Source: Macrostomum lignano
Lineage: Eukaryota
Direction of reading: 5' to 3'
Assembly (NCBI GenBank): GCA_002269645.1
Contig: NIVC01003278.1
Span: forward strand, 43,534 to 107,533
DNA: 64,000 nt
In this document: piece by piece, positions 1 through 64,000 of the stretch
Numbering within the stretch: the first letter of the stretch is position 1
How the letters are laid out: every line of letters begins with the position of its first letter
Translations under genes and position numbers: made by a program
The notes under the pieces: model-generated
Database searches by the model: none
What the model was told of the DNA's origin: nothing
What the model saw: the letters and a program-made list of their open reading frames with translations, nothing else

Positions 1-415
1 TATGGAATCTCACCCCTTATTATCGATGGGATCATGGAATCTCACCCCTTATTATCGACGGGACCATATGGAATCTCACCCCTAAGTATCGATTGAATCA
101 TGAAATCTCACCCCTTATTATCGATGGGATCGTGGAATCTCACCCCTTACTATCGATAGGATCATAGAATCTCACCCCTTATTATCGATGGAATCATGGA
201 ATCTCACCCCTTATTATGTATAGGGTAATGAATGTAGTCTCACCTCTTATTATGTATGGGACCATAGAATCTCACTCCTAAATATGTATGGGATCATGGA
301 ATCTCACCTCTTATTATTTATGGGATCATGTAATTTCACCCCTAATTATCGATGGGATCATGGAATACACCCCTAATTATCGATGGGATCATGAGATCTC
401 ATCCCTTAATTATTT
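1..415. repeat. Minisatellite, ~32-bp unit (ATGGAATCTCACCCCTTATTATCGATGGGATC)
   Basis: Direct tandem copies visible, moderately diverged; runs off window start. Confidence 0.9.
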
Positions 416-1392
416 ACGATGAGATCTAGAAAAAAAATAATTTAATAACGAAGCTATCAATATTTTGGTTACAAATAATATATGAAAATTTTCACCAGCG
501 CTACTTACAGTAGCACTAACAGAAGTATTCAAATTACTGCTATCTTAAGTTTTAAACAAAAACATTTTGCAGAGTGCAAACTAAACGCGGCCCAAGTCTA
601 GAAGTAATTCTCGATCCACTTTGAAATTTTTTGTAACTTTCGCTTTTTCAATCGAAGTCGCGGTCTCGAGTTTCGCTTGGCTGTCTTTCTCGTTGGAAAC
701 ACGCTGGAATTTTCACAAAAAAGAAGTCGTCCGGGACACTTCGCTTCTGCGGTGGACGGGCTCGGTCGGTAAAAGCTAGGAGGCTTCGCGGAGCCTAATT
801 AAAGCGGTCACCAAAAGACCCGAAGAGCACTCACTAAGGAAGAGTGTGGGATGGGAAGAGAAGAGGAGAATCGGTCAGAGTGGGACGGGAGGCTGACTCA
901 AAGAGAGGGCAAATTGTTAGAAAATAGACTAAGCCAGCTGGGATGCTCGAGGGCTATTCTAAACTAGATCCGCCTCCACCACACAGCCATCATCCTCTAA
1001 CTTTCACCTGGAGCTCTAATCCCCTGTGGGCTTTAATCTCTCCTCCCCCACTAAGGATGAAAGGATGTGAACTGAATATGTTGTCCACTATTCTTTATTA
1101 AAAAAGGTCTTTCACAACTGCTATAGTTAGCTAATGCCCTGTAAAGTCTCTAAGTCTATTATTTGTAGCACAATGCTACCCCATCCTTGCTTGCTTTGTG
1201 ACTTGCTTTCTAATTTCACCTTTTTTACGTTGAACAGCTACTGAGTTCTTTTAAACTCTTCATAAGTTTATTAAACTGAAGACTACGGCTTTTACCTGTA
1301 TTAAATTTTCCAGCCAAGTTTATCGGGTAAAATATTGACAAACTTTGAGAGCCTGTTGCCTTTTGAAGAAGCAAGCTATTTCAAAAATGACT

Positions 1393-2310
1393 AAGACCTT
1401 CTATGGCACGTTCTTAAGACACCTCATGGCCCGTCCTTAAGACTTTGTATGGCACGTTCTTAAGACACCTCATGGCCCGTCCTTAAGACTTTCTATGGCA
1501 CGTTCTTAAGACACCTCATGGCCCGTCCTTAAGACTTTCTATGGCACGTTCTTAAGACACCTCATGGCCCGTCCTTAAGACTTTGTATGGCACGTTCTTA
1601 AGACACCTCATGGCCCGTCCTTAAGACTTTCTATGGCACGTTCTTAAGACACCTCATGGCCCGTCCTTAAGACTTTCTATGGCACGTTCTTAAGACACCT
1701 CATGGCCCGTCCTTAAGACTTTCTATGGCACGTTCTTAAGACACCTCATGGCCCGTCCTTAAGACTTTCTATGGCACGTTCTTAAGACACCTCATGGCCC
1801 GTCCTTAAGACTTTCTATGGCACGTTCTTAAGACACCTCATGGCCCGTTCTTGACACCCCATAGCACGTCTTTAAGACACCCCATGGCACGACCTCAAGA
1901 CACCCCATGGCAGTCATTAAGACAACCCATGGCAAGTGCTTAAGTGCTTAAGGCATCCCATGGCACGTTCATAAGACACTCTAAGGCACGATCTTAAAAG
2001 AGCCCATGGCACGTTCATAAGACACTCTAAAGCAGGATCTTAAGAGACCCCATCGCACGAACTTAAGACACCCCATGGCGCGTTATTAAGACATCCCATG
2101 GCAAGTCCTTAAGACACCCTAAGGCACGTCGTTAAGTCACCCCATGGCAAGTCCTTAAGACACCCTAAGGCACGTCGTTAAGACATCCCATGGCACGTTC
2201 TTAAGACACTCCATGGCAGTCCTCAAGACAGCCCATGGCACGACCTTAAGGCACCCCATAACACGTACTTAAGACAACCTACGGCACGTCCTTAAAACAC
2301 CTTCTATGGT
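1393..2310. repeat. Minisatellite, 46-bp dimer of two 23-bp subunits grading into diverged 22-23-bp monomers
   Basis: AAGACTTTCTATGGCACGTTCTT + AAGACACCTCATGGCCCGTCCTT near-perfect to ~1850, degenerate monomers after. Confidence 0.95.
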
Positions 2311-2450
2311 ACACCTAAATGACATGATTGTCTAACACTAACTTGCATTTTCCCTAGGAACAGTGAAGGCATTACAAACAAGCTCAAGAAGCGATCGATT
2401 CATCAAGCTCTCTAGGCTCTAAGTGTCGTCATCCCATCAATTGAACTCAC

Positions 2451-5400
2451 CTTCGCATTCATAAAGAAGAGAAAATTCAACTGAACAAAGGTGAACAGGA
2501 TGCTAAGAGCGCCGCGTATTGGCACAATGGGATGCGAGCAGTTGGTCAGCTGGGATCCGTGCTGCAGACTCGCGGCCAGGGCTATCCCGTCTCGAATCAT
2601 TGAGGCGATGCCAAACACTGCAAAGTGTAAAGTTCAATGCTGGATGTAAGGCAGTGTACCTTTTAGCGGTCAGGTGGAGAATATAAGGGAACTGATAGTA
2701 TGTGAATCTTGAACAGACGTTATCAACTGTCACTCTTTTGTCATGGCCAGATGGCAACTTTGTGGTTACTTGTACCATAATTTACGGCTCGTGGAGGCTA
2801 TTAGCTCGTAAAAATGGTTTTTCCGTGATAGCTATTATCGTGTGACTATTGTGTGACTATCGTGTGACTATCGAGTGACTATCGTGTGACTATCGAGTGA
2901 ATATCATGTAACTATCATGTGACTATCGTGTGACTACCGTGTGACTATCGTGTGATTATCGTGTGACTATCGAGTGACTATCGTGTGACTACCGTGTGAC
3001 TATCGTGTGAATATCGTGTAACTATCATGTGACTATCGTGTGACTATCGTGTGACTATCGTGTGATTATCGTGTGACTATCGTGTGGCTATCGTGTGAAT
3101 ATCATGTAACTATCATGTGACTATCGTGTGACTACCGTGTGACTATCGAGTGACCATCGTGTGACTATCGAGTGACTATCGTGTGACTACCGTGTGACTA
3201 TCGTGTGAATATCGTGTAACTATCATGTGACTATCGTGTGACTATCGTGTGACTATCGTGTGATTATCGTGTGACTATCTTGTGACTACCGGTATAGTGT
3301 GATTATTATGTGATTATAGTGTGGCTATCGTGTGATAATCGTGTGATTCTCACTTCTCATTGACAAGTACTCAATTGTGAGGTGTAATGAGATGTATTAC
3401 AACAGTGAATTCAGCTTAGAATATAGGCAGGTTTGGAGCGTCAATGATATATTCCAATGATATCTATACATGTATCGGTAAAAAGCATACTGTACTATTC
3501 CTGTGCATGTTTGACTCATCTGCCTCGAGCCTCGAGAGAGATCAGACGCGTCACATTGGTCATTGCAGAGAATTCTAGCCTACAGAAGGGTGCCATAAAA
3601 CTGCTACTAAAAAAACTTGCCCAGCAGGAGTCCAACTGCAATTCCTTCTCTTACTTCAGACAAAAATAATCAATGGTCGTAAAATTTAGGGCTTTACTTG
3701 ACTATTTTCAACACAACAATGTGTACGGGGATGACTAAGCTTAGGTAACTAATATTAGTTCACGGGAATTAAAAGTCAGGCATCAATTTTTCCCTATGTA
3801 GAACACCCGTAGAGGTGTTAGAACTAGCTAAACCACTGTGATATGGTACACTTTCATTTTTTGCTCCCAGAGTGATTCCAACCGCGGGGGATCTGTTGTA
3901 GAGGCTCACGGTTGTAAAACTCAAAGTCTGCGGATAAAAAATGCTTGTGACTCACTCTGCACTGGACTGTCAGGAGTTAGCTGTGCCTGTGTTGTGGGCA
4001 GACGACTCCATGGTCACTGCGCCTGGTCAGTGCTGGCATGCTCCTACCCCGCCCTGTGTCTAAACACAAATGTCCGATGCAGCACAGCTTAATCCTGTTG
4101 CGCAACTGCCTCTATACCTTCAACTCAACTTGGACAGGAAGCTGGTGTGAAAGTGTGATGAAGCTGATGACACACTTCGAGTTGTTGCTGTCAGATTGTG
4201 CAACTAGTCGAGAGATTTTTTACCTAAGAAACTAACACTCAGATGTCTACACATCATTATTGTTTACATCATGTTGGCACCTTCTGCTTATACTGAAACA
4301 ACCACTCTTCACTTGCCACTCTCTGTGATACCCAATGACTCTTCACTTGCCACTCTCTGTGATACCCAATGACTCTTCACCGTGTCACACTCTGTGATAC
4401 CCATGACTCTTCACCGTGTCACACTCTGTGATACCCAATGACTCTTCACTTGCCACTCTCTGTGATACCCAATGACTCTTCACCGTGTCACACTCTGTGA
4501 TACCCAATGACTCTTCACTTGTCTCACTCTGTGATACCCAATAGTTCCCGACTTTGTCACACTCTGTGATACCCAATAGTTCCCGACTTTGTCACACTCT
4601 GTGATACCCAATAGTTCCCGACTTTGTCACACTCTGTGATACCCAATAGTTCCCGACTTTGTCACACTCTGTGATACCCAATGACTCTTCACTGTGTCAC
4701 ACTCTGTGATACCCAATGGCTCTTCACTGTGTCACACTCTGTGATACCCAATGGCTCTTCACTGTGTCACACACTCTCTGTGATACCCAATGACTCTTCA
4801 CTGCGTCACACACTCTCTGTGATACCCAATGACGTCACACTCACACTTTTTTTACACATTTTGTGTAAAAATGTTTATTGAAAATCGACAAAAATTATAT
4901 CAATGCCACCGCGAAAATTGATAATGACAGCGACATCAGCAAATAATCTTCCAAAAGCCCAGAAAATTCAGCATTGCAAAGGCCGATAGAGAGGAGCCAC
5001 AGTCGCTATGGATTACGTCATCAATGATTGGCTTTAGCAAAATTAATGGTTAAACACCTGATATATAAGGCCTATATGTATGATTATTAACCTTATTATT
5101 GTTGTTGGCAGTGCGTGTGATGCAATAATGATTGAGTATTAAGTATAGAGATCAGGGGAGGATTGAAAGGGGGGATGGGTGACTCATACTGAAGCAAATT
5201 CCGCAATTCTAGTTAAACAAAACCGAAAATTCTCAGGATGTAATCTTTAAGCTTTTGCGCTAAAAGCGTTGAGGTAAGGCATACATGACTCATTGCTTGC
5301 CTTCACTTCACCCGTGTCACTCTCCATTTCTTCAGTCACTCTACCGGCCAAGCCACCTCATTGTCACTCTCCTTCATTCTTCAGTCACTCTACCGGCCAA

Positions 5401-8400
5401 GCCACCTCATTGTCACTCTCCTTCATTCTTCAGTCACTCTACTGGCCAAGCCACCTCATTGTCACTCTCCTTCATTCTTCAGTCACTCTACTGGCCAAGC
5501 CACCTCATTGTCACTCTCCTTCATTCTTCAGTCACTCTACCGGCCAATCTACCTCATTGTCACTCTGCTTCATTTCTTCAGTCACTCTACTGGCCAAGCC
5601 ACCTCATTGTCACTCTCCTTCATTCTTCAGTCACTCTACTGGCCAAGCCACCTCATTGTCACTCTCCTTCATTCTTCAGTCACTCTACTGGCCAAGCCAC
5701 CTCATTGTCACTCTCCTTCATTTCTTCAGTCACTCTACTGGCCAAGCCACCTCATTGTCACTCTCCTTCATTCTTCAGTCACTCTACTGGCCAAGCCACC
5801 TCATTGTCACTCTCCTTCATTCTTCAGTCACTCTACTGGCCAAGCCACCTCATTGTCACTCTCCTTCATTTCTTCAGTCACTTCACCGACAAATCTACCT
5901 CATTGTCACTGTTTCATTTCTTCAGTCACTTCATCCCCAAGTATTTTTAAAAAATTCACTTTGTTTCATCCCTTTCACAGGTAAAAAGCTAAAAACCATA
6001 ATTAACACAGAATTTCTTGTAGCCAGAGCTCGCTAGAGTTCATCGTGCCAAAAAACTGGTCCGTAGCAAGAAGCACGGAAGCCACATAGTGCTGCAAGAC
6101 TTTGTCAGCCATAAATTATGCATTAATTGGTAGTTTTGATGGCTGCACTAGAGAAAGAAAAAGAGGCCAGTTCTGAGGCTCTCTACGTGTGGGACACGCG
6201 ACACCAATTGTGCAATGCTGGGTAAGTTGGGGAGATGAGATGAAATAAAACATTCGTAGCTGACAAACAAGTGACTAGTTGGCATTTAAGACTGGATAAT
6301 AGACGAAATTTGAGAATAATGCGTAGACTAGAGACTCATGGTTAGATTAGACCTATTGAGAAAGTACAGATTAGATTAGATTAGAGACTAACGATTAGAT
6401 TAGATTAGAGACTAATGAATAGATTCGATTAGATACTAATGAGTAGATTAGGTTAGAGAAAAATAATTAGATTAGATAAGAGACTAATGGTTAGATTAGA
6501 TTAGAGACTAATGGTTAGATTAGATTAGAGACTAATGGTTAGATTATATTAGAGACTAATGAGTAGATTAGATTAGAGACTAATGAGTAGATTAGATTAG
6601 AGACTAATGAGTAGATTAGATTAGAGACTAATGGTTATATTAGATTAGAGACTAATGAGTAGATTAGATTAGAGACTAATGAGTAGATTAGATAGAGACT
6701 AATGAGTATATTAGATTAGAGACTAATGGTTAGATTAGATTAGAGACTAATGAGTAGATTAGATTAGAGACTAATGATTAGATTAGATTATAGACTAATG
6801 ATTAGATTAGATTAGAGACTAATGAGTAGATTAGATTAGAGACTAATGATTAGATTAGATTATAGACTAATGATTAGATTAGATTAGAGACTAATGAGTA
6901 GATTAGATTAGAGACTAATGATTAGATTAGATCAGAGACTAATGAGTAGATTAGATTAGAGACTAATGAGTAGATTAGATTAGAGACTAATGGTTAGATT
7001 AGATTAGAGACTAATGGTTAGATTAGATTAGAGACTAATGAGTAGATTAGATTAGAGACGAATAAGTAGATTAGATAGAGACTAATGAGTATATTAGATT
7101 AGAGACTAATGATTAGATTAGATTATAGACTAATGATTAGATTAGATTAGAGACTAATGGTTAGATTAGATTAGAGACTAATGATTAGATTAAATTAGAG
7201 ACTAGTGAGTAGATTAGATTGGAGACTAATGAGTAGATTAGATTAGATCAGAGACTAATGAGTAGATTAGATTAGATTAGAGACTAATGAGTAGATTAGA
7301 TTAGATTAGAGACTAATGGTTAGATTAGAGACTAATGAGTAGATTAGATTAGATTACAGACTAATGGTTAGATTAGATAAGAGACTAATGAGTAGATTAG
7401 ATAGAGACTAGTGAGTAGATTAGACTAGAGACAAATGAATAGATTAGATTAGAGACACATCCTGCATGACCATTAGAGACCCGAGTGTCACACCAACCAG
7501 AGCTCGATACTAAGATCATACCGATGGCACCAAGCCGCAGGTAGAGGCCACCCTTGGCGGCGCTCCGCCTGAGCAGTCGAACTCCCGGATTTCTCCTTGC
7601 CGTCCATCGACGATCAAGTCTCGACGATGTCGCGGCCGCTGTGTCGGCGCCCTCCCGCAGCAGCAGAGCGTAAACGCAGGCCATAAACCCGATGGCCGTC
7701 ACGAACAGGTAGATGTAGAATGCCTGCAAAGGGGATTGCATTTATGGTTTGAAAGTTGATGAAGGGAGTGGTTGTTGTTTTTTACCGTTAAATTAGAATA
7801 CCCCACACAGCGAGGGTAGGAGAGAGAATAAAGGGGGGTTAAGAGAGAGAGGGTAGTAGAGAGAGGGTAGGAGAGAGAGGGTAGGAGAGAGAGGGTAGGG
7901 GAGAGAGGGTAGGAGAGAGAGGGTACGAGAGAGAGGGTAGAAGAGAGAGGGTAGGAGAGAGAATAAAGGGGGGTAAGAGAGAGAGGGTAGTAGAGAGAGG
8001 GTAGGAGAGAGAGGGTAGGAGAGAGAGGGTAGGGGAGAGAGGGTAGGAGAGAGAGGGTAGGAGAGAGAGGGTAGGGGAGAGAGGGTAGAAGAGAGAGGGT
8101 AGGGGAGAGAGGGTAGAAGAGAGACGGTAGGAGAGAGGAGGTAGGAGAGAGAGGGTAGAAGAGAGAGGGTAGGGGAGAGAGGGTAGGAGAGAGAGGGTAG
8201 GAGATAGAGGGTAGTAGAGAGAGGGTAGGAGAGAGAGGGTAGGAGAGAGAGGGTAGGGGAGAGAGGATAGAAAAGAGAGGGTAGGAGAGAGAGGGTAGGA
8301 GAGAGAGGGTAGGAGAGAGAGGGTAGGAGAGAGAGGGTAGGAGAGAGAGGGTAGAAGAGAGAGGGTAGAAGAGAGAGGGTAGAAGAGAGAGCGTAGTAGA

Positions 8401-11400
8401 GAGAGGGTAGGGGAGAAAGGGTAGAAAAGAGAGGGTAGCAGAGAGAGGGTAGGAGAGAGAGGGTAGGAGAGAGAGGGTAGGACAGAGAGGGTAGGAGAGA
8501 GAGCGTAGGGGAGAGAGGGTAGAAAAGAGAGGGTATGACAGAGAGGGTAGGAGAGAGAGGGTAGGGGAGAGAGGGTAGAAAAGAGAGGGTAGGAGACAGG
8601 GTAGGAGTGAGGGAACGAATAGAAGCAGTTGTGAAACCCAAGAGCGTCCCCCCCCCCAACAAGGTTCGTCTCTCCAGCAGGGCCAGACGTGTACGACGTA
8701 AACAAATACACGCGCATGTATAAATGTTTTCTCTCCAATATTGAATTCTCAGCTTCAATTCTGTTTTAGTAGGCAGGCAGGCAGGCAGGCAGACATTGGG
8801 AGTTATAATAAAGTATTTGGTTTGTGTTCAGCGCGTGCCTAACAAGCCCACCGCAGCTCCTGGGCCTACAAGATTTTTGCTGACGGTGCACCAAAGTCGA
8901 AAATACGGAGCTATAGGGAGAGAAGGAGGCAGAAGCGAAACTTTAATAAACACTGGAGCCACCAGGGTTCTCAGATTTCAATGCAAAACGAATTTTTCGC
9001 AAGCAAAAATGAAATAAGAGTTTTCTTCTTTGCAGCTGAGAAGATGCGCGTTTTGATGGAGAAATTTTTTAAATCGTTTGTGTTTTTATTATTCGTGATC
9101 AAAAATGAAGACTGAAGGGTTTGTGTGAAGAGTTCAGTGTTTGTGTGAAGATTTCAGTGTTTGTGTGAAGATTTCAGTGTTTGTGTGAATAGTTCTGGGT
9201 TTGTGTGAAGATTTCAAGGTTTGTGTGAAGATTTCAAGGTTTGTGTGAAGATTTCAAGGTTTGTGTGAAGATTTCAAGGTTTGTGTGAAGATTTCAAGGT
9301 TTGTGTGAAGATTTCAAGGTTTGTGTGAAGATTTCAAGGTTTGTGTGAAGATTTCAAGGTTTGTGTGAAGATTTCAGTGTTTGTGTAAATATTTCAGTGT
9401 TTGTGTGAAGATTTCAGTGTTTGTGTAAGGAGTTCAGTGTTTGTGTAAAGATTTCAGTGTTTGTGTGAATAGTTCTGGGTTTGTGTGAAGATTTCAAGGT
9501 TTGTGTGAAAATTTCAAGGTTTGTGTGAAGATTTCAGGGTTTGTGTGTGAAGCTTTCAGTGTGTGTGTGTGTGTGTGTGTATGAATATTTCAGTGTTTTT
9601 TGAAGATTTCAGGGTTTGTGTGAATATTTTGGATTTGTGTAGATATTTTGGATTTGTGTAGATATTTTGGGATTGTGTGAATACGCTCGTATTTTGGGAT
9701 TGTGTGAATACGCTCGTATTTTGGGATTGTGTGAATACGCTCGTATTTTGGGATTGTGTGAATACGCTCGTATTTTGGGATTGTGTGAATACGCTCGTAT
9801 TTTGGGATTGTGTGAAGATTTTAAGCTTGCGTGCGGGTTTTTGAGTTTGTGCGAAGATTGAGGTTTAAGAAAAGAGTTTGCAAGAAGTTTAGAATTTAGA
9901 ATTTGATTTTTCAGTAGATTTTATTGTAAACTGCACCAGACTTTATAAGAAATTAATTATCTCGTATATACTCTAAGCAAAGTCTACACTTCTTACTCTG
10001 ACTGCAGCGTCAATATTATCATGACTCATACTACAATACGAACTTCTTACCTATTAATTTTCATTCCTAAACCGATCATTAAAGCCTCTCCTTATCTTTA
10101 TCATCCATTATTATTATTATCTGTGGCTGCTTTCCTGTCTGTCTGTCAACCTCAGTCTCTGCGCCTTTGACTTTCTGAGTTTGCTGAGACTGTCTGATAT
10201 ATCTGGCTTATATAATGATAATTCTATAATATTAATACATATCGATTTTGTATTTCTCATGTTTTTATTGATTTTAGATTCTATAGATCTTTTTTATTGT
10301 GGTTTTGTACCTCAACGCTCCCACATTCCTCACCTCAAAGCTGAATTCGATGGCTGACTGCTTCGAGTAAACTACTTTTGCAGGGATCAATAGGCCGAGA
10401 CAGCAGAGCAGTATGCAGTAGATCCCGCTGAGGATGTTGGCCAGCGATGCCCTGAAAATGGGAATGAGGATTTTAGGGATTTTATAGTTAAAAATCACCG
10501 TGATAAAAGGTAAAATATGAAGCGCTAATCTATAGAATGGATTGCTAATCTATAGAATGGATTGCTAATCTATAGAATGGATTGCTAATCTATAGAATGG
10601 ATTGCTAATCTATGCAATGGATTCCTAATCTATAGAATGGATTGCTAATCTATAGAATGGATTGCTAATCTATACAATGGATTGCTAATCTATGCAATGG
10701 ATTGCTAATCTATAGAATGGATTGTAATTCCAAGTCTTCTCTGTGCCACAATGCAGTAAATCAGGCTTCGATAGAATTAGAAATTCGGCTTCCAGATTAG
10801 CGGTCTGCCTGAACGTGGCACAAGCAGCAGAGCCGAGGCTTCAGTTCTTTTCTCACACAAAAGACAAACAGATGAAAGAGACAGACCTTTGCAAAAAGAG
10901 AGGTTTGAGATAATACCTGATTGAAAAGTACATTTAGCTACAAATAGAATTTTCGTTTGACATTGTCTAGCAATTTGAAAGCATTTTCTAGAAAATACTC
11001 GTTTCTTTTGACTTGAGTGTACTATATGAGTTTACTATTATTTTTATCTATGAGTTTACTATTGTGCTTATCAATGAGTTTACTATTGTGTTTATCAATG
11101 AGTTTACTATTGTATTTATCAATGAGTTTTCTATTGTGTTTATCAATGAGTTTACTATTGTGCTTATCAATGAGTTTACTATTGTGTTTATCAATGAGTT
11201 TACTATTGTATTTACCAATGAGTTTACTATTGTGTTTATCAATGAGTTTACTATTGTGTTTATCAATGAGTTTACCATTGTGTTTATCAATGAGTTTACT
11301 ATTATTTTTATCTATGAGTTTACTATTGTGCTTATCTATGAGTTTACTATTGTGCTTATCAATGAGTTTACTATTGTGTTTATCAATGAGTTTACTATTG

Positions 11401-14400
11401 TATTTATCAATGAGTTTTCTATTGTGTTTATCAATGAGTTTACTATTGTGCTTATCAATGAGTTTACTATTGTGTTTATCAATGAGTTTACTATTGTATT
11501 TACCAATGAGTTTACTATTGTGTTTATCAATGAGTTTACTATTGTGTTTATCAATGAGTTTACCATTGTGTTTATCAATGAGTTTACTATTGTGCTTATC
11601 TATGAGTTTACTATTGTGCTTATCAATGAGTTTACTATTGTGTTTATCAATGAGTTTACTATTGTATTTATCAATGAGTTTTCTATTGTGTTTATCAATG
11701 AGTTTACTATTGTGCTTATCAATGAGTTTACTATTGTGTTTATCAATGAGTTTACTATTGTATTTATCAATGAGTTTTCTATTGTGTTTATCAATGAGTT
11801 TACTATTGTGCTTATCAATGAGTTTACTATTGTGTTTATCAATGAGTTTACTATTGTATTTATCAATGAGTTTACTATTGTGTTTATCAATGAGTTTACT
11901 ATTGTGTTTATCAATGAGTTTACTATTGTGCTTATCTATGAGTTTACTTTTGTGTTTATCAATGAGTTTACTATTGTATTTATCAATGAGTTTACTATTG
12001 TGTTTATCAATGAGTTTACTATTGTGTTTATCAATGAGTTTACTATTGTGTTTATCAATGAGTTTAATAGTGTGTTTATCAATGAGTTTACTATTGTGTT
12101 TGTCAATGAGTTTACTATTGTGTTTATCTATGAGTTTAATATTGTGTTTATCTATGAGTTTAATATTGTGTTTATCTATGAGTTTACTATTGTGTTTATC
12201 TCTGAGTTTACTACAGAGTTTACTCCAACATCAGTAAGCTCTGGCAAAACGGTCAGAATCGGGACAAATATCTATAATCTAACAGAAAAATCGTTTTCAC
12301 TTCTCAGATTCTATTTTTAGATGCCTGAAACGGCGAGAGGGCGAGCCTGGGTGGGGGGGGTGAGAGTCTGACAGAAAGCCTCCGGGGGGGGGGAGCTTAT
12401 AGCGAGAGAAGGGAAAAAACAACTTCCACATCGCCGGGATATAATTTGTCCACACAACCAGATCAAGCATGGTTTTGTCAATGTGTCCAGAAATGATGGA
12501 CTCCGCGCAGAGGGCACGCAGATCATCAGCAGTTTTCGCTCTGCCTCAAATGAATGATGAATGAAAGTACCGGAGACTGGGGAGACTCAACCCAAGCTAG
12601 TTGTTTCTTTTTTGCTGCCTATACTTTCACAAGAGGTCTCCGTTGGCACTAATTGCTCAACAAGGACGGCTAAAAATAGTAGAAAATTGGATTGGAAATT
12701 ACCGCGAGCTAAAATCTTCTGGATTTTTATTATTCAGGTTTTTTCGTCTGCTTTTATGGCGGCCAAACTCCGGGAATTTGCGCCTTTCAGACACTCAAAT
12801 CAGCGCCCTAAAGACGCCCGAATCGACGCCCTAAAGACAGCCGATCGGCGCCTCTCAGACTCACATCGACGCCTTAAAGACATTCAAATCGACGCCCTAA
12901 AGACACCCGAATCGGCGCCCTAAAGACACCCGAATCGACGCCCTAAAGACACTCGAATCGACGCCCTAAAGACATTCGAATCGACGCCCTAAAGACACCC
13001 GAATCGGCGCCCTAAAGACACCCAAATCGGCGCCCTAAAGACACCCGAATTGGCGCCCTAAAGACACCCGAATCGGCGCCCTAAAGACACTCGAATCGAC
13101 GCCCTAAAGACACTCGAATCGACGCCCTAAAGACACCCGAATCGACGCCCTAAAGACACCCGAATCGACGCCCTAAAGACACCCAAATCGGCGCCCTAAC
13201 GACACCCGAATCGACGCCCTAAAGACAGCCCCACCGCACGTCAAAAGCTCACTTAAACGCCTCTTGCATATATCCGGTCTGCAGGTCAATGTTGGCAGCA
13301 CCAGTCGGTTTCAGAATGCCCACCAGAGGCGTCCCGTGCCTGCCAACTTGCTGAGGATGTCGACGAGGTGACAGCAGCTGATGCTGCTGACTGCAGTGCT
13401 GCCTTGGTGCCTTGCCGCCCAGCATCAGAGTTGGCGTCCTTGATGAGGAGGCATCGGCTTTCGCCAAGATCAAGTGCTGAAACTCTGTTGAGCTCTGCGT
13501 CTCGGGGGAAGTATTGCTGATGCCTGCAAGGGTGAGAAGTTGATTGACAGGTGTGAGGGCTTTTAATTAGGAAGCTAAATGGATAATTTTAAGGATGTGA
13601 TTCGTTTATGTATAGGACATTTAGAATTTTGAATTTTGAGTGATTGGTCAAGGGGATATTTTGAGTATGTGGATATTTTGAGTATAGGGATATTTTGAGT
13701 ATAGGGATATTTTGAGTATAGGGATATTTTGAGTATAGGGATATTTTGAGTATGGGGATATTTTGAGTATTGGGATATTTTGAGTATGGGAATATTTTGA
13801 GTATGGGGATATTTTGAGTATGGGGATATTCTGAGTATGGGGATATTCTGAGTATGGGGATATTTTGATTATGGGGATATTCTGAGTTTGGGATGTTTGA
13901 GCATGGAGACAGTTTTAGCTTGAGATATTTAGCATAGCTAGTTTTTTAAGTTAGAAAACTTTATAGATGCCCAGAATTGCTGGTTTGAGAAGTGCATCAA
14001 GTGCTAATTATTACAGGATTTTGTTCTGCTGCATCGAAAGATCCCATGAAAATTGCAGGTTGAGGAACAGGAAACTTCTGGATGAGTCATACGGCAGCGA
14101 CTGTCTGAAATTTGATTGAGCAAAACTGCATCTCCAGAGTCAGACAAGCGAATAAGATGCAAATAACCTAGCCGCGGTTTTCACGTTAACTGAAAACTCA
14201 AACTCGACGATTTTCCACGAGTTTCTTCTCTTCCGCGTCGGGGGGTTTTCAATTTTTGTCTCGTTTCCTCGGATCAAGCAATTGGTGGGTGGGATGGAGA
14301 GAGAGATGTGGTGACTGTGTCCTCATGCTTTCCGCAAGATCGAGACGACGTATTCATTGAGACGCAAGTTGCCGTCGAAAATGTAATTATGACTCATACT

Positions 14401-16878
14401 GCCTCTCCCTGCTCAATGAAGTATCCGGACAAAATTAGGCTTTCTACGTTGTAATATTGATTGATGCTCAGTAGCTCAAGTATGCGTAAGGGGAGTTTGA
14501 GCTGTCCATCTCGATGATGATAAGGATGATCGGGTATCGCGGATAGCTCAATACGGTTGAGCTGCTCAAGCGTTGATACGATCGAAACTCGTCGGACAAA
14601 CTTAATAATCAATATTTGTATGGATCAAAGGCCTGTCCTCGCTAAATCGCTTCTGCGCAAGGGTCTCTTAAGATGTTCGAAAGATTATGTTGAACTCAAT
14701 AATGATTTGACTGAGTGACAGATCCAGGTGAATAAGTCACTGCAATGACTTTGATAGTCACATTAGTGACTGATCCAGGTGAATAAGTCACTGCAATGAC
14801 TTTGATAGTCACATTAGTGACTGATGCAGGTGAATAAGTCACTGCAATGACTTTGATAGCCACATTAGTGACTGATGCAGGTGAATAAGTCACTGCAATG
14901 ACTTTGATAGCCACATTAGTGACTGATGCAGGTGAATAAGTCACTGCAATGACTTTGATAGCCACATTAGTGACTGATGCAGGTGAATAAGTCACTGCAA
15001 TGACTTTGATAGCCACATTAGTGACTGATGCAGGTGAATAAGTCACTGCAATGACTTTGATAGCCACATTAGTGACTGATCCAGGTGAATAAGTCACTGC
15101 AATGACTTTGATAGCCACATTAGTGACTGATGCAGGTGAATAAGTCACTGCAATGACTTTGATAGCCACATTAGTGACTGATGCAGGTGAATAAGTCACT
15201 GTAATGGCTTCGAATTTTCAAGTGACTGATCCGAGTGATTACAGGATTTACAGTCAAACCATCACTTCATCCCCTATCTATTCATTGAGTCGGTAGCAGG
15301 TCAGAACACAGTAGGATAGGGATCGAGAGACTCCAGAGTGAGGCGTTGTCAGAGTGTTCATGGCTACTGCGTGAGCGAGACCTATCAGAGTCGGGATCAG
15401 TGTCGCGCAATCTGATCAAATCGTTTAATAATTCAGCTGTTAGTCTACACAACACAAAGTTGTCCAGTGGAGACTTTCCTTGAGCACAATTGTTACCCAG
15501 CGGTACAGGTGCACTAAATCACGGAGATAAAAAAGTCAAACACCCTCTATCTGATGTAATTCATTACCAATAAAGTGAATAACTGATTAGAAAGCATTGA
15601 GATTGTGTTTCTTAATCTTGTCTGAGAGAGTGGATCGCTCGCTTCACTGCTGTAGTTCTTGTTATAAAAGCTTTGATGTCTAATAGAGTTTTGCGCGTGT
15701 TTGCGTGGCCAAGAATACGCCAGGTAGCAAGAGAGGAGGACACTGCAGAATTACACGGGCTGGTTTTGGCAATGACAGATTAGTCCTCAGTAGTAACTAT
15801 AGTGGCCCTGCTCGCCGCCGCCTCTCAGTGCTTCTGTTACAAACTATTCTCCCCTGCTACTCTGAGCTCCCAAAATCTCTAATGTCATGTGTCACGCTAA
15901 CTAGCTGCATTGGTATTTTTTTCTCTACCTTACAGACGCGGAAACTTGGCTTGGAGTAAGCATGACAGAATTGAGGAGGCTCTCCACTGCCTGGCTGTAG
16001 GCGGGACGGTGTGTACGAGTGAGTATAGAGGGGCTTTTGAGGGGATAGCAGCGGCGTTTGATTGAAGCTCCTATTGAGTTTTGATGTACTAGGGGGGGGG
16101 GGCATTGCTGTACTAAATAAGCTGCATAAACGCTGGCATGGAGTGTTTTTTTGGATTTTAAAGAATGAAAACTAACGGTTTAAATATTTAATATTGTACA
16201 ATCAAAATATTTGCCTGTTAAAATATACCTCGTAGGTGTCAGGACACGCTTAAAAAGAGAGTTCAAGAAAATATAATAGAACGGCTAAAGGTTTTTTATT
16301 CGGTGACACTAATTTTAGTGTCAAGACACGCTAAGGTAGTGCCAGGAGAAGCTTACATGTAAAAGGTGTCAGAGGGCCTTAAAATCCGTGTCAGAGGGCC
16401 TTAAAATCCGTGTCAGAGGGCCTTAAAATCCGTGTCAGAGGGCCTTAAAATCCGTGTCAGAGGGCCTTAAAATCCGTGTCAGAGGGCCTTAAAATCCGTG
16501 TCAGAGGGCCTTAAAATCCGTGTCAGAGGGCCTTAAAATCCGTGTCAGAGGGCCTTAAAATCCGTGTCAGAGGGCCTTAAAATCCGTGTCAGAGGGCCTT
16601 AAAATCCGTGTCAGAGGAGACTATAAAATCTGAGTCAGAGAGCCACCTTAATCTCATCAGCTCACCAGAGTCGGCGACTCCTCCAGCGCACTGGAGCGCG
16701 ATGCTCTCAACGATGGTCTCAGCCAACACGGTCTCCATTCGGCCAGTGGCCGAGCTGAACTGACTGATCAGCGAGTGTCGGGTACCGCAGCCCGGATTCG
16801 AACCGGCGCTATTAGACGAGGGCGACGGGCTGCCTACAATGTTCATCCCGGCCCGCTGAGGGATGTTCGACTGCAACT

Positions 16879-16911
<33 letters not shown>

Positions 16912-17722
16912 GCTTTTTTCGAAGTCCGGAGGAGGCTGCACTCCATCTGGATTCAGGAAGGTGGTTGTTAAAGACTGAAGGTTTATAATTTAGTTTTTGA
17001 ATATTCAAGTGTAACAATGTTTGGGAGAGTTTTATAAATAAAAACTGAGCGTCTAACAAACAAATTTTAAAGCTGATCAAAGCAACTGAAAATCGAATTA
17101 ATTTAAACTGATTTCGCATTTATTACGTGCATAGATTGCATGAATTCGTAGAAACAATCATTTTATGCATCAGAACTCACATTCGAGCTTTAAAAGCTGC
17201 GGGCCTCAACTCTTCACTGCTAGTCGAACTTGAGGAACTACTCAGCTGTCTCTGCTGCTGCTGCCGATCGCCTTCGGAGTGGCTTTCGCTGTCCGATGAC
17301 TGCGGAGATCCGCAGCTTCCGGTTCTGTCACGTGGCGCAGCTTTCGGACCGGAAGTTCTAGAAATCGCCGACGAAGTCATCGCTGGCAGGATGGCTGGCT
17401 GACTGCCGCTGCTGCTGCCGCAACCTCCAGTTGGAGATTCCGCGTACGTTGGGCTCGATGCATAACTGGCTTCGTCTTCGTTGAATTGTCGTCTTGAGTA
17501 AGAAGACGGAGAAGACGATGCGGCTAGAGCTAGAAAAGGATCGCCTCGATGGTCTAGAGGCGTTCGCCCAGTCTGAGCGTAGGTCTGTGAGGCTGAGCTA
17601 GTCTTTGTAGTCTTTTGTGCTTGCACCTGATGAGCTGACGAATTTTCGCCGACGGCGTAAAGATTTATTACAGATGGGAAATTTCCATGCTCAATTGATG
17701 ATTCCGAGCTGCTCTGATACAT
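2451..17722 (-). CDS. Otopetrin-family proton channel, spliced, 3'-partial. Exons: 17722-17181 (tentative), ~16974/16946-16666, 13523-13253, 10451-10334, 7723-7522, 2617-2451; continues beyond window start
   Basis: Joined translation QEAFK/ASLANILSGIYCILLCCLGLLIP..FSFE/AFYIYLFVTAIGFMACVYALL..GGLYLRLGAI/VFGIASMIRDG..LSILFTFVQLNFLFFMNAK matches the otopetrin TM1-TM4 pattern (LSxxYxxLL, FYxYL, YLRLGAxxFGxxSMI, FxFxQxxF). GT-AG sites with matching phases (1,2,0,1) from 16666 to 2451. The junction between the two most 5' exons is unresolved. Confidence 0.85.
2833..3350. repeat. Minisatellite, 11-bp unit TATCGTGTGAC
   Basis: Tandem copies visible. Confidence 0.95.
4303..4835. repeat. Minisatellite, 34-35-bp unit (CTCTTCACTTGCCACTCTCTGTGATACCCAATGA and variant)
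   Basis: Tandem copies; a block of a 35-bp variant (TAGTTCCCGACTTTG) sits in the middle. Confidence 0.95.
5322..5932. repeat. Minisatellite, 49/50-bp unit
   Basis: CTTCAGTCACTCTACTGGCCAAGCCACCTCATTGTCACTCTCCTTCATT repeated ~12x; source of spurious ORFs in three frames. Confidence 0.95.
6372..7458. repeat. Minisatellite, ~24-bp unit built on a GATTA pentamer (GAGACTAATGAGTAGATTAGATTA)
   Basis: Tandem copies with variable pentamer number. Confidence 0.95.
7815..8610. repeat. Polypurine/polypyrimidine minisatellite, 14-bp unit AGGGTAGGAGAGAG
   Basis: Almost purine-only on + strand; source of spurious LSYP/LSPT ORFs. Confidence 0.95.
9110..9830. repeat. Compound minisatellite: 20-bp GTTTGTGTGAAGATTTCAAG array, short (GT)n, then 27-bp ATTTTGGGATTGTGTGAATACGCTCGT array
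   Basis: Tandem copies visible; units share a TTGTGTGAA core. Confidence 0.9.
10525..10725. repeat. Minisatellite, 20-bp unit GCTAATCTATAGAATGGATT
   Basis: ~10 near-identical copies. Confidence 0.95.
11028..12210. repeat. Minisatellite, 24-bp unit GAGTTTACTATTGTGTTTATCAAT with 288-bp higher-order period
   Basis: Identical 80-aa spurious translations start 288 bp apart (11048, 11336). Confidence 0.95.
12785..13228. repeat. Minisatellite, 23-bp unit AAAGACACCCGAATCGACGCCCT
   Basis: Tandem copies ending ~25 bp from the otopetrin donor at 13253. Confidence 0.95.
13654..13890. repeat. Minisatellite, 16-17-bp unit GGGATATTTTGAGTAT
   Basis: Tandem copies visible. Confidence 0.9.
14714..15200. 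repeat. Minisatellite, 51-bp unit
   Basis: GTGACTGATGCAGGTGAATAAGTCACTGCAATGACTTTGATAGCCACATTA x ~9.5. Confidence 0.95.
16366..16616. repeat. Minisatellite, perfect 22-bp unit GTGTCAGAGGGCCTTAAAATCC
   Basis: ~11 identical copies, ~50 bp from the otopetrin donor at 16666. Confidence 0.95.
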
Positions 17723-18195
17723 TGATTACCAAATCAGAGCTGCTAATGCAAATCCTCGAGTTAAAAGGATTAAGTAAATGACGCGAAATGTAGCCCTGGC
17801 GGCGTGCACATTTGCTTTGACATACGTCTCGTGCATTGGATTTGGATATAAATGTTCTCAGAAAGTATCGTTTAAAAAACTGCAAGCGCGCTAATGTACA
17901 TAAACATCTCTTGCTTTTTTACACAGTAAATGTAAAATTTATTACTTATTTCTTAAAAAATTTTTCCATTTAGGCCAGAAATTTGTAATTATTATAACAG
18001 CTCTGAGACCATTTTTTAATTTTGTTTTACTAGCTACAAGTTAAAAGAATTTTTTTAAATGTATGAAAGATATCGTGGCGCATGGACCATGATCCTATAA
18101 AAATTCATACCACTCCTTCTTTGACCGTTTTTGTAAGCGCTTCACTGGAAAATATACATAAGGGTGGAACTCAGATTTTATTTTCTGAATTAAAA

Positions 18196-21100
18196 ATGCC
18201 TAAAAACGCACTGGATAGTTCAACACATTCGCCCATGGACTGTCACGTGGGGCTAGCAGACCAGGATCATCTGGAAGAAACTGCTATAACTTCGCTTAAC
18301 GAAACCTACGAAACTCTAAAAGAGCTTGGACGGTAAATAGGATTAATTTCCATTTGTTTTTCTAAAGATGTGTTTGTATATCATTTTATGAAATTGTTGC
18401 TATATTAAAATTTGTTTCTTGCATTTATTGCAGCAAAATTAAAAAAGATTAAATTTAGAATTATAAAATATCTATATAAAATTGATTTTTGATATAATAA
18501 AAAGTTGTGCTGTTTGGTATACAGTATAAAAAATTAGCAATTAAACAAGTAATATTAAACTTTTAACTTAACCTAATTCTAATATAAAAACCTAAAATTA
18601 GCCAAAAAATTCGATTCAGCGCTATTTCTATATGACAGAGGAAACTAAGCCTTTTATGTTATAAAAAATCATTGTAATTATGTAACAATAAAGACTAAAA
18701 TATTTGCTTAAGTGTTTAACAATAAACATTGTTGAAAAAATATAAATAAGCTTCCCAGTTGAAAGCTATAATTGTAAGAAAAATGACATAGAAGTCAAAT
18801 AAAAAACTATTTAATGTTTCAAGGTCTTGCTTAATAGAATACAAAAAACAGTATGATTTTTTAAACTTGAATCTAAAACTTTAAACAACTTTTTTGCAAT
18901 AGCAATAGTGCCATTTAAAAATATTTTAGATATTATATTTGCCAGTCAGCATAAAATAAAATCTTTTAAAATTTTTCTTTGTTTTAATCAGTGGCCGCTT
19001 CGCTAAAGTTGTCGCCGTACGGCACCGCGCCAACGGCAAGCTGTTCGCCGCCAAGCTGCAGCGGTGGCGCAGATTCTGCGGCAACGGGCGCAACATGAAG
19101 AGCATCGTTGACATGGAGCTGAGCATCCTGCGAATGGCGCACGGGCACGCCAGTTTTGTTCAAATGCGCCGTTGCTTAGCAACCAAGCAGGAGTCCGTCA
19201 TTCTGCTCGAGACGTGCCAGGGTGGCAGTCTGCAGGATGCCGTCATCGCGTCAATTGGCGACGATTGCGAGGACTGCAACGGACGAGTTCGTCATCTTTG
19301 AGTTTGATGCTGGGGATCTTTTAGTAGGAGATATTTGAATGGGAGTTATGTTTTTTAAGACACCTGTGGATGAATCTTGAAATTATATTTGAGAATTTCT
19401 GGGTATTTTTAGAGGGTGGAGATATTTTAGAGATCCTGGGGATGGTTAGAGGCATTAGGAATGTTTTAGAGACACTGGGAATACTTTAGAGACATTGGGG
19501 ATATTTTAGAGACACTGGGATACTTTAGAGACATTGGGATATTTTAGAGACATTGGGGATATTTTAGAGCCATTAGGGATATTTTAGAGACACTGAGGAT
19601 ATTTTAGAGACATTGGGGATATTTTAGAGACACTGGGGACAGTTTAAAGGCCTTAATGATTTTTTAGTGATATTGGGAATATAAAGATGCTTTAGGAGTT
19701 TTTAGAGACACTTTAAGAATATCCTAGTCGATTCTGGTGAGTTTAATCGCTCTTATACGCTCGTACACAATCAAATTCCGCCACCATCAAAAACACCAAC
19801 AGCAGCATCAGCAGCAGCACGTGGAGTTTTGCCGTCTGGCGGCTGCTCGGCTCCTGGCCGGCCTGGACTTCCTGCACAGCAGGCGGATGTGCCACCTGGA
19901 CGTGAAGCCCTGCAACCTGCTGCTTCGCCGGCCCTACCCAGACTGCGACCTGTGCATGTGCGACTTCGGCTTGGTCAAACGGCTGGGCGACGACGCCTCC
20001 AACAACGTCACGATGGACGGCACGCCGGACTACGCCGCGCCGGAGGTGCTCAACTATGAGCCGATTAGCACCGGTGAGAGACGCAAGCAGTTAGTTGTCA
20101 TTGCGGCGCACATTGAGCATAGAGTTTCTCGGGGATGATAGTCCGAGAGTGACAGTTTGAGAGTGACAGTTTGAGAGTGACATTCTGAGAGTGATATTCT
20201 GAGAGTGACAGTTTGAGAGTGACAGTTTGAGAGAGACATCCTGAGAGTGGCAGTTTGAGAGTGAAATTCTGAGAGTGACAGTTTGAGAGTGAAATTCTGA
20301 GAGTGACAGTTTGAAAGTGACGTTCTAATAGTGAATGTTTAAGAGTGAATCTCTAGGATTGACACTTTCGGTGCGCAATCCTATGAATGGGATTCAAAAA
20401 TAGTTTTCTAAGAGGGACTGTAGAGTTAAAATTAAAACCGTTATTGTCATTTTAAAAATGAAATTCTCCAAGTCAAAAATCAGTCAAAAATTGCAAGTTT
20501 AAAAACCATGCATATTTGTCGACACACGCGTTGCAAAAAGCATTTTTACTTAGTAAAAATTCGATGAATGAAGGAAAGCGACCGAACAAGTACAAACGCA
20601 TGTCAAACGCTCCTGACAATGTAAGCGTTCGCTATAAAGATGAATGACTATTTTTGGTAGCCTGTCGAATTCTTTTGAAAGTTCCTTTTCGCCTCTTCTC
20701 TCTTCTCCGTTATACCGGAACAACGGGTAGACAGAGATTCCCAGCTTTAGTCACAGAAAAATCAATGACAGACACATTTAACAGCTTTGCTTGGCCATAT
20801 TCTAACTGCATCTGCAGACTCTCGAAGTTATATGGATGAGGTACAGCTGTTGTGTTCTGTCGTGAGACTGTCGTTCGCAATGTGTTTCTGCCCCCCAGAT
20901 TGCATCCCATGCACCCGCCCCCATGACTGCTGACTGCATATTTGTCGTCTGCTGCATGTCCCTGTCTTTTACACATCCACACGAGCTGTGCAACCGGAGG
21001 AACTAGCAGCAGAGCCTCTATTGATTTGAATATTTTTCTATCTGTCTGTCCGTCTGTCCCCGCTGGCTGCTACACAGGAGGAAGGCGGGCAGCTGACAGC

Positions 21101-24100
21101 TTAAGCTATGCCCCATCATCCCCCCAGCCTCCTCCAAGTCGATCTGCTATACCTATAGCCGCCCCAATCAAATCCCAAGCTTTGCTTTGGCATGCCAGGG
21201 CATGACCCTGGCATGACCGTGGTGTCCTGCCGCAACCCCTGGAAATGCCGCGAACTTTTGCATACCTGAACAGCCTTTTCCTTCAGGTTCAGGCCATACC
21301 TCAGGACTGTGCAAAAGGATTTGTTACTCCACCCACGCGAAAGATCTTCTTTTTGGACGATTTTTGATTGGTTTATTTTTCCTTTTTTCCGTGGCCTTGA
21401 ATGCAGGGCGATCTCGAGCGAGAATATGGAGTGAAAAACCTTGTATAACATCCTCATTTTTAGGGCACCATTACTCCATTAGGCTTACTCCAGCCTTCCA
21501 TTGACTGAGGCTTGCTCAAAGTGTAGTTGCTCAATGGGAGTTGCTGAGAAGCCATGGCTCAATATGGGAGTTGCTGAGATGCCAAGGCTCAATAGGGAGT
21601 TGCTGAGATGCCATGGCTCAATGGGGAGTTGCTGAGATGCCAATTGGCTCAATGGGGGGAGTTGCTGAGATGTCATGGCTCAATGGGGAGTTGCTGAGAT
21701 GTCATAGCTCAATGAGGAGTTGCTCCAGAGATGCCATGGCTCATTGGGGATTTGCTGAAAGCTGTCCTTGAGACCTACATGTAGCCAAGAAATCAATTTT
21801 GTTGATGTTGTTGTTGCAGTTGTTTCCGTTATTTTTGTGTAATTTTTTTGTTTTTATTGCTGTTGCGTAGGCGGATTGAGATTCTCCCGTTGAGCCTGAG
21901 GAGGGAAAGGTCCAGGCGTCATCCCGAGGGCGGGGACGGTTAGTCCAGCGTCATCCCAGCCAATTCCCGGATTTCCCGCGGGTTCTCCGTATCGGCTGTT
22001 TTTTGTTTTAGGCATTCCAGATTTTCATGCAATAAGATCGCTTTGGCTCTAATGCACGGTTGTTGCCGCAGGTAGCTAGTGTAGTACGGATATATTCGGG
22101 ATTTATTAAACTTGGGTGTGGAAATTTCGACAATTTTCCATCCTTACCACAGCTTTCTTTCACCCCGGAATGCGGTCATCTCCCCATCTGTCATCCGTCA
22201 GGGACTTCGAGATTACTCAGATTGGAAACCGCGTTAGAATTGTGAATCGATCTTTTAAAAAAGTCAATAATATTAAAAAAACGAAACAACAAACAAGCAT
22301 TGATTGTTTTAAAATTATACACTGTAAACTAAGTAAATTTCGTGAATTGGTGGATTAATTCACTTTTATTAAATATTTGGTATTTATTAGACTTCTGCTC
22401 AACTTATAAATTAGAAATTAGAAAAAAGTCATTATAATTACGTTACAATTTTATAGATTAAAATTTACATCAAACAAGAAAAAAATCTGCATACAGCTGA
22501 ACAAAAAATTAGCTTTGAATCTTTATTTCTAATATTTTTCTATTAATTACACGTATGAATAATTTTTGTAGCCTTGTAACCGATCGAGTTATAATTTTCG
22601 CTTTTTTATGTCATTGATAACTAATGCCAAGTTTCAAGTCCAGGTGTCTATATAGCCTAGACGTCCATGCAGTAATTCTGGGGCCACGCAAGAACATCTG
22701 TATCTAACGGTATGCCTTGGCACTTGAAGCCTAGTGCGCATTCCAATGTATCATTCGGTCGTAAAAACATCGTTCCCTATTTTACGACCCTCCAAGGCGA
22801 ACCCGCAGCAAGTAGTATCTGTATGTATATAATAACCCATTTCCAAAGTTCGCCAAAGCACTAAAATCCAAAGATTTTGGCATCAGCGCGAGATTGCGCG
22901 GATCTGAAATTTTAAGCGCATAAAGTAGTTTATGTTTTTTTTTAATGGCATCCCTCCCTGTCAAAGCGCATTGCGCTCGTATATGTACATAAAAATGTGT
23001 ACACTCGCAATCGTAGAATGGCATTTGAAAGTTTTCGCTGAGGTGAATTTTTTTTGAGATGAATAAACAAGGTGAATTTTTTGGAGGCCGTTTTAATTGT
23101 TTGTAGCTTCTTTGTAACAGTTTTGAAGTTTAAAACAAAATTAAATTAAATAGAATTAAGTAATTATTAACAGCCATTCGATCCTTAATAATGATGTGGT
23201 ATTATATATAGTTACTGCGAGCGTATATTATTTGGAATGACATATTTAATGTCCTACTGACATGCATACATGTAGTAGATGCAATTATTTCAGGAAGAGA
23301 TAATACTTTGCTATATAAGAAAGTATAATTTGGGTTTCACTCAAATCGCTACTGGATGACACAGTTATGAAAATTTCGCGAGTTTCACAAAACAAATTTA
23401 TTTTAACAGTTGTCTTTTGAACTTTGTTTTAATCCAATCAAACTTTTGAACATTTTCAATTAAGTCACAGTTTTTCCATTGCGGTCAAAAATTTTCTAAA
23501 AATATTTAGCCTTCATAAGTTTTCCAAGAAACTATTGTCCCATCCACGTGATCCGCGTACTTCTAGTTGTCTTTGACTGCTGCACCAGCTATCCGGCTAA
23601 GAATCAGGCATCAATTTCCGCCCAAAGGAATGCAGAAAAGAACTTTAGTCAAAGTGCTGATCCTAGAAAGCCATCACACGTGATTTTACTATAGCTAGGG
23701 CTAAAAATACTTTTTTTCTGTTCGTTAATCCCGCTTTTGACAGGCAAGTGAAAGATATATCTGCGCTTGCCTGTTAAAATTGATTTGAATTCAAATCAAT
23801 TTTAACAAATCGCGTTTTTGCAGAGCTTCGGTTTATCATATTTTATAGAAGAGAAACCTGCATTTATGCAGTGTCCACAATGCAGCTTTCTACTTAGGAT
23901 CGAAAGCTCCGTAATCTGGTCGCTGATATTTGGAATTGGATACAACACGCCATCGCTCTGACTAACTCAGATCATTTAAACAAAAAGCACTTATTCAACT
24001 CAGATTTTAGGAGATTTCTTAGACTTTATTTTAATATTTGTATCCTAAAGCTAAACCTCCAAGTATAATTTTAACCATTAGAATATTATTATATTGGCAT

Positions 24101-27100
24101 CATTTTATTAGTAGTACGTTGTGGCGGCCAGACTGGTGCACGGTCGAGAGCGGGGCCCGCCTGTGCACAGGCCCCTGCACGCCTGGCTGCTGGGGAGTTT
24201 TGCCCAGCCAGCCAGTTCGCTCTGACTCACACCTCCCTATTCTCTCAAGTATAAAGACTATGCTTAAACAAATATACACAAGATCTTTTGCTCGCTTGCT
24301 GTTGCTGCTTTTCAAGCTTCCACTCGCAAGCCGCTTCATTGGTGAGCCCTACGCAGCCATTTCGTGCAATGGCCCAACACACCGACTCTGCTGTGTCCCT
24401 GAAGCTGCCCACGTTTTGGGCGGCCCAGCCTCGAGCCTGGTTCATCCAGGCCGAAGCTCAGTTCACCCTGAGAGGCATCACTCAGGACGAGACCAAGTAC
24501 GCCCATCTGGTCGCAGCTCTTGACCAGCAGACAGCAGAGTGCCTACTCGATGTGCTCGAGGCTCCTCCGGAGGCGAACAAGTACGCTCAGCTAAAGGAGC
24601 GCCTCAACAGCACTTTCGATTTGACTCCTCAGCAGCGGGCGAGTCGCCTGCTCAGCATGTCCGGCCTCGGCGACCGGCGGCCTTCCGAGCTGATGGACGA
24701 GATGCTTGCCCTGCTGGGGAACCACCGCCCCTGCCTGCTATTCGAGGAGCTGTTCCGCCAGCAGCTGCCACCGGAAGTACGCATGGCCATGACAACCGTC
24801 AGTTTCGCGGACCCCCGGGCAGCAGCGCAGCAGGCGGACAAGCTCTGGGCCAGCCGGCCGCAGCTGGTGGCGGCCTCCGTCCAGCAGCCGGCGGTAGAGC
24901 TGGCCCAGCAAGCCCAGCCGGCGGTCTCTGCGGCCAGCAGGGGCGCCAGACAGAGACGGCCCCAGCAGCACCGCCAGGACGACGGCCTGTGTTTCTTTCA
25001 CCGTCGTTTCGGTGCGAAAGCCCGCCGCTGTGAACTCCCGTGCAGCTTCCAGGGAAACGGGCAGGCCGGCCGTCAGTGAACAGCTCGACAGCCGGCAACA
25101 GCAGCAGCCTGCTCCTCATCCCGGATGTGCAGACGGGCCGGCGTTTCCTGGTCGACACCGGCGCCGAGGTCAGCATTTTCCCCGTCGCTGGTTCCGACGC
25201 CCGCCTGCACTCGCCAGGCCCGCCGCTTTTCGCAGCCAACGGCAGCCTCATCCGAACCTTCGGCACCCGCCAGCTCACGTTGGACCTCGGCATCCGGCGC
25301 TGCTCCTGGCCGTTCCTTCTGGCCGAGGTCTCCCGCCCGCTGATCGGCGCCGACTTTCTGCGGCACCACGGCCTGCTGGTGGACCTGCCGCACCGGCGCC
25401 TCGACGCCCGCTCGCTCGCCAGCGTGCACCTGCTGGATGGCGCGGGGCCCGGACTGCAACTCGCCGCAGCCGCTGCTGCGGACCCGTACAGCCAGCTGTT
25501 GGCCGAGTTCCCCGCCCTCACCGAGCCCAGTTTCCAGCGGGCTGAGCCACGACACGGGGTGGAGCACCACATCCCGACGCAGGGCCCGCCGGTCCATGCC
25601 CGCCCTCGCCGCCTGCCGCCAGACAAGCTGGCGGTGGCCAAGGAAGAGTTCCGGCTCCTGGAGCAGCTCGGAATCGTTCGTCAGTCCAACAGCCCTTGGT
25701 CCTCGCCGTTGCATATGGTCCCAAAAGCCTCCGGTGGCTGGCGGCCCTGCGGCGATTTCAGGCGGCTAAACGACGCCACGGTGCCCGACCGCTACCCGGT
25801 GCCGCACATCCAGGACTTCTCAGTGCGCCTAGCCGGCTGCTCGGTTTTCTCCAAGATCGACCTGGTTTGTGGCTACCACCAGGTGCCCGTGGCCGCAGCC
25901 GACGTGCCCAAGACCGCCGTCACCACCCCGTTCGGCCTCTTTGAGTTTCTGCGAATGCCATTCGGTCTCAAGAATGCCGCCCAGGCCTTCCAGCGGTTAG
26001 TGGACTCCATCTGCCAAGACCTGGACTTTGTCTTCGCCTACATCGACGACTTCCTGGTCGCTAGCCACAGCCCGCAAAAGCACCTGGAGCACCTGCGGAC
26101 GCTTTTCCAGCGCCTGGCGGACAACGGCCTTATCGTCAACCCGGCCAAGTGCGAGTTCGGCCGCAGCGAGATCGACTTCCTCGGCCACCGGATCAGCGCC
26201 CAGGGAGCCGTGCCGCTGCCCGCCAAAGTCGACGCCATCGCCAGATTCGCACCGCCAGCCACCGTCAAGGGCCTGCAGGAGTTCGCCGGCATGGTGAATT
26301 TCTACCACCGCTTCGTGCCGCGCGCCGCCCAGCTGCTGCGCCCCATCCATGCGGCCACGGCCGGCAAGGAGAAGTTCGTCCGGTGGACGCCCGAGCTGAC
26401 CGCCGCTTTCGATGGAGCGAAGCGGGCGCTGGCCTCCGCCGCCATGCTGGCAAATCCGCGGCCAGACGCGCCCATCGCCCTCACCGTCGACGCCTCCGAT
26501 ACCGCGGTCGGGGCAGCGCTCGAGCAGCGGGTTGGCAGCGCCTGGCAGCCGCTCGCCTTCTTCAGCCGGCAGCTGCGCCCGCCCGAGCAGAAGTACAGCG
26601 CGTTCGACCGCGAGCTGCTCGCCCTGTACCTGGCGGTCCGGCACTTTCGCTATTTTCTGGAGGGCCGCACGTTCACCGCTTTCACGGACCACAAGCCGCT
26701 GGTCGCCGCCATGTCCAAGATGTCCGATCCGTGGTTCGCCCGACAGCAGCGCCACCTGGTCCACGTGTCCGAGTTCACCACGGACATCCAGCACGTGGCG
26801 GGCAAAGACAACTCGGTCGCAGACGCGCTGTCCCGCTGCACGGTCTCTTCCGTGCAGCCCCGGCTGCTCCCCGGCGTGGATTTCGCGTCCATGGCCCAGG
26901 CGCAGGCGGCCGATACGGCCAGTCAGGAGGACGCCAGCCTCCAGCTTGAGCCGCTGCAGCTCAGCCCCGGTGTCGCTCTGCTCTGCGACATCTCCACAGG
27001 CCGGCCGCGCCCGTTGGTGCCGCCGAATTTCAGACGCCCTGTCTTCGACGCCATCCGCGGCCTCGCCCACCCGTCCGTCCGCAGCACGCGGCGCCTCGTG

Positions 27101-30100
27101 GCCGCCAAGTTCGTGTGGGCCGGCATGAACAAGGACGTTAGCCGGTGGGTCCGGTCCTGTGTTGCCTGCCAGACGACCAAGGCGCACCGGCACGTCGCCG
27201 CCCCGGTTGACAACATCCGCGTCCCGGACCAGCGCTTCGCCCACGTGCACGTCGATCTGGTGGGGCCGCTGCCGCCTTCGCAAGGCTTCACGCACCTGCT
27301 GACTATCGTGGACCGTTTCACCCGGTGGCCGGAGGCGATCCCGATGACCGACACCTCCGCGGCCGGGTGCGCCTCCGCCTTCATCGCCCACTGGATCGCC
27401 AGGTTTGGAGTGCCAAGCGACATCACCTCGGACCGCGGCTCGCAGTTCACGTCGCTGCTGTGGTCCAACGTCTCACGGCTGCAGCTCCACCGGACAACGG
27501 CTTTCCATCCGCAGGCGAACGGGCTGGTCGAGCGTTTCCACCGGCAGCTGAAGTCCTCCCTCATGGCGCGACTGGCCGGACCAGCCTGGGTCAGCGAGCT
27601 GCCCTGGGTGCTGCTCGGCATCCGGACGGCCCCCAAGGAGGACCTGCCGGCATCGTCGGCCGAGCTGGTCTACGGAGCGCCCCTCTGCGTGCCTGGCGAG
27701 TGCCTGCAGCCCAGTACGCCGGCCGGCGTCCACAACCAGTTCCTGGCCCGGCTCCGCGGCGCCGTCCAGGCATTCCGGCCGACGCCTACGTCCCGTCACG
27801 GCAGCCGCTCCACAGCTTAGCCGGCCGCCCTCGACGCCTGCCAGTTCGTTTTCGTCCGGCGCGCCGGCCACCGCCCTCCGCTGCAGCGACTTTACGACGG
27901 CCCGTTCAAGGTCTTCGAGCGGAACGCCAAAGCTTTCCTGCTGGACCTGGGCACTCGACGCGACCGAGTGTCAGTGGAGAGACTGAAGCCAGCCGTCATC
28001 GACGCGGTCGACCCGTTCCCGACGCCGGCCCTGCGACCGAGAGGCAGCCCGCCGCGGCTGCCCGCTGAGCCGCCCCCAGCGCACTCTGCCGCCGAGCCCG
28101 TCTCTTCAGCTGGCGACATTCCGCCGGCCCAACGCACTGCTGCTTTCCCCAGCCGCCGACTGCCACCCCGCCGGTGCCGTCCGAGCCCGGCGGCCTTGGC
28201 CGAATAGCTCGGTGCTGGGGGGGGGGAGCTCTGTGGCGGCCAATGGTGCACGGTCAAGAGCGGGGCCCGCCTGTGCACAGGCCCCTGCACGCCTGGCTGC
28301 TGGGGAGTTTTGCCCAGCCAGCCAGTTCGCTCTGACTCACACCTCCCTATTCTCTCAAGTACGAGTATAAAGACTATGCTTAAACAAATATACACAAGAT
28401 CTTTTGCTCGCTTGCTGCTTTTCAAGCTTCCACTCGCAAGCCGCTTCAACGTACTATATGCAAGATAGGCTATCACGATGGACTGAACAATCTATCTATG
28501 AATACAAATATAGAGACCTGAAGAGATTTTGAAATCTCAGGAGAAATCAGGGCGGACACCTGAAAAGTCAGGTGATAACAATGACCTCAGGTACATGCAA
28601 GAGAGACATGAAGGTTCATAAGAATACAGGGGATATTTAGGAGGATAACAAAGACGTAAAGTTTGTTCAGAAATAACAGGGGCCTGAAGATTGAGAGGAT
28701 AAGTGAGGTCGGGAAATGCAGAGGTTAACAGAGGCCTGAAAGTGCAGGAGACAACAGAGATCTGAAATTTCAAGCATTAACAGTAGAACTACCAAGAGGG
28801 GGGGGGAAAAATTTCCCCCCCCTGACAATTTTTTTTGCTGCGCCGGAACGGAGCAACGCAGGCACACGAAATTCAAGAACACGGGCTAACTTCTTGTTGC
28901 GCACCTTCTCAAACAAGAATCAAGTCGCCAACCCTCCGGACCGTCGAGATATTCGACGATTCTGCCAGAAGGTCGGATTTTTCCCATAAGCGCTAGTGTA
29001 TTCAGTACACCCCTGTGCGCCAATTAGCACTGAGCCTCAGTGCAGCCTTGCCAAGTCTCCAAATTTCATCAGCACGTCGACCAAATGTGTCTGCATCAGC
29101 TCTGACTTCGTTGGTTACTGGCCCTCACCGAGACGGAGCTTCTAGACCTTCAACAGGTGGCACCAGGTGACTATGAACACCTTGATGCGAATTTCTCGAG
29201 TTTCACCGATCAAGCCTCGACAGTAGGCAAGCCTCAACTGCCGGACACCCTCAGCTAGTCTCCTGAGCATTCCGTCATCATCCCGACACCGTCGGCTCCT
29301 TCAACAGGTGGCATCAGGTGACTATGGACGTCCTTTTGCAACTATGTCAGGTCTTTCTTATCAAGCTTCAATAATGAGCAAACCTCAACCGACGGACATT
29401 GTCAGCTAGTCTCTCAAGCATTCCGTCATCATCCCGACGCCGTCGGCTCCTTCAACAGATGACACCAAGTGACTATGGACACCCTGATGCGAATTTCTCT
29501 AGTTTCGCCGATCAAGCCTCGACAGTAGGCAAGCCTCAACTGCTCGACACCTTCAGCTAGTCTCCTAAGCATTCCGTCATCATCCCGACGCCGTCGGCTC
29601 CTTCAACAGATGACACCAAGTGACTATGGACACCCTGATGCGAATTTCTCTAGTTTCGCCGATCAAGCCTCGACAGTAGGCAAGCCTCAACTGCTCGACA
29701 CCTTCAGCTAGTCTCCTAAGCATTCCGTCATCATCCCGACGCCGTCGGCTCCTTCAACAGATGACACCAAGTGACTATGGACACCCTGATGCGAATTTCT
29801 CTAGTTTCGCCGATCAAGCCTCGACAGTAGGCAAGCCTCAACTGCTCGACACCTTCAGCTAGTCTCCTAAGCATTCCGTCATCATCCCGACGCCGTCGGC
29901 TCCTTCAACAGATGACACCAAGTGACTATGGACACCCTGATGCGAATTTCTCTAGTTCCGCCGATCAAGCCTCGACAGTAGGCAAGCCTCAACTGCTGGA
30001 CACCTTCAGCTAGTCTCCTAAGCATTCCGTCATCATCCCGACACCGTCGGCACCTTCAACAGGTGGCATCAGGTGACTATGGACGTCCTTTTGCAACTAT

Positions 30101-33100
30101 GTCAGGTCTTTCTTATCAAGCTTCAATAATGAGCAAACCTCAACCGACGGACATTGTCAGCTAGTCTCTCGAGCATTCCGTCATCATCCCGACGCCGTCA
30201 GCTCCTTCAGCAGATTACACCAGGGACTATGGACAGCCTGATAAGAATTTCTCTAGTTTTGCCGATCAAGCCTCGATAGTGGGCAAAAATCAACTGCTGG
30301 ACATCCTCAGCTAGTCAGTCAAGCATTTAGCCATCACCCTGACGCCGTCGGCACCTTCAACAGGTGGCGACTTGATTCTTGTTTGAGAAGGTGCGCAACA
30401 AGAAGTTAGCCCGTGTTCTTGAATTTCGTGTGCCTGCGTTGCTCCGTTCCGGCGCAGCAAAAAAAATTGTCAGGGGGGGGGAAATTTTTCCCCCCCTCTT
30501 GGTAGTTCGACGGGCGGAAAAATGGCTTGGTATTCCTACTGTTAATAGAGACATACATGTAGAGGTTCAAGGGAGATACATACAAATACTGTTATAGGTA
30601 TTAAAATCAAAACGGAATTTATTAAAACAAATACATGCATGTATTACCTGCTAATAATTTGATGCCAATTATTATTTGGATTCATTGAGTAAAGAATCTA
30701 CATGCAATACTTAACAAAAACATATTACACTGCAAGTACTTTAAATACGAGAGTTCAAGTGAGTTGCTAGCCCATTATTCAACTCAGTTGCATACTATAA
30801 AATCTAACATTGTTGTTGTTTTATCGCGGAAGCAACTTTAGAAAGCTATGTGAAAATATCCAGTATGAGTATTATAATTCCATGAATTGAAAAAATAGCT
30901 ATGGTCCAATATTATCCATTATCAAGCCGCGCACAAAAGGCAAAATGATGGAAGACATTTTAAAATAAATGACTGTCTTTTAGAAAATTAATTCGCCGAA
31001 TTTTTCCGAGTATCAGTCAGTTTGGTTTAACAGACGGACGGCAGCAAATACGAGACAGAAAAATTAAACAAATGTACTGCTGCCGTCGAACTACTAAGAT
31101 TAATACATTATGCGAATTTAAAAAAACCCGCTAAGTATTTTTGTTAAAAAAGACTTAAAAACAAGGACTCTTTAGACTTGGTTTAACAAAATTGCTTGCG
31201 AGAATAGTTTCTTACTAAATCCTAATGGCGACAGCACTGCATTGGGTCTAAAGCAGACAATTTGATAATGAGAGAATTGCAGCATTTTTAGTAGTTAAAA
31301 ATCTTACACTTCTCTCGATTGTCGGGTGGTCAACTGACCTCTCTAGAAGACCCCACTGAGCCTGCAAAATTGATGGGGTCTGCTGAATCTGGTTTATCGA
31401 CCCTAATTTTGCTTACAGTTTTTAAACAAGCAAAAACGCAGAACTAAAATAATCAATATCGTCAAGGCTACTCAAAATCTACTCAGTCTTTTTGTCCTCA
31501 CTTGCCGCTAGCGCAGACCCAACAGTCGTAGACGCTTTGGCCCCAGTCTGCGAATCAACCTTCGATCTGGGCGGAGCCGGCAGCACAAAAGTGGCCGCCA
31601 ATGCAACAAACACAACAATGTGTCCGGTCCACATCATTGTGCCATGGTAGTAGGACAATACCAAGTTGAGGTGCAGCAGAGTGAACGGCACCACAATGTA
31701 AGCCAGGATTAGTTGCGTACAGAACCAAGTGATAACGTGGTACAATAGCAGCTGATTGGCTGCCAAAAATCGCGGTCTGAAAATCCTGCGAATCCGTCTG
31801 GCGGCAACCGTGGTCGGCACAGCGAACAGGAATGTGAAATAATAGCCGGGATAAAATCCATGCCACATTGCCGACAATACAAATGTGCCAATCATTTTAA
31901 ACTTTGGCGGCAGTCGACTGTAAGCTAGCAGTCTTAACCACGCGTTCGTTGAAGTGTTCCACGCGTCGATGTAGGACCGCATCGATGTGGCCGTTTCGAG
32001 ACCCATGATGCTGACATTTTTTATGCCGGTCCAGTCCTCTTTCTGTCGGTCGTAGCCGTACCCAGCAGCCAGTTGAATACAGCTGCCCAGATTCCAGGCG
32101 AAATAGTACTTCAATCTAGCCACCATCATCACCAGGTAGGTTAGAAATACGCGAACTAGGAATGGCCGTTGTTGAGCATAGCCCAACAGCGTGTCTGGCT
32201 GCCACCTTGGCGCCAGCACAAGCATCAAAGAAACCAGCACCAGAGTCAGTAGCATGTGCCGCACTAGAGCTCTCTTGCGTCCTCTGGCTTTGAAATTGAG
32301 CGGCTGCTCCTCCATGAAGTGAATGTACTCAGAGTAGAAGGAAATCGGGCCAACAACAACTCCGTGAAAGAAGAACACAAATGAAGCCAACTGAAGCAGG
32401 GTTGGCTTCTTCTCGACCATGAGTCTTTGATTCTCCTCTGGCAGTCGGTCGCGATCTTTGCGCGAATAGTCGTGCAAGCTGAAGGCCAGTGCAGTCAGCT
32501 TCTGGGTGCTGATCATCACGGGCGCGGTGAAGTCCACGGTGCCCAGATCCTTCTGCATAATTCGTTTCACCTGCACAGGTTATGGGGAGGTTCCGGAGTG
32601 GGTTTTCGTCCAACTGCATCAAAACGTTTTACAGGTTCAAAGAAAAGAAAATCCAAGCAAATACTTCTGAAGTCAAAGGACCTAACACTTTGATTCGATA
32701 TGGCCTTTAAAAATTCGAAGTTCATGCCTAGGAGCAAGCAGTTCAATACTGAATGGGAGAATCAAGCTATTGAATACTTGCTTTTCATTGTCTATGGCCC
32801 ATCAGGGGGTCTGTGGAGCAGTCAATCTGGGAATTTCGGAGCGCAATTAATCCTTTCCACTGCTGTGCCAGCCTCAGACCATAGACAATAGCAGACGTCA
32901 TCAGACAAACAAACGGCAGACAAGGAATTTTAGCGAGAAGCCGAGAGCAGTGACGCAAAGTTTTGCTACATGTACAACTCAAGATGCCACAGAATATTGC
33001 AAGATAAGCAACGGAAAGTGCACGACCGGATTGTCGCTGCGATCGAAATTAATTGCCAATTTTAATTTCGTTATACAATCTGTTTGCAGACGTTGTTTCA

Positions 33101-36100
33101 GCAAATACAGGAGGATTTTACTGTGGCAAGCATTGGTTGCGCGATTGAAATTCTAAAATTGGCTGCTCCACAAACCCTCTGTTGGACTATAGACAGTGAA
33201 ATTAAGCAAGTCTTTAATAGAGCTCTTGATTTTCCCGCTGAGGATCAAATTTCGTGTTCCTTATGCTCAATTGGCTTGAAAAATGCTATATTGCGACTAT
33301 CATTAATGCAAGAAAATTCCTGGCTCAGTGAGTGCTTTAGCATAGATGCCATTTGAAAAGTCTATGGCCATTATAGCTTTTTGCGATTGAATTCAGCCAA
33401 ACTGCAAAACCTTTAAGCCCATGAGATTTTGCCTTCACTTCGGCGGCTTCTACCATAGACTATTTAGGACACACCGGCTAGCTGTGTGAGAAAATCACTG
33501 ACTGGAAGGTCTTGGCTGAAAGGTTTTTTCAGTTTGGTGAATTCATTTACAAAAGCGGGACAGCTAGCCGGTGTGTCCTAAAAAGTCTATGGTAAAAACA
33601 GCTGAAGTGAAGGAAAAATCTCCATTGGCTGAAAGGTTTTAAAGTTTGGCTAAATTCAATCGCGAAAAGCTATATTTCTCCTGATTTGTCGATTTAGGTT
33701 CAACAACTCAATTTTCAGGATATTTCGGTATTTCCGAGGAGTTCGCGGTTTGAAAATTTTCTGAACTTCAAAAAATAGTTAGAATTTGCAATTTTGTTCC
33801 TTAGACTGGATAATGGCACCTGTTTCCTCTGACAATTGCAGTCAATTTTTGTTTGTTCCAGCGTAGCTAACAGTGAATGGTGCTTTCTCGAACTCATACC
33901 GGAAGAACACAATAAATTTAACCTTCTTAGACGAATTGGACATCAATAATAAATGATTTAACTGCAAAAAGCCTATTGTCTAGGTAGTCCCGTCATTGTT
34001 CTCTCATGGCTACATATTGTAGGCCAGCACGGTGATGTTGACTTTATTTAGAAATTAAAAGAAAATTAAAATTTGGGAGCTTTGAAATTAGAGAAACGCT
34101 ACTACTTAAGAAGCCTGAAGGTCATACTCATGTGATGCCTAGATTCGAGGTGGCGGTATTGGGTTCGGGGTTCCCAAAGGAATGTTTAGGATTGGGTATT
34201 CGGGATGAACCCCGAACCCCGAAAAAAGGAACTAATCTTCGAAACTATTATTCGCACTTATAGTAGCTATAGTTTATAAGCTCAATGTTCCATCCAGAGT
34301 GAGTTTTTTAAGGTAATATAGATCAGATTACATAAATTCATGGCTCTCTAAATTTGTTAATAAAAGTGCACAAAACAGGTTACCTGCAGGTAGCACAGAA
34401 TAGCCATGGAATCGATGAGTATGAGCATAGCAGCGGAGCGCGAGTCTCGAACAGTGCTCAGAATCAGCCAAGCCAGACCGACTTGAAGGATGATATAGAG
34501 CACATTGGAGCCAAAGATCACCGATAGGAATAAAATGCCAAGAACTGCGGCGATCCGATGCAGCGCATCGGTGCTTAGTAACTGACGATTCTTAGCCACG
34601 TAGAATCCGGCAGCGCATACGATTGACAGCGAGTGCACCAAAACGAATAAAAGTTCACCTCGGTCGAGACTGATCAAACCAAATATCACCTGCTTGCCGT
34701 CGTCCAGTTGCTGTTGCTGAGCCATAAGTGTTTATAGTTGATCTGTAAAAATGTGCAAGCAATTCAGTGTCTATCAATCATCCGCGATGATATGGGTCGA
34801 TTCTATTTCTATCATTAGTTCGTGCTATCTCTGAAATGAAAAGTAGCTAGCGCACCCTGACGTCCTAAGACCTTAGTTACACTCTTCTCTGCATGCACAA
34901 TGTCTGATACATAATCGGAGGAAGGCTTCGGTCTGGGCTGGGCTATAAAAGGGGGTTACGGAACTGCCAACACAAGCCAAGCCCCGCAGAGCATGTGGAC
35001 TGCAGAGTGTACACTCTCCACTCTCTTCATTCTTGAAAAGACGAGAAAATTGCCTCTCCCTCAGTGGGTAACCTCCCCCCCACTCTCTCTTACCAATAGC
35101 TATAGGCTTAACAGATTTTGTGCATTGAAATATTTAGGGGGGACGGACGGAAGGGGGTACGGCTGGCAACGCGCTTCTGTGCCTGTACGTACCCCGCCGC
35201 GTCCTCTGGGTCGTCTTCAGTTCGGCACTCGCACAAGCTGTGTGAGTCATTGTATAGCTTTGCACACGCACACACAATTACCCCACATTTGGTTATCAAA
35301 ATATATGCCTGTCTGTCTCTGTCTTATACCTTTGAATTTCTATTTTAGTCAACAGAGAGAATTCACTAATAGGAATTTCTCATTGTCATCATCATGCGTA
35401 TGCTGCACTACACTGCGAACTCTCCACACGCCATATTACTGTTGCGATGCGAGTTGAGCGAATTCAGTAAAACTTAGCTCTCTCACTTGAGAGCTCGATC
35501 TCAATACGATATACTCGTATTTCTTGGGTTAGGTATACCATAGACAATATACGACAATATAACAGTTACTAGCTAAAGTCCAATCCAATGGGACCAGTTT
35601 CTGTTCTTTCTCAACAACAGTCAAAAGTTCCACCTGCCAAGCAAATATATTTTTATTCACCACTTACTGTGCATTTTAAATGAGAATTTTTCTCTCTACC
35701 TACGCGTGATTTGTACATGTGGAACTATTGACTGTTGCTGAGTATTTGTACCGTGTTTTATAGCGTTCAGCTCTGGTTATTAAAAATTTGGACAGCAGAT
35801 CTATTGTTGGTGTCACTGTAGTCTATGGTTGGTGTCAGTGTCACTGTAGTCTATGGTTGGTGTCAGTGTCACTGTAGTCTATGTCTATGGTTAGCGTGTT
35901 GTCTATGGTTGGTCTCACTGCAGTCTACATGTATATGGTTGGTGTCACTGCTGTCCATGGTTGGTGTAGTCTATGGTTGGTGTAGTCTATGGTTGGTGTC
36001 ACTGTAATCTATGATTGGTGTCACTGCAGTCTATGGCTGATAAAACTGTAATCTATGGTTGCAGGCGCCACTGTAAAACTAATCCATGGTTGGCGTCACT

Positions 36101-36437
36101 GCAATCTATATGGTTGGTATCTATGTAACAACTAATACTGATCACATAACCAAACTTTCATCATGCAGCCGTCGACATGTGGTCAGCCGGAGCTGTAATA
36201 TTCTTCGTAGCAACCGGTTATTCACCTTTCGCACCGGCCATGCACGAACCCAAAGAGGTGGTCTACTCTCGCGTAGCAACCGTCGGCTGCGACTGGTCTC
36301 TGCTAGCTGGCCACGAGTCCGAGTCTCTTGTACAGCAGCTGCTAGTTAAAGAGGCCGACCGGAGGTTGAAAGCCGAGAAAGCGCTCAAGCACGATTTCCT
36401 GCGACAAAGGCCGATTAATAAAGTTGAAACTGATTGA
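18196..36437 (+). CDS. DRAK/STK17-like (DAPK family, CAMK group) Ser/Thr kinase. Exons 18196(or 18082)-18332, 18992-19286, ~19803-20073, 36169-36437; ~323 aa
   Basis: Spliced ELGR/GRFAKVV (G-loop), FAAK, ME (alphaC), [72 protein letters not shown]. All donors GT, acceptors AG, phases match (2,0,1). YEPIS and LLVK..R...E..L.H are STK17-like. Confidence 0.85.
19400..19700. repeat. Degenerate ~19-20-bp minisatellite (GGGATATTTTAGAGACACT) in kinase intron 2
   Basis: Diverged tandem copies. Confidence 0.8.
20145..20330. repeat. Minisatellite, 14-bp unit GAGAGTGACAGTTT
   Basis: Tandem copies just 3' of the donor at 20074. Confidence 0.9.
21500..21760. repeat. Minisatellite, ~29-bp unit CTCAATGGGGAGTTGCTGAGATGTCATGG
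   Basis: Tandem copies visible. Confidence 0.9.
24369..25079 (+). CDS. gag: Gypsy Gag (236 aa) with Cx2Hx9Cx3C (CHCC) knuckle
   Basis: [39 protein letters not shown]; C-terminal [18 protein letters not shown]. Confidence 0.92.
25052..25096 (+). promoter_or_regulatory. Predicted -1 programmed ribosomal frameshift signal
   Basis: Slippery G_GGA_AAC (25052-25058) in gag frame, 6-nt spacer, GC hairpin GCCGGC-C-GTC...GAC-A-GCCGGC (25065-25096). Confidence 0.8.
25052..28207 (+). pseudogene. pol: Gypsy Pol in -1 frame (protease, RT, RNase H, integrase), interrupted by in-frame TAG at 27818-27820 before the GPY/F module
   Basis: [71 protein letters not shown]; same frame after TAG reads [23 protein letters not shown] to stop at 28207. 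Confidence 0.9.
28781..30541. mobile_element. Non-autonomous DNA transposon with ~150-180-bp TIRs, flanked by TTAA, carrying an internal 151-bp tandem array
   Basis: TTAA|CAGTA..(28777-28785) and ..TACTG|TTAA (30537-30545); 28786-~28930 is the reverse complement of ~30365-30508; left TIR lacks 28 bp present in the right TIR; no transposase ORF. Confidence 0.9.
29159..30366. repeat. 151-bp satellite-like array, ~8 units, two variants in order A'-B-A-A-A-A-B-A''
   Basis: GACACCAAG recurs at 29461, 29612, 29763, 29914 (period 151); variant B (GACGTCCTTTTGCAACTATGTC) at ~29310 and ~30065. Confidence 0.92.
31479..34725 (-). CDS. MBOAT1/2-like (oysgedart-type) lysophospholipid acyltransferase, 2 exons 34725-34384 and 32570-31479, 477 aa, nested antisense in kinase intron 3
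   Basis: [49 protein letters not shown] (catalytic His); phase-0 GT-AG intron CYLQ/VKRI. Confidence 0.9.
33372..33674. mobile_element. Foldback MITE (~113-bp imperfect inverted arms, TA ends) in the MBOAT intron
   Basis: TATAGCTTTTTGCGATTGAATTCAGCCAAAC..GGACACACCGGCTAGCTGT mirrored by ACAGCTAGCCGGTGTGTCC..GTTTGGCTAAATTCAATCGCGAAAAGCTATA. Confidence 0.8.
35810..36120. repeat. Degenerate ~22-bp minisatellite GTCACTGTAGTCTATGGTTGGT upstream of kinase exon 4
   Basis: Diverged tandem copies. Confidence 0.85.
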
Positions 36438-37014
36438 GAGAGATCAACTCCCGCCAGGTAATGTATAGTTTAGCTAGATTTTTTGAAGTCGAAAGACACA
36501 GAGAAGACTATACTCTTGTTTTTGCTTTTATCTGGAATTTTATACACTTCAGATCCAGCATTTTTCCAGTGCTTACTAAGGAGATTAGGGTGCCATATGT
36601 CTTAATCTCTTATCTCTTGCTTGGGGTGTGTCTACTTAACTCTCTCTCTCTCTCTCTCTCTCTCGCTCTCTCTATACTGGCATGGCGTGCACAAAATAAA
36701 CCTATTGGAATTTGAAAGCGAGGCGCCGCTGGCATGCTATTGAAAGATCGAATATCTGAGTATATTATCATAAAACCTAGTATGGTGTGGTCTTGTCCGC
36801 TTAAGTATACTTGTACATGGTATGGCTCGGTTTGTTTGCACTTAAAAGTTTGCGCGTGACCGAAGCAGCTGCAAAAATAAGAGGGTGTGAGAGCTACAGT
36901 GGAAGACTTGCAAGAGTCAATTTTGCTTGCAAGCGATTTGGCTTCCCATTGTAAAATCACACTTTCTGTCTGGTACGTACATGTCATAGGCCGGTGCTCC
37001 TGTCTCTTGGTGGG

Positions 37015-37790
37015 CGCCCCTGTCTCTTGGTGGGCGCCCCTGTCTCTTGGTGGGCACCTCTGTCTCTTGGTGGGCGCCCCTGTCTCTTGGTAGGCGCCCC
37101 TGTCTCTTGGTGGGCGCCCCTGTCTCTTGGGTGGGTGCCAATGTCTCTTGTGGGCGCCTGTCTCTTGGTGGGCGCCCCTGTCTCTTGGGTGGGTGCCAAT
37201 GTCTCTTGGGTAGGTGCCAATGTCTCTTGGTGGTCGCCCCTGTCTCTTGGTTGGGCAACAATGTCTCTTGGTGGGTGCCCTATCTATTGGTGGGTGCCCC
37301 CGTCTCTTGGTCTTGGGTGGGTGCCTTGTCTCTTGGTGGGCGCCAATGTCTCTTGGGTGGGTGCCTTGTCTCTTGGGTGGGTGCCTTGTCTCTTGGTGGG
37401 CGCCATATCTCTTAGATTGGCGCCCCTGTCTCTTGATGGGCGCCCCTGTCTCTTGGTGGGCGCCAATGTCTCTTGGGTGGGTGCCTTGTCTCTTGGTGGG
37501 CGCCCCATCTCTTAGATTGGCGCCCCTGTCTCTTGATGGGCGCCCCTGTCTCTTGGTTGGGCAACAATGTCTCTCGGTGGGCGCCCCTATCTATTGGTGG
37601 GTGCCCCCGTCTCTTGGGTGTGCACCAATGTCTCTTGGTGAGCGCCCTTGTCTCTTGATGGGCACTAATGTCTCTTGGCTGGGTGCCTTGTCTCTTGGTG
37701 GGCGCCCCTGTCTTTTGGGTGGGCGCCACTGTCTGTTAGGTGAGTGCTACTGTTTTTTAGGTGGGCGCCACTGTCTCTTGGTGAGCGGCC
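37015..37790. repeat. GC-rich minisatellite, ~20-bp unit CCCCTGTCTCTTGGTGGGCG
   Basis: Tandem copies, source of several spurious ORFs. Confidence 0.95.
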
Positions 37791-38482
37791 CTTAATTCCG
37801 TGTCTCTTAGGCCTGTGGTTTCCACGTCCAAGAGGTTGCATGAGCTCTCGTCATACGTCGAGCTTGGTTTGTCTCTCGTCTCGTCGTGCTTTAGTTTTAG
37901 GAGGAACGCAGTTTTTGTGGGGAGATTTGAGGGTCCCTAGTCCTCTAGATCCATAATTATAGCTAGCTACATTACATGTATACAACAACAACAACACAAC
38001 AACAACAAAATACATTGTCAGCCAGTCAAGCGTGGGACAATGTCACATGGCACGTTTAAAGGCCTGGGCGCGAACGTAGGCCGCACCGCCGGTAGTGTCC
38101 GGGGCACCAGCATCAGCCAGCAGGCAGTCGACGAAACGCCAATATTACATGTATACAAAAGTATACTATATCTCCGGCTCATTGTTAGTGGTACGAGTAT
38201 CTATAGCTCCTTTACTTCTGCACTTTAATTCTGTCGTTACTGCATGGCTATAATCAATGCTCACACACAGTGGCAAAGAGGCTATAACCACGCATACATT
38301 TATAGGTAGCTATGTATATAGTATTGTTTTTGACAATCTAAATGATAATTTGGACATTAAAAATGAGAAACGCATACAGCGAGCTGCAGCAGCTTGCTGG
38401 CAAACTGGTATTGGCCATAGAGTCCGTGGACAATCTAATCGATGAAAAGCCATTCTAAATGAGAATTTGGACATTCAAAATA

Positions 38483-39230
38483 TACCTTTTTGCGATCTAG
38501 TTTGCCAAAACTGCAATCAATTTTGCCCGCGGAAAAATATCACTTATAATTTTGCTGTCTAGGCCAAGTTTGCTCAGTCATGACCAGAGTTTCAGCCACA
38601 GACAACTCTTTGAAAACTGCAATCAATTTTGCCAAAACTGCAATCCATTTTGCCCGCGGAAAAATATCACTTATAATTTTGCTGTCTAGGCCAAGTTTGC
38701 TCAGTCATGACCAGAGTTTCAGCCACAGACAACTCTTTGAAAACTGCAATCAATTTTGCCAAAACTGCGACCCAGTTTGCCCATAGCAAGCCAAGAAGAA
38801 TTTTTATTGAGAATCAATTCGGAAGTGTGACGAAAAAAACTGTAACAGTGAACAATAAACAGCGAGTTTATAATGGTAGACGTAGGCACAAATGCTCTCA
38901 ATCATTGCATTGTTAAGGGACCTCCGCTTGGCACCTCCGCGAGGCAGAGGCTCTATACGATCGGTTGCGTTGAATTGTCCAACTATGTAAGTCAAGGTTC
39001 TTCGTGAGATGCCCAACAGCCTACCGAAATCTTGCCAGTCCTCTCCATCCTGATATGCTTGAATCAATCGCTGCCGGTCCTTCGCTGAATTCCTGTGTTA
39101 TAAGGTCCACGCTGGGCCATTCTTTGATCTTGCTATGTATGTCTGTGGTGTTTTCTTTGCTATGGGCAAACTAGGTGGCAGTTTTGGCAAAATTGATTGC
39201 AGTTTTGGCAAACTAAATCGCAAAAAGGTA
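38483..39230 (-). mobile_element. Internally deleted Tc1/IS630-like element with TA TSD, TIRs and a transposase N-terminal HTH remnant
   Basis: TA|TACCTTTTTGCGATCTAGTTTGCC ... GGCAAACTAAATCGCAAAAAGGTA|TA; minus strand MAQRGPYN(frameshift)SAKDRQRLIQAYQDGEDWQDFGRLLGISRRTLTYIVGQFNATDRIEPLPRGGAK from ATG 39120; 127-bp subterminal duplication (38580 vs 38707). Confidence 0.85.
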
Positions 39231-39371
39231 TAATAAAAAGCCATTTTAAGTGATAATTTTAGCTGCCAAATGTTTTCAACAGATTGTTTGAATTTTTAAC
39301 TGATTAACGGAACAATAACTCAACAAAAAGTCAATGTCGAGTGATTAAAAGTCAGAAGAACAAAAGACAAC

Positions 39372-39485
39372 AAAGGATGGCAGCATTGGCAGCTGCAGCA
39401 CCCTTGCTGCCTCTTTGATGGATTGCCCAGCGTTGATGGCATCGATCAGGCAACGGCGATCTGCTTCACTTGTTTGAGGCGGCAT
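39372..39485 (-). pseudogene. Second Tc1-like transposase HTH fragment
   Basis: MPPQTSEADRRCLIDAINAGQSIKEAARVLQL, same DRxxLIxA..G...xxxAxxL pattern as the neighbouring element; truncated. Confidence 0.55.
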
Positions 39486-41619
39486 TCTGCTGCTGCGGTG
39501 TGTCCGTTAAGCCAGGGCCCTGTGACACAAATTGCATCTCCCACAGTTAAGTCGTTCGAACTGCGGGCGTAGTGTGAATTGCTTCACTTGGGACTGAGAT
39601 CTGTAAAAATTTGACCACTGGTTTCGTGTTTTAAAGTGTACATATTAAATTAATCAATAAACGAAAACAAAATTAAAAAGATAGAAAGATTTTTCATTCA
39701 TTATTTCGTTTCAGATCTCAAATCACGGATGCGAGCACACCTTGGACGAAAAAAAGTGCATAGATTACGAGTCGAATTATATATAATTTAACACCCGCAA
39801 AAAGCTGTTAATAATTGCAGCCATACTGATCTTCCTTTTCTGCTATAAAATTTAACTTTATTTTGATAACCCCTGATATCGGCGTTTAATTTAAACAGAA
39901 AATTAATTATTATTTATGCATCTATTATATTATTTATGCATTATTTTTGTTCAGTTACATCAGCATGCATGTGTATTTTCTACCGAAATTGACAACCGAT
40001 CGCGAGGACCCCTAGCTGGAACTGCATTTGGCCGAGAGTCAGTATCATGTGCAGCAATCCGACTTCGTTGATGGTCGACCGATATGGTTGTTGGTGGTCA
40101 CCGACGTCGGATTGCTGTCGCGGGTATGGATCGAAAGAGATGCAGAGGTCCGCGGGGCCTCTGCATTGGCTTGATGCCGATGCGAAAAAAGATTATTCGG
40201 TTATAGTTCAATTTTTTTCTGTGCTGCATATATTTATATAGTGTACATAAAATGATTGTATAGTAGATAACGTTTTTTATTGTTTTTAATTTTTGTCAGT
40301 TTGTATTTTTACCTTTCCTGTCCAACTGAAAATGTAAATGATAGCTACATAGCGTATAGGCAAGTCACCTATTGGGTCTTAAACTTGGTATTTCTCACTG
40401 CACGCAGAGTTTTGTACTTAGCTAGTAGCTAGTGCACATGTACAGCATCGTTAAGTTAGACAAAGTTTAACCCAAAAGCTTGCAACTAAAAGTAATAACA
40501 ACAATAAACGAAATTTAAGTCTCTTAATTTCACACTGAGCCATCAATCCGAATCCACTAGCCATAGTCATTTTGCGTGATCACGGACGGATTGCACATGA
40601 ACCAATTGTTATTCCGATTGGCGAAATATCAAACCTTATGCCGAGGATATTGTTAGTTCAGGCTTACTTTCTATCCCATATAATTAATTTTTTACAAACC
40701 TAGCATGCTGAACGACAGCCTGATCTCATAGAATTGTCTTTACTCTTACCTTTTACTCTTTCTGGTCAAGTCAATTTGCTTTTTTGCCTTTTTTAAAACC
40801 TTCGCTATACAATTTAATAAACTATTTATCAAGGATCACTAGAAGTTACCGTTGTATCAGGAAGTAACACTCGCTTTTTATGGTAACTTTTTGTAGGCTA
40901 AAATTCGCCTAAATATCCATTAGCGAGATAGGAAACCTAAATTTTAATCCTAAGCACATGAAACTACATGTAATAACACATGTTCGGTCCGAGGTGGCTT
41001 AATCAGTTTATCGACTTAAATTCAGTAACTGCTACTAGTGACTGAACTAAAAAGGCGCAAAATTATAGCCTCCTTATTTATTAAATGTATTTTTTCTATA
41101 GTCGGCTTTTTCTCGTTCAAGGATTGTACTGTGGCTGTGGTAAAACCCCCATTTCTATACAGTGCACCTCGCTAATGCATTTTTAAGCAACACAAGAACG
41201 TGGTTGTCCTGACACAACGGAGTTAATGTTAGTGGTCCCTGCTAGCTATTGAAGTTTCGCTACCATATGCAAAAAGTTTACGAGTGAAAGAATGTTTCAC
41301 AAAAAATGTGGAGTAATCATTACCCCGAAAGTTTAGCATGTCATCTGACCATTTGATATTTTATATTTTGTATCAGGTTCACACGCCAATGTGCTGAGAG
41401 AACTATTTTTGTTTTACATTGTTAAAGACAGACTAAATAAACCTATACTCATGAACAACTTAGTAGAATCATTATTTTCATAGATTAGCGATGTAAACAG
41501 AGTACACACATTTGCAGAAAGAAACTCAACACAACAGAATATTCATCTTTTTTAATTAATTCCTTGTACATAAAATATTGCATGAAGGAACACGAGACTG
41601 TTCAAAGTTAGCCCAATAC

Positions 41620-42960
41620 ACTAGTCATGACAAAGAAAAAACAGACTCGAAATATGGCAAGGGAGGGACTTTACTAGACACAATTAATCAGCAACTCTGG
41701 ATTGCCTTTTGAAAAAGTTCAGAGACAACGCTCACCATAACCCCATGACGCAAGCTACCTGCTTAAAGCTAGCTATCGCCGACGAATACCAGACCCAAAA
41801 TATTAGAATTGATATAAAAGTCCGTTACACGTAGCAGTAGATGGATCTTCTTAGCATCACAATCAGATACAAGAAGTGCAAATTGCCAAGAATGGAAATG
41901 TACCTAAACTCACTAGTCTAAAAAGCTGTTCAACGAAACAATGATGAAGCAGTATCTTTCTCAATGCAAAAGTTTTTGTCCACAAGTGTTGCCTCAGTTT
42001 CAAACGAGTATAGTTTGTCTCAGCTGCTGGTCATTGACCAAACGTTCAGCTTCACTGATTGACCCAAACTCCCGGTCGAGTCAATCTTGCGTTAAAACGG
42101 ATCGAACCACTCAGATCCGCTATATAGTGATCAGTGAATGCTGAGCGATGTACGGAGCGTGGTGTTTACTGTCACAGCTCAGACAACAGATAAAATTGAA
42201 CCAGTTTAAACAGCCGTCAATTAAAACGAACTCAAGTGGTTGATTTATTTTAGAATCTGGTTCATAGGCGATGACAAGACACGGCTGAGAATTGAAAAAG
42301 GATCTGCAATTCAGGAGACTCTGTCTTGATCACCTTGTCCTGAGAATCCACATAAAAGTCGTGTGTTGTTGCAGCTGATGAGATTAAGCGGGGTGAACCC
42401 TGCAAAACTTAAATCTCCCTTTTGAGCTCATAAATTCGCTTACCAATGCAATCCTTGTCTGCAGACTCGCACAACTGCATCACTTCAGTCATATGCCTGT
42501 CAATGAGTATCTTTAGGCCTCTCTAATACTTCCGCTGCCCAGCCACGCAATCTTCGTCAGCTGTGTTATTATTCAGTTCGTAGACTCTCCTGGCGTCATC
42601 ATTGGCTTCCGCTGCCGCACATGCAGTCTCATACTAGTCCAGTGCAGCGAGGTCTCCCAGCTTCTGCAGTGCGCTGTCGTGTTTGACAATCAATAGGTTT
42701 GTCACAGGCTCTTACCATGTACATTATTCTGAGAATAGGTGTTGTCAGCGCTCAATTTGACGCCGCAGCCGCTATGTTTTGTCACCCTAAAGCAAAATTT
42801 TAGATTTCCATAATGGGTCACAAGGTGGAGTGGGGGGGGGGACAAAATATTGCCATGCCCTCCATAGCTTTTACTGGGGCGGTGACGACGCCCCTGGTCA
42901 CAGCCGTCTTCCAGTTGTTCAGCGAGTCCACAGCTGACTCCAGTCCATGCAATTGCACTG
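41620..42960 (-). pseudogene. Decayed paralog of the ZnF-coiled-coil-NHL family (not in ORF track)
   Basis: Fragments in paralog order: LESAVDSLNNWKTAVT | VTNLLIVKHDSALQKLGDLAALD*YETACAAAEANDDARRVYEL | LKILIDRHMTEVMQLCE | LSCDSKHHAPYIAQHSLITI/ADLSGSIR | ALLVSDCDAKKIHLL..GLVFVGDS | GNPELLI..SLAIFRV; stops, frameshifts, deletions. Confidence 0.85.
42708..42896. mobile_element. ~189-bp insertion in the pseudogene, flanked by a 7-bp direct repeat
   Basis: GTCACAG at 42701-42707 and 42897-42903; minus-strand end begins CAGGGGCGTC (hAT-like terminus); splits the TAVT/VTNL coding segment. Confidence 0.65.
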
Positions 42961-43911
42961 CGTTCTGAGTTCGCAACTATTTCTAAATAGTTTGCAAAGG
43001 AAATTATTAGAAAGTCATGAAGGCGAAATATTATTTTTTAACCACTAAAGCCGAGAGTGCTAAACGCCGGATAACATCCTTCTTTGTATTTTAGAGTTTT
43101 GGAGCACAAAAAGTCAATATTATTTATATTTCAATCTTATTTCGAATGTTAGCATTGAATAAATGGTATTGATAAACTTTAAAAAAACGTTTCTACGCTC
43201 GTAAAATCACAAAATACTTTAAAAAGGAGAAGACACGTTTGTGTTAAAAATCTTCTGGAATATTAAAGAATACAACCAGGGCTGTCGAATCAAATTGTTT
43301 GCTGGTAAACATCAGATTATAAACAACACTGAATTGAAAGCATCTGCAAAGAACGATAAAGATTAATAATCAAATTATTTATTGCAATATACTCGTAAAT
43401 TTAAGCTACTTAGGGGAAAACTGTAACTGTAAAAATCTGCAAGGCACAAATTCAGACGATTTTACACAATAGTTAGCACAAAATCAAGTGCATATTCGCC
43501 GACAAGCAAATCGGTACAAAATATTCAGGGTCAGTCTCATAGCATGGTGGATTTTAGTTAGCAGCTCGAAATTATACAGAACCAATAAAGCGCCTTCGAG
43601 AAGGTCCAAATACCCGAATTAACCCTAAATGGTAAAATGGATTTTCCATAGGTGGCTAAACTATTTTCGGTAACGCATAGTTTACAGGAATCTTGACACT
43701 TTCAGCACATTTCTCACGACGAGGCACTTGCTTACGATAAGCTAAAAGGTAAATTTACTATTAATACTATCAAACATTAAAGTAAATTATAAATTCGTTC
43801 TTGAGCAGTGTATATAGCACCTGGAGTAGAAAAACAATTATGAAGTAAAAACATGGTCACTGATTTATATTTGTCAATGAGCACGGTTCAAAAATCGGTA
43901 AATAAATAAAA

Positions 43912-45432
43912 TCAATTCAGACTGGGAGCGTTAACTTTGAAGATGCTGACAGCATTTCCACCCTTTTGACAAATTGCAAGCATTGGCACGTCGGCGTCAA
44001 GTACATCAAGGCCGTAAGGATCGGCCATGGCAGTAGAATCGTCTGGCATTCCAACGGTTTGCAGAACTTCTCCATCTTGTTTAAATACTCGAACCAGATT
44101 CTTAATGCTTTGACTAACAAATATGAGACCTGACTGGTGAGCAACAACATCAGCAGGGGTCGGAAGTTCATATGTTGCGATAAGCCGTCCGCTAATAGTG
44201 CAAATTTTGAGTACATGATTTGCATTCCAATCTGTCACCAGGATTGAGTTGCCAAGTGGTGATAAACCTTCATAAATCACACCTGCACACTCAGAATACA
44301 TTCCTGCCAGATTAATTTTGCTTATGAACCGGGTATCACTTTTCGACCAACATAAAATACTGATGCTCTTTTGCTCCAAGAGGTAAATTTTTTCGCTGCA
44401 ACCGCCAATCGCTAAAAACTTGTAGTCCGAATCGCTCGATTTTATAACATTTCGAATGTAACCATTTAAATCTGCAACAGTTACGCGGTCGGGCTGTCCC
44501 AGAAACAGCGCTTGGCGTTTGCTGTCGCAATGAATTCCAATAGAACGTATTGACCAATCAATGTCGCAGTTGACAGTAAGCCTAACAGATCCATCGAGCG
44601 AACACAAAAGGATATGGTCTTTCTTTGAGTCCACATGGAACATTACAAAAACGCACTTTGCTGGAACTTCTGCACCGCTGCCTGAAGAAGAGCCTACTTT
44701 TACTAATCGACCTGCTGAATCAGAAGTAAAACCTTCCGTGTTTGTGCAGGCAGCGACCCACTGAGGCTTGCCATCGAGCTCCAGAATCTCAGAGTGAAGC
44801 TCGCAGATCTCTTTCTCAATTACAGTTGTGTTAGCGACCTCGCAGCGCTGCACCACTTCTCTCATTTGCCTGTCAACCAGCAGAAGCAAGTCTCGCAGAC
44901 TGCCGCTCACATCACCTACAATTCTCCGAGCATCATCAATGCCCTCTGCAGTCTCTTCTGCATCAGCCTCTTCCAGCTTGTCTTCCAAGTCAGTGCATTT
45001 CAGCTCCATCTCAGAGCTGAGTTCAAAAACTTTTCTCAAGTCGTTGGCGCTCTCAGCTGCATCAACTGCGCTATCGTACTCCTGCAGCACAGAAAACTCA
45101 GTCAAATTTTCTAGAGCACCGTCGTGTCTCTCAGTCAGTCGTGTTGTCACTGATGTTCTCCACTTTGTCAACAAGTCGAAAGCTTCATCAAGCAGGTCGT
45201 CAGCAGCCTGAAGCTCGGCAGCCAGGGTCTGCTGGTAAGTTCTTAGCTGGTCTCTCTTAGCTTTCATAGGCGCCAGTTTGTTTTGCACAGATCTCTGCAG
45301 CTCTCGCACTTTTTGTCTGTCCTGATCAAGGTGCTTCTGGCACAGAGGCTGGGGGATGCGACCACCGCAACCCGAGACGGGGGCGCCGCAGCCTCTGATG
45401 AAGCACGCATCGGAAGTCGAGGCCTCAGACAT
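43912..45432 (-). CDS. Paralog A: intronless Cx4Cx15Cx2H finger, coiled coil, NHL-like beta-propeller (RING-less TRIM-NHL-like), ~506 aa
   Basis: MSEASTSDACFIRGCGAPVSGCGGRIPQPLCQKH; helical K/E/L/Q-rich segment; NHL-type blades PADVVAHQSGLIFVSQSIKNLVRVF and DPYGLDV. Confidence 0.85.
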   Translation of the reverse strand: MSEASTSDACFIRGCGAPVSGCGGRIPQPLCQKHLDQDRQKVRELQRSVQNKLAPMKAKRDQLRTYQQTLAAELQAADDLLDEAFDLLTKWRTSVTTRLTERHDGALENLTEFSVLQEYDSAVDAAESANDLRKVFELSSEMELKCTDLEDKLEEADAEETAEGIDDARRIVGDVSGSLRDLLLLVDRQMREVVQRCEVANTTVIEKEICELHSEILELDGKPQWVAACTNTEGFTSDSAGRLVKVGSSSGSGAEVPAKCVFVMFHVDSKKDHILLCSLDGSVRLTVNCDIDWSIRSIGIHCDSKRQALFLGQPDRVTVADLNGYIRNVIKSSDSDYKFLAIGGCSEKIYLLEQKSISILCWSKSDTRFISKINLAGMYSECAGVIYEGLSPLGNSILVTDWNANHVLKICTISGRLIATYELPTPADVVAHQSGLIFVSQSIKNLVRVFKQDGEVLQTVGMPDDSTAMADPYGLDVLDADVPMLAICQKGGNAVSIFKVNAPSLN

Positions 45433-46369
45433 GGGAGCGCAACTGCAAGTTGAGATGCACAATAGTTAACTGCATGTGGTGTGTATATATTTAACAATGT
45501 AAATGCACCACGTCTACGAGTGTATAGATTTGATTACGATTATGTCGTTGGGTTTTCATCATCAATGCTTTGAGTTAAATATCTCCGGAAAAAATATGAA
45601 CCATAAAACACATCAAACAAAAAGTTAAGTTCGGTAAATGCGAGCTACATAATAAAGAAGGCCATATGCTATCTATCAAAACCGGAGGAGCATTGAAGCT
45701 ACTGGATACGAATAACCAATAAAGACGCTAAACTCGTGTAAATGTAAGTGGTTTTGTATCAATCAAGGTTTCAACGTACTATATTTCACTGCAAAAAAAG
45801 TTTTCGGTTGGTAAGAAACAGTAATACAAATACAAGAAAGTAATATAAATATACCGTTATAATATTTATTTCGTACAGATCATACAAAAAACGCGAGACA
45901 GTTTGTTGCCCAAAAACCGATTGCTGAGAAAATTCACAATCCGTTGCAACAAAAGTAGCTTTAAAGTTGACAGTCGAAAAAAATCGCTGTAAAATTGACA
46001 TCGCAAAGTAAGAAAAAAGCACCTGTTAAATACCTGGTAAATTCTTTGAATGACGTAGCATATGGATGTACAATCATAAGAACACAGCCAATGAAGTAGT
46101 AATCGAGTTTTTATAATATGTACTAAGGAAGTATTGCAATGTAAGTACATACAAAATTTAAGTCTAGAGTTGACTGAAAACAGTAAAAAAAGCTTGCTGA
46201 GAGTTTTGTCCTTCAGTTTTTTTTTCAAGCCGCCACCACCCAGAGGTAAACGCCACTGTATTTTTGTAAAGCTAAGTTTATACTTAAAATCGATATCTAG
46301 TTGTGCCTTCTTATGCACTACTTATGTCACTATATTATTATGATACATCATAATACTGCAGAAAAACTG

Positions 46370-46495
46370 CAGACTTGAAATGGCAACTGACGAATTTTAG
46401 GCACAGAACCAGCAACTCCAGATTCGCTTTTGACGAGGGTCAATTAAACAGGTTTGTCTAGTTTTCACTGCGGCAGCGCAGCCTCTGATGTAGCA
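46370..46495 (-). pseudogene. N-terminal relic of a further paralog
   Basis: Minus strand CYIRGCAAAV (46495-46466) and later KIRQL; nucleotide GCAGCCTCTGATG shared with paralog A; no in-frame ATG, stop follows. Confidence 0.6.
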
Positions 46496-47995
46496 AGCAA
46501 TTCATCCTGGTTGCCGAAAGTTGACTGAAATAAAAAAAATCGGCTGGGTGTATACGTGACGGTTATTGAATATTACCTACCTACTTATGAATATTATGTG
46601 ATACTATGAATATTATTATATAGGTAATACTATGAATATTACCTACTGAATATTACCTACCTACTCATTGAATATTACCTATATATATCAAAGAATATAA
46701 AATCTATGGTCTAAATGAAAATAAACAACGCTCTTAAATCTGAGTGCCAGGCATGGAGGAAAGAATAGAATGGAGTGCTAATCTGAGCCAGCTATTTTCG
46801 TCCCACTCGATCTTCACCTTTAGTATCCCTTCCCCCCCGTTCCTTCCTATTGGCTCGTGACTGCCATAGACAAAGTCGTTTCGTTTTCGCCCCCCTCTGA
46901 AAGGTATGTCCCAGCATAGTACGAGCTCACATCAAAATATGCTTACAGCCAATGGGAGCCATAGTGCCAGTTCGTTCGGTCGGAATGAGAAGAACTTTAA
47001 ATAATTGATTGCATATTTATTCCTAGCGATAGCACCAAAAGTATTTGTTTCATATATTTTTAGTTTACGGACTAAAGCCAAAGCTCAGGCGGAACGCGAA
47101 AATCGTTAAAAATCTACGTCGGCATTATACATAAACTATAAATATCATCTGGTCTGAAGTTGCCAACCACTGTGCGAAGAGAGTTTAAGTTAGAGGCGTC
47201 TTTGGTCTCTACCGTAGACGATTCTGAGAAAGGGAAATTGATTTGGTCGCCTGCACTTGGAGCTGAGCGCAAAGTGAATTAGCAAAAACTAAATAAAATC
47301 AGTAGAAGTGCCTGGAGTAAAAAAACCCATAAAGATACTCGTATAACGGTGTAAACAATCGCTTGTTCCAGCAAAGTCTTAATTTAACAATCTTAGACTT
47401 GGAGCTTTGCTTTGTTAATCAAAATTAACAATCAATAAGAAGTAGTCCAAATCTGATCTGTCGTGAAAAAACAACTCAAAACATCAGTACCGTTTTGAGT
47501 TTTGGAAAGATCTACCAATAGTTACTGTAAAAAAGATAATAATTCAATTAGGCACGCGGGTTAAGTCTAAGAAGAACGTGATAAAAATGTTTTCTATTAA
47601 AAATAAAGCACATAGCAATAACATCACCAGTTTCAGCTATTGGCAGAAACAAATTCAAACTACTATAAGTAATACAAACAGGAGCGCACACGTAAAATCA
47701 ACAAAATATATTCAAAAGGTAATTTGGAATTTATCGGAATTATTTTGTTAACAAGATGACGGCAATATTAAAGATCAGTAAGATTCACAAAAAAGTGATT
47801 TAACTATCAGGAGGGACATTGGGTCAATTAGACGCAACAAATCGTGAAAATGCTGACAGCCTTGCGTTTTTCTTGACAGACGGCTAGCATCGGAGGGTCG
47901 CCTTCCACGACTGCGAGGCCATATGGGTCAAACTTGTAACCACTATCAGTGCTACCAGAACCTTCTTCATGATCTTTGCTACTATTGCTACTGTC

Positions 47996-48164
47996 TTCTT
48001 CTTCTTCAGTCCTTTTCTCGCCTCGCGGCGTGGACGCTCTGCCGCCGACTCACTGGCAGGTCTTTCGATGTCTGGCCATGTTCGTGCGGGCCAGCATCCT
48101 CCCGCAGTCCGGGCACGGAGCTCTGGCGCTCTTGTAGATCCGCGCCGTAATCCCCGTCGTCATC
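47996..48164 (-). mobile_element. 5'-truncated non-LTR retroelement fragment (169 bp), 11-bp TSD, (GAA)4 tail
   Basis: TTGCTACTGTC at 47985-47995 and 48165-48175; insert encodes MTTGITARIYKSARAPCPDCGRMLARTNMARHRKTCQ*, 42-nt UTR, GAAGAAGAAGAA. Confidence 0.8.
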
Positions 48165-49618
48165 TTGCTACTGTCATCTCCTTCACTTTCGTTCTCGTCA
48201 TCTTCAGAAGCGAATTGAAGAGTCTGCAAAATGGTTCCGTCATTCAACAGGACATAAACTGAATCGGACAGACTCCGGCTAACAAAGACCAATCCGGATG
48301 AATGAACCGCAACATCGGCAGGAAATTCGAAATCGGCGGGCTCGCTCAAATCAGTGGGATACGATACTACGAGTTGGTGACTCACAATGCAAATCTTATG
48401 CAGCTGATCTGAAGCCCAATCGGTCATTAAAATGAAGTGGCCAAAAGCAGACAGACCTTCATAAAGTACACCGCTATTAGTTGGGTAGTACTTCGATACG
48501 TCAATGACAGACTGCAATTGCTCGCCATCCTTTGCCAGACAAAAAATGCTGGAATTTTTCTGCTCCAAAAGAAACAATTTGTCCGAATTTCCGGTCATAC
48601 CGACGAATTTGCATTCAGAAAGACCTAAGCTTTGGGCGTAGACGGCATGAGTTATAGAGCCACTCAGATCTGCCACAGTCACAACGCTAGACTGTGCGAT
48701 ATACAAACTTTGCCTATCGCTGTCACACTGAAGTCCAACAGCTTCCACAGACCAATCGATAGCACAGTTGACAGCTAGTCGCAATGTTCCATCAATTGAT
48801 GTGGCAAGAATATGGTCCATACCAGAGTTAACATGAAAAACTACAAACAAGCACTGAGATGTAAGGCTAATAGGCTTACTAACGACAGTTGATGCCTTCA
48901 CCAAGTTGCCTTCTGAGTTTCCAACGTATCCGTTGGTGTTGCTGCAAACTGCAATCCATTGTGGCGCACCTTCAAGCTCTAGAATTTCGCAATGAAGCTG
49001 ACACAGCTCTTTCTCTTCCGTTTGGCTCGGAGTCTCTTTTGTTTCGCAGAGTCTTGAAATTTCTTTCATTTTCACTTCATTTAGCAAGCGAAGATCCCTC
49101 AAGCCACCGCTAACATCGCCAACAACTCTGGCATCGCAATTTACTTTCTCGTTGGCTTCAAGCTTCTCTTCTAGGTCAGTGCACTTTAGCTCCATTTCAG
49201 AAGTGAGTTCAAACACCTTTCTAGTGTTTTCATCACCCTCCGCTGCAGCAATTGCACTCTCATATTCCTGCAGCATTGAAAACTCTCCTAAATTTTGCAA
49301 AGCATTGTCGTGCCTTTCAGTCAACAGAGTAGTGACAGCTGACCTCCGCTTTACCCACGAGTCCAAAGCTTCATCAAACAGATCCTCTACAGCCTGCAGC
49401 TCAACAGCCAGAGTTTGCTGACGAATCCTAATCTTGTCCCGCTCGGCAAGCATCGGCTCTAACCTAGCCTTCATCGAAATTCGTAATTCTCTAACTTTCT
49501 CTCTGTCCTGGGCCAGGTGCCTTTCACAGAGTGGCTGAGGAATCCGACCACCAAAACCGGATGCGGGGTTGACGCAACCTCGAATGAAGCACTGGTCGGA
49601 AGCAGATTGCTCAGACAT
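48050..49618 (-). CDS. Paralog B (522 aa) whose native C-terminus is displaced by an in-frame insertion; orphaned native tail at 47995-47828
   Basis: CFIRGCVNPASGFGGRIPQPLCERH, PADVAVHSSGLVFVS; same frame beyond TGA reads DSSNSSKD..FDPYGLAVVEGDPPMLAVCQEKRKAVSIFTICCV*, homologous to the paralog A tail. Confidence 0.85.
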   Translation of the reverse strand: MSEQSASDQCFIRGCVNPASGFGGRIPQPLCERHLAQDREKVRELRISMKARLEPMLAERDKIRIRQQTLAVELQAVEDLFDEALDSWVKRRSAVTTLLTERHDNALQNLGEFSMLQEYESAIAAAEGDENTRKVFELTSEMELKCTDLEEKLEANEKVNCDARVVGDVSGGLRDLRLLNEVKMKEISRLCETKETPSQTEEKELCQLHCEILELEGAPQWIAVCSNTNGYVGNSEGNLVKASTVVSKPISLTSQCLFVVFHVNSGMDHILATSIDGTLRLAVNCAIDWSVEAVGLQCDSDRQSLYIAQSSVVTVADLSGSITHAVYAQSLGLSECKFVGMTGNSDKLFLLEQKNSSIFCLAKDGEQLQSVIDVSKYYPTNSGVLYEGLSAFGHFILMTDWASDQLHKICIVSHQLVVSYPTDLSEPADFEFPADVAVHSSGLVFVSRSLSDSVYVLLNDGTILQTLQFASEDDENESEGDDSSKMTTGITARIYKSARAPCPDCGRMLARTNMARHRKTCQ

Positions 49619-50855
49619 AGATGCAGCATGAATTCAATATTGGTGGTATTCAGTTTAACGTAAATTCTTGTTGCGGAGAAATATTGTTTTCAGATGAGAT
49701 AGTGGCAGAAATTATCCAATTCTGAACACTCCAGTTACAATAACTCCTCTTAAAAGTACGTATCTAACGAGGCGAAAGAGTCTAAGGTAATCGCGTCTCG
49801 CTTCACAATCCATCACGAACAAACGATTTGGCGCTTGTAAATAAAAAAAATTACCGGTGCAATTCTGCGGCTTTGCATATTCCAAAAAATGTCTTTGAAA
49901 CGAAAGGTTGTAAAAAGGGACAAATAGTAGAGCGACTATTTGGGCTATTGAGTTCGTTTGAAGTTCGTTTGAATCTCTAACGACAATGACATGCTTTATA
50001 TTAGAGCTCGCTACATAATTAGAAACTAAACAAATCAAATGCAATTCTTTTAATGTCCAAAATAAATTAAAACTTTGGCATATATTTTTTGTTTAAAACA
50101 AAAAAGACAAACGGTACAGCTGTAAGAATTTAGCTATAAAGACACGGCGACGCCAAGTGGATTTACAATTGCCAGTAATTCCTAAAGAGGGGTTTATTAA
50201 GCTCTTCGGTTTGACAGAAACTACGTGTTAAAGCTTTAAAATAATAATAATTAATAAACAAGTTTTCACTGAAATGCCACTGCAATGTACTAGCATATTA
50301 CTGCCACAGCAAAGTAGAAACTAAATTTTCATTCAGTTGCAAATTATACAGACTTCCATAGTAATATGCAGACTTAGACAGACATGTAAAAATGCTTAAG
50401 TCTTGGATTCAGGTTTGAGTGCCATTGCATTTCTCTTAAAAAATTATAGTGCATGTAATTTATTGTAGATTTCTTATTCTTTAGTTATGCTGGAGTCAAT
50501 AATGAAAAAACGGAGATTTTTTATTTGAAGCGTAAAATCAAAGCAAAGTAAAATGACAGTTCACTGCATAAATAACAATGATACTTGAATAAAAACTACC
50601 TGAACTTTTAATTTAGCTTACAAACAAAATTGTAAAAGTAAGTAATTCAACCTAAAATTAACAATAATATGAGAAAATGCAAGTCAAATTTAACTTGAGA
50701 ATGGAAAAAAAACGTGTAGGCCGAATACAACGAACCAAAACCTCGAATTATGGAAAAAATAAAAAGCTAATGCGTGCAAAAACCTGGAACCAAAAAACAA
50801 CTATATAATTTGACTTGTAAGACGCGTCGGTCAGTCGTCGCACAATGTATAGAAA

Positions 50856-52397
50856 TCACTCGCAGTCAATGCGAATGCGGTAAACGCTGATGCTATTTCC
50901 TATTCGCTGGGACACTAGTAGCAAATCGGGTTTGCCATCAACGATGGTAAGCCGGCACGGCTTGTTCATGGGCTCATTAATTGGGCCAAAAATACTGATT
51001 GTTCCGAGGCTCTGCAACAGAAACCCGTCGTTTCTTAGGACGCGCACCATATGCTTTGAACGCTCGCTGACAAATATGAGGCCAGAGCGGTGAGCCGCAA
51101 CACCGGACGGGTCTGCGATGGTTTTTAGCGCGGTTTCTTTGCTTGGATACGATACGATTACATGACCGCTCGCGATGCAGACTTTATGTAGCAACTTAGC
51201 GTTCCAATCGGTCAGTAGCAAGGCGTTGTCTAGCACAGCCATGCTCTCAATGTGAGTACCATAGTGAGAAATACCTTTGATTGAAATAACGGACTGGACC
51301 CTACCACTGCCTTTGTCGATGCAAAACACTTGCTTGCTCTGCTCACACTGCTGTAAAGCAAATATCTTGTCCGTATTGCAGGTCATCCCGATTAGCTGGC
51401 ACTGCTGGCCAAAGTTGCTAGAGTCAACGAAACGCATCGCTTTACCGCTAAGATCTGTCATCCGTACTGAATCGGACTGAGCAACAAAGAGAGCCTGCCG
51501 TTTGCTATCGCAGCAAAGTCCGACAATTGGCTTGGACCAGTCGATATTGCTGTACACTTTTAGTCGGATAGATCCATCTATTGAGCATGCCGAAAAATGA
51601 TCAACTTTTGATGTTGAATGGAATGCAACAAAAATGCACGGCTCAGGAATGGGAACAACAATGTCATCTGCAGCCGGATCCGCCTTGATAACTCGATTCA
51701 ATGTGTCAGCGGTGAAACCTTTCGTATTGCTGCAAGATGTCACGTGAGTAGGAGAGCCCTCTAGATTAGCAATTTTGCACTGGAACTCACAGATGGAAGT
51801 CTCTTTAGAGGGCATACCTCCAGGCTCGCAAAGCTGCATCGTGTAACTCATTTGTCGGCTAATTGACAGCTGCAGATCTCTAAGGCTACCGCTAATGTCA
51901 CCAACGATTCTCTGAGCACAGTTTTGGTTATTATTGTCGAGCTCAATTTGCTCTTCCAGGTCGCTAGATTCAAGATCCATCGCGGCAGTTAGGTCAAAAA
52001 CTTTCCTAACGTCATTGTTATTCTCAGCTTCAGTGACGGCGCTTTTAAACTGTTGCAGTATGGAGAACTTGCTCAGCTTCTGCAGCACACTGTTGTGCTT
52101 TGTAGTTAGTCGGTCTAGAATAACAGTTTTCCACTTTGTCAGCAAAGCCAATACAGACTCGAACAGTTCCTCGGACTCTTCCAGTTCTGCAGCAAGGGCC
52201 TGTTGCTGCAATCGAAGAACGTTTCTGTGAGCCAGGAAAGTTTTCAGCTTATTAAGCACAGATTTGTGAAACTCTTGCACTCTCTGCTTGTCCTGTTCAA
52301 GATGCCTCTCACACAACGGATGCGGTATTCTTGCGCCAGTGCCCGAGACGGGAGCGACGCAGCCTCGGATGTAGCATTCTGGATCTGTGCCGCTCAT
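50856..52397 (-). CDS. Paralog C: Cx4Cx15Cx2H finger, coiled coil, NHL-like propeller, ~513 aa
   Basis: MSGTDPECYIRGCVAPVSGTGARIPHPLCERH; DPSGVAAHRSGLIFVSERSKHMVRVL. Confidence 0.85.
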   Translation of the reverse strand: MSGTDPECYIRGCVAPVSGTGARIPHPLCERHLEQDKQRVQEFHKSVLNKLKTFLAHRNVLRLQQQALAAELEESEELFESVLALLTKWKTVILDRLTTKHNSVLQKLSKFSILQQFKSAVTEAENNNDVRKVFDLTAAMDLESSDLEEQIELDNNNQNCAQRIVGDISGSLRDLQLSISRQMSYTMQLCEPGGMPSKETSICEFQCKIANLEGSPTHVTSCSNTKGFTADTLNRVIKADPAADDIVVPIPEPCIFVAFHSTSKVDHFSACSIDGSIRLKVYSNIDWSKPIVGLCCDSKRQALFVAQSDSVRMTDLSGKAMRFVDSSNFGQQCQLIGMTCNTDKIFALQQCEQSKQVFCIDKGSGRVQSVISIKGISHYGTHIESMAVLDNALLLTDWNAKLLHKVCIASGHVIVSYPSKETALKTIADPSGVAAHRSGLIFVSERSKHMVRVLRNDGFLLQSLGTISIFGPINEPMNKPCRLTIVDGKPDLLLVSQRIGNSISVYRIRIDCE

Positions 52398-54674
52398 TTT
52401 GCTGCAAGATACATGCAAATGCAATGTATTGATTGACAAGATAATAATATATATCAGGCATTTATCTAAGATGAGATAGGTAACCTAATTAGCTGAATGT
52501 ACCAGCATCTAAATTTTACAGTTTTTTGTGATTGAAGAAAAAAATTAAATAAAAAATATTTTACTCTATCTACCATCTGACCTCACAAACTTACATACGT
52601 CACAGGACCTAGATAAACACGAAAAAATAAAGGATACAAAAATGACTCATTTGAGTGTTTTACACTCATTGTAATAGAAACTCCTGCGATCAAGAAACAT
52701 GATTGTATAAATTATTAAAGATCCACATTAAAATAAAGCCACCAATATTTTCGAGAAAAGATTTGTATCCTTAATTTTGAGGCATTTAAATAATCAAAAG
52801 ACATAAGAAGTATACGAGATGCCGAATAAACGTCAAAAATGAATTTCAATCGAAAACAAAATCATGCAATCGCGTAAAAGTTGCTATTCAATAAAAATAG
52901 CGGCAATTTATTAAAAGTAACTTGTTAATATACGGACTCAATCGGTACATGCCTATCGACTATATTCCTAGAACTGTTCCGGCAACACGAGCACGCTGCC
53001 GTAACTCACTACGTACCGTCGTTACTCGATACTCACATTGCCGGCCGTGGCGCGTTTCAACTTATTAACTTTAATTTTATTAATGATCCAACATTGTAAA
53101 CAGCCTAATGACAACAGAATGACAGTTGAATAATTAGTTATTTCAACACATTTGACGCAATGTTATGCTTCTTTCCGTGGCTTGTAAATGACGTCATGGA
53201 CCATAGAACATTGCTTCGTTACAACGCACAGGTGATAACTGATAACGCAATTATGTTATAATTGCATATCTTTTTTTAATTTGTATGAATAAATCAAGTC
53301 TTAAGGCTTTTTGCTTTAAAGAAAAACTTTTTGTGCAACTCGCCGCCGCATAACCGATTATGATTTTGAGTAATCTGTAACTGTACAAACTTAAAGTATA
53401 GTTATGCTTTTGCACTCTGAATTTGTAGTACGGGTCAAAATTGTCACTCAAGCAGAAGTGTTTTTTGTTAAATTGTTTATTTATATTTAGTTTTTAGTTA
53501 AAATATTGTTAAAAGCAACACTCTGTTATTGCTATTATTAAGTAAACAGTTATATAGATAACAGTTGTGAAACGGTTAGTTTTTTGCATTTCGCATAGGA
53601 CTTGCAGCAGTATATAAACCGTAACAGTTATTCTCTACTCCTAAAAAACAAGTCCAAGATGTATAAACACAAAACGAAATTCCTTATATACGTAAGTAAA
53701 TCGTTTTGTTTTAACTGGGGTTCTAAAGTGCTGGTGTCTCGAAGCTTGCTGTAATATACAGAAATAAAAATAAGTACAACGTTCTGAGAGCCAGTATTTT
53801 TGTAGAAATTTCTCACTTTTTCTTCAAATTTCGAAACTTCAATTTCTATTTGTCAACCTGGAAACACAGCTATCCTAGGACTATCAATTTATTGAAATCT
53901 AAAAAGAAATAAAAAACGATTTGTTTGCGAAATCTGCAATTAAAGAAACGATTGAGATCAAAATGTCATTCCTATTAGTGCAAATTTATATTTATTAAAT
54001 CGAATATGCACGGAAAATGATCAATATCTGCAAACATCTGCCGGAATGTCAACTATGTTGTGACAGGCTATGCTCATTATTTACTAGTAAAAGCACAGCG
54101 GCAGCTGTAGTATATCAGCAAGCACAGCCTTTTGAGGAATTAAAACAGTCAATATAGCTTTGAAAACATGGAAATCGATTCCAGCATCACTAATAATTTG
54201 AAGTAGAGAAACAAAGGCGAAAAAGCGATGTAAATTTAATCCAAACGCAGAACTGAGCAAAGCATATTAGGAAATTATAGAGAAACATTCAATCTCAGCT
54301 TGATAATATAGCACGGTTAAAAGTTACAACTACTCAAAACACGTGGAACTATAATTTTATTATGAAACATACAAAAATGAAAATGCTGCTTGCCTAATTC
54401 GTTCACTCATCTCGACAATCATGCAGTAGCTACCACAGATACTAGAACAACTAGATTTGTCGCTCGCAATCGCAATTTATGTTGTGAATAAGTCTACTTG
54501 TTTTCAGTAGTTTGTCTGCGCAGTTTCTTTTAAATTAAATGTGGCAGCTGACACCGGGGTTTGCCGCCTCAGGAGCATATTGGGTGAATAATGAACAAAA
54601 AGCATTAAACTCGATGTACACAAGTGAACGCAAGACGGACAAAACTCTGCCTAGGGAGCAGGCTCAATCTAGCT

Positions 54675-54860
54675 CAGCCAATGAGGGAGCAGTAAGGAGG
54701 GAGGGCAAAGTCAGAAGGACGAAACTCAGCCTAGGGGTAGGCCCAATCTGGATCAGCCAATGAGAGAGCAGTAAGGAGAGAGGGCAAAGTCAGACGGACG
54801 AAACTCAGCCTAGGGGTAGGCCCAATCTGGATCAACCAATGAGAGAGCAGTAAGGAGAGA
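54675..54860. repeat. 79-bp tandem duplication (~2.4 copies)
   Basis: CCAATGAG at 54678, 54757, 54836. Confidence 0.9.
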
Positions 54861-55771
54861 GGGTAAGGAGGCTTGCTATGCACACTGAAATTTGGAGTGC
54901 TAAATAAATCCTTGTTAAATATTTTCAAGCCTAAAGCGGTCTATAAAACAGGATGAAGATGCTAATTTAATCGATCTACTTGTAGAAACCAGAGGCCACC
55001 GTTGCAGCTTAAAAACTTAATATCAAGTAAAGCACAGCATTTTTGTGAGTGACAGATCTTTTTTTAGTATATGTGCTAGTTACATATACATGTATTAACA
55101 GTAACAATGATTAATCAAAGACAAAGCAAATCAACAATTTGCTATGAAATAGAAATGAAAAATGGTGCCAAAAATGAGTGAACATATCTACATGAACTAC
55201 AGAGACAGAAGAGAACTTAGAATACCTAAGCAAGAGATCAGTTTCAATAGTGTTAAAAATGACTTAGTACATTTTGCGCTTGCTAAAGAAAATATACATC
55301 CAAAAATTATTCCGAGTAGTAACGGTCAAAATAATAGTAGAAAACAAAGGGTATATTAGTTACAAAGACTAGTTGGCAGTCTAAAGATGATATCAAGGAA
55401 GTCAACACGGGGTTCCAGATACACAGCCAGAAAATGTCTTCACACTTACTACATACTTCACAGGAATTTAATAAACATGTAAGGCATACGAGCCCATAAT
55501 TTTCGATAAATATGAAACTATTTAATGGAGTTCGATTAGATGTTATAAGCAAAAGATAAATATAATACACCCTGTGCTTAAGAAATTATAGCAACTGATA
55601 GGCCACTAATACTTTAAAATCTATGCGTAATTATGGCTTTTCTATTTTTCTAGATCGGATTTAGGGGGGGGGAGGGTGCGATTCCTTTGCGTTGGCGACT
55701 GAACCTTTTTACTTTCACAGAACTATTTTTAGGTAAATACGGCGCTAATCAGAGCTTTTTTTGAAAATTAT

Positions 55772-56192
55772 CACGCATAAAAGTGGGGCAGTCACAATTT
55801 TTGATCACCGTCAATTAATGTGACCCTGCAATGTGACTGTCAAATAAATGGTTACTCACGTAAACGTCAATGTGACTGTCAAAAAATTAAACGACCGTCA
55901 TTTTCACCCCTGTGCGTTAGATTAGATTGATTTAAGAAAACATATAACGGCAAAAACAAACAACTTGATATAAGTGACCTTATATTTGAAGGTCACATAA
56001 GTGACCATTTATTTGATGATCACATTAGAGGGTCACGTAGATGGTCACATTGACGATCACATAAGTAGGCGTTTATTAGACGGTCACATAAGTGACCATA
56101 TATTTGACGGCCACATTGAAAGATCACTTTGACGGTCACATGCGATATCGTTGTTTGAGTGTCGAAATGTGACCGCTACACTTTTATACGGG
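55772..56192. mobile_element. Foldback element with terminal IRs and internal TGACCGTCAA/TTGACGGTCA-type subrepeats
   Basis: CGCATAAAAGTGGGGCAGTCACA vs TGTGACCGCTACACTTTTATACG; subrepeats in opposite orientation in each half; no clear TSD. Confidence 0.7.
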
Positions 56193-56295
56193 CAGTTGAA
56201 CACTCACTTTCATATCTAGGTGCTTGAACAAAACAGAAATAATAAATAATAATCCTGAGAAATCATTATTACAAACTACACAGCGCTGAGCAAGT

Positions 56296-59200
56296 CTACT
56301 CCAGAGCAGGAGGAAACAGGCGCTCTTCAACGTATTTCAATTGCCACACTTTCCCTGCCAATCGCTGGAATCTCTCCGGCCCCATTATGTCGCGCAGAGC
56401 GTCTTCGACGTCGTCTGGATCGCGCGAAGCGTCGTCAAGAACTTCGTAGCAACGTCGCAACAGTTGCAGACCGAGCTGTTGAAGACAGTCGCGCCTCAGC
56501 TGCACCATACGGTCGCGCATTCGTCCAGTACGGCCCAGGGTCTCCTCTTTAGACTCGATCGGTCCGCATTCGCTGTCGTCGGCTTCGTTGTCAACCTCCG
56601 TCGGGTTTGACGCTGACGCCAAGTCCGATGCCGCCGCCGCTCCAGACCTCGGCGAAGCTGCCGCAGCAGCCGCGGCCACAGTCAGAGTCTGGTTCATGTG
56701 CTCCACTAAATCGGCCATCTCCGCCGCCTGCTGCTGCTCGCGATCGCCTGAATTGCTTCGGCTGCCACCGCCGCCGCCGCCGCCGCCGCTAGAGCCGTTT
56801 CTATCGGCGGTTTTATCAGACACTGGCGATTGAGATTTCTTCTGTCTCTTCTGCCGCTTCTCTGAGGCATCCGCCTCGTGCTCGCTGCTGTCTCTGCCGG
56901 CATCGTTGCCGACTGCCGCCGCCGCTGGCACGGAAGCTTTCGGCGAATCGCGTGGCTGAAAATTAGCAAAAAAGAAATCGCTATTTATCTATTTTGGGGC
57001 TTGTAGCCTCGCGGTTAAGAGCGTCGAACTCACGACTGAAAAGGACCCACTCGGAACAGTTTGTAGTCCTTGAGCAAGGCACTTCAACTCTGCATTGCTT
57101 CAGTTCACCCAGCTGTAAAATGGGTGCCAGCATTAGCTGGGGTAATTGAAGGTGTGTGGCGACCCCCCCATCCTTGGGCTGAACAGCTGTACCCAGTCTT
57201 TAAAGTACCTAAAGCGGTACCTAGGTAAAAAAGCGCCCCAGAGTTGTTGCAGGGAACACGGGTAAAACAGGAACGACTCTAAAACGACGAGATGTCAGAG
57301 TAAAAATCGTTAAAGAGTCACTTTAAAAAGTAAATTTGAAGCGTCTGTCTGTCTGCCACTCTGAAACGACTTTGGGGCGCTTCTACACTGAATCTGGGGG
57401 CCGTATAGTCCCCCATATAGAGTTAGAACCGCATTTTGAATTTATAACAACAGCTTTATTTACTCTACTTGAGTTAGTAGAAATTTCAGCGCTAACACGA
57501 TTCGCTAACTCAAACAACTTCTAATGTACAAAACTTCAAACAACTCACTGAAAGTCTCGGATTGGCCGTCTTTGGTCTCATTTGCTTCTGTTTGAGCACT
57601 AGCGACTGCAGATTAGAATACTGTTCAGAGTTGGTAAATGCTGAAATTTACAAATATGTGCCATTGAATTAGATTTTCATGCATCAGATTCTATGGAGAT
57701 TTTTATGTACAGATTCTAGGGAGGTTATCATACAGATTTTAGGGAGATTTTCATGTACAGATTCTAGGGAGATTATCATGTACAGATTCAAGGGGTATAC
57801 TCATGTACAGATTCAAGGGGTATAATCATGTGCAGATTCAAGGGAGATTATCATGTACAGATTCAAGGGTATAATCATGTACAGATTCAAGGGAGATTAT
57901 CATGTACAGATTCAAGGGGTATACTCATGTACAGATTCAAGGGGTATAATAATGTACAGATTCTAGGGAGATTATCATGTACAGATTCAAGGGGTATACT
58001 CATGTACAGATTCAAGGGGTATAATCATGTGCAGATTCAAGGGAGATTATCATGTACAGATTCTAGGGAGATTATCATGTACAGATTCAAGGGGTATACT
58101 CATGTACAGATTCAAGGGGTATAATCATGTGCAGATTCAAGGGAGATTATCATGTACAGATTCTAGGGAGATTATCATGTACAGATTCAAGGGGTATACT
58201 CATGTACAGATTCAAGGGGTATAATAATGTACAGATTCTAGGGAGATTATCATATACAGATTCAAGGGGTATACTCATGTACAGATTCAAGGGGTATAAT
58301 CATGTACAGATTTTAGGGAGATTATCATGTACAGATTCAAGGGGTATACTCATGTACAGATTCAAGGGGTATAATCATGTGCAGATTCAAGGGAGATTAT
58401 CATGTACAGATTCAAGGGTATAATCATGTACAGATTCTAGGGAGATTTTCATGTACAGATTCAAGGGGTATAATCATGTACAGATTCAAGGGGTATAATC
58501 ATGTACAGATTCAAGGGAGATTATCATGTACAGATTCAAGGGGTATAATCATATACAGATTCAAGGGAGATTATCATGTACAGATTCAAGGGGTATAATC
58601 ATGTACAGATTCAAGGGAGATTTTCATGTACAGATTCAAGAGAGATTATCATGTACAGATTCAAGGGTATAATAATGTGCAGATTCAAGGGAGACTATCA
58701 TGTAAAAAAACATGTTAAATTGCGACTCACCTGGCGAATTGAGCCCCAAATGTTCGCGACGCCTTCGACGAGCGGCCGTGTTAACTCTGGGCGAAGCTTC
58801 AACAACAGCTTTTACCGCGGATGGTGTCGCTGCTGCCGCAGCCGCAGCCGCCGCAGACTCCGGCACAGCCTCAGCCTCGAGCTCCGAAGCTACCGACGAA
58901 GATTTTGGCAACTTCGGCGCTGGCGCCGTAGTCGATGGCGCCGAGGTGCACGACGAGGAGGAATTTCGTCTAGACGATGGAGACGAAAACGGAGGCATGG
59001 AAGGTTGCGGAGCCGGCGCTGCCGATGTCGGCGGTCGAGGAGGCCGTCGGACATGCTCCTGCTGGTGCTGCTGTCGTTGAAGTTGTTGCGCCGAAGATGG
59101 CGAAGGCGGCAACGGCTGCCGGCTGGCGCTGTTTGGCGCGGTGCCAGGACGTCGCGTACTTTCTAGGAATAGTTGAATACTCCGCCGAATGAACGGATCG

Positions 59201-60412
59201 CGCAGGATTCGATTCACGGATGGTCGTTTCTCAGGACTGAGATTGAGCATGCTGCGCATGAGTTCAAGCAGTTCACTGCTGTACTGTGTAGGCATATCCG
59301 GTGTGCGACCTTTGAGAATCTTGTAGGACAATGAGCTGAAGTCTCTGGCGTTGAACGCGTGCTTTAGTGTGGCCATTTCGTACACGCAGCAGCCGAGAGC
59401 CCACACGTCCGACTGGGAATGGTAGGGTAGCATTTGGATTCTATTCTACCGGATATTGGAATTCCATTCTACCGGATATTGGAATTCTATTCTCTACCAG
59501 ATATCGGAATTCTATTCTACCAGAAAGTGGAATTCTATTCTCTACCAGATATTGGAATTCTATTCTCTACCAGATATTGGAATTCTATTCTACCAGATAT
59601 CAGACTACTATTCTACCGGATATTGGAATTCTATTCTACCGGATATTGGAATTCTATTCTACCGGATATTGGAATTCTATTCTACCGGATATCACACTAC
59701 TATTCTACCGGATATTAGAATTCTAAGACTTCTCAGATTTAGTATATTAGATTGTACCATATATAAGAGTTCCATTCTACTAGATTATTAAATCAATTCT
59801 ATGATCAGTCTACTAGACTTTAGAATCAAGAATAGTCCTAAACAATAAACCAGCACAAACCTTGTGATTATAGGGCTTGTTAGAGAACAGCTCCGGGCTC
59901 ATATAGTATGGTGTACCAATAAGCGTCTTGGCCATATCATTGGATGAGTCCAGCACCCGAGCAATCCCAAGGTCGCCAACTTTGATAATTTTAGATCTTG
60001 TCAAAAAGATATTCTGAGTTTTTAAATCTCTGTGCAAAATGTTTCTCTCGTGCATGTATTGCAAAGCCATGGCAACCTGGACGAACCATTCCACTATTTG
60101 CCTCTCTGGCAGCGGTACACCTTTCTGCTCTTTAAGCTTCGTGTACACGTCGCCACCTTCGCAATAGGCCATCACAATGTAGAGGATACCCTCCAGTTCA
60201 AATGAGTCCCTATAGCCAACTATGTTGGGATGCTTCAACTGGGACAGCAGTTTGCACTCCTGCTCAGCACTCTTGCGCTCTTTCTGGCTAGCATTGACCA
60301 GGCTGATCTTCTTCAACACATACTGGCGCCTATCTTTCTGATGCTTGGACAGCCACACCTCTCCATAGCTGCCTTTCCCTATCTGCTTGATTAGCTGATA
60401 CTCGCCAAGCAT
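56296..60412 (-). CDS. NEK4: NIMA-related kinase NEK4. Exons 60412-59861, 59412-58731, 57640-57549, 56955-56296; 661 aa
   Basis: GKGSYGEV..QYVLKK..AEQECKLLSQLKHPNIV..KLKEQKG..HRDLKTQN..GDLGIARVL..GTPYYMSPELFSNKPYNHK/SDVWALGCCVYEMATLKHAFNA and C-terminal LGLQLL..MG..QLKYVEE motif are NEK4-type; phases 0,1,0 close only with the 92-bp exon. Confidence 0.92.
56996..57300 (+). mobile_element. tRNA-derived SINE with conserved central domain, in NEK4 intron 3
   Basis: A-box-like GTAGCCTCGCGGTT head; GTCCTTGAGCAAGGCACTT and CACCCAGCTGTAAAATGGGT motifs typical of conserved-core metazoan SINEs; B box degraded. Confidence 0.7.
57690..58703. repeat. Minisatellite, 25-bp unit (CATGTACAGATTCAAGGGGTATAAT / ..GGGAGATTAT) with ~100-bp higher-order period, filling most of NEK4 intron 2
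   Basis: Spurious ORFs recur at 58027 and 58127. Confidence 0.95.
59437..59725. repeat. Minisatellite, 23-bp unit CTATTCTACCGGATATTGGAATT in NEK4 intron 1
   Basis: Tandem copies ending ~24 bp from the acceptor at 59413. Confidence 0.95.
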
Positions 60413-61829
60413 GGATTGAAGGCCTGCAAAAACAGTCGCTTGCAATTGATAGAAACTAATACTGATTTTATGGAAATCAGTTCTAGTTAGTCAAAAAATA
60501 CAAATCAAATAAAATACTAATACATGTATCTCGATCCTATTGTTTACATTGCTAAGCGTCTCTAACCCAAAAGCCAGATTCATCAAATTTTAAAATTGAT
60601 AGAATGGCATTTAGGATCCAACTTTAATTATTCAAAAATTCAAGTTAATTTAAATATGACCCACACAATGACAAAATACTAAATAACAGCATAATATTTA
60701 TTATATGTCTATATGCCTATCAACAAAGAGGGGGTCATTTCATAAGCCAAAATTATACCATGTGTTGGACTTTGAATAAAAACAAATTTATATAGTATTA
60801 TCTTATGGGTTTTATCTTGTTTATTTTTTTGAGAAATTGCTATATAAAGGGCTCAAAAGGTAGAGTTGGACAATAAGTATGCTTAAAATTGTCATTAAGA
60901 AACAAAATGGGCTCAATCAACAATTATTGTACAATTTTACCACAGTTATAACTGTTTTACATCTGTTATTTGTCTTGTTTGGCATAGTAATATACTGAAT
61001 AGCATCATTGTATCATAAGTTAAGTTAGTTTTTAATCCATATGAAGTATATCAGCCTTGATTTTATCTTGCAGATAAGCAGTTTAATGAGTTTCAATCTG
61101 TTTTTAAGTATATCAACCTAAATTTTATGATTCAAAGGAGGCAATTTGGTAAGTTTAATACTGATAGCATTGATGTTATTCCCAATTGAAAGTAAGGAAA
61201 GTAGCATGTAACTCTTTTTATATAAGGCCTCAATGCAAGCCCTTGATTTAATGAATTAGACAAAATCAAAGGCCCTTTTTGATAAAGCAAAATAATATTA
61301 TAACTAAAGCTTTCACCTTTCAAAGCCTTTTTATTTCCTATTGCTCTTAAGAAATAATATGAGCAAATATACCATAAACTCAATCAGGTGTTTTTGCTCT
61401 ACTGTGGAACTGGACTTAAGAAATGTCTAAAAGAAAGCCAAAGGAGCAAAAAGACATTTTAGTATCAAAAATGCAAGACAAGCAGCAATTTTGAATAAAT
61501 AGGTAACTGGTTGGGCTATAAAAGATTCATATTAACCTATTAGCCTATATTGACAATTTCTATAATTGCAGGAAATTATACTTTGTATATATTTAAGCAC
61601 ATAGCAATACAAGACTGGTGAGTATAAAAGTCCGAAACTTTTTGCTATCATGTAACAAAGGGAATTCACTAAAAACACTAAACAAGTCTGCTCAAACCTA
61701 TTACTTGATTCCAATATCAATTTCTATTTTAAATAAAATACAAAAATGTGTTACAAAGGTTACAAAGGGCATAAAGATACAGAAGGATTGTAGAAGAAAG
61801 ACTGTATCTCCATAGTGTTTTTAGGTATT

Positions 61830-62010
61830 GTGAAATTTAGGGCTTATGAAATTTAGGTCTTGTGAAATTTAGGGCTTATGAAATTTAGGTCTTGTGAAAT
61901 TCTGTGCATGCCTTTTAGATGTTATGAAATTTAGGTTTTGTGAAATTTAGGTTTTGTGAAATCTGTTGCATTGCTTATTTTTGACATTGTGGAAATTAGG
62001 GTTTATGAAA
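61830..62010. repeat. ~16-bp minisatellite (TGAAATTTAGGGCTTA / TGAAATTTAGGTCTTG)
   Basis: Tandem copies visible. Confidence 0.85.
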
Positions 62011-62218
62011 TATAATTCTTATGAAAGGTTCTGGTTTTGACATTGAAAATTAGGGTTTGTGAAACAATCCTTATCTGTTGAAGGTCTTGGCCTAGTGGAT
62101 CCTACAAATCTTGACAAGCAACCAGAAGTCTGTGCAGTTGCAATATATAAAGCTTGTCCTGCAAACTTACAATCAAGATCCTGCCATCTTTCTGTCTTGC
62201 TATGTGACTGGTAATAAG

Positions 62219-63032
62219 ACATGGATCTACTACCATGATCCCAAGTCAAAGGAGGAGTCAAAAAGCAGTGGCTACTAGTTGGCACACCTGCACTACTGAA
62301 AGCATGGACTGGATGCAGTACAGGCAAGAAAATGCTCAGTCTTTTGGGATGCCAAAGGTCCATTGCTGCTGGACTTTCTGCTACACAAGCAGACAGTCAC
62401 AGGTACTTACTATGCCAATCTGATCACCTGTCTACACAAGGCAATCAAGGAAAATCGATGGGGAATGCTGAGCCATGGTGTTGTGTTGCAGCATAACAAC
62501 GTACCTGTCACACTAGTGGGCTGGCAAAGGCAGCTGTCAATGTTGCAGGGTTCCAAGAGCTACCACACCCTGCCTATTCACCAGAACTTGCCAAGTAACT
62601 TTTACCTATTTCTGCATCCCAAGCGAGCACTTCATTGGCCGCAATCTGACATGAATAAAGCCCTGAAGGATGCTGCAACCTCTTGGTTTAAGAGGTGCTC
62701 AAAGAAGTTCCTTTAGAGCAGCATCAAAGCATTGCGATCAAGATGTCACAAGTGCATCTTGGTCAAAGGAGACTATGTAAAAAACATACATGCGCAACCT
62801 TAGGAATCACTCGGCCATTTCTATTGGCAACACACACATATAAGTTGCTATTGGCTGAGAGTAGTCACGTGACTATTATTCCTTCCAATAGCAACTTACA
62901 TGTGTGTGTTGCCAATAGAAACAGCCGGGTAAATCCATAGGTTGCACCCAAGCATGTAAAAAAAGCTGATTGGATTTGCCCCAATTCTCTTTCCTTTATA
63001 CCAAGGCTCAGAACTTTTTAATGCCCCTTGTA
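62219..63032 (+). mobile_element. Decayed mariner (DD34D) transposon, 3' half
   Basis: WIYYHDP, WDAKGPLLLDFL..TVTGTYYANL..GVVLQHNN, LPHPAYSPEL, GDYVKK across frameshifts; 3' TIR-like AACTTTTTAATGCCCCTTGTA followed by TA at 63033-63034. Confidence 0.88.
62787..62958. mobile_element. Palindromic MITE-like foldback inserted between the mariner ORF end and its TIR
   Basis: CTATTGGCAACACACACATATAAGTTGCTATTGG ... CCAATAGCAACTTACATGTGTGTGTTGCCAATAG; central AGTCACGTGACT. Confidence 0.8.
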
Positions 63033-63603
63033 TATACGAGTGTATATGGCCAAGTTATATAGTTTAGAAACTTAAATAAATTATAATATATATCAAAGGT
63101 AGGCCTTACTGCCCTAGGAATGGTCAGAAATTTTTCATAGATGATTCCCATAGGAAATGACTAAACAAAAAAATCAAATTTATTTATTTTTTGTACCTAT
63201 AAAAAGATATGTCTCTGTCCCTTGTCTATTATTGATATTAGTATAAAATAAAATTGGCTGAATCTATATAACTAAATTCTAATTTAATTTATTGTTTTTT
63301 TTCACTTATTTGTTTTATTTATTTATTACCAATTTATTGCTTTATCCTCACTCCTTTATTCTTTTCCTCATTTCCTTTTCTCCACCTTCTTTTTATATTT
63401 ACTATCTATCACTCCTTACCTTCTATATTTATCTATCTTTCTACCTTGTCCCTTTATTCTATTTATATTCTCCTCTATAATCCTCTTTTCCTCTCCTTTC
63501 TCACCTTCTTTGCACCTTTTTATAACCTTCCTCTATTTTCCTATCCTCTTTCACCCTCTTCTTACCCTCTCTTTATCCTTCTCTTTACTTTTAATTATTA
63601 GCT

Positions 63604-64000
63604 TTGGGATCCACAAACCCTCATCCATCGACAACTCAAACTCAATTGCGCAAGCAACAGGCCCTGCAGTCTCAACTCCAAGGCTTAAAGGACAGCCTCC
63701 AGCCAAAACTGGGCTCACCACATTCTCAGTCCTGTGCCATCTTATCAACAAGAAGACTTGCCAGTGTGTCAACACAGAAAGGATCAAACTTGAGAAGAAG
63801 CTCCAAAACCTTTGGCTAGAGAAGCAGCATCATGCAAGCATTTCACAAGCTATTACCAACATCTCAAGCCGGAAACTGAGTCCATCTGAACAACATGCCC
63901 TTCAATATGGCCTCCAACATCCAATCCTCCCAACTAGGCTCAACAAAATGCACATTGCCGCCGACATTGAAGCCCTTGTGTGTAAGTGCCTCTCTCACAA
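63604..64000 (+). mobile_element. 5' part of a decayed Penelope-like retroelement ORF (partial)
   Basis: After a frameshift: RIKLEKKLQNLW..AITNISSRKLSPSEQHALQYGLQHPILP..IAADIEAL, matching the KKL..L / xNxSxxxLxxxExxxLxxGL pattern upstream of PLE RT; RT itself lies outside the window. Confidence 0.6.

What the first reader, a model, noticed from the sequence alone, without database searches (positions are those of the whole stretch)
41620..52397. Tandem birth-and-death family of intronless RING-less zinc-finger / coiled-coil / NHL-propeller genes with an unusual Cx4Cx15Cx2H finger
Five co-oriented loci in ~11 kb: pseudogene, intact A, N-terminal relic, TE-modified B, intact C. All intact copies keep C[FY]IRGCxxPxSGxGxRIPxPLCxxH, which sits where a B-box would but does not match the canonical B-box spacing; it resembles CxxxGC..CxxH fingers. 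The propellers are highly diverged between paralogs while the finger is conserved. TRIM-NHL proteins bind RNA or protein ligands via the propeller (established). A conserved N-terminal module with fast-evolving sensor propellers and rapid turnover suggests a lineage-specific innate-immune or RNA-surveillance receptor family (inference). This is the best candidate for an undescribed system in the window.
Basis: partly seen in the sequence, partly recalled or inferred. Interest (0 to 1): 0.75.

Follow-up and report, generated by a model that had tools for sequence, protein, structure and literature searches.

The report
Flatworm-specific RING-less TRIM-NHL-like gene cluster
This is a real tandem cluster of intronless genes from the flatworm Macrostomum lignano, encoding a previously undescribed protein family that joins an unclassifiable four-ligand zinc finger to a TRIM-type coiled coil and an NHL propeller; its architecture is clear but its function, including the proposed immune role, is untested.

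Summary
The core observation holds. On the minus strand lie three intact single-exon ORFs: A (43915-45432), B (48053-49618) and C (50859-52397). There is also a stop-ridden pseudogene (42123-42943) and a short 5' relic (46466-46498).

All three ORFs carry C-x4-C-x15-C-x2-H. The three Cys are invariant and the His nearly so across 23-26 family members. The window is Macrostomum lignano. Every named relative is an M. lignano "hypothetical protein"; the only others are unlabelled JGI contigs.

AlphaFold2 (pLDDT 87) gives finger, then a 97-residue helix and two shorter helices, then a beta-propeller. The propeller's best sequence and fold matches are NHL domains of Thin/TRIM32, TRIM2, TRIM3, TRIM71, Mei-P26 and Brat.

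The finger matches no Pfam family, no solved structure, and neither B-box nor A20 profiles. No RING or B-box is encoded within 40-58 kb.

A collinear second copy of the array (94-98% identical) and another tandem array show birth-and-death, gene conversion and pN/pS of about 0.35-0.5. These are constrained genes, not fast "sensor" propellers. The most conserved block of the protein lies inside the propeller.

B carries a 180-bp stop-bearing insertion that the second copy lacks. A TE origin is not shown.

Verdict: a new variant of the TRIM-NHL kind, of moderate interest.

The parts
42123..42943 (-). Pseudogene of the family, covering roughly residues 80-321 (coiled coil to mid-propeller). It has several stops and frameshifts and retains no finger and no distal propeller.
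   Evidence: tblastn E 8e-16 and 4e-16. Family-HMM pieces are collinear, with E 4.6e-5, 1e-4 and 1.7e-3. The region is shared with the second copy of the array, L003.
43915..45432 (-). Gene A: intact single-exon CDS of 506 aa (stop codon 43912-43914). The finger is encoded at 45331-45405.
   Evidence: The L003 copy A' is intact; pN/pS 0.35.
45443..45448 (-). TTGCAG splice-acceptor motif 10 nt upstream of A's ATG. It fits the M. lignano SL trans-splice acceptor consensus [T/C]TNCAG.
   Evidence: The consensus is from PMC8629364. The same motif lies 4 nt upstream of C's ATG and 4 or 10 nt upstream in five L001 copies; it is absent in B.
46466..46498 (-). Short 5' relic of a family member: the first half of the finger, 'ACYIRGCAAAV', followed by a frameshifted 'SGVAGSVPK'.
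   Evidence: 27/32 nt identical to A. Shared with L003. Too short for statistical support on its own.
48053..49618 (-). Gene B: an open 522-aa ORF (stop codon 48050-48052). The last ~35 propeller residues are replaced by an insertion-derived tail that ends in a C-x2-C-x12-H-x4-C-like peptide. The finger is encoded at 49517-49591.
   Evidence: The GenBank model P0180 (BOX15_Mlig022866g5) is partial.
47985..48184 (-). The 180-bp in-frame insertion in B together with both copies of its 20-bp imperfect direct repeat (48184-48165 and 48004-47985). It carries the TGA that truncates B.
   Evidence: Absent from L003's B'. No other copy and no protein homologue.
47840..47947 (-). Displaced original 3' coding end of B (last propeller strands). 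It is still in the same frame and 56% identical to A.
   Evidence: HMM positions 484-517, E 6e-4.
50859..52397 (-). Gene C: intact single-exon CDS of 513 aa (stop codon 50856-50858). The finger is encoded at 52302-52376. This protein was the one modelled with AlphaFold2.
   Evidence: The L003 copy C' differs at 6 nucleotides.

Best explanation
The region is a tandem array of intronless genes of a Macrostomum-restricted family derived from TRIM-NHL proteins.

Each protein has three parts:
- An orphan single-zinc finger, C-x(2,4)-C-x15-C-x2-H. Its last two ligands sit at the N-terminal turn of the first helix.
- A TRIM-like helical region: one helix of ~97 residues plus two shorter helices.
- A C-terminal NHL beta-propeller.

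RING and B-box are absent, so the proteins cannot act as E3 ligases on their own.

Most likely mechanism (inferred): they form antiparallel coiled-coil dimers as TRIMs do. A dimer would present two propellers and two fingers and act as a non-catalytic binder or adaptor. The NHL propeller would be the ligand-binding module, more probably for proteins than for RNA. The finger would be a second, conserved interaction surface.

The family evolves by tandem duplication, gene conversion and pseudogenisation, under moderate purifying selection.

Shown: architecture, relationship of the propeller, absence of RING and B-box, lineage restriction, and mode of evolution.
Inferred: dimerisation, zinc binding, kind of ligand, and biological role.
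For: ORFs and motif. The three Cys are invariant and the His nearly so across 23-26 members.

Propeller:
- The family profile hits NHL domains of Thin (7.7e-13), TRIM71, TRIM2, TRIM3 and Brat.
- The AF2 model has pLDDT 87.3, with helices H30-126, H130-157 and H168-189 and a propeller at 203-508.
- Foldseek's best matches are NHL domains of Thin, TRIM2, TRIM3, TRIM71, Mei-P26 and Brat, with E down to 8e-14 and TM (target-normalised) 0.71-0.79.

No RING or B-box: regex, all frames, 40-58 kb; Pfam; hhalign 0.6%, with positive controls.

Single-exon models: in L003 the gene spans equal the CDS lengths.

Functional constraint:
- pN/pS between the two copies of the array is 0.35 for A/A' and 0.42 for B/B'.
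- It is 0.3-0.5 among L001 paralogs, and no window exceeds 1.
- A conserved [T/C]TNCAG acceptor lies 4 or 10 nt before the ATG in 7 of 8 copies.

Birth-and-death:
- Pseudogene and relic.
- L001 holds 5 full copies, one with a premature stop, plus 3 fragments in 31 kb.
- A gene-conversion tract with pS~0 over residues 59-128.

Lineage restriction: every hit that matched beyond the NHL repeat region and whose source I looked up (30) was M. lignano or an unlabelled JGI contig.

Protein rather than RNA ligand: 15 of 20 propellers have pI 4.5-6.7.
Against: - No experimental or expression evidence was found.
- Zinc binding and dimerisation are not tested. The N-terminal model has no significant structural neighbour: best Foldseek E is 1.6, and the KAP1 RBCC match is not significant. 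'TRIM-like coiled coil' therefore rests on helix lengths and order only.
- Five of 20 propellers are basic (pI 7.6-9.0; four of them 8.2-9.0), including C, so RNA binding is not excluded for some members.
- Blade number could not be checked because no coordinates were available. DSSP gives 26 strands.
- The acceptor just upstream of the ATG leaves open a cis-spliced upstream exon. The reading frame stays open across it.
- UniProt automatic names label some members 'RING-type' or 'B box-type domain-containing'. I take these to reflect weak profile matches to the finger.
Confidence: 0.6

Rival explanations
1. RNA-binding post-transcriptional regulators that work like Brat, NCL-1, LIN-41 or Mei-P26. 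The NHL top surface would bind specific RNA motifs, and the coiled coil and finger would recruit repression machinery.
For: The nearest propeller relatives include the RNA-binding NHL domains of TRIM71/LIN-41, Brat and Mei-P26. Brat-type proteins also lack a RING (established knowledge). Some members, including C, have basic propellers with pI 8.2-9.0.
Against: Most propellers are acidic, with net charge down to -19. Thin/TRIM32, TRIM2 and TRIM3 match as well as or better than the RNA binders. No RNA-contact residues could be mapped without coordinates.
Confidence: 0.2
2. A diversifying innate-immune or selfish-element surveillance receptor family. A conserved signalling N-terminus would be paired with propellers that evolve to track pathogens or transposons, by analogy with TRIM5 or finTRIM expansions.
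For: Lineage-specific expansion into dozens of loci in tandem arrays with pseudogenes. Propeller charge varies widely between paralogs. pN/pS rises to 0.7-0.9 in parts of the distal propeller.
Against: No window has pN/pS above 1. Pairs between the two copies of the array give 0.24-0.45. Family-wide, the coiled coil is as variable as the propeller, and the best-conserved block lies in the propeller. A, B and C are ancient paralogs with dS saturated. No infection or expression data exist.
Confidence: 0.15
3. The proteins are ordinary TRIM E3 ligases whose RING and B-box were missed. Either these lie on an upstream exon joined at the acceptor before the ATG, or the finger is itself a degenerate half-RING or B-box.
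For: A conserved splice acceptor lies 4 or 10 nt upstream of the ATG, always in the same phase, and the frame is open across it. UniProt automatic names for some members are 'RING-type' or 'B box-type'. C-x2-C...C-x2-H resembles the first half of the RING ligand pattern (my own reading of the pattern, not tested).
Against: No RING or B-box pattern occurs in any frame within 40-58 kb. The acceptor fits the SL trans-splice consensus. GenBank models are single-exon. The finger gives no Pfam, PDB or hhalign signal, while real B-boxes of the same length score 35-50 bits. It has only four ligands, not eight.
Confidence: 0.05
4. The cluster is a decaying remnant with no current function.
For: One pseudogene, one relic, and B truncated by an insertion. 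L1c in the other array has a premature stop.
Against: A and C are intact in both copies of the array, with pN/pS 0.35-0.58. There are dozens of intact paralogs genome-wide. The zinc ligands are invariant.
Confidence: 0.03

Closest known systems
RING-less TRIM-NHL proteins (Drosophila Brat, C. elegans NCL-1)
   Same: No RING. A coiled coil is followed by a C-terminal NHL propeller. The Brat NHL domain is a significant sequence and fold match.
   Different: Brat and NCL-1 keep two canonical B-boxes. Here no B-box exists, and an unrelated 4-ligand C2CH finger caps the coiled coil. Those proteins are conserved as single genes, whereas this is a lineage-specific multigene family.
Canonical TRIM-NHL E3 ligases (TRIM2, TRIM3, TRIM32/Thin, TRIM71/LIN-41, Mei-P26)
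   Same: They are the best sequence and structure matches for the propeller (E 1e-13 to 1e-7; TM 0.71-0.79). The order and lengths of the helices between the finger and the propeller are similar.
   Different: There is no RING, B-box or filamin domain. No E3 activity is expected. Pfam's NHL model reaches only 16.7 bits in C, against a cut-off of 20.
Lineage-specific TRIM expansions (e.g. fish finTRIM, primate TRIM5 clusters)
   Same: Tandem arrays, birth-and-death evolution, and variable C-terminal ligand-binding domains.
   Different: Those families keep RING and B-box, use PRY-SPRY rather than NHL, and show clear positive selection. Here pN/pS stays below 1.
Small treble-clef-type fingers with similar ligand spacing (A20-type C-x(2,4)-C-x11-C-x2-C; THAP C-x(2,4)-C-x35-53-C-x2-H)
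   Same: An N-terminal C-x(2,4)-C knuckle, with a final ligand pair at the start of a helix (secondary structure; pattern).
   Different: The spacing is 15 residues. hhalign against A20 fingers gives probability 0.3%. Neither zf-A20 nor THAP was among the Pfam hits listed for ten fingers at E<=10. No AVPTIF box is present.

Membership tests
TRIM / RBCC family | N-terminal RING finger (8 zinc ligands, C3HC4 cross-brace) | tested here: not met
   Only 4 ligands precede the helix. No RING pattern occurs in any frame of 40-58 kb. No Pfam RING hit.
TRIM / RBCC family | One or two B-box zinc fingers directly before the coiled coil | tested here: not met
   Pfam zf-B_box gives no hit at E<=10 for 10 fingers, while six canonical B-box2 segments score 35-50 bits. 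hhalign of the finger profile against the B-box2 profile gives probability 0.6%. No PDB sequence hit.
TRIM / RBCC family | Long coiled coil (H1 of ~100 residues plus shorter back-folding helices) that forms an antiparallel dimer | tested here: inconclusive
   AF2 gives H30-126, H130-157 and H168-189 with pLDDT above 90. That is the TRIM helix order and length. However, Foldseek of the N-terminal model finds no significant TRIM match, and dimerisation could not be modelled.
TRIM-NHL subfamily (class VII) | C-terminal six-bladed NHL beta-propeller | tested here: met
   The profile hits Thin, TRIM71, TRIM2, TRIM3 and Brat NHL domains at E 7.7e-13 to 5e-7. Foldseek gives E 8e-14 and TM 0.71-0.79 to the same domains. 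Blade number was not verified: DSSP gives 26 strands and no coordinates were available.
TRIM-NHL subfamily (class VII) | Filamin/Ig domain between coiled coil and NHL (present in TRIM2, TRIM3 and TRIM71, absent in TRIM32 and Brat) | tested here: not met
   Only about 13 residues separate H3 from the propeller. No Pfam filamin hit.
THAP zinc finger | C-x(2,4)-C-x(35-53)-C-x2-H with a C-terminal AVPTIF box | tested here: not met
   The spacing is 15-16 residues in all 26 fingers. THAP was not among the Pfam hits listed at E<=10.
A20-type zinc finger | C-x(2,4)-C-x11-C-x2-C matching Pfam PF01754 | tested here: not met
   zf-A20 was not among the Pfam hits listed at E<=10. hhalign against four Pfam-verified A20 fingers gives probability 0.3%.
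Death-fold (CARD) domain | Six-helix bundle of ~90 residues | tested here: not met
   A weak NLRP1 CARD sequence hit appeared (E 0.004-0.07). AF2 shows that stretch to be part of one continuous 97-residue helix. No Pfam CARD hit in 18 members.

The most novel reading that the evidence does not exclude
An orphan C2CH zinc finger has replaced RING and B-box at the tip of a TRIM-type coiled coil. This would create a flatworm-specific family of non-catalytic dimeric receptors. Dozens of tandemly duplicating paralogs, with differently charged NHL propellers, would recognise diverse targets such as pathogens, transposon products or gamete proteins. The finger would be a new interaction or signalling module.
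Probability: 0.12. Interest if true: 0.65.

Novelty: new variant of a known kind. Interest (0 to 1): 0.4.

Why it matters
TRIM-NHL proteins are conserved regulators of stem cells, the germline and neural development. Their domain logic (RING, B-box, coiled coil, NHL) is considered stable.

This family keeps the coiled coil and propeller. It replaces both zinc modules with one finger that has no detectable relative, and it then expanded into dozens of tandem copies in a regeneration and stem-cell model animal.

If the finger is a genuine new module, it offers a natural experiment on what the RING and B-box end of a TRIM scaffold is needed for. It would also give a handle on lineage-specific biology in Macrostomum, where transgenesis and RNAi are available.

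If the family proves to be one more uncharacterised expansion with redundant members, the value is mainly correct annotation of about 60 'hypothetical proteins'.

Tried and rejected
1. CARD or death-fold in the helical region. A weak NLRP1 CARD hit appeared. It was rejected by AF2, which shows a single long helix, and by Pfam on 18 members.
2. Finger as B-box. Rejected by Pfam with positive controls and by hhalign.
3. Finger as A20-type. Rejected by hhalign.
4. Finger as THAP or WRC. Only a chance-level WRC match, E 0.03.
5. Finger profile against PDB sequences. Nothing relevant.
6. Foldseek of the finger plus coiled-coil model. No significant neighbour.
7. Upstream RING or B-box exon. Regex over six frames of 40-58 kb found none.
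8. TE origin of B's insertion. No second copy in the window or L001, and no protein sharing words with its peptide.
9. Relatives in JGI metagenome contigs.
10. Profile search with the N-terminal half. It returned a single known member and was uninformative.
11. Literature and supplementary tables for the family or its gene IDs. Nothing found; one table was stored truncated.
12. A possible sixth relic at 54457-54510. HMM E 0.055 and the peptide is full of stops; treated as chance.
13. Domain-wide positive selection on the propeller. Not found.

Full report
**What is in the sequence**

The minus strand of 42-52.4 kb holds three long ORFs with ATG starts:
- A: 43915-45432, 506 aa
- B: 48053-49618, 522 aa
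- C: 50859-52397, 513 aa

They are paralogs at 39-51% amino-acid identity. All carry C[FY]IRGCxxPxSGxGxRIPxPLCxxH near the N-terminus, which is C-x4-C-x15-C-x2-H. A regex scan finds exactly three such fingers in 40-58 kb.

tblastn and a family HMM run on six-frame peptides find a fourth, broken copy at 42123-42943. It is collinear with HMM positions 80-321 and interrupted by stops.

Between A and B, at 46466-46498, lies an 11-codon remnant, 'ACYIRGCAAAV'. It is followed by a frameshifted 'SGVAGSVPK' and preceded by a TTTCAG acceptor and an ATG. At the DNA level, 27 of 32 bases match A's finger. It is credible as a relic but too short to be significant alone.

**Gene B**

Relative to A and C, B carries extra sequence in the last blade. 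The collinear second copy of the array (L003) shows that part of this, an acidic Ser-rich loop, is older. A further 180 bp is specific to the window copy. It is in frame, flanked by 20-bp imperfect direct repeats, and contains the TGA that ends the ORF. It adds a C-x2-C-x12-H-x4-C-like tail. The original last strands still lie downstream in the same frame, at 47840-47947.

The insertion has no other copy in the window or in L001, and its peptide shares no words with any database protein. 'Insertion-modified' is shown; 'TE-modified' is not.

**Organism and family**

Every named relative is a Macrostomum lignano 'hypothetical protein' from assembly GCA_002269645.1. B itself is the partial GenBank model BOX15_Mlig022866g5, on a contig of the same length (107,533 bp) as the one carrying the window's other two genes. 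The window is therefore M. lignano.

An exhaustive HMMER scan of 1.84 billion cluster representatives found about 30 hits that match beyond the NHL repeat region, many of them across finger, coiled coil and propeller. Below these came only generic NHL-repeat proteins.

All 30 representatives I looked up were M. lignano, about 60 accessions in total, or unlabelled JGI/IMG contigs.

One JGI contig (L002, sample 3300040775) encodes a complete intronless 533-aa member with the same finger. It is at most 33% identical to any M. lignano member. It has ~95% variants and a 43% paralog in JGI data. So at least one unidentified organism also has the family.

No paper in the searchable library mentions the family.

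**Architecture**

Pfam recognises almost nothing: one sub-threshold NHL repeat in C, 16.7 bits against a cut-off of 20.

A family profile hits the NHL domains of Drosophila Thin (E 7.7e-13), TRIM71, TRIM2, TRIM3 and Brat among solved structures.

AlphaFold2 on a 23-sequence alignment gives a confident model (pLDDT 87.3, pTM 0.68):
- a small beta-bridged finger, residues 7-29
- a continuous helix, residues 30-126
- helices 130-157 and 168-189
- a 13-residue linker
- a propeller, residues 203-508

Foldseek's best matches are the NHL domains of Thin, TRIM2, TRIM3, TRIM71, Mei-P26 and Brat, with E down to 8e-14 and target-normalised TM 0.71-0.79. Seven-bladed WD40 proteins match less well, at 0.53-0.60.

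I could not count blades directly because no coordinates were available. DSSP shows 26 strands.

The helix order and lengths are those of a TRIM coiled coil. This is by analogy only. A separate model of residues 1-211 (pLDDT 88) has no significant structural neighbour, and KAP1 RBCC appears only at rank 21, not significant.

A weak NLRP1 CARD sequence hit is explained away by the single long helix and by the absence of any CARD hit in 18 members.

**The finger**

Across 26 fingers the three Cys are invariant and the His nearly so; one member has Tyr. The first spacer is 4 residues, or 2 in one subfamily. The second spacer is 15 or 16 residues. In the model the last pair, C29-x2-H32, opens the long helix. 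That is the general layout of treble-clef fingers, which is my inference.

The finger matches nothing known:
- Ten fingers give no meaningful Pfam hit at E<=10; the best is WRC at E 0.03.
- The finger profile finds no zinc finger among PDB sequences.
- hhalign probability is 0.6% against a B-box2 profile built from six segments. Those segments were written from memory and each was verified by Pfam at 35-50 bits.
- hhalign probability is 0.3% against Pfam-verified A20 fingers.
- THAP is excluded by the spacing.

UniProt's automatic names call some members 'RING-type', 'B box-type' or 'Tripartite motif-containing protein 2'. These labels disagree with each other. I take them to reflect weak profile matches.

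No RING or B-box pattern exists in any frame of 40-58 kb.

**Gene structure and expression signals**

In L003 the GenBank gene spans equal the CDS lengths, so the models are single-exon.

Seven of eight copies examined (A, C and five in L001, but not B) have TTGCAG or TTTCAG ending 4 or 10 nt before the ATG. This fits the M. lignano SL trans-splice acceptor consensus [T/C]TNCAG; about 30% of the worm's genes are trans-spliced (PMC8629364).

Trans-splicing is therefore the likeliest reading. The frame is open across the acceptor, so a cis-spliced upstream coding exon is not formally excluded.

No expression data for these genes were found in the supplements I could search.

**Evolution**

L003 (contig NIVC01000358.1) is a collinear second copy of the whole array, C'-B'-A'-pseudogene, followed by MBOAT. 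It is 94-98% identical at the DNA level. This is expected in this neopolyploid genome.
- The pseudogene and relic are shared, so they predate the split.
- C' and A' are intact.
- B' lacks the 180-bp insertion but has a T3-versus-T4 homopolymer frameshift, which may be an assembly error.
- pN/pS is 0.35 for A/A' (coiled coil 0.24, NHL 0.45) and 0.42 for B/B'. C/C' differ at only 6 sites.

A second array, L001 (contig NIVC01000989.1), has five full-length copies, one with a premature stop, and three fragments in 31 kb.
- Its intact copies are 77-86% identical, with dN/dS 0.3-0.5 in both the coiled coil and the propeller.
- Sliding windows never exceed 1. The maximum is 0.92 at residues 312-340, and values are 0.7-0.86 over residues 399-468.
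- Synonymous divergence is near zero across residues 59-128, a gene-conversion tract in the middle of H1.

A, B and C are old paralogs with dS saturated.

Family-wide column entropy is 1.81 bits for the finger, 2.3 for the helices and 2.17 for the propeller. The best-conserved block of the whole protein is in the propeller: residues 291-318 of C, GLHCDSxRQxLFxAQ...V.V.DLSG, with D297, Q301, L303 and G318 invariant.

So the family shows birth-and-death under moderate purifying selection. It does not show a conserved head with a free-running sensor domain.

**How it most likely works**

Shown:
- There is no RING and no B-box, so no intrinsic E3 activity is expected.
- The C-terminus is a TRIM-NHL-type propeller.
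- The helical region has TRIM-like helix order and lengths; a TRIM coiled-coil fold is not shown.

Inferred:
- H2 and H3 total about 50 residues against 97 for H1. If they fold back along H1, they would place the propeller near the middle of an antiparallel dimer, with one finger at each end. This is the arrangement in TRIM5, TRIM20 and TRIM25 (established structural knowledge).
- Such a dimer would be a bivalent, non-catalytic binder or adaptor.
- Fifteen of 20 propellers are acidic (pI 4.5-6.7), and net charge ranges from -19 to +6. This favours protein ligands over RNA for most members and indicates diversified surfaces. The basic members, C among them, could still bind RNA as Brat and LIN-41 do.

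I give the architecture-plus-adaptor reading 0.6. The rivals are:
- Brat-like RNA regulator: 0.2
- diversifying immune or surveillance receptor: 0.15
- hidden canonical TRIM: 0.05
- non-functional remnant: 0.03

**Comparison, novelty and limits**

The family works most like, and its propeller descends from, TRIM-NHL proteins. The closest architectural parallels are the RING-less Brat and NCL-1.

It fails two of the three defining TRIM features, RING and B-box, both tested and not met. It should therefore be called TRIM-NHL-like or TRIM-NHL-derived, not a TRIM. The finger is an orphan. I rate it a new variant of a known kind.

Limits:
- no model coordinates
- no expression data
- no sequences from other Macrostomum species
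- short fingers give little statistical power
- one protein search and two metagenome scans returned essentially nothing

Noticed in passing
window 24000-28500 (ORF 25040-27820, + strand): A GC-rich (63-69%) LTR-retrotransposon pol ORF with reverse transcriptase, RNase H, integrase zinc-binding and integrase core domains (Ty3/gypsy-like). A 151-bp x 8 satellite lies next to it at 29147-30363.
   Followed up: partly
window 31479-35440 (- strand): An MBOAT-family acyltransferase gene downstream of the array. The same gene follows the array in the second copy L003, which confirms collinearity.
   Followed up: partly
window 58636-59433 and 59813-60445 (- strand): Two exons of a serine/threonine protein kinase gene (Pfam Pkinase E 3.5e-50), upstream of the array.
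   Followed up: no
window 1-22000, 36999-37792, 57677-58704: An unusually dense set of minisatellites with periods of 11-151 bp and up to 50 copies. Examples are 24 bp x 49 at 11026-12213 and 25 bp x 41 at 57677-58704. They produce extreme GC skew and spurious long ORFs.
   Followed up: no
window 45443-45448 and 52402-52407; L001 upstream of each copy: A conserved [T/C]TNCAG acceptor lies 4 or 10 nt before the ATG, always in the same phase, in 7 of 8 family copies but not in B. It is a likely SL trans-splice site.
   Followed up: partly
L001 (NIVC01000989.1), codons 59-128 of the copies: Synonymous divergence is near zero in the middle of the long helix, against 0.1-0.46 elsewhere. This indicates a recent gene-conversion tract among tandem paralogs.
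   Followed up: partly
L001 10001-21182: The GenBank model for P0005 spans 11 kb. It joins an N-terminal fragment copy to the distal part of another copy (L1c, which has a premature stop). It is either a chimeric annotation or real splicing between tandem copies.
   Followed up: no
L003 ~6378-6382 vs window ~48430: The only lesion in B' is a T3 versus T4 homopolymer length difference. This is typical of long-read assembly error, so B' may be intact in reality.
   Followed up: partly
window 50230-50584: About 355 bp in the C-B intergenic region is present in the window but absent from the second copy of the array, L003.
   Followed up: no
L002 (JGI sample 3300040775, contig Ga0450778_159907): A complete intronless 533-aa family member from an unidentified organism. 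It is at most 33% identical to M. lignano members and has ~95% variants and a 43% paralog in JGI data. The family is therefore not confined to the reference species.
   Followed up: partly
residues 83-147 of the family profile (window C approx. 51957-52149): A reproducible but weak sequence similarity to the NLRP1 CARD (E 0.004-0.07). It lies within what AF2 predicts to be one continuous helix and is probably a helical-composition artefact.
   Followed up: yes
window 54457-54510 (- strand): A weak family-HMM match (E 0.055) to the conserved propeller motif, in a peptide full of stops. It is probably chance but could be a sixth, very decayed relic.
   Followed up: partly

What the first reader, a model, noticed from the sequence alone, without database searches (positions are those of the whole stretch)
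47828..48175. Retroelement 3' end inserted in frame gives paralog B a new C-terminal zinc finger and amputates its last propeller blade
A 169-bp GC-rich insert is bounded by an exact 11-bp direct repeat (GACAGTAGCAA on minus strand) and ends in (GAA)4, hallmarks of a 5'-truncated LINE. It reads in frame as MTTGITARIYKSARAPCPDCGRMLARTNMARHRKTCQ*, a CPxC..HxxxC finger like those ending ORF2 of some RTE-type LINEs (recalled, not searched). Removing insert plus one TSD restores DDSSNSSKD..FDPYGL..AVSIF, and that orphaned tail is still stop-free, so the event is recent or the insert is spliced out or read through. It is either an instant domain gain or a fresh knockout allele.
Basis: partly seen in the sequence, partly recalled or inferred. 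Interest (0 to 1): 0.7.

Follow-up and report, generated by a model that had tools for sequence, protein, structure and literature searches.

The report
Truncated LINE insertion in flatworm gene
A 169-base tail piece of a jumping gene (a LINE retrotransposon) recently landed inside one of three near-identical copies of a flatworm NHL-propeller gene; it cuts off the last propeller blade and adds a stray zinc finger, which is an ordinary kind of gene-breaking event.

Summary
The window is Macrostomum lignano contig NIVC01003278.1. On the minus strand, 169 bp (47996-48164; 63% GC against 40% in the flanks) sit between two exact copies of GACAGTAGCAA and end in (GAA)4. A second copy of the locus in the same assembly (NIVC01000358.1) has exactly the predicted empty site. 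A third annotated copy (PAA66511.1) reads straight through it as an intact 535-aa protein.

In frame with the host gene, the insert encodes 37 residues plus TGA. This peptide matches the extreme C-terminus of many ORF fragments, including M. lignano PAA53620.1, which carries a reverse-transcriptase domain, a LINE post-RT motif and four fingers. The insert is therefore the last ORF2 finger, stop, 54-nt 3'UTR and microsatellite tail of a LINE.

The host gene encodes a coiled coil plus a six-bladed NHL propeller, and the insertion removes the last three strands.

The most likely reading is a recent knockout of one redundant gene copy, not a domain gain. The parent element was not found, and the RTE clade assignment remains untested.

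The parts
48165..48175 (-). Upstream copy of the 11-bp target-site duplication GACAGTAGCAA
   Evidence: The empty copy L001 has a single copy of this sequence.
47996..48164 (-). The 169-bp insert, the 3' end of a non-LTR (LINE) retrotransposon in sense orientation
   Evidence: It is 62.7% GC against 40.5% in the flanks. It is absent from L001 and from the protein of the third copy, P0147.
48053..48163 (-). The last 37 codons of the element's ORF2 (MTTGITARIYKSARAPCPDCGRMLARTNMARHRKTCQ). The C-x2-C-x11-H-x3-C finger lies at 48056-48115.
   Evidence: An HMMER search gave 136 hits. Of the 141 sequences examined, 38 end with the same finger within 12 aa of their C-terminus, and many share the AR.Y+ and TNMARH motifs. 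tblastn shows 57% identity over 30 aa to the C-terminus of the M. lignano RT-bearing protein P0146.
48050..48052 (-). TGA, the element's own ORF2 stop, now the stop of the chimeric gene B. It overlaps a GTGAGT hexamer at 48053-48048.
47996..48049 (-). The element's 54-nt 3'UTR, ending in (GAA)4 at 47996-48007
   Evidence: No significant RNA structure was found (z = -1.2).
47985..47995 (-). Downstream copy of the 11-bp target-site duplication
47828..47984 (-). Orphaned original C-terminus of gene B (NSSKDHEEG...AVSIFTICCV*). It forms the last three beta-strands of the propeller, is still open, and is in frame.
   Evidence: Its DNA is identical to L001 over this stretch. It aligns to strands 482-488, 494-499 and 504-510 of the paralog A model.
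48050..49618 (-). Chimeric ORF of paralog B: 522 aa, made of 484 host residues, a junction Lys and 37 LINE residues
43912..45462 (-). Paralog A (intact), with a coiled coil and a six-bladed NHL propeller
50856..52439 (-). Paralog C (intact)
   Evidence: with a weak Pfam NHL hit.

Best explanation
**Event.** A non-LTR (LINE) retrotransposon RNA was copied into the chromosome by target-primed reverse transcription, at a staggered break in the coding sequence of paralog B. Reverse transcription started at the (GAA)n tail and stopped after 169 nt. Only the last 37 codons of ORF2, its TGA stop and a 54-nt 3'UTR were inserted, flanked by an 11-bp target-site duplication.

**Why it looks designed.** The piece landed in sense orientation and happens to be in frame. 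Translation of gene B therefore runs from the host acidic loop (...EGDDSS) into the LINE's last C2HC finger and ends at the LINE's own stop.

**Effect on the protein.** The last 53 residues of the host protein are no longer translated. They form three of the four strands of the sixth blade of an NHL beta-propeller, the blade that closes the ring.

**Timing and copy number.** The event is recent and confined to one of three about 98%-identical copies of the locus in the M. lignano DV1 assembly. One of the other copies encodes the intact 535-aa protein.

**Most likely consequence.** This is loss of function of one redundant copy, not a working domain gain.

**Shown versus inferred.**
- Shown: the insertion, the TSD, the empty sites, the ORF2-tail homology, and the position relative to the propeller.
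- Inferred: the TPRT mechanism, and the loss of function.
For: - **Filled and empty sites.** The pair has exact breakpoints and a single TSD copy in L001.
- **Third copy.** P0147 (PAA66511.1) reads ...EGDDSSNSSKDHEEG...AVSIFTICCV without interruption.
- **Assembly redundancy.** The window and L001 are different contigs of the same assembly, GCA_002269645.1. That assembly is documented to hold 180 Mb of duplicated blocks at 95% identity or more, because the DV1 line has extra large chromosomes (PMC5730564).
- **Insert features.** There is a GC step at both junctions and a (GAA)4 tail.
- **ORF2-tail homology.**
  - The peptide hits 136 proteins at E<=1e-3 among 1.84 billion representatives.
  - Of the 141 sequences examined, 38 end with the same finger at their extreme C-terminus.
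  - Longer members carry the LINE post-RT motif (RIGHV.RM).
  - M. lignano P0146 combines Pfam RVT_1 (E = 1.3e-14), that motif, four fingers and the same kind of ending.
- **Literature.** RTE-type LINEs are described with TSDs of 6-12 bp, short 3'UTRs that include (GAA)n, and frequent copies reduced to the 3' coding end (PMC2887409).
- **Host structure.** The paralog A model has a propeller with pLDDT around 90. Its best PDB matches are the NHL domains of Thin, TRIM71, TRIM2/3 and Brat (TM 0.69-0.77). The site aligns to loop 471-481, just before the last three strands.
- **Selection on B.** B evolved under constraint similar to its neighbours before the event: dN/dS is 0.38, against 0.35 for A and 0.48 for C.
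Against: - **No parent or sister copy was found.**
  - There is no DNA match in the 155 kb of M. lignano sequence held.
  - No protein among 5.8 billion clusters shares three 5-mers with the peptide.
  - The closest M. lignano relative, P0146, is only about 57% identical over 30 aa.
- **The clade is unknown.**
- **No read-level check of the assembly was possible.**
- **There are no expression data for the junction.** The public gene model of this copy (PAA52243.1) stops 29 nt upstream of the TSD, after an internal 656-nt intron. It says nothing about the chimeric end.
- **Loss of function is inferred from the fold, not measured.**
Confidence: 0.87

Rival explanations
1. The 169 bp is a complete copy of a short non-autonomous (SINE-like) element built from a LINE 3' end and mobilised in trans. 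It would then not be a randomly 5'-truncated LINE copy.
For: The two cases look identical at a single site. No longer copy was found. The literature notes that truncated RTE copies and SINEs are easily confused (PMC2887409).
Against: The insert starts in the middle of an ORF2 coding stretch that stays in frame and is homologous up to its first residues (the AR.Y+ motif). It has no tRNA- or 5S-like head, and Rfam gave no match in the window.
Confidence: 0.08
2. The chimera is a working new protein. Either the 5-bladed NHL domain plus LINE finger functions as it is, or the TGA is bypassed. Bypass could happen by read-through, or by splicing from the GTGAGT that overlaps the stop to an in-frame AG. 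Either route would give an internal finger insertion with the last blade kept.
For: Insert plus TSD is 180 nt, so the frame is kept and a single stop separates the two parts. GTGAGT at 48053-48048 is a consensus donor, and in-frame AGs lie 42-201 nt downstream, for example TTCTGGTAG|C at 102 nt. The gene does use a GT..AG intron elsewhere in the public model.
Against: The candidate acceptors lie in purine-rich sequence without a pyrimidine tract. UGA followed by G is not a known leaky context (general knowledge). No predicted protein in the large collection carries the peptide. The insert is present in one of three copies only, and the lone finger is one of four in its native array.
Confidence: 0.04
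3. The insert is ancestral, and the other copies lost it by precise deletion between the two 11-bp repeats.
For: Recombination between short direct repeats can delete the interval exactly.
Against: This would have to happen in two copies. Paralogs A and C and three more distant family members have no trace of the insert. The TSDs are still identical.
Confidence: 0.02
4. The insert is an assembly artefact in a PacBio/Canu contig.
For: The assembly is highly repetitive and redundant. The sister copy has a possible homopolymer error.
Against: A misjoin does not create an exact 11-bp duplication of the target around a foreign segment that ends in a LINE ORF2 tail, stop, UTR and microsatellite.
Confidence: 0.02

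Closest known systems
5'-truncated RTE-type LINE copies (for example lepidopteran RTEs; PMC2887409)
   Same: [quoted passage not shown] TSDs are about 6-12 bp, and insertions occur within coding sequences.
   Different: RTE membership rests on RT phylogeny, and the insert has no RT domain. I did not find the four-finger C2H2/C2HC tail of the relatives described for RTE in the papers I read.
M. lignano LINE ORF2 fragment PAA53620.1 (P0146) and its unnamed relatives in ENA and Logan contigs
   Same: The C-terminal architecture is the same: RT, then the post-RT motif RIGHV.RM, then four fingers, ending in AR.Y+..C..CG..L..TNMARH.+.C plus 1-10 residues.
   Different: It belongs to a different family, with about 57% identity over 30 aa and no DNA similarity. 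It is not the parent.
Disease- or polymorphism-causing L1 insertions into exons (general knowledge)
   Same: TPRT insertion of a short 5'-truncated copy with a TSD truncates a coding sequence. The insertion is present on some copies of the locus and absent from others.
   Different: The tail is a (GAA)n microsatellite rather than poly(A). The insert is read in frame for 37 codons and uses the element's own stop.
TRIM-NHL proteins (Thin/TRIM32, TRIM71/LIN-41, TRIM2/3, Brat), as the host gene family
   Same: A coiled coil is followed by a six-bladed NHL propeller. Foldseek TM is 0.69-0.77 against the NHL domains.
   Different: Pfam detects no RING or B-box, only a short conserved Cys/His motif at the N-terminus. 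Sequence identity to the solved NHL domains is 10-18%. Sequence search found relatives only in M. lignano.

Membership tests
Non-LTR (LINE) retrotransposon insertion, 5'-truncated | Target-site duplication flanking the insert, with a matching empty site | tested here: met
   There is an exact 11-bp TSD. The empty site is seen in L001 at DNA level and in P0147 at protein level.
Non-LTR (LINE) retrotransposon insertion, 5'-truncated | 3' end is poly(A) or a simple-repeat tail, with no terminal inverted or long terminal repeats | tested here: met
   (GAA)4 lies at 47996-48007. The two ends of the insert show no repeat relation.
Non-LTR (LINE) retrotransposon insertion, 5'-truncated | Coding similarity to the 3' end of a LINE ORF2 that carries a reverse transcriptase | tested here: met
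   HMMER hits have E-values down to 1e-11. Of the 141 sequences examined, 38 end with the same finger. P0146 combines RVT_1 with this tail.
Non-LTR (LINE) retrotransposon insertion, 5'-truncated | Longer or full-length copies sharing this 3' end exist in the same genome | not testable with these tools
   No tool searches the M. lignano genome by DNA. Nothing was found in the 155 kb held or in the protein collection.
RTE clade of LINEs | Placement of the RT domain within the RTE clade by phylogeny, with a single ORF carrying an APE endonuclease and RT | not testable with these tools
   The insert has no RT domain. P0146 is a partial ORF, and no reference set of LINE clades was available.
RTE clade of LINEs | Short 3'UTR ending in a di- or trinucleotide repeat, and TSDs of roughly 6-12 bp | tested here: met
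   The UTR is 54 nt with (GAA)4 and the TSD is 11 bp. This matches the description in PMC2887409. The feature is not exclusive to RTE.
C2H2-like zinc finger | Four metal ligands with classical spacing and a fold or profile match | tested here: inconclusive
   The C-x2-C-x11-H-x3-C ligands are present. Pfam gives only sub-threshold hits for the lone peptide. The sister fingers in P0146 and P0054 do pass zf-C2H2 and match solved C2H2 arrays. The chimeric-protein model was too poor to use.
NHL-repeat six-bladed beta-propeller (host gene) | Six four-stranded blades, and a structural match to solved NHL domains | tested here: met
   The paralog A model has a propeller with pLDDT around 90. Its top 15 Foldseek hits are NHL domains, with E-values down to 2e-13. 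Pfam NHL is only sub-threshold, and only on paralog C.

The most novel reading that the evidence does not exclude
The LINE fragment may have been exonised. The GTGAGT that overlaps the LINE's stop codon could act as a splice donor to an in-frame AG 42-201 nt downstream, or the single TGA could be read through. Paralog B would then carry a LINE-derived C2HC finger inserted into the loop before an intact sixth NHL blade. That would be a one-step gain of a nucleic-acid-binding finger by a TRIM-NHL-like protein, caught while still present in only one of the gene's copies.
Probability: 0.04. Interest if true: 0.6.

Novelty: new member of a known kind. Interest (0 to 1): 0.27.

Why it matters
- **A clean example.** The filled and empty sites sit in one genome assembly, which makes this a clear case of a LINE fragment truncating a coding sequence while donating its own last codons and stop.
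- **Recent LINE activity.** It shows that a LINE family was active recently in the M. lignano DV1 lineage. That family has a microsatellite tail and relatives with a four-finger ORF2 C-terminus.
- **Use as a marker.** The insertion can tell apart the redundant copies of this locus in the aneuploid DV1 line.
- **Annotation.** It helps explain why the public gene model of this copy is partial.
- **Limits.** It does not open a new question. Exon disruption and chimeric ends caused by retroelements are well known.

Tried and rejected
- **Wrong-frame query (my mistake).** queried the protein collection with the wrong reading frame of the insert.
- **Search for the parent or a second copy.** blastn and tblastn of the insert against the window and five M. 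lignano loci (155 kb) found only the insert itself.
- **Source organisms of the closest tails.** All but the M. lignano cluster are unnamed ENA or Logan contigs.
- **Clade assignment from the literature.** Nothing I read describes this finger tail.
- **RNA structure of the insert and its 3'UTR.** It is not better than shuffles (z = -1.8 and -1.2), so no 3' stem-loop is claimed.
- **Structure of the chimeric protein.** Predicted from a single sequence, it gave pLDDT 42 and is unusable.
- **Rfam on the window.** No match.
- **Long-standing pseudogene.** Rejected, because dN/dS for B is like that of A and C.
- **TSD as evidence on its own.** Rejected, because about 3 such pairs are expected by chance per 24 kb.
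- **DNA of P0146 and P0147.** I did not fetch it, because the look-up tool is restricted to other classes of protein.
Full report
**1. What the window is.**
- A protein search with paralog B returned only Macrostomum lignano proteins.
- The window lies on contig NIVC01003278.1 (107,533 bp) of assembly GCA_002269645.1, Mlig_3_7, from the DV1 line.
- Three intronless-looking paralogs lie head to tail on the minus strand: A (45462-43912), B (49618-48050) and C (52439-50856).

**2. The observation.**
- The minus strand reads ...GGAGAT GACAGTAGCAA [169 bp] GACAGTAGCAA TAGTAGC....
- The 11-mer occurs only at these two places in the window.
- The 169 bp are 62.7% GC, against 40.5% in the flanks, with the step at both junctions. 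They end in (GAA)4.
- The ORF reads into the insert as K-MTTGITARIYKSARAPCPDCGRMLARTNMARHRKTCQ-stop.
- Joining the flanks gives a 536-aa ORF.
- Insert plus one repeat is 180 nt, so the orphaned tail remains in frame behind a single TGA.
- An 11-bp repeat at this spacing is not rare by chance: about 3 are expected per 24 kb of shuffled sequence. The repeat alone therefore proves nothing.

**3. The empty site.**
- The protein most similar to B (P0001, 96% identical) lies on another contig of the same assembly, NIVC01000358.1. I fetched it as L001.
- L001 holds the same C-B-A gene order at about 98% nucleotide identity.
- At the site it has a single GACAGTAGCAA and no insert. In the 650 bp around the site, the two copies otherwise differ by one substitution and one T4-to-T3 homopolymer deletion.
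- That deletion shifts the frame of the L001 copy after residue 395. It may be a sequencing error.
- The same 90% cluster holds a third copy, PAA66511.1 (P0147, 535 aa, on a 269-kb contig). It reads ...EGDDSSNSSKDHEEG...AVSIFTICCV without interruption.
- The published description of Mlig_3_7 reports 180 Mb of duplicated blocks at 95% identity or more, attributed to the extra large chromosomes of DV1 (PMC5730564). Several copies of a locus are therefore expected.
- The insertion is thus real and specific to one copy. It is also young, because the TSDs are identical and the flanks nearly so.

**4. What the insert is.**
- Word-index searches of 5.8 billion protein clusters found nothing with the peptide. 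One search was my error: I used the wrong frame.
- A full HMMER scan of 1.84 billion representatives found 136 proteins at E<=1e-3.
- Some of these are ordinary multi-finger proteins. A coherent group consists of short ORF fragments that end with the same finger.
  - Of the 141 sequences examined, 38 have C-x2-C-x11-H-x3/4-C within 12 residues of their C-terminus.
  - Of those 38, 21 have TN[MLVI][AS][RK]H, and many also have the pre-finger AR.Y+ motif that the insert shares.
- The longer members (P0054, P0039, P0011, P0143, P0145, P0146) carry, upstream, three more C2H2/C2HC fingers and the motif RIGHV.RM, followed by a GRKRKT..YWK..L.EAG stretch. From general knowledge, this is the region that follows the RT domain in LINE ORF2 proteins.
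- P0146 is M. lignano PAA53620.1. Pfam finds RVT_1 at its residues 2-243 (E = 1.3e-14), then that motif, then four fingers, and it ends ...ARKYRRKTAECDKCGRTLSATNMARHKRTCGEA*.
- Its fingers match solved C2H2 arrays, including the N-terminal fingers of an R2 retrotransposon protein.
- The insert is therefore made of the last finger of a LINE ORF2, the element's own stop, a 54-nt 3'UTR and a microsatellite tail.
- P0146 is a relative, not the parent: it is 57% identical over 30 aa and shows no DNA match.
- I found no parent or sister copy in the 155 kb of M. lignano DNA available to me. No tool here searches that genome by DNA.
- The anatomy agrees with published descriptions of RTE elements: TSDs of 6-12 bp, short 3'UTRs with repeats such as (GAA)n, and frequent copies reduced to the 3' coding end (PMC2887409). 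These traits are not exclusive to RTE, and clade membership needs an RT phylogeny that I could not make.
- RNA folding gave no significant 3' structure.

**5. What it does to the host gene.**
- An AlphaFold2 model of intact paralog A, built on a seven-sequence alignment, has a long coiled coil (residues 42-207). It also has a beta-propeller (220-510) with pLDDT around 90.
- Its best PDB matches are the six-bladed NHL domains of Thin, TRIM71, TRIM2, TRIM3, NHL-2 and Brat, with TM 0.69-0.77 on the target.
- In the family alignment, the insertion site falls in a loop that is expanded and acidic in B. It corresponds to residues 471-481 of A.
- The three strands after the site (A 482-488, 494-499, 504-510) form one NHL repeat. 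It is the last one, and it closes the ring.
- The chimeric ORF loses these 53 residues and gains 38.
- A model of the chimera from a single sequence was unusable (pLDDT 42).
- Before the event, B was not decaying. Between the window and L001, dN/dS is 0.38 for B, 0.35 for A and 0.48 for C.

**6. Expression.**
- The public model for this copy (PAA52243.1, P0148, 254 aa) uses a canonical GT..AG intron of 656 nt inside the ORF (48879-48224). It ends at an out-of-frame TGA at 48206-48204, which is 29 nt before the TSD. It gives no information on the chimeric end.
- No predicted protein in the large collection contains the junction peptide.
- A GTGAGT overlaps the LINE's stop (48053-48048), and in-frame AGs follow at 42-201 nt. 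They lie in purine-rich sequence, so splicing there is only a possibility.

**7. Verdict.**
- The best explanation is a recent insertion of a 5'-truncated LINE by target-primed reverse transcription into one of three redundant copies of a coiled-coil/NHL gene. It produces a truncated chimeric ORF that most likely no longer folds into a closed propeller.
- Still open are the RTE label, the parent element and any function of the acquired finger.
- This is an ordinary kind of event, documented here unusually cleanly.

Noticed in passing
L001:11150-11200 (equivalent to window 48432-48429): The empty-site copy of paralog B on NIVC01000358.1 has a T4-to-T3 deletion that shifts the frame after residue 395. 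Its public protein, PAA84857.1, is accordingly a 395-aa 'partial'. This could be a real second, independent disruption or a PacBio homopolymer error.
   Followed up: partly
window 48224-48879 (minus strand): The public gene model of the window's copy of B (PAA52243.1, 254 aa) removes a canonical GTAAGC...TTTTGCAG intron of 656 nt from inside the ORF. This deletes most of the propeller and ends at an out-of-frame TGA at 48206-48204. It is either an alternative isoform or an annotation artefact from multi-mapping reads.
   Followed up: partly
window 48048-48053 (minus strand): A consensus 5' splice-site hexamer GTGAGT overlaps the LINE-derived TGA stop. In-frame AG dinucleotides lie 42, 63, 66, 72, 75, 102, 111 and 201 nt downstream.
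   Followed up: partly
window 24120-28448: A GC-rich (63-69%) LTR retrotransposon sits in a roughly 40% GC genome. Its LTRs of about 220 bp, at 24120-24338 and 28232-28448, are 93% identical. It has a 926-aa protease/RT/RNase H/integrase ORF at 25040-27820 (plus strand).
   Followed up: partly
window 1-17000, 29147-30363, 36999-37792, 57677-58704: There is a very high density of minisatellite arrays, with periods of 11-151 bp and up to 100 copies. Some show extreme GC skew, and many create long spurious ORFs. The 25-bp array at 57677-58704 lies next to the exons of a NEK-like kinase gene.
   Followed up: no
window 43912-52439 versus L001:7500-16400: Synonymous divergence between the two copies of the cluster is very uneven: dS is 0.082 for A, 0.033 for B and 0.0085 for C. 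P0147 is a mosaic of window-like and L001-like residues. This suggests gene conversion or recombination among the copies.
   Followed up: partly
paralogs A, B and C, and P0003-P0005: This coiled-coil plus NHL-propeller family has a conserved N-terminal C-x4-C-x15-C-x2-H motif, but Pfam detects no RING or B-box. Sequence search found it only in M. lignano, in tandem arrays on several contigs (L003, L004).
   Followed up: partly
P0146 (PAA53620.1), P0143, P0054, P0145: A LINE lineage has an ORF2 that ends in an array of four C2H2/C2HC fingers with a strongly conserved last finger (AR.Y+..C..CG..L..TNMARH.+.C). It is present in M. lignano and in many unnamed ENA and Logan contigs. I could not find it described in the papers I read.
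   Followed up: partly
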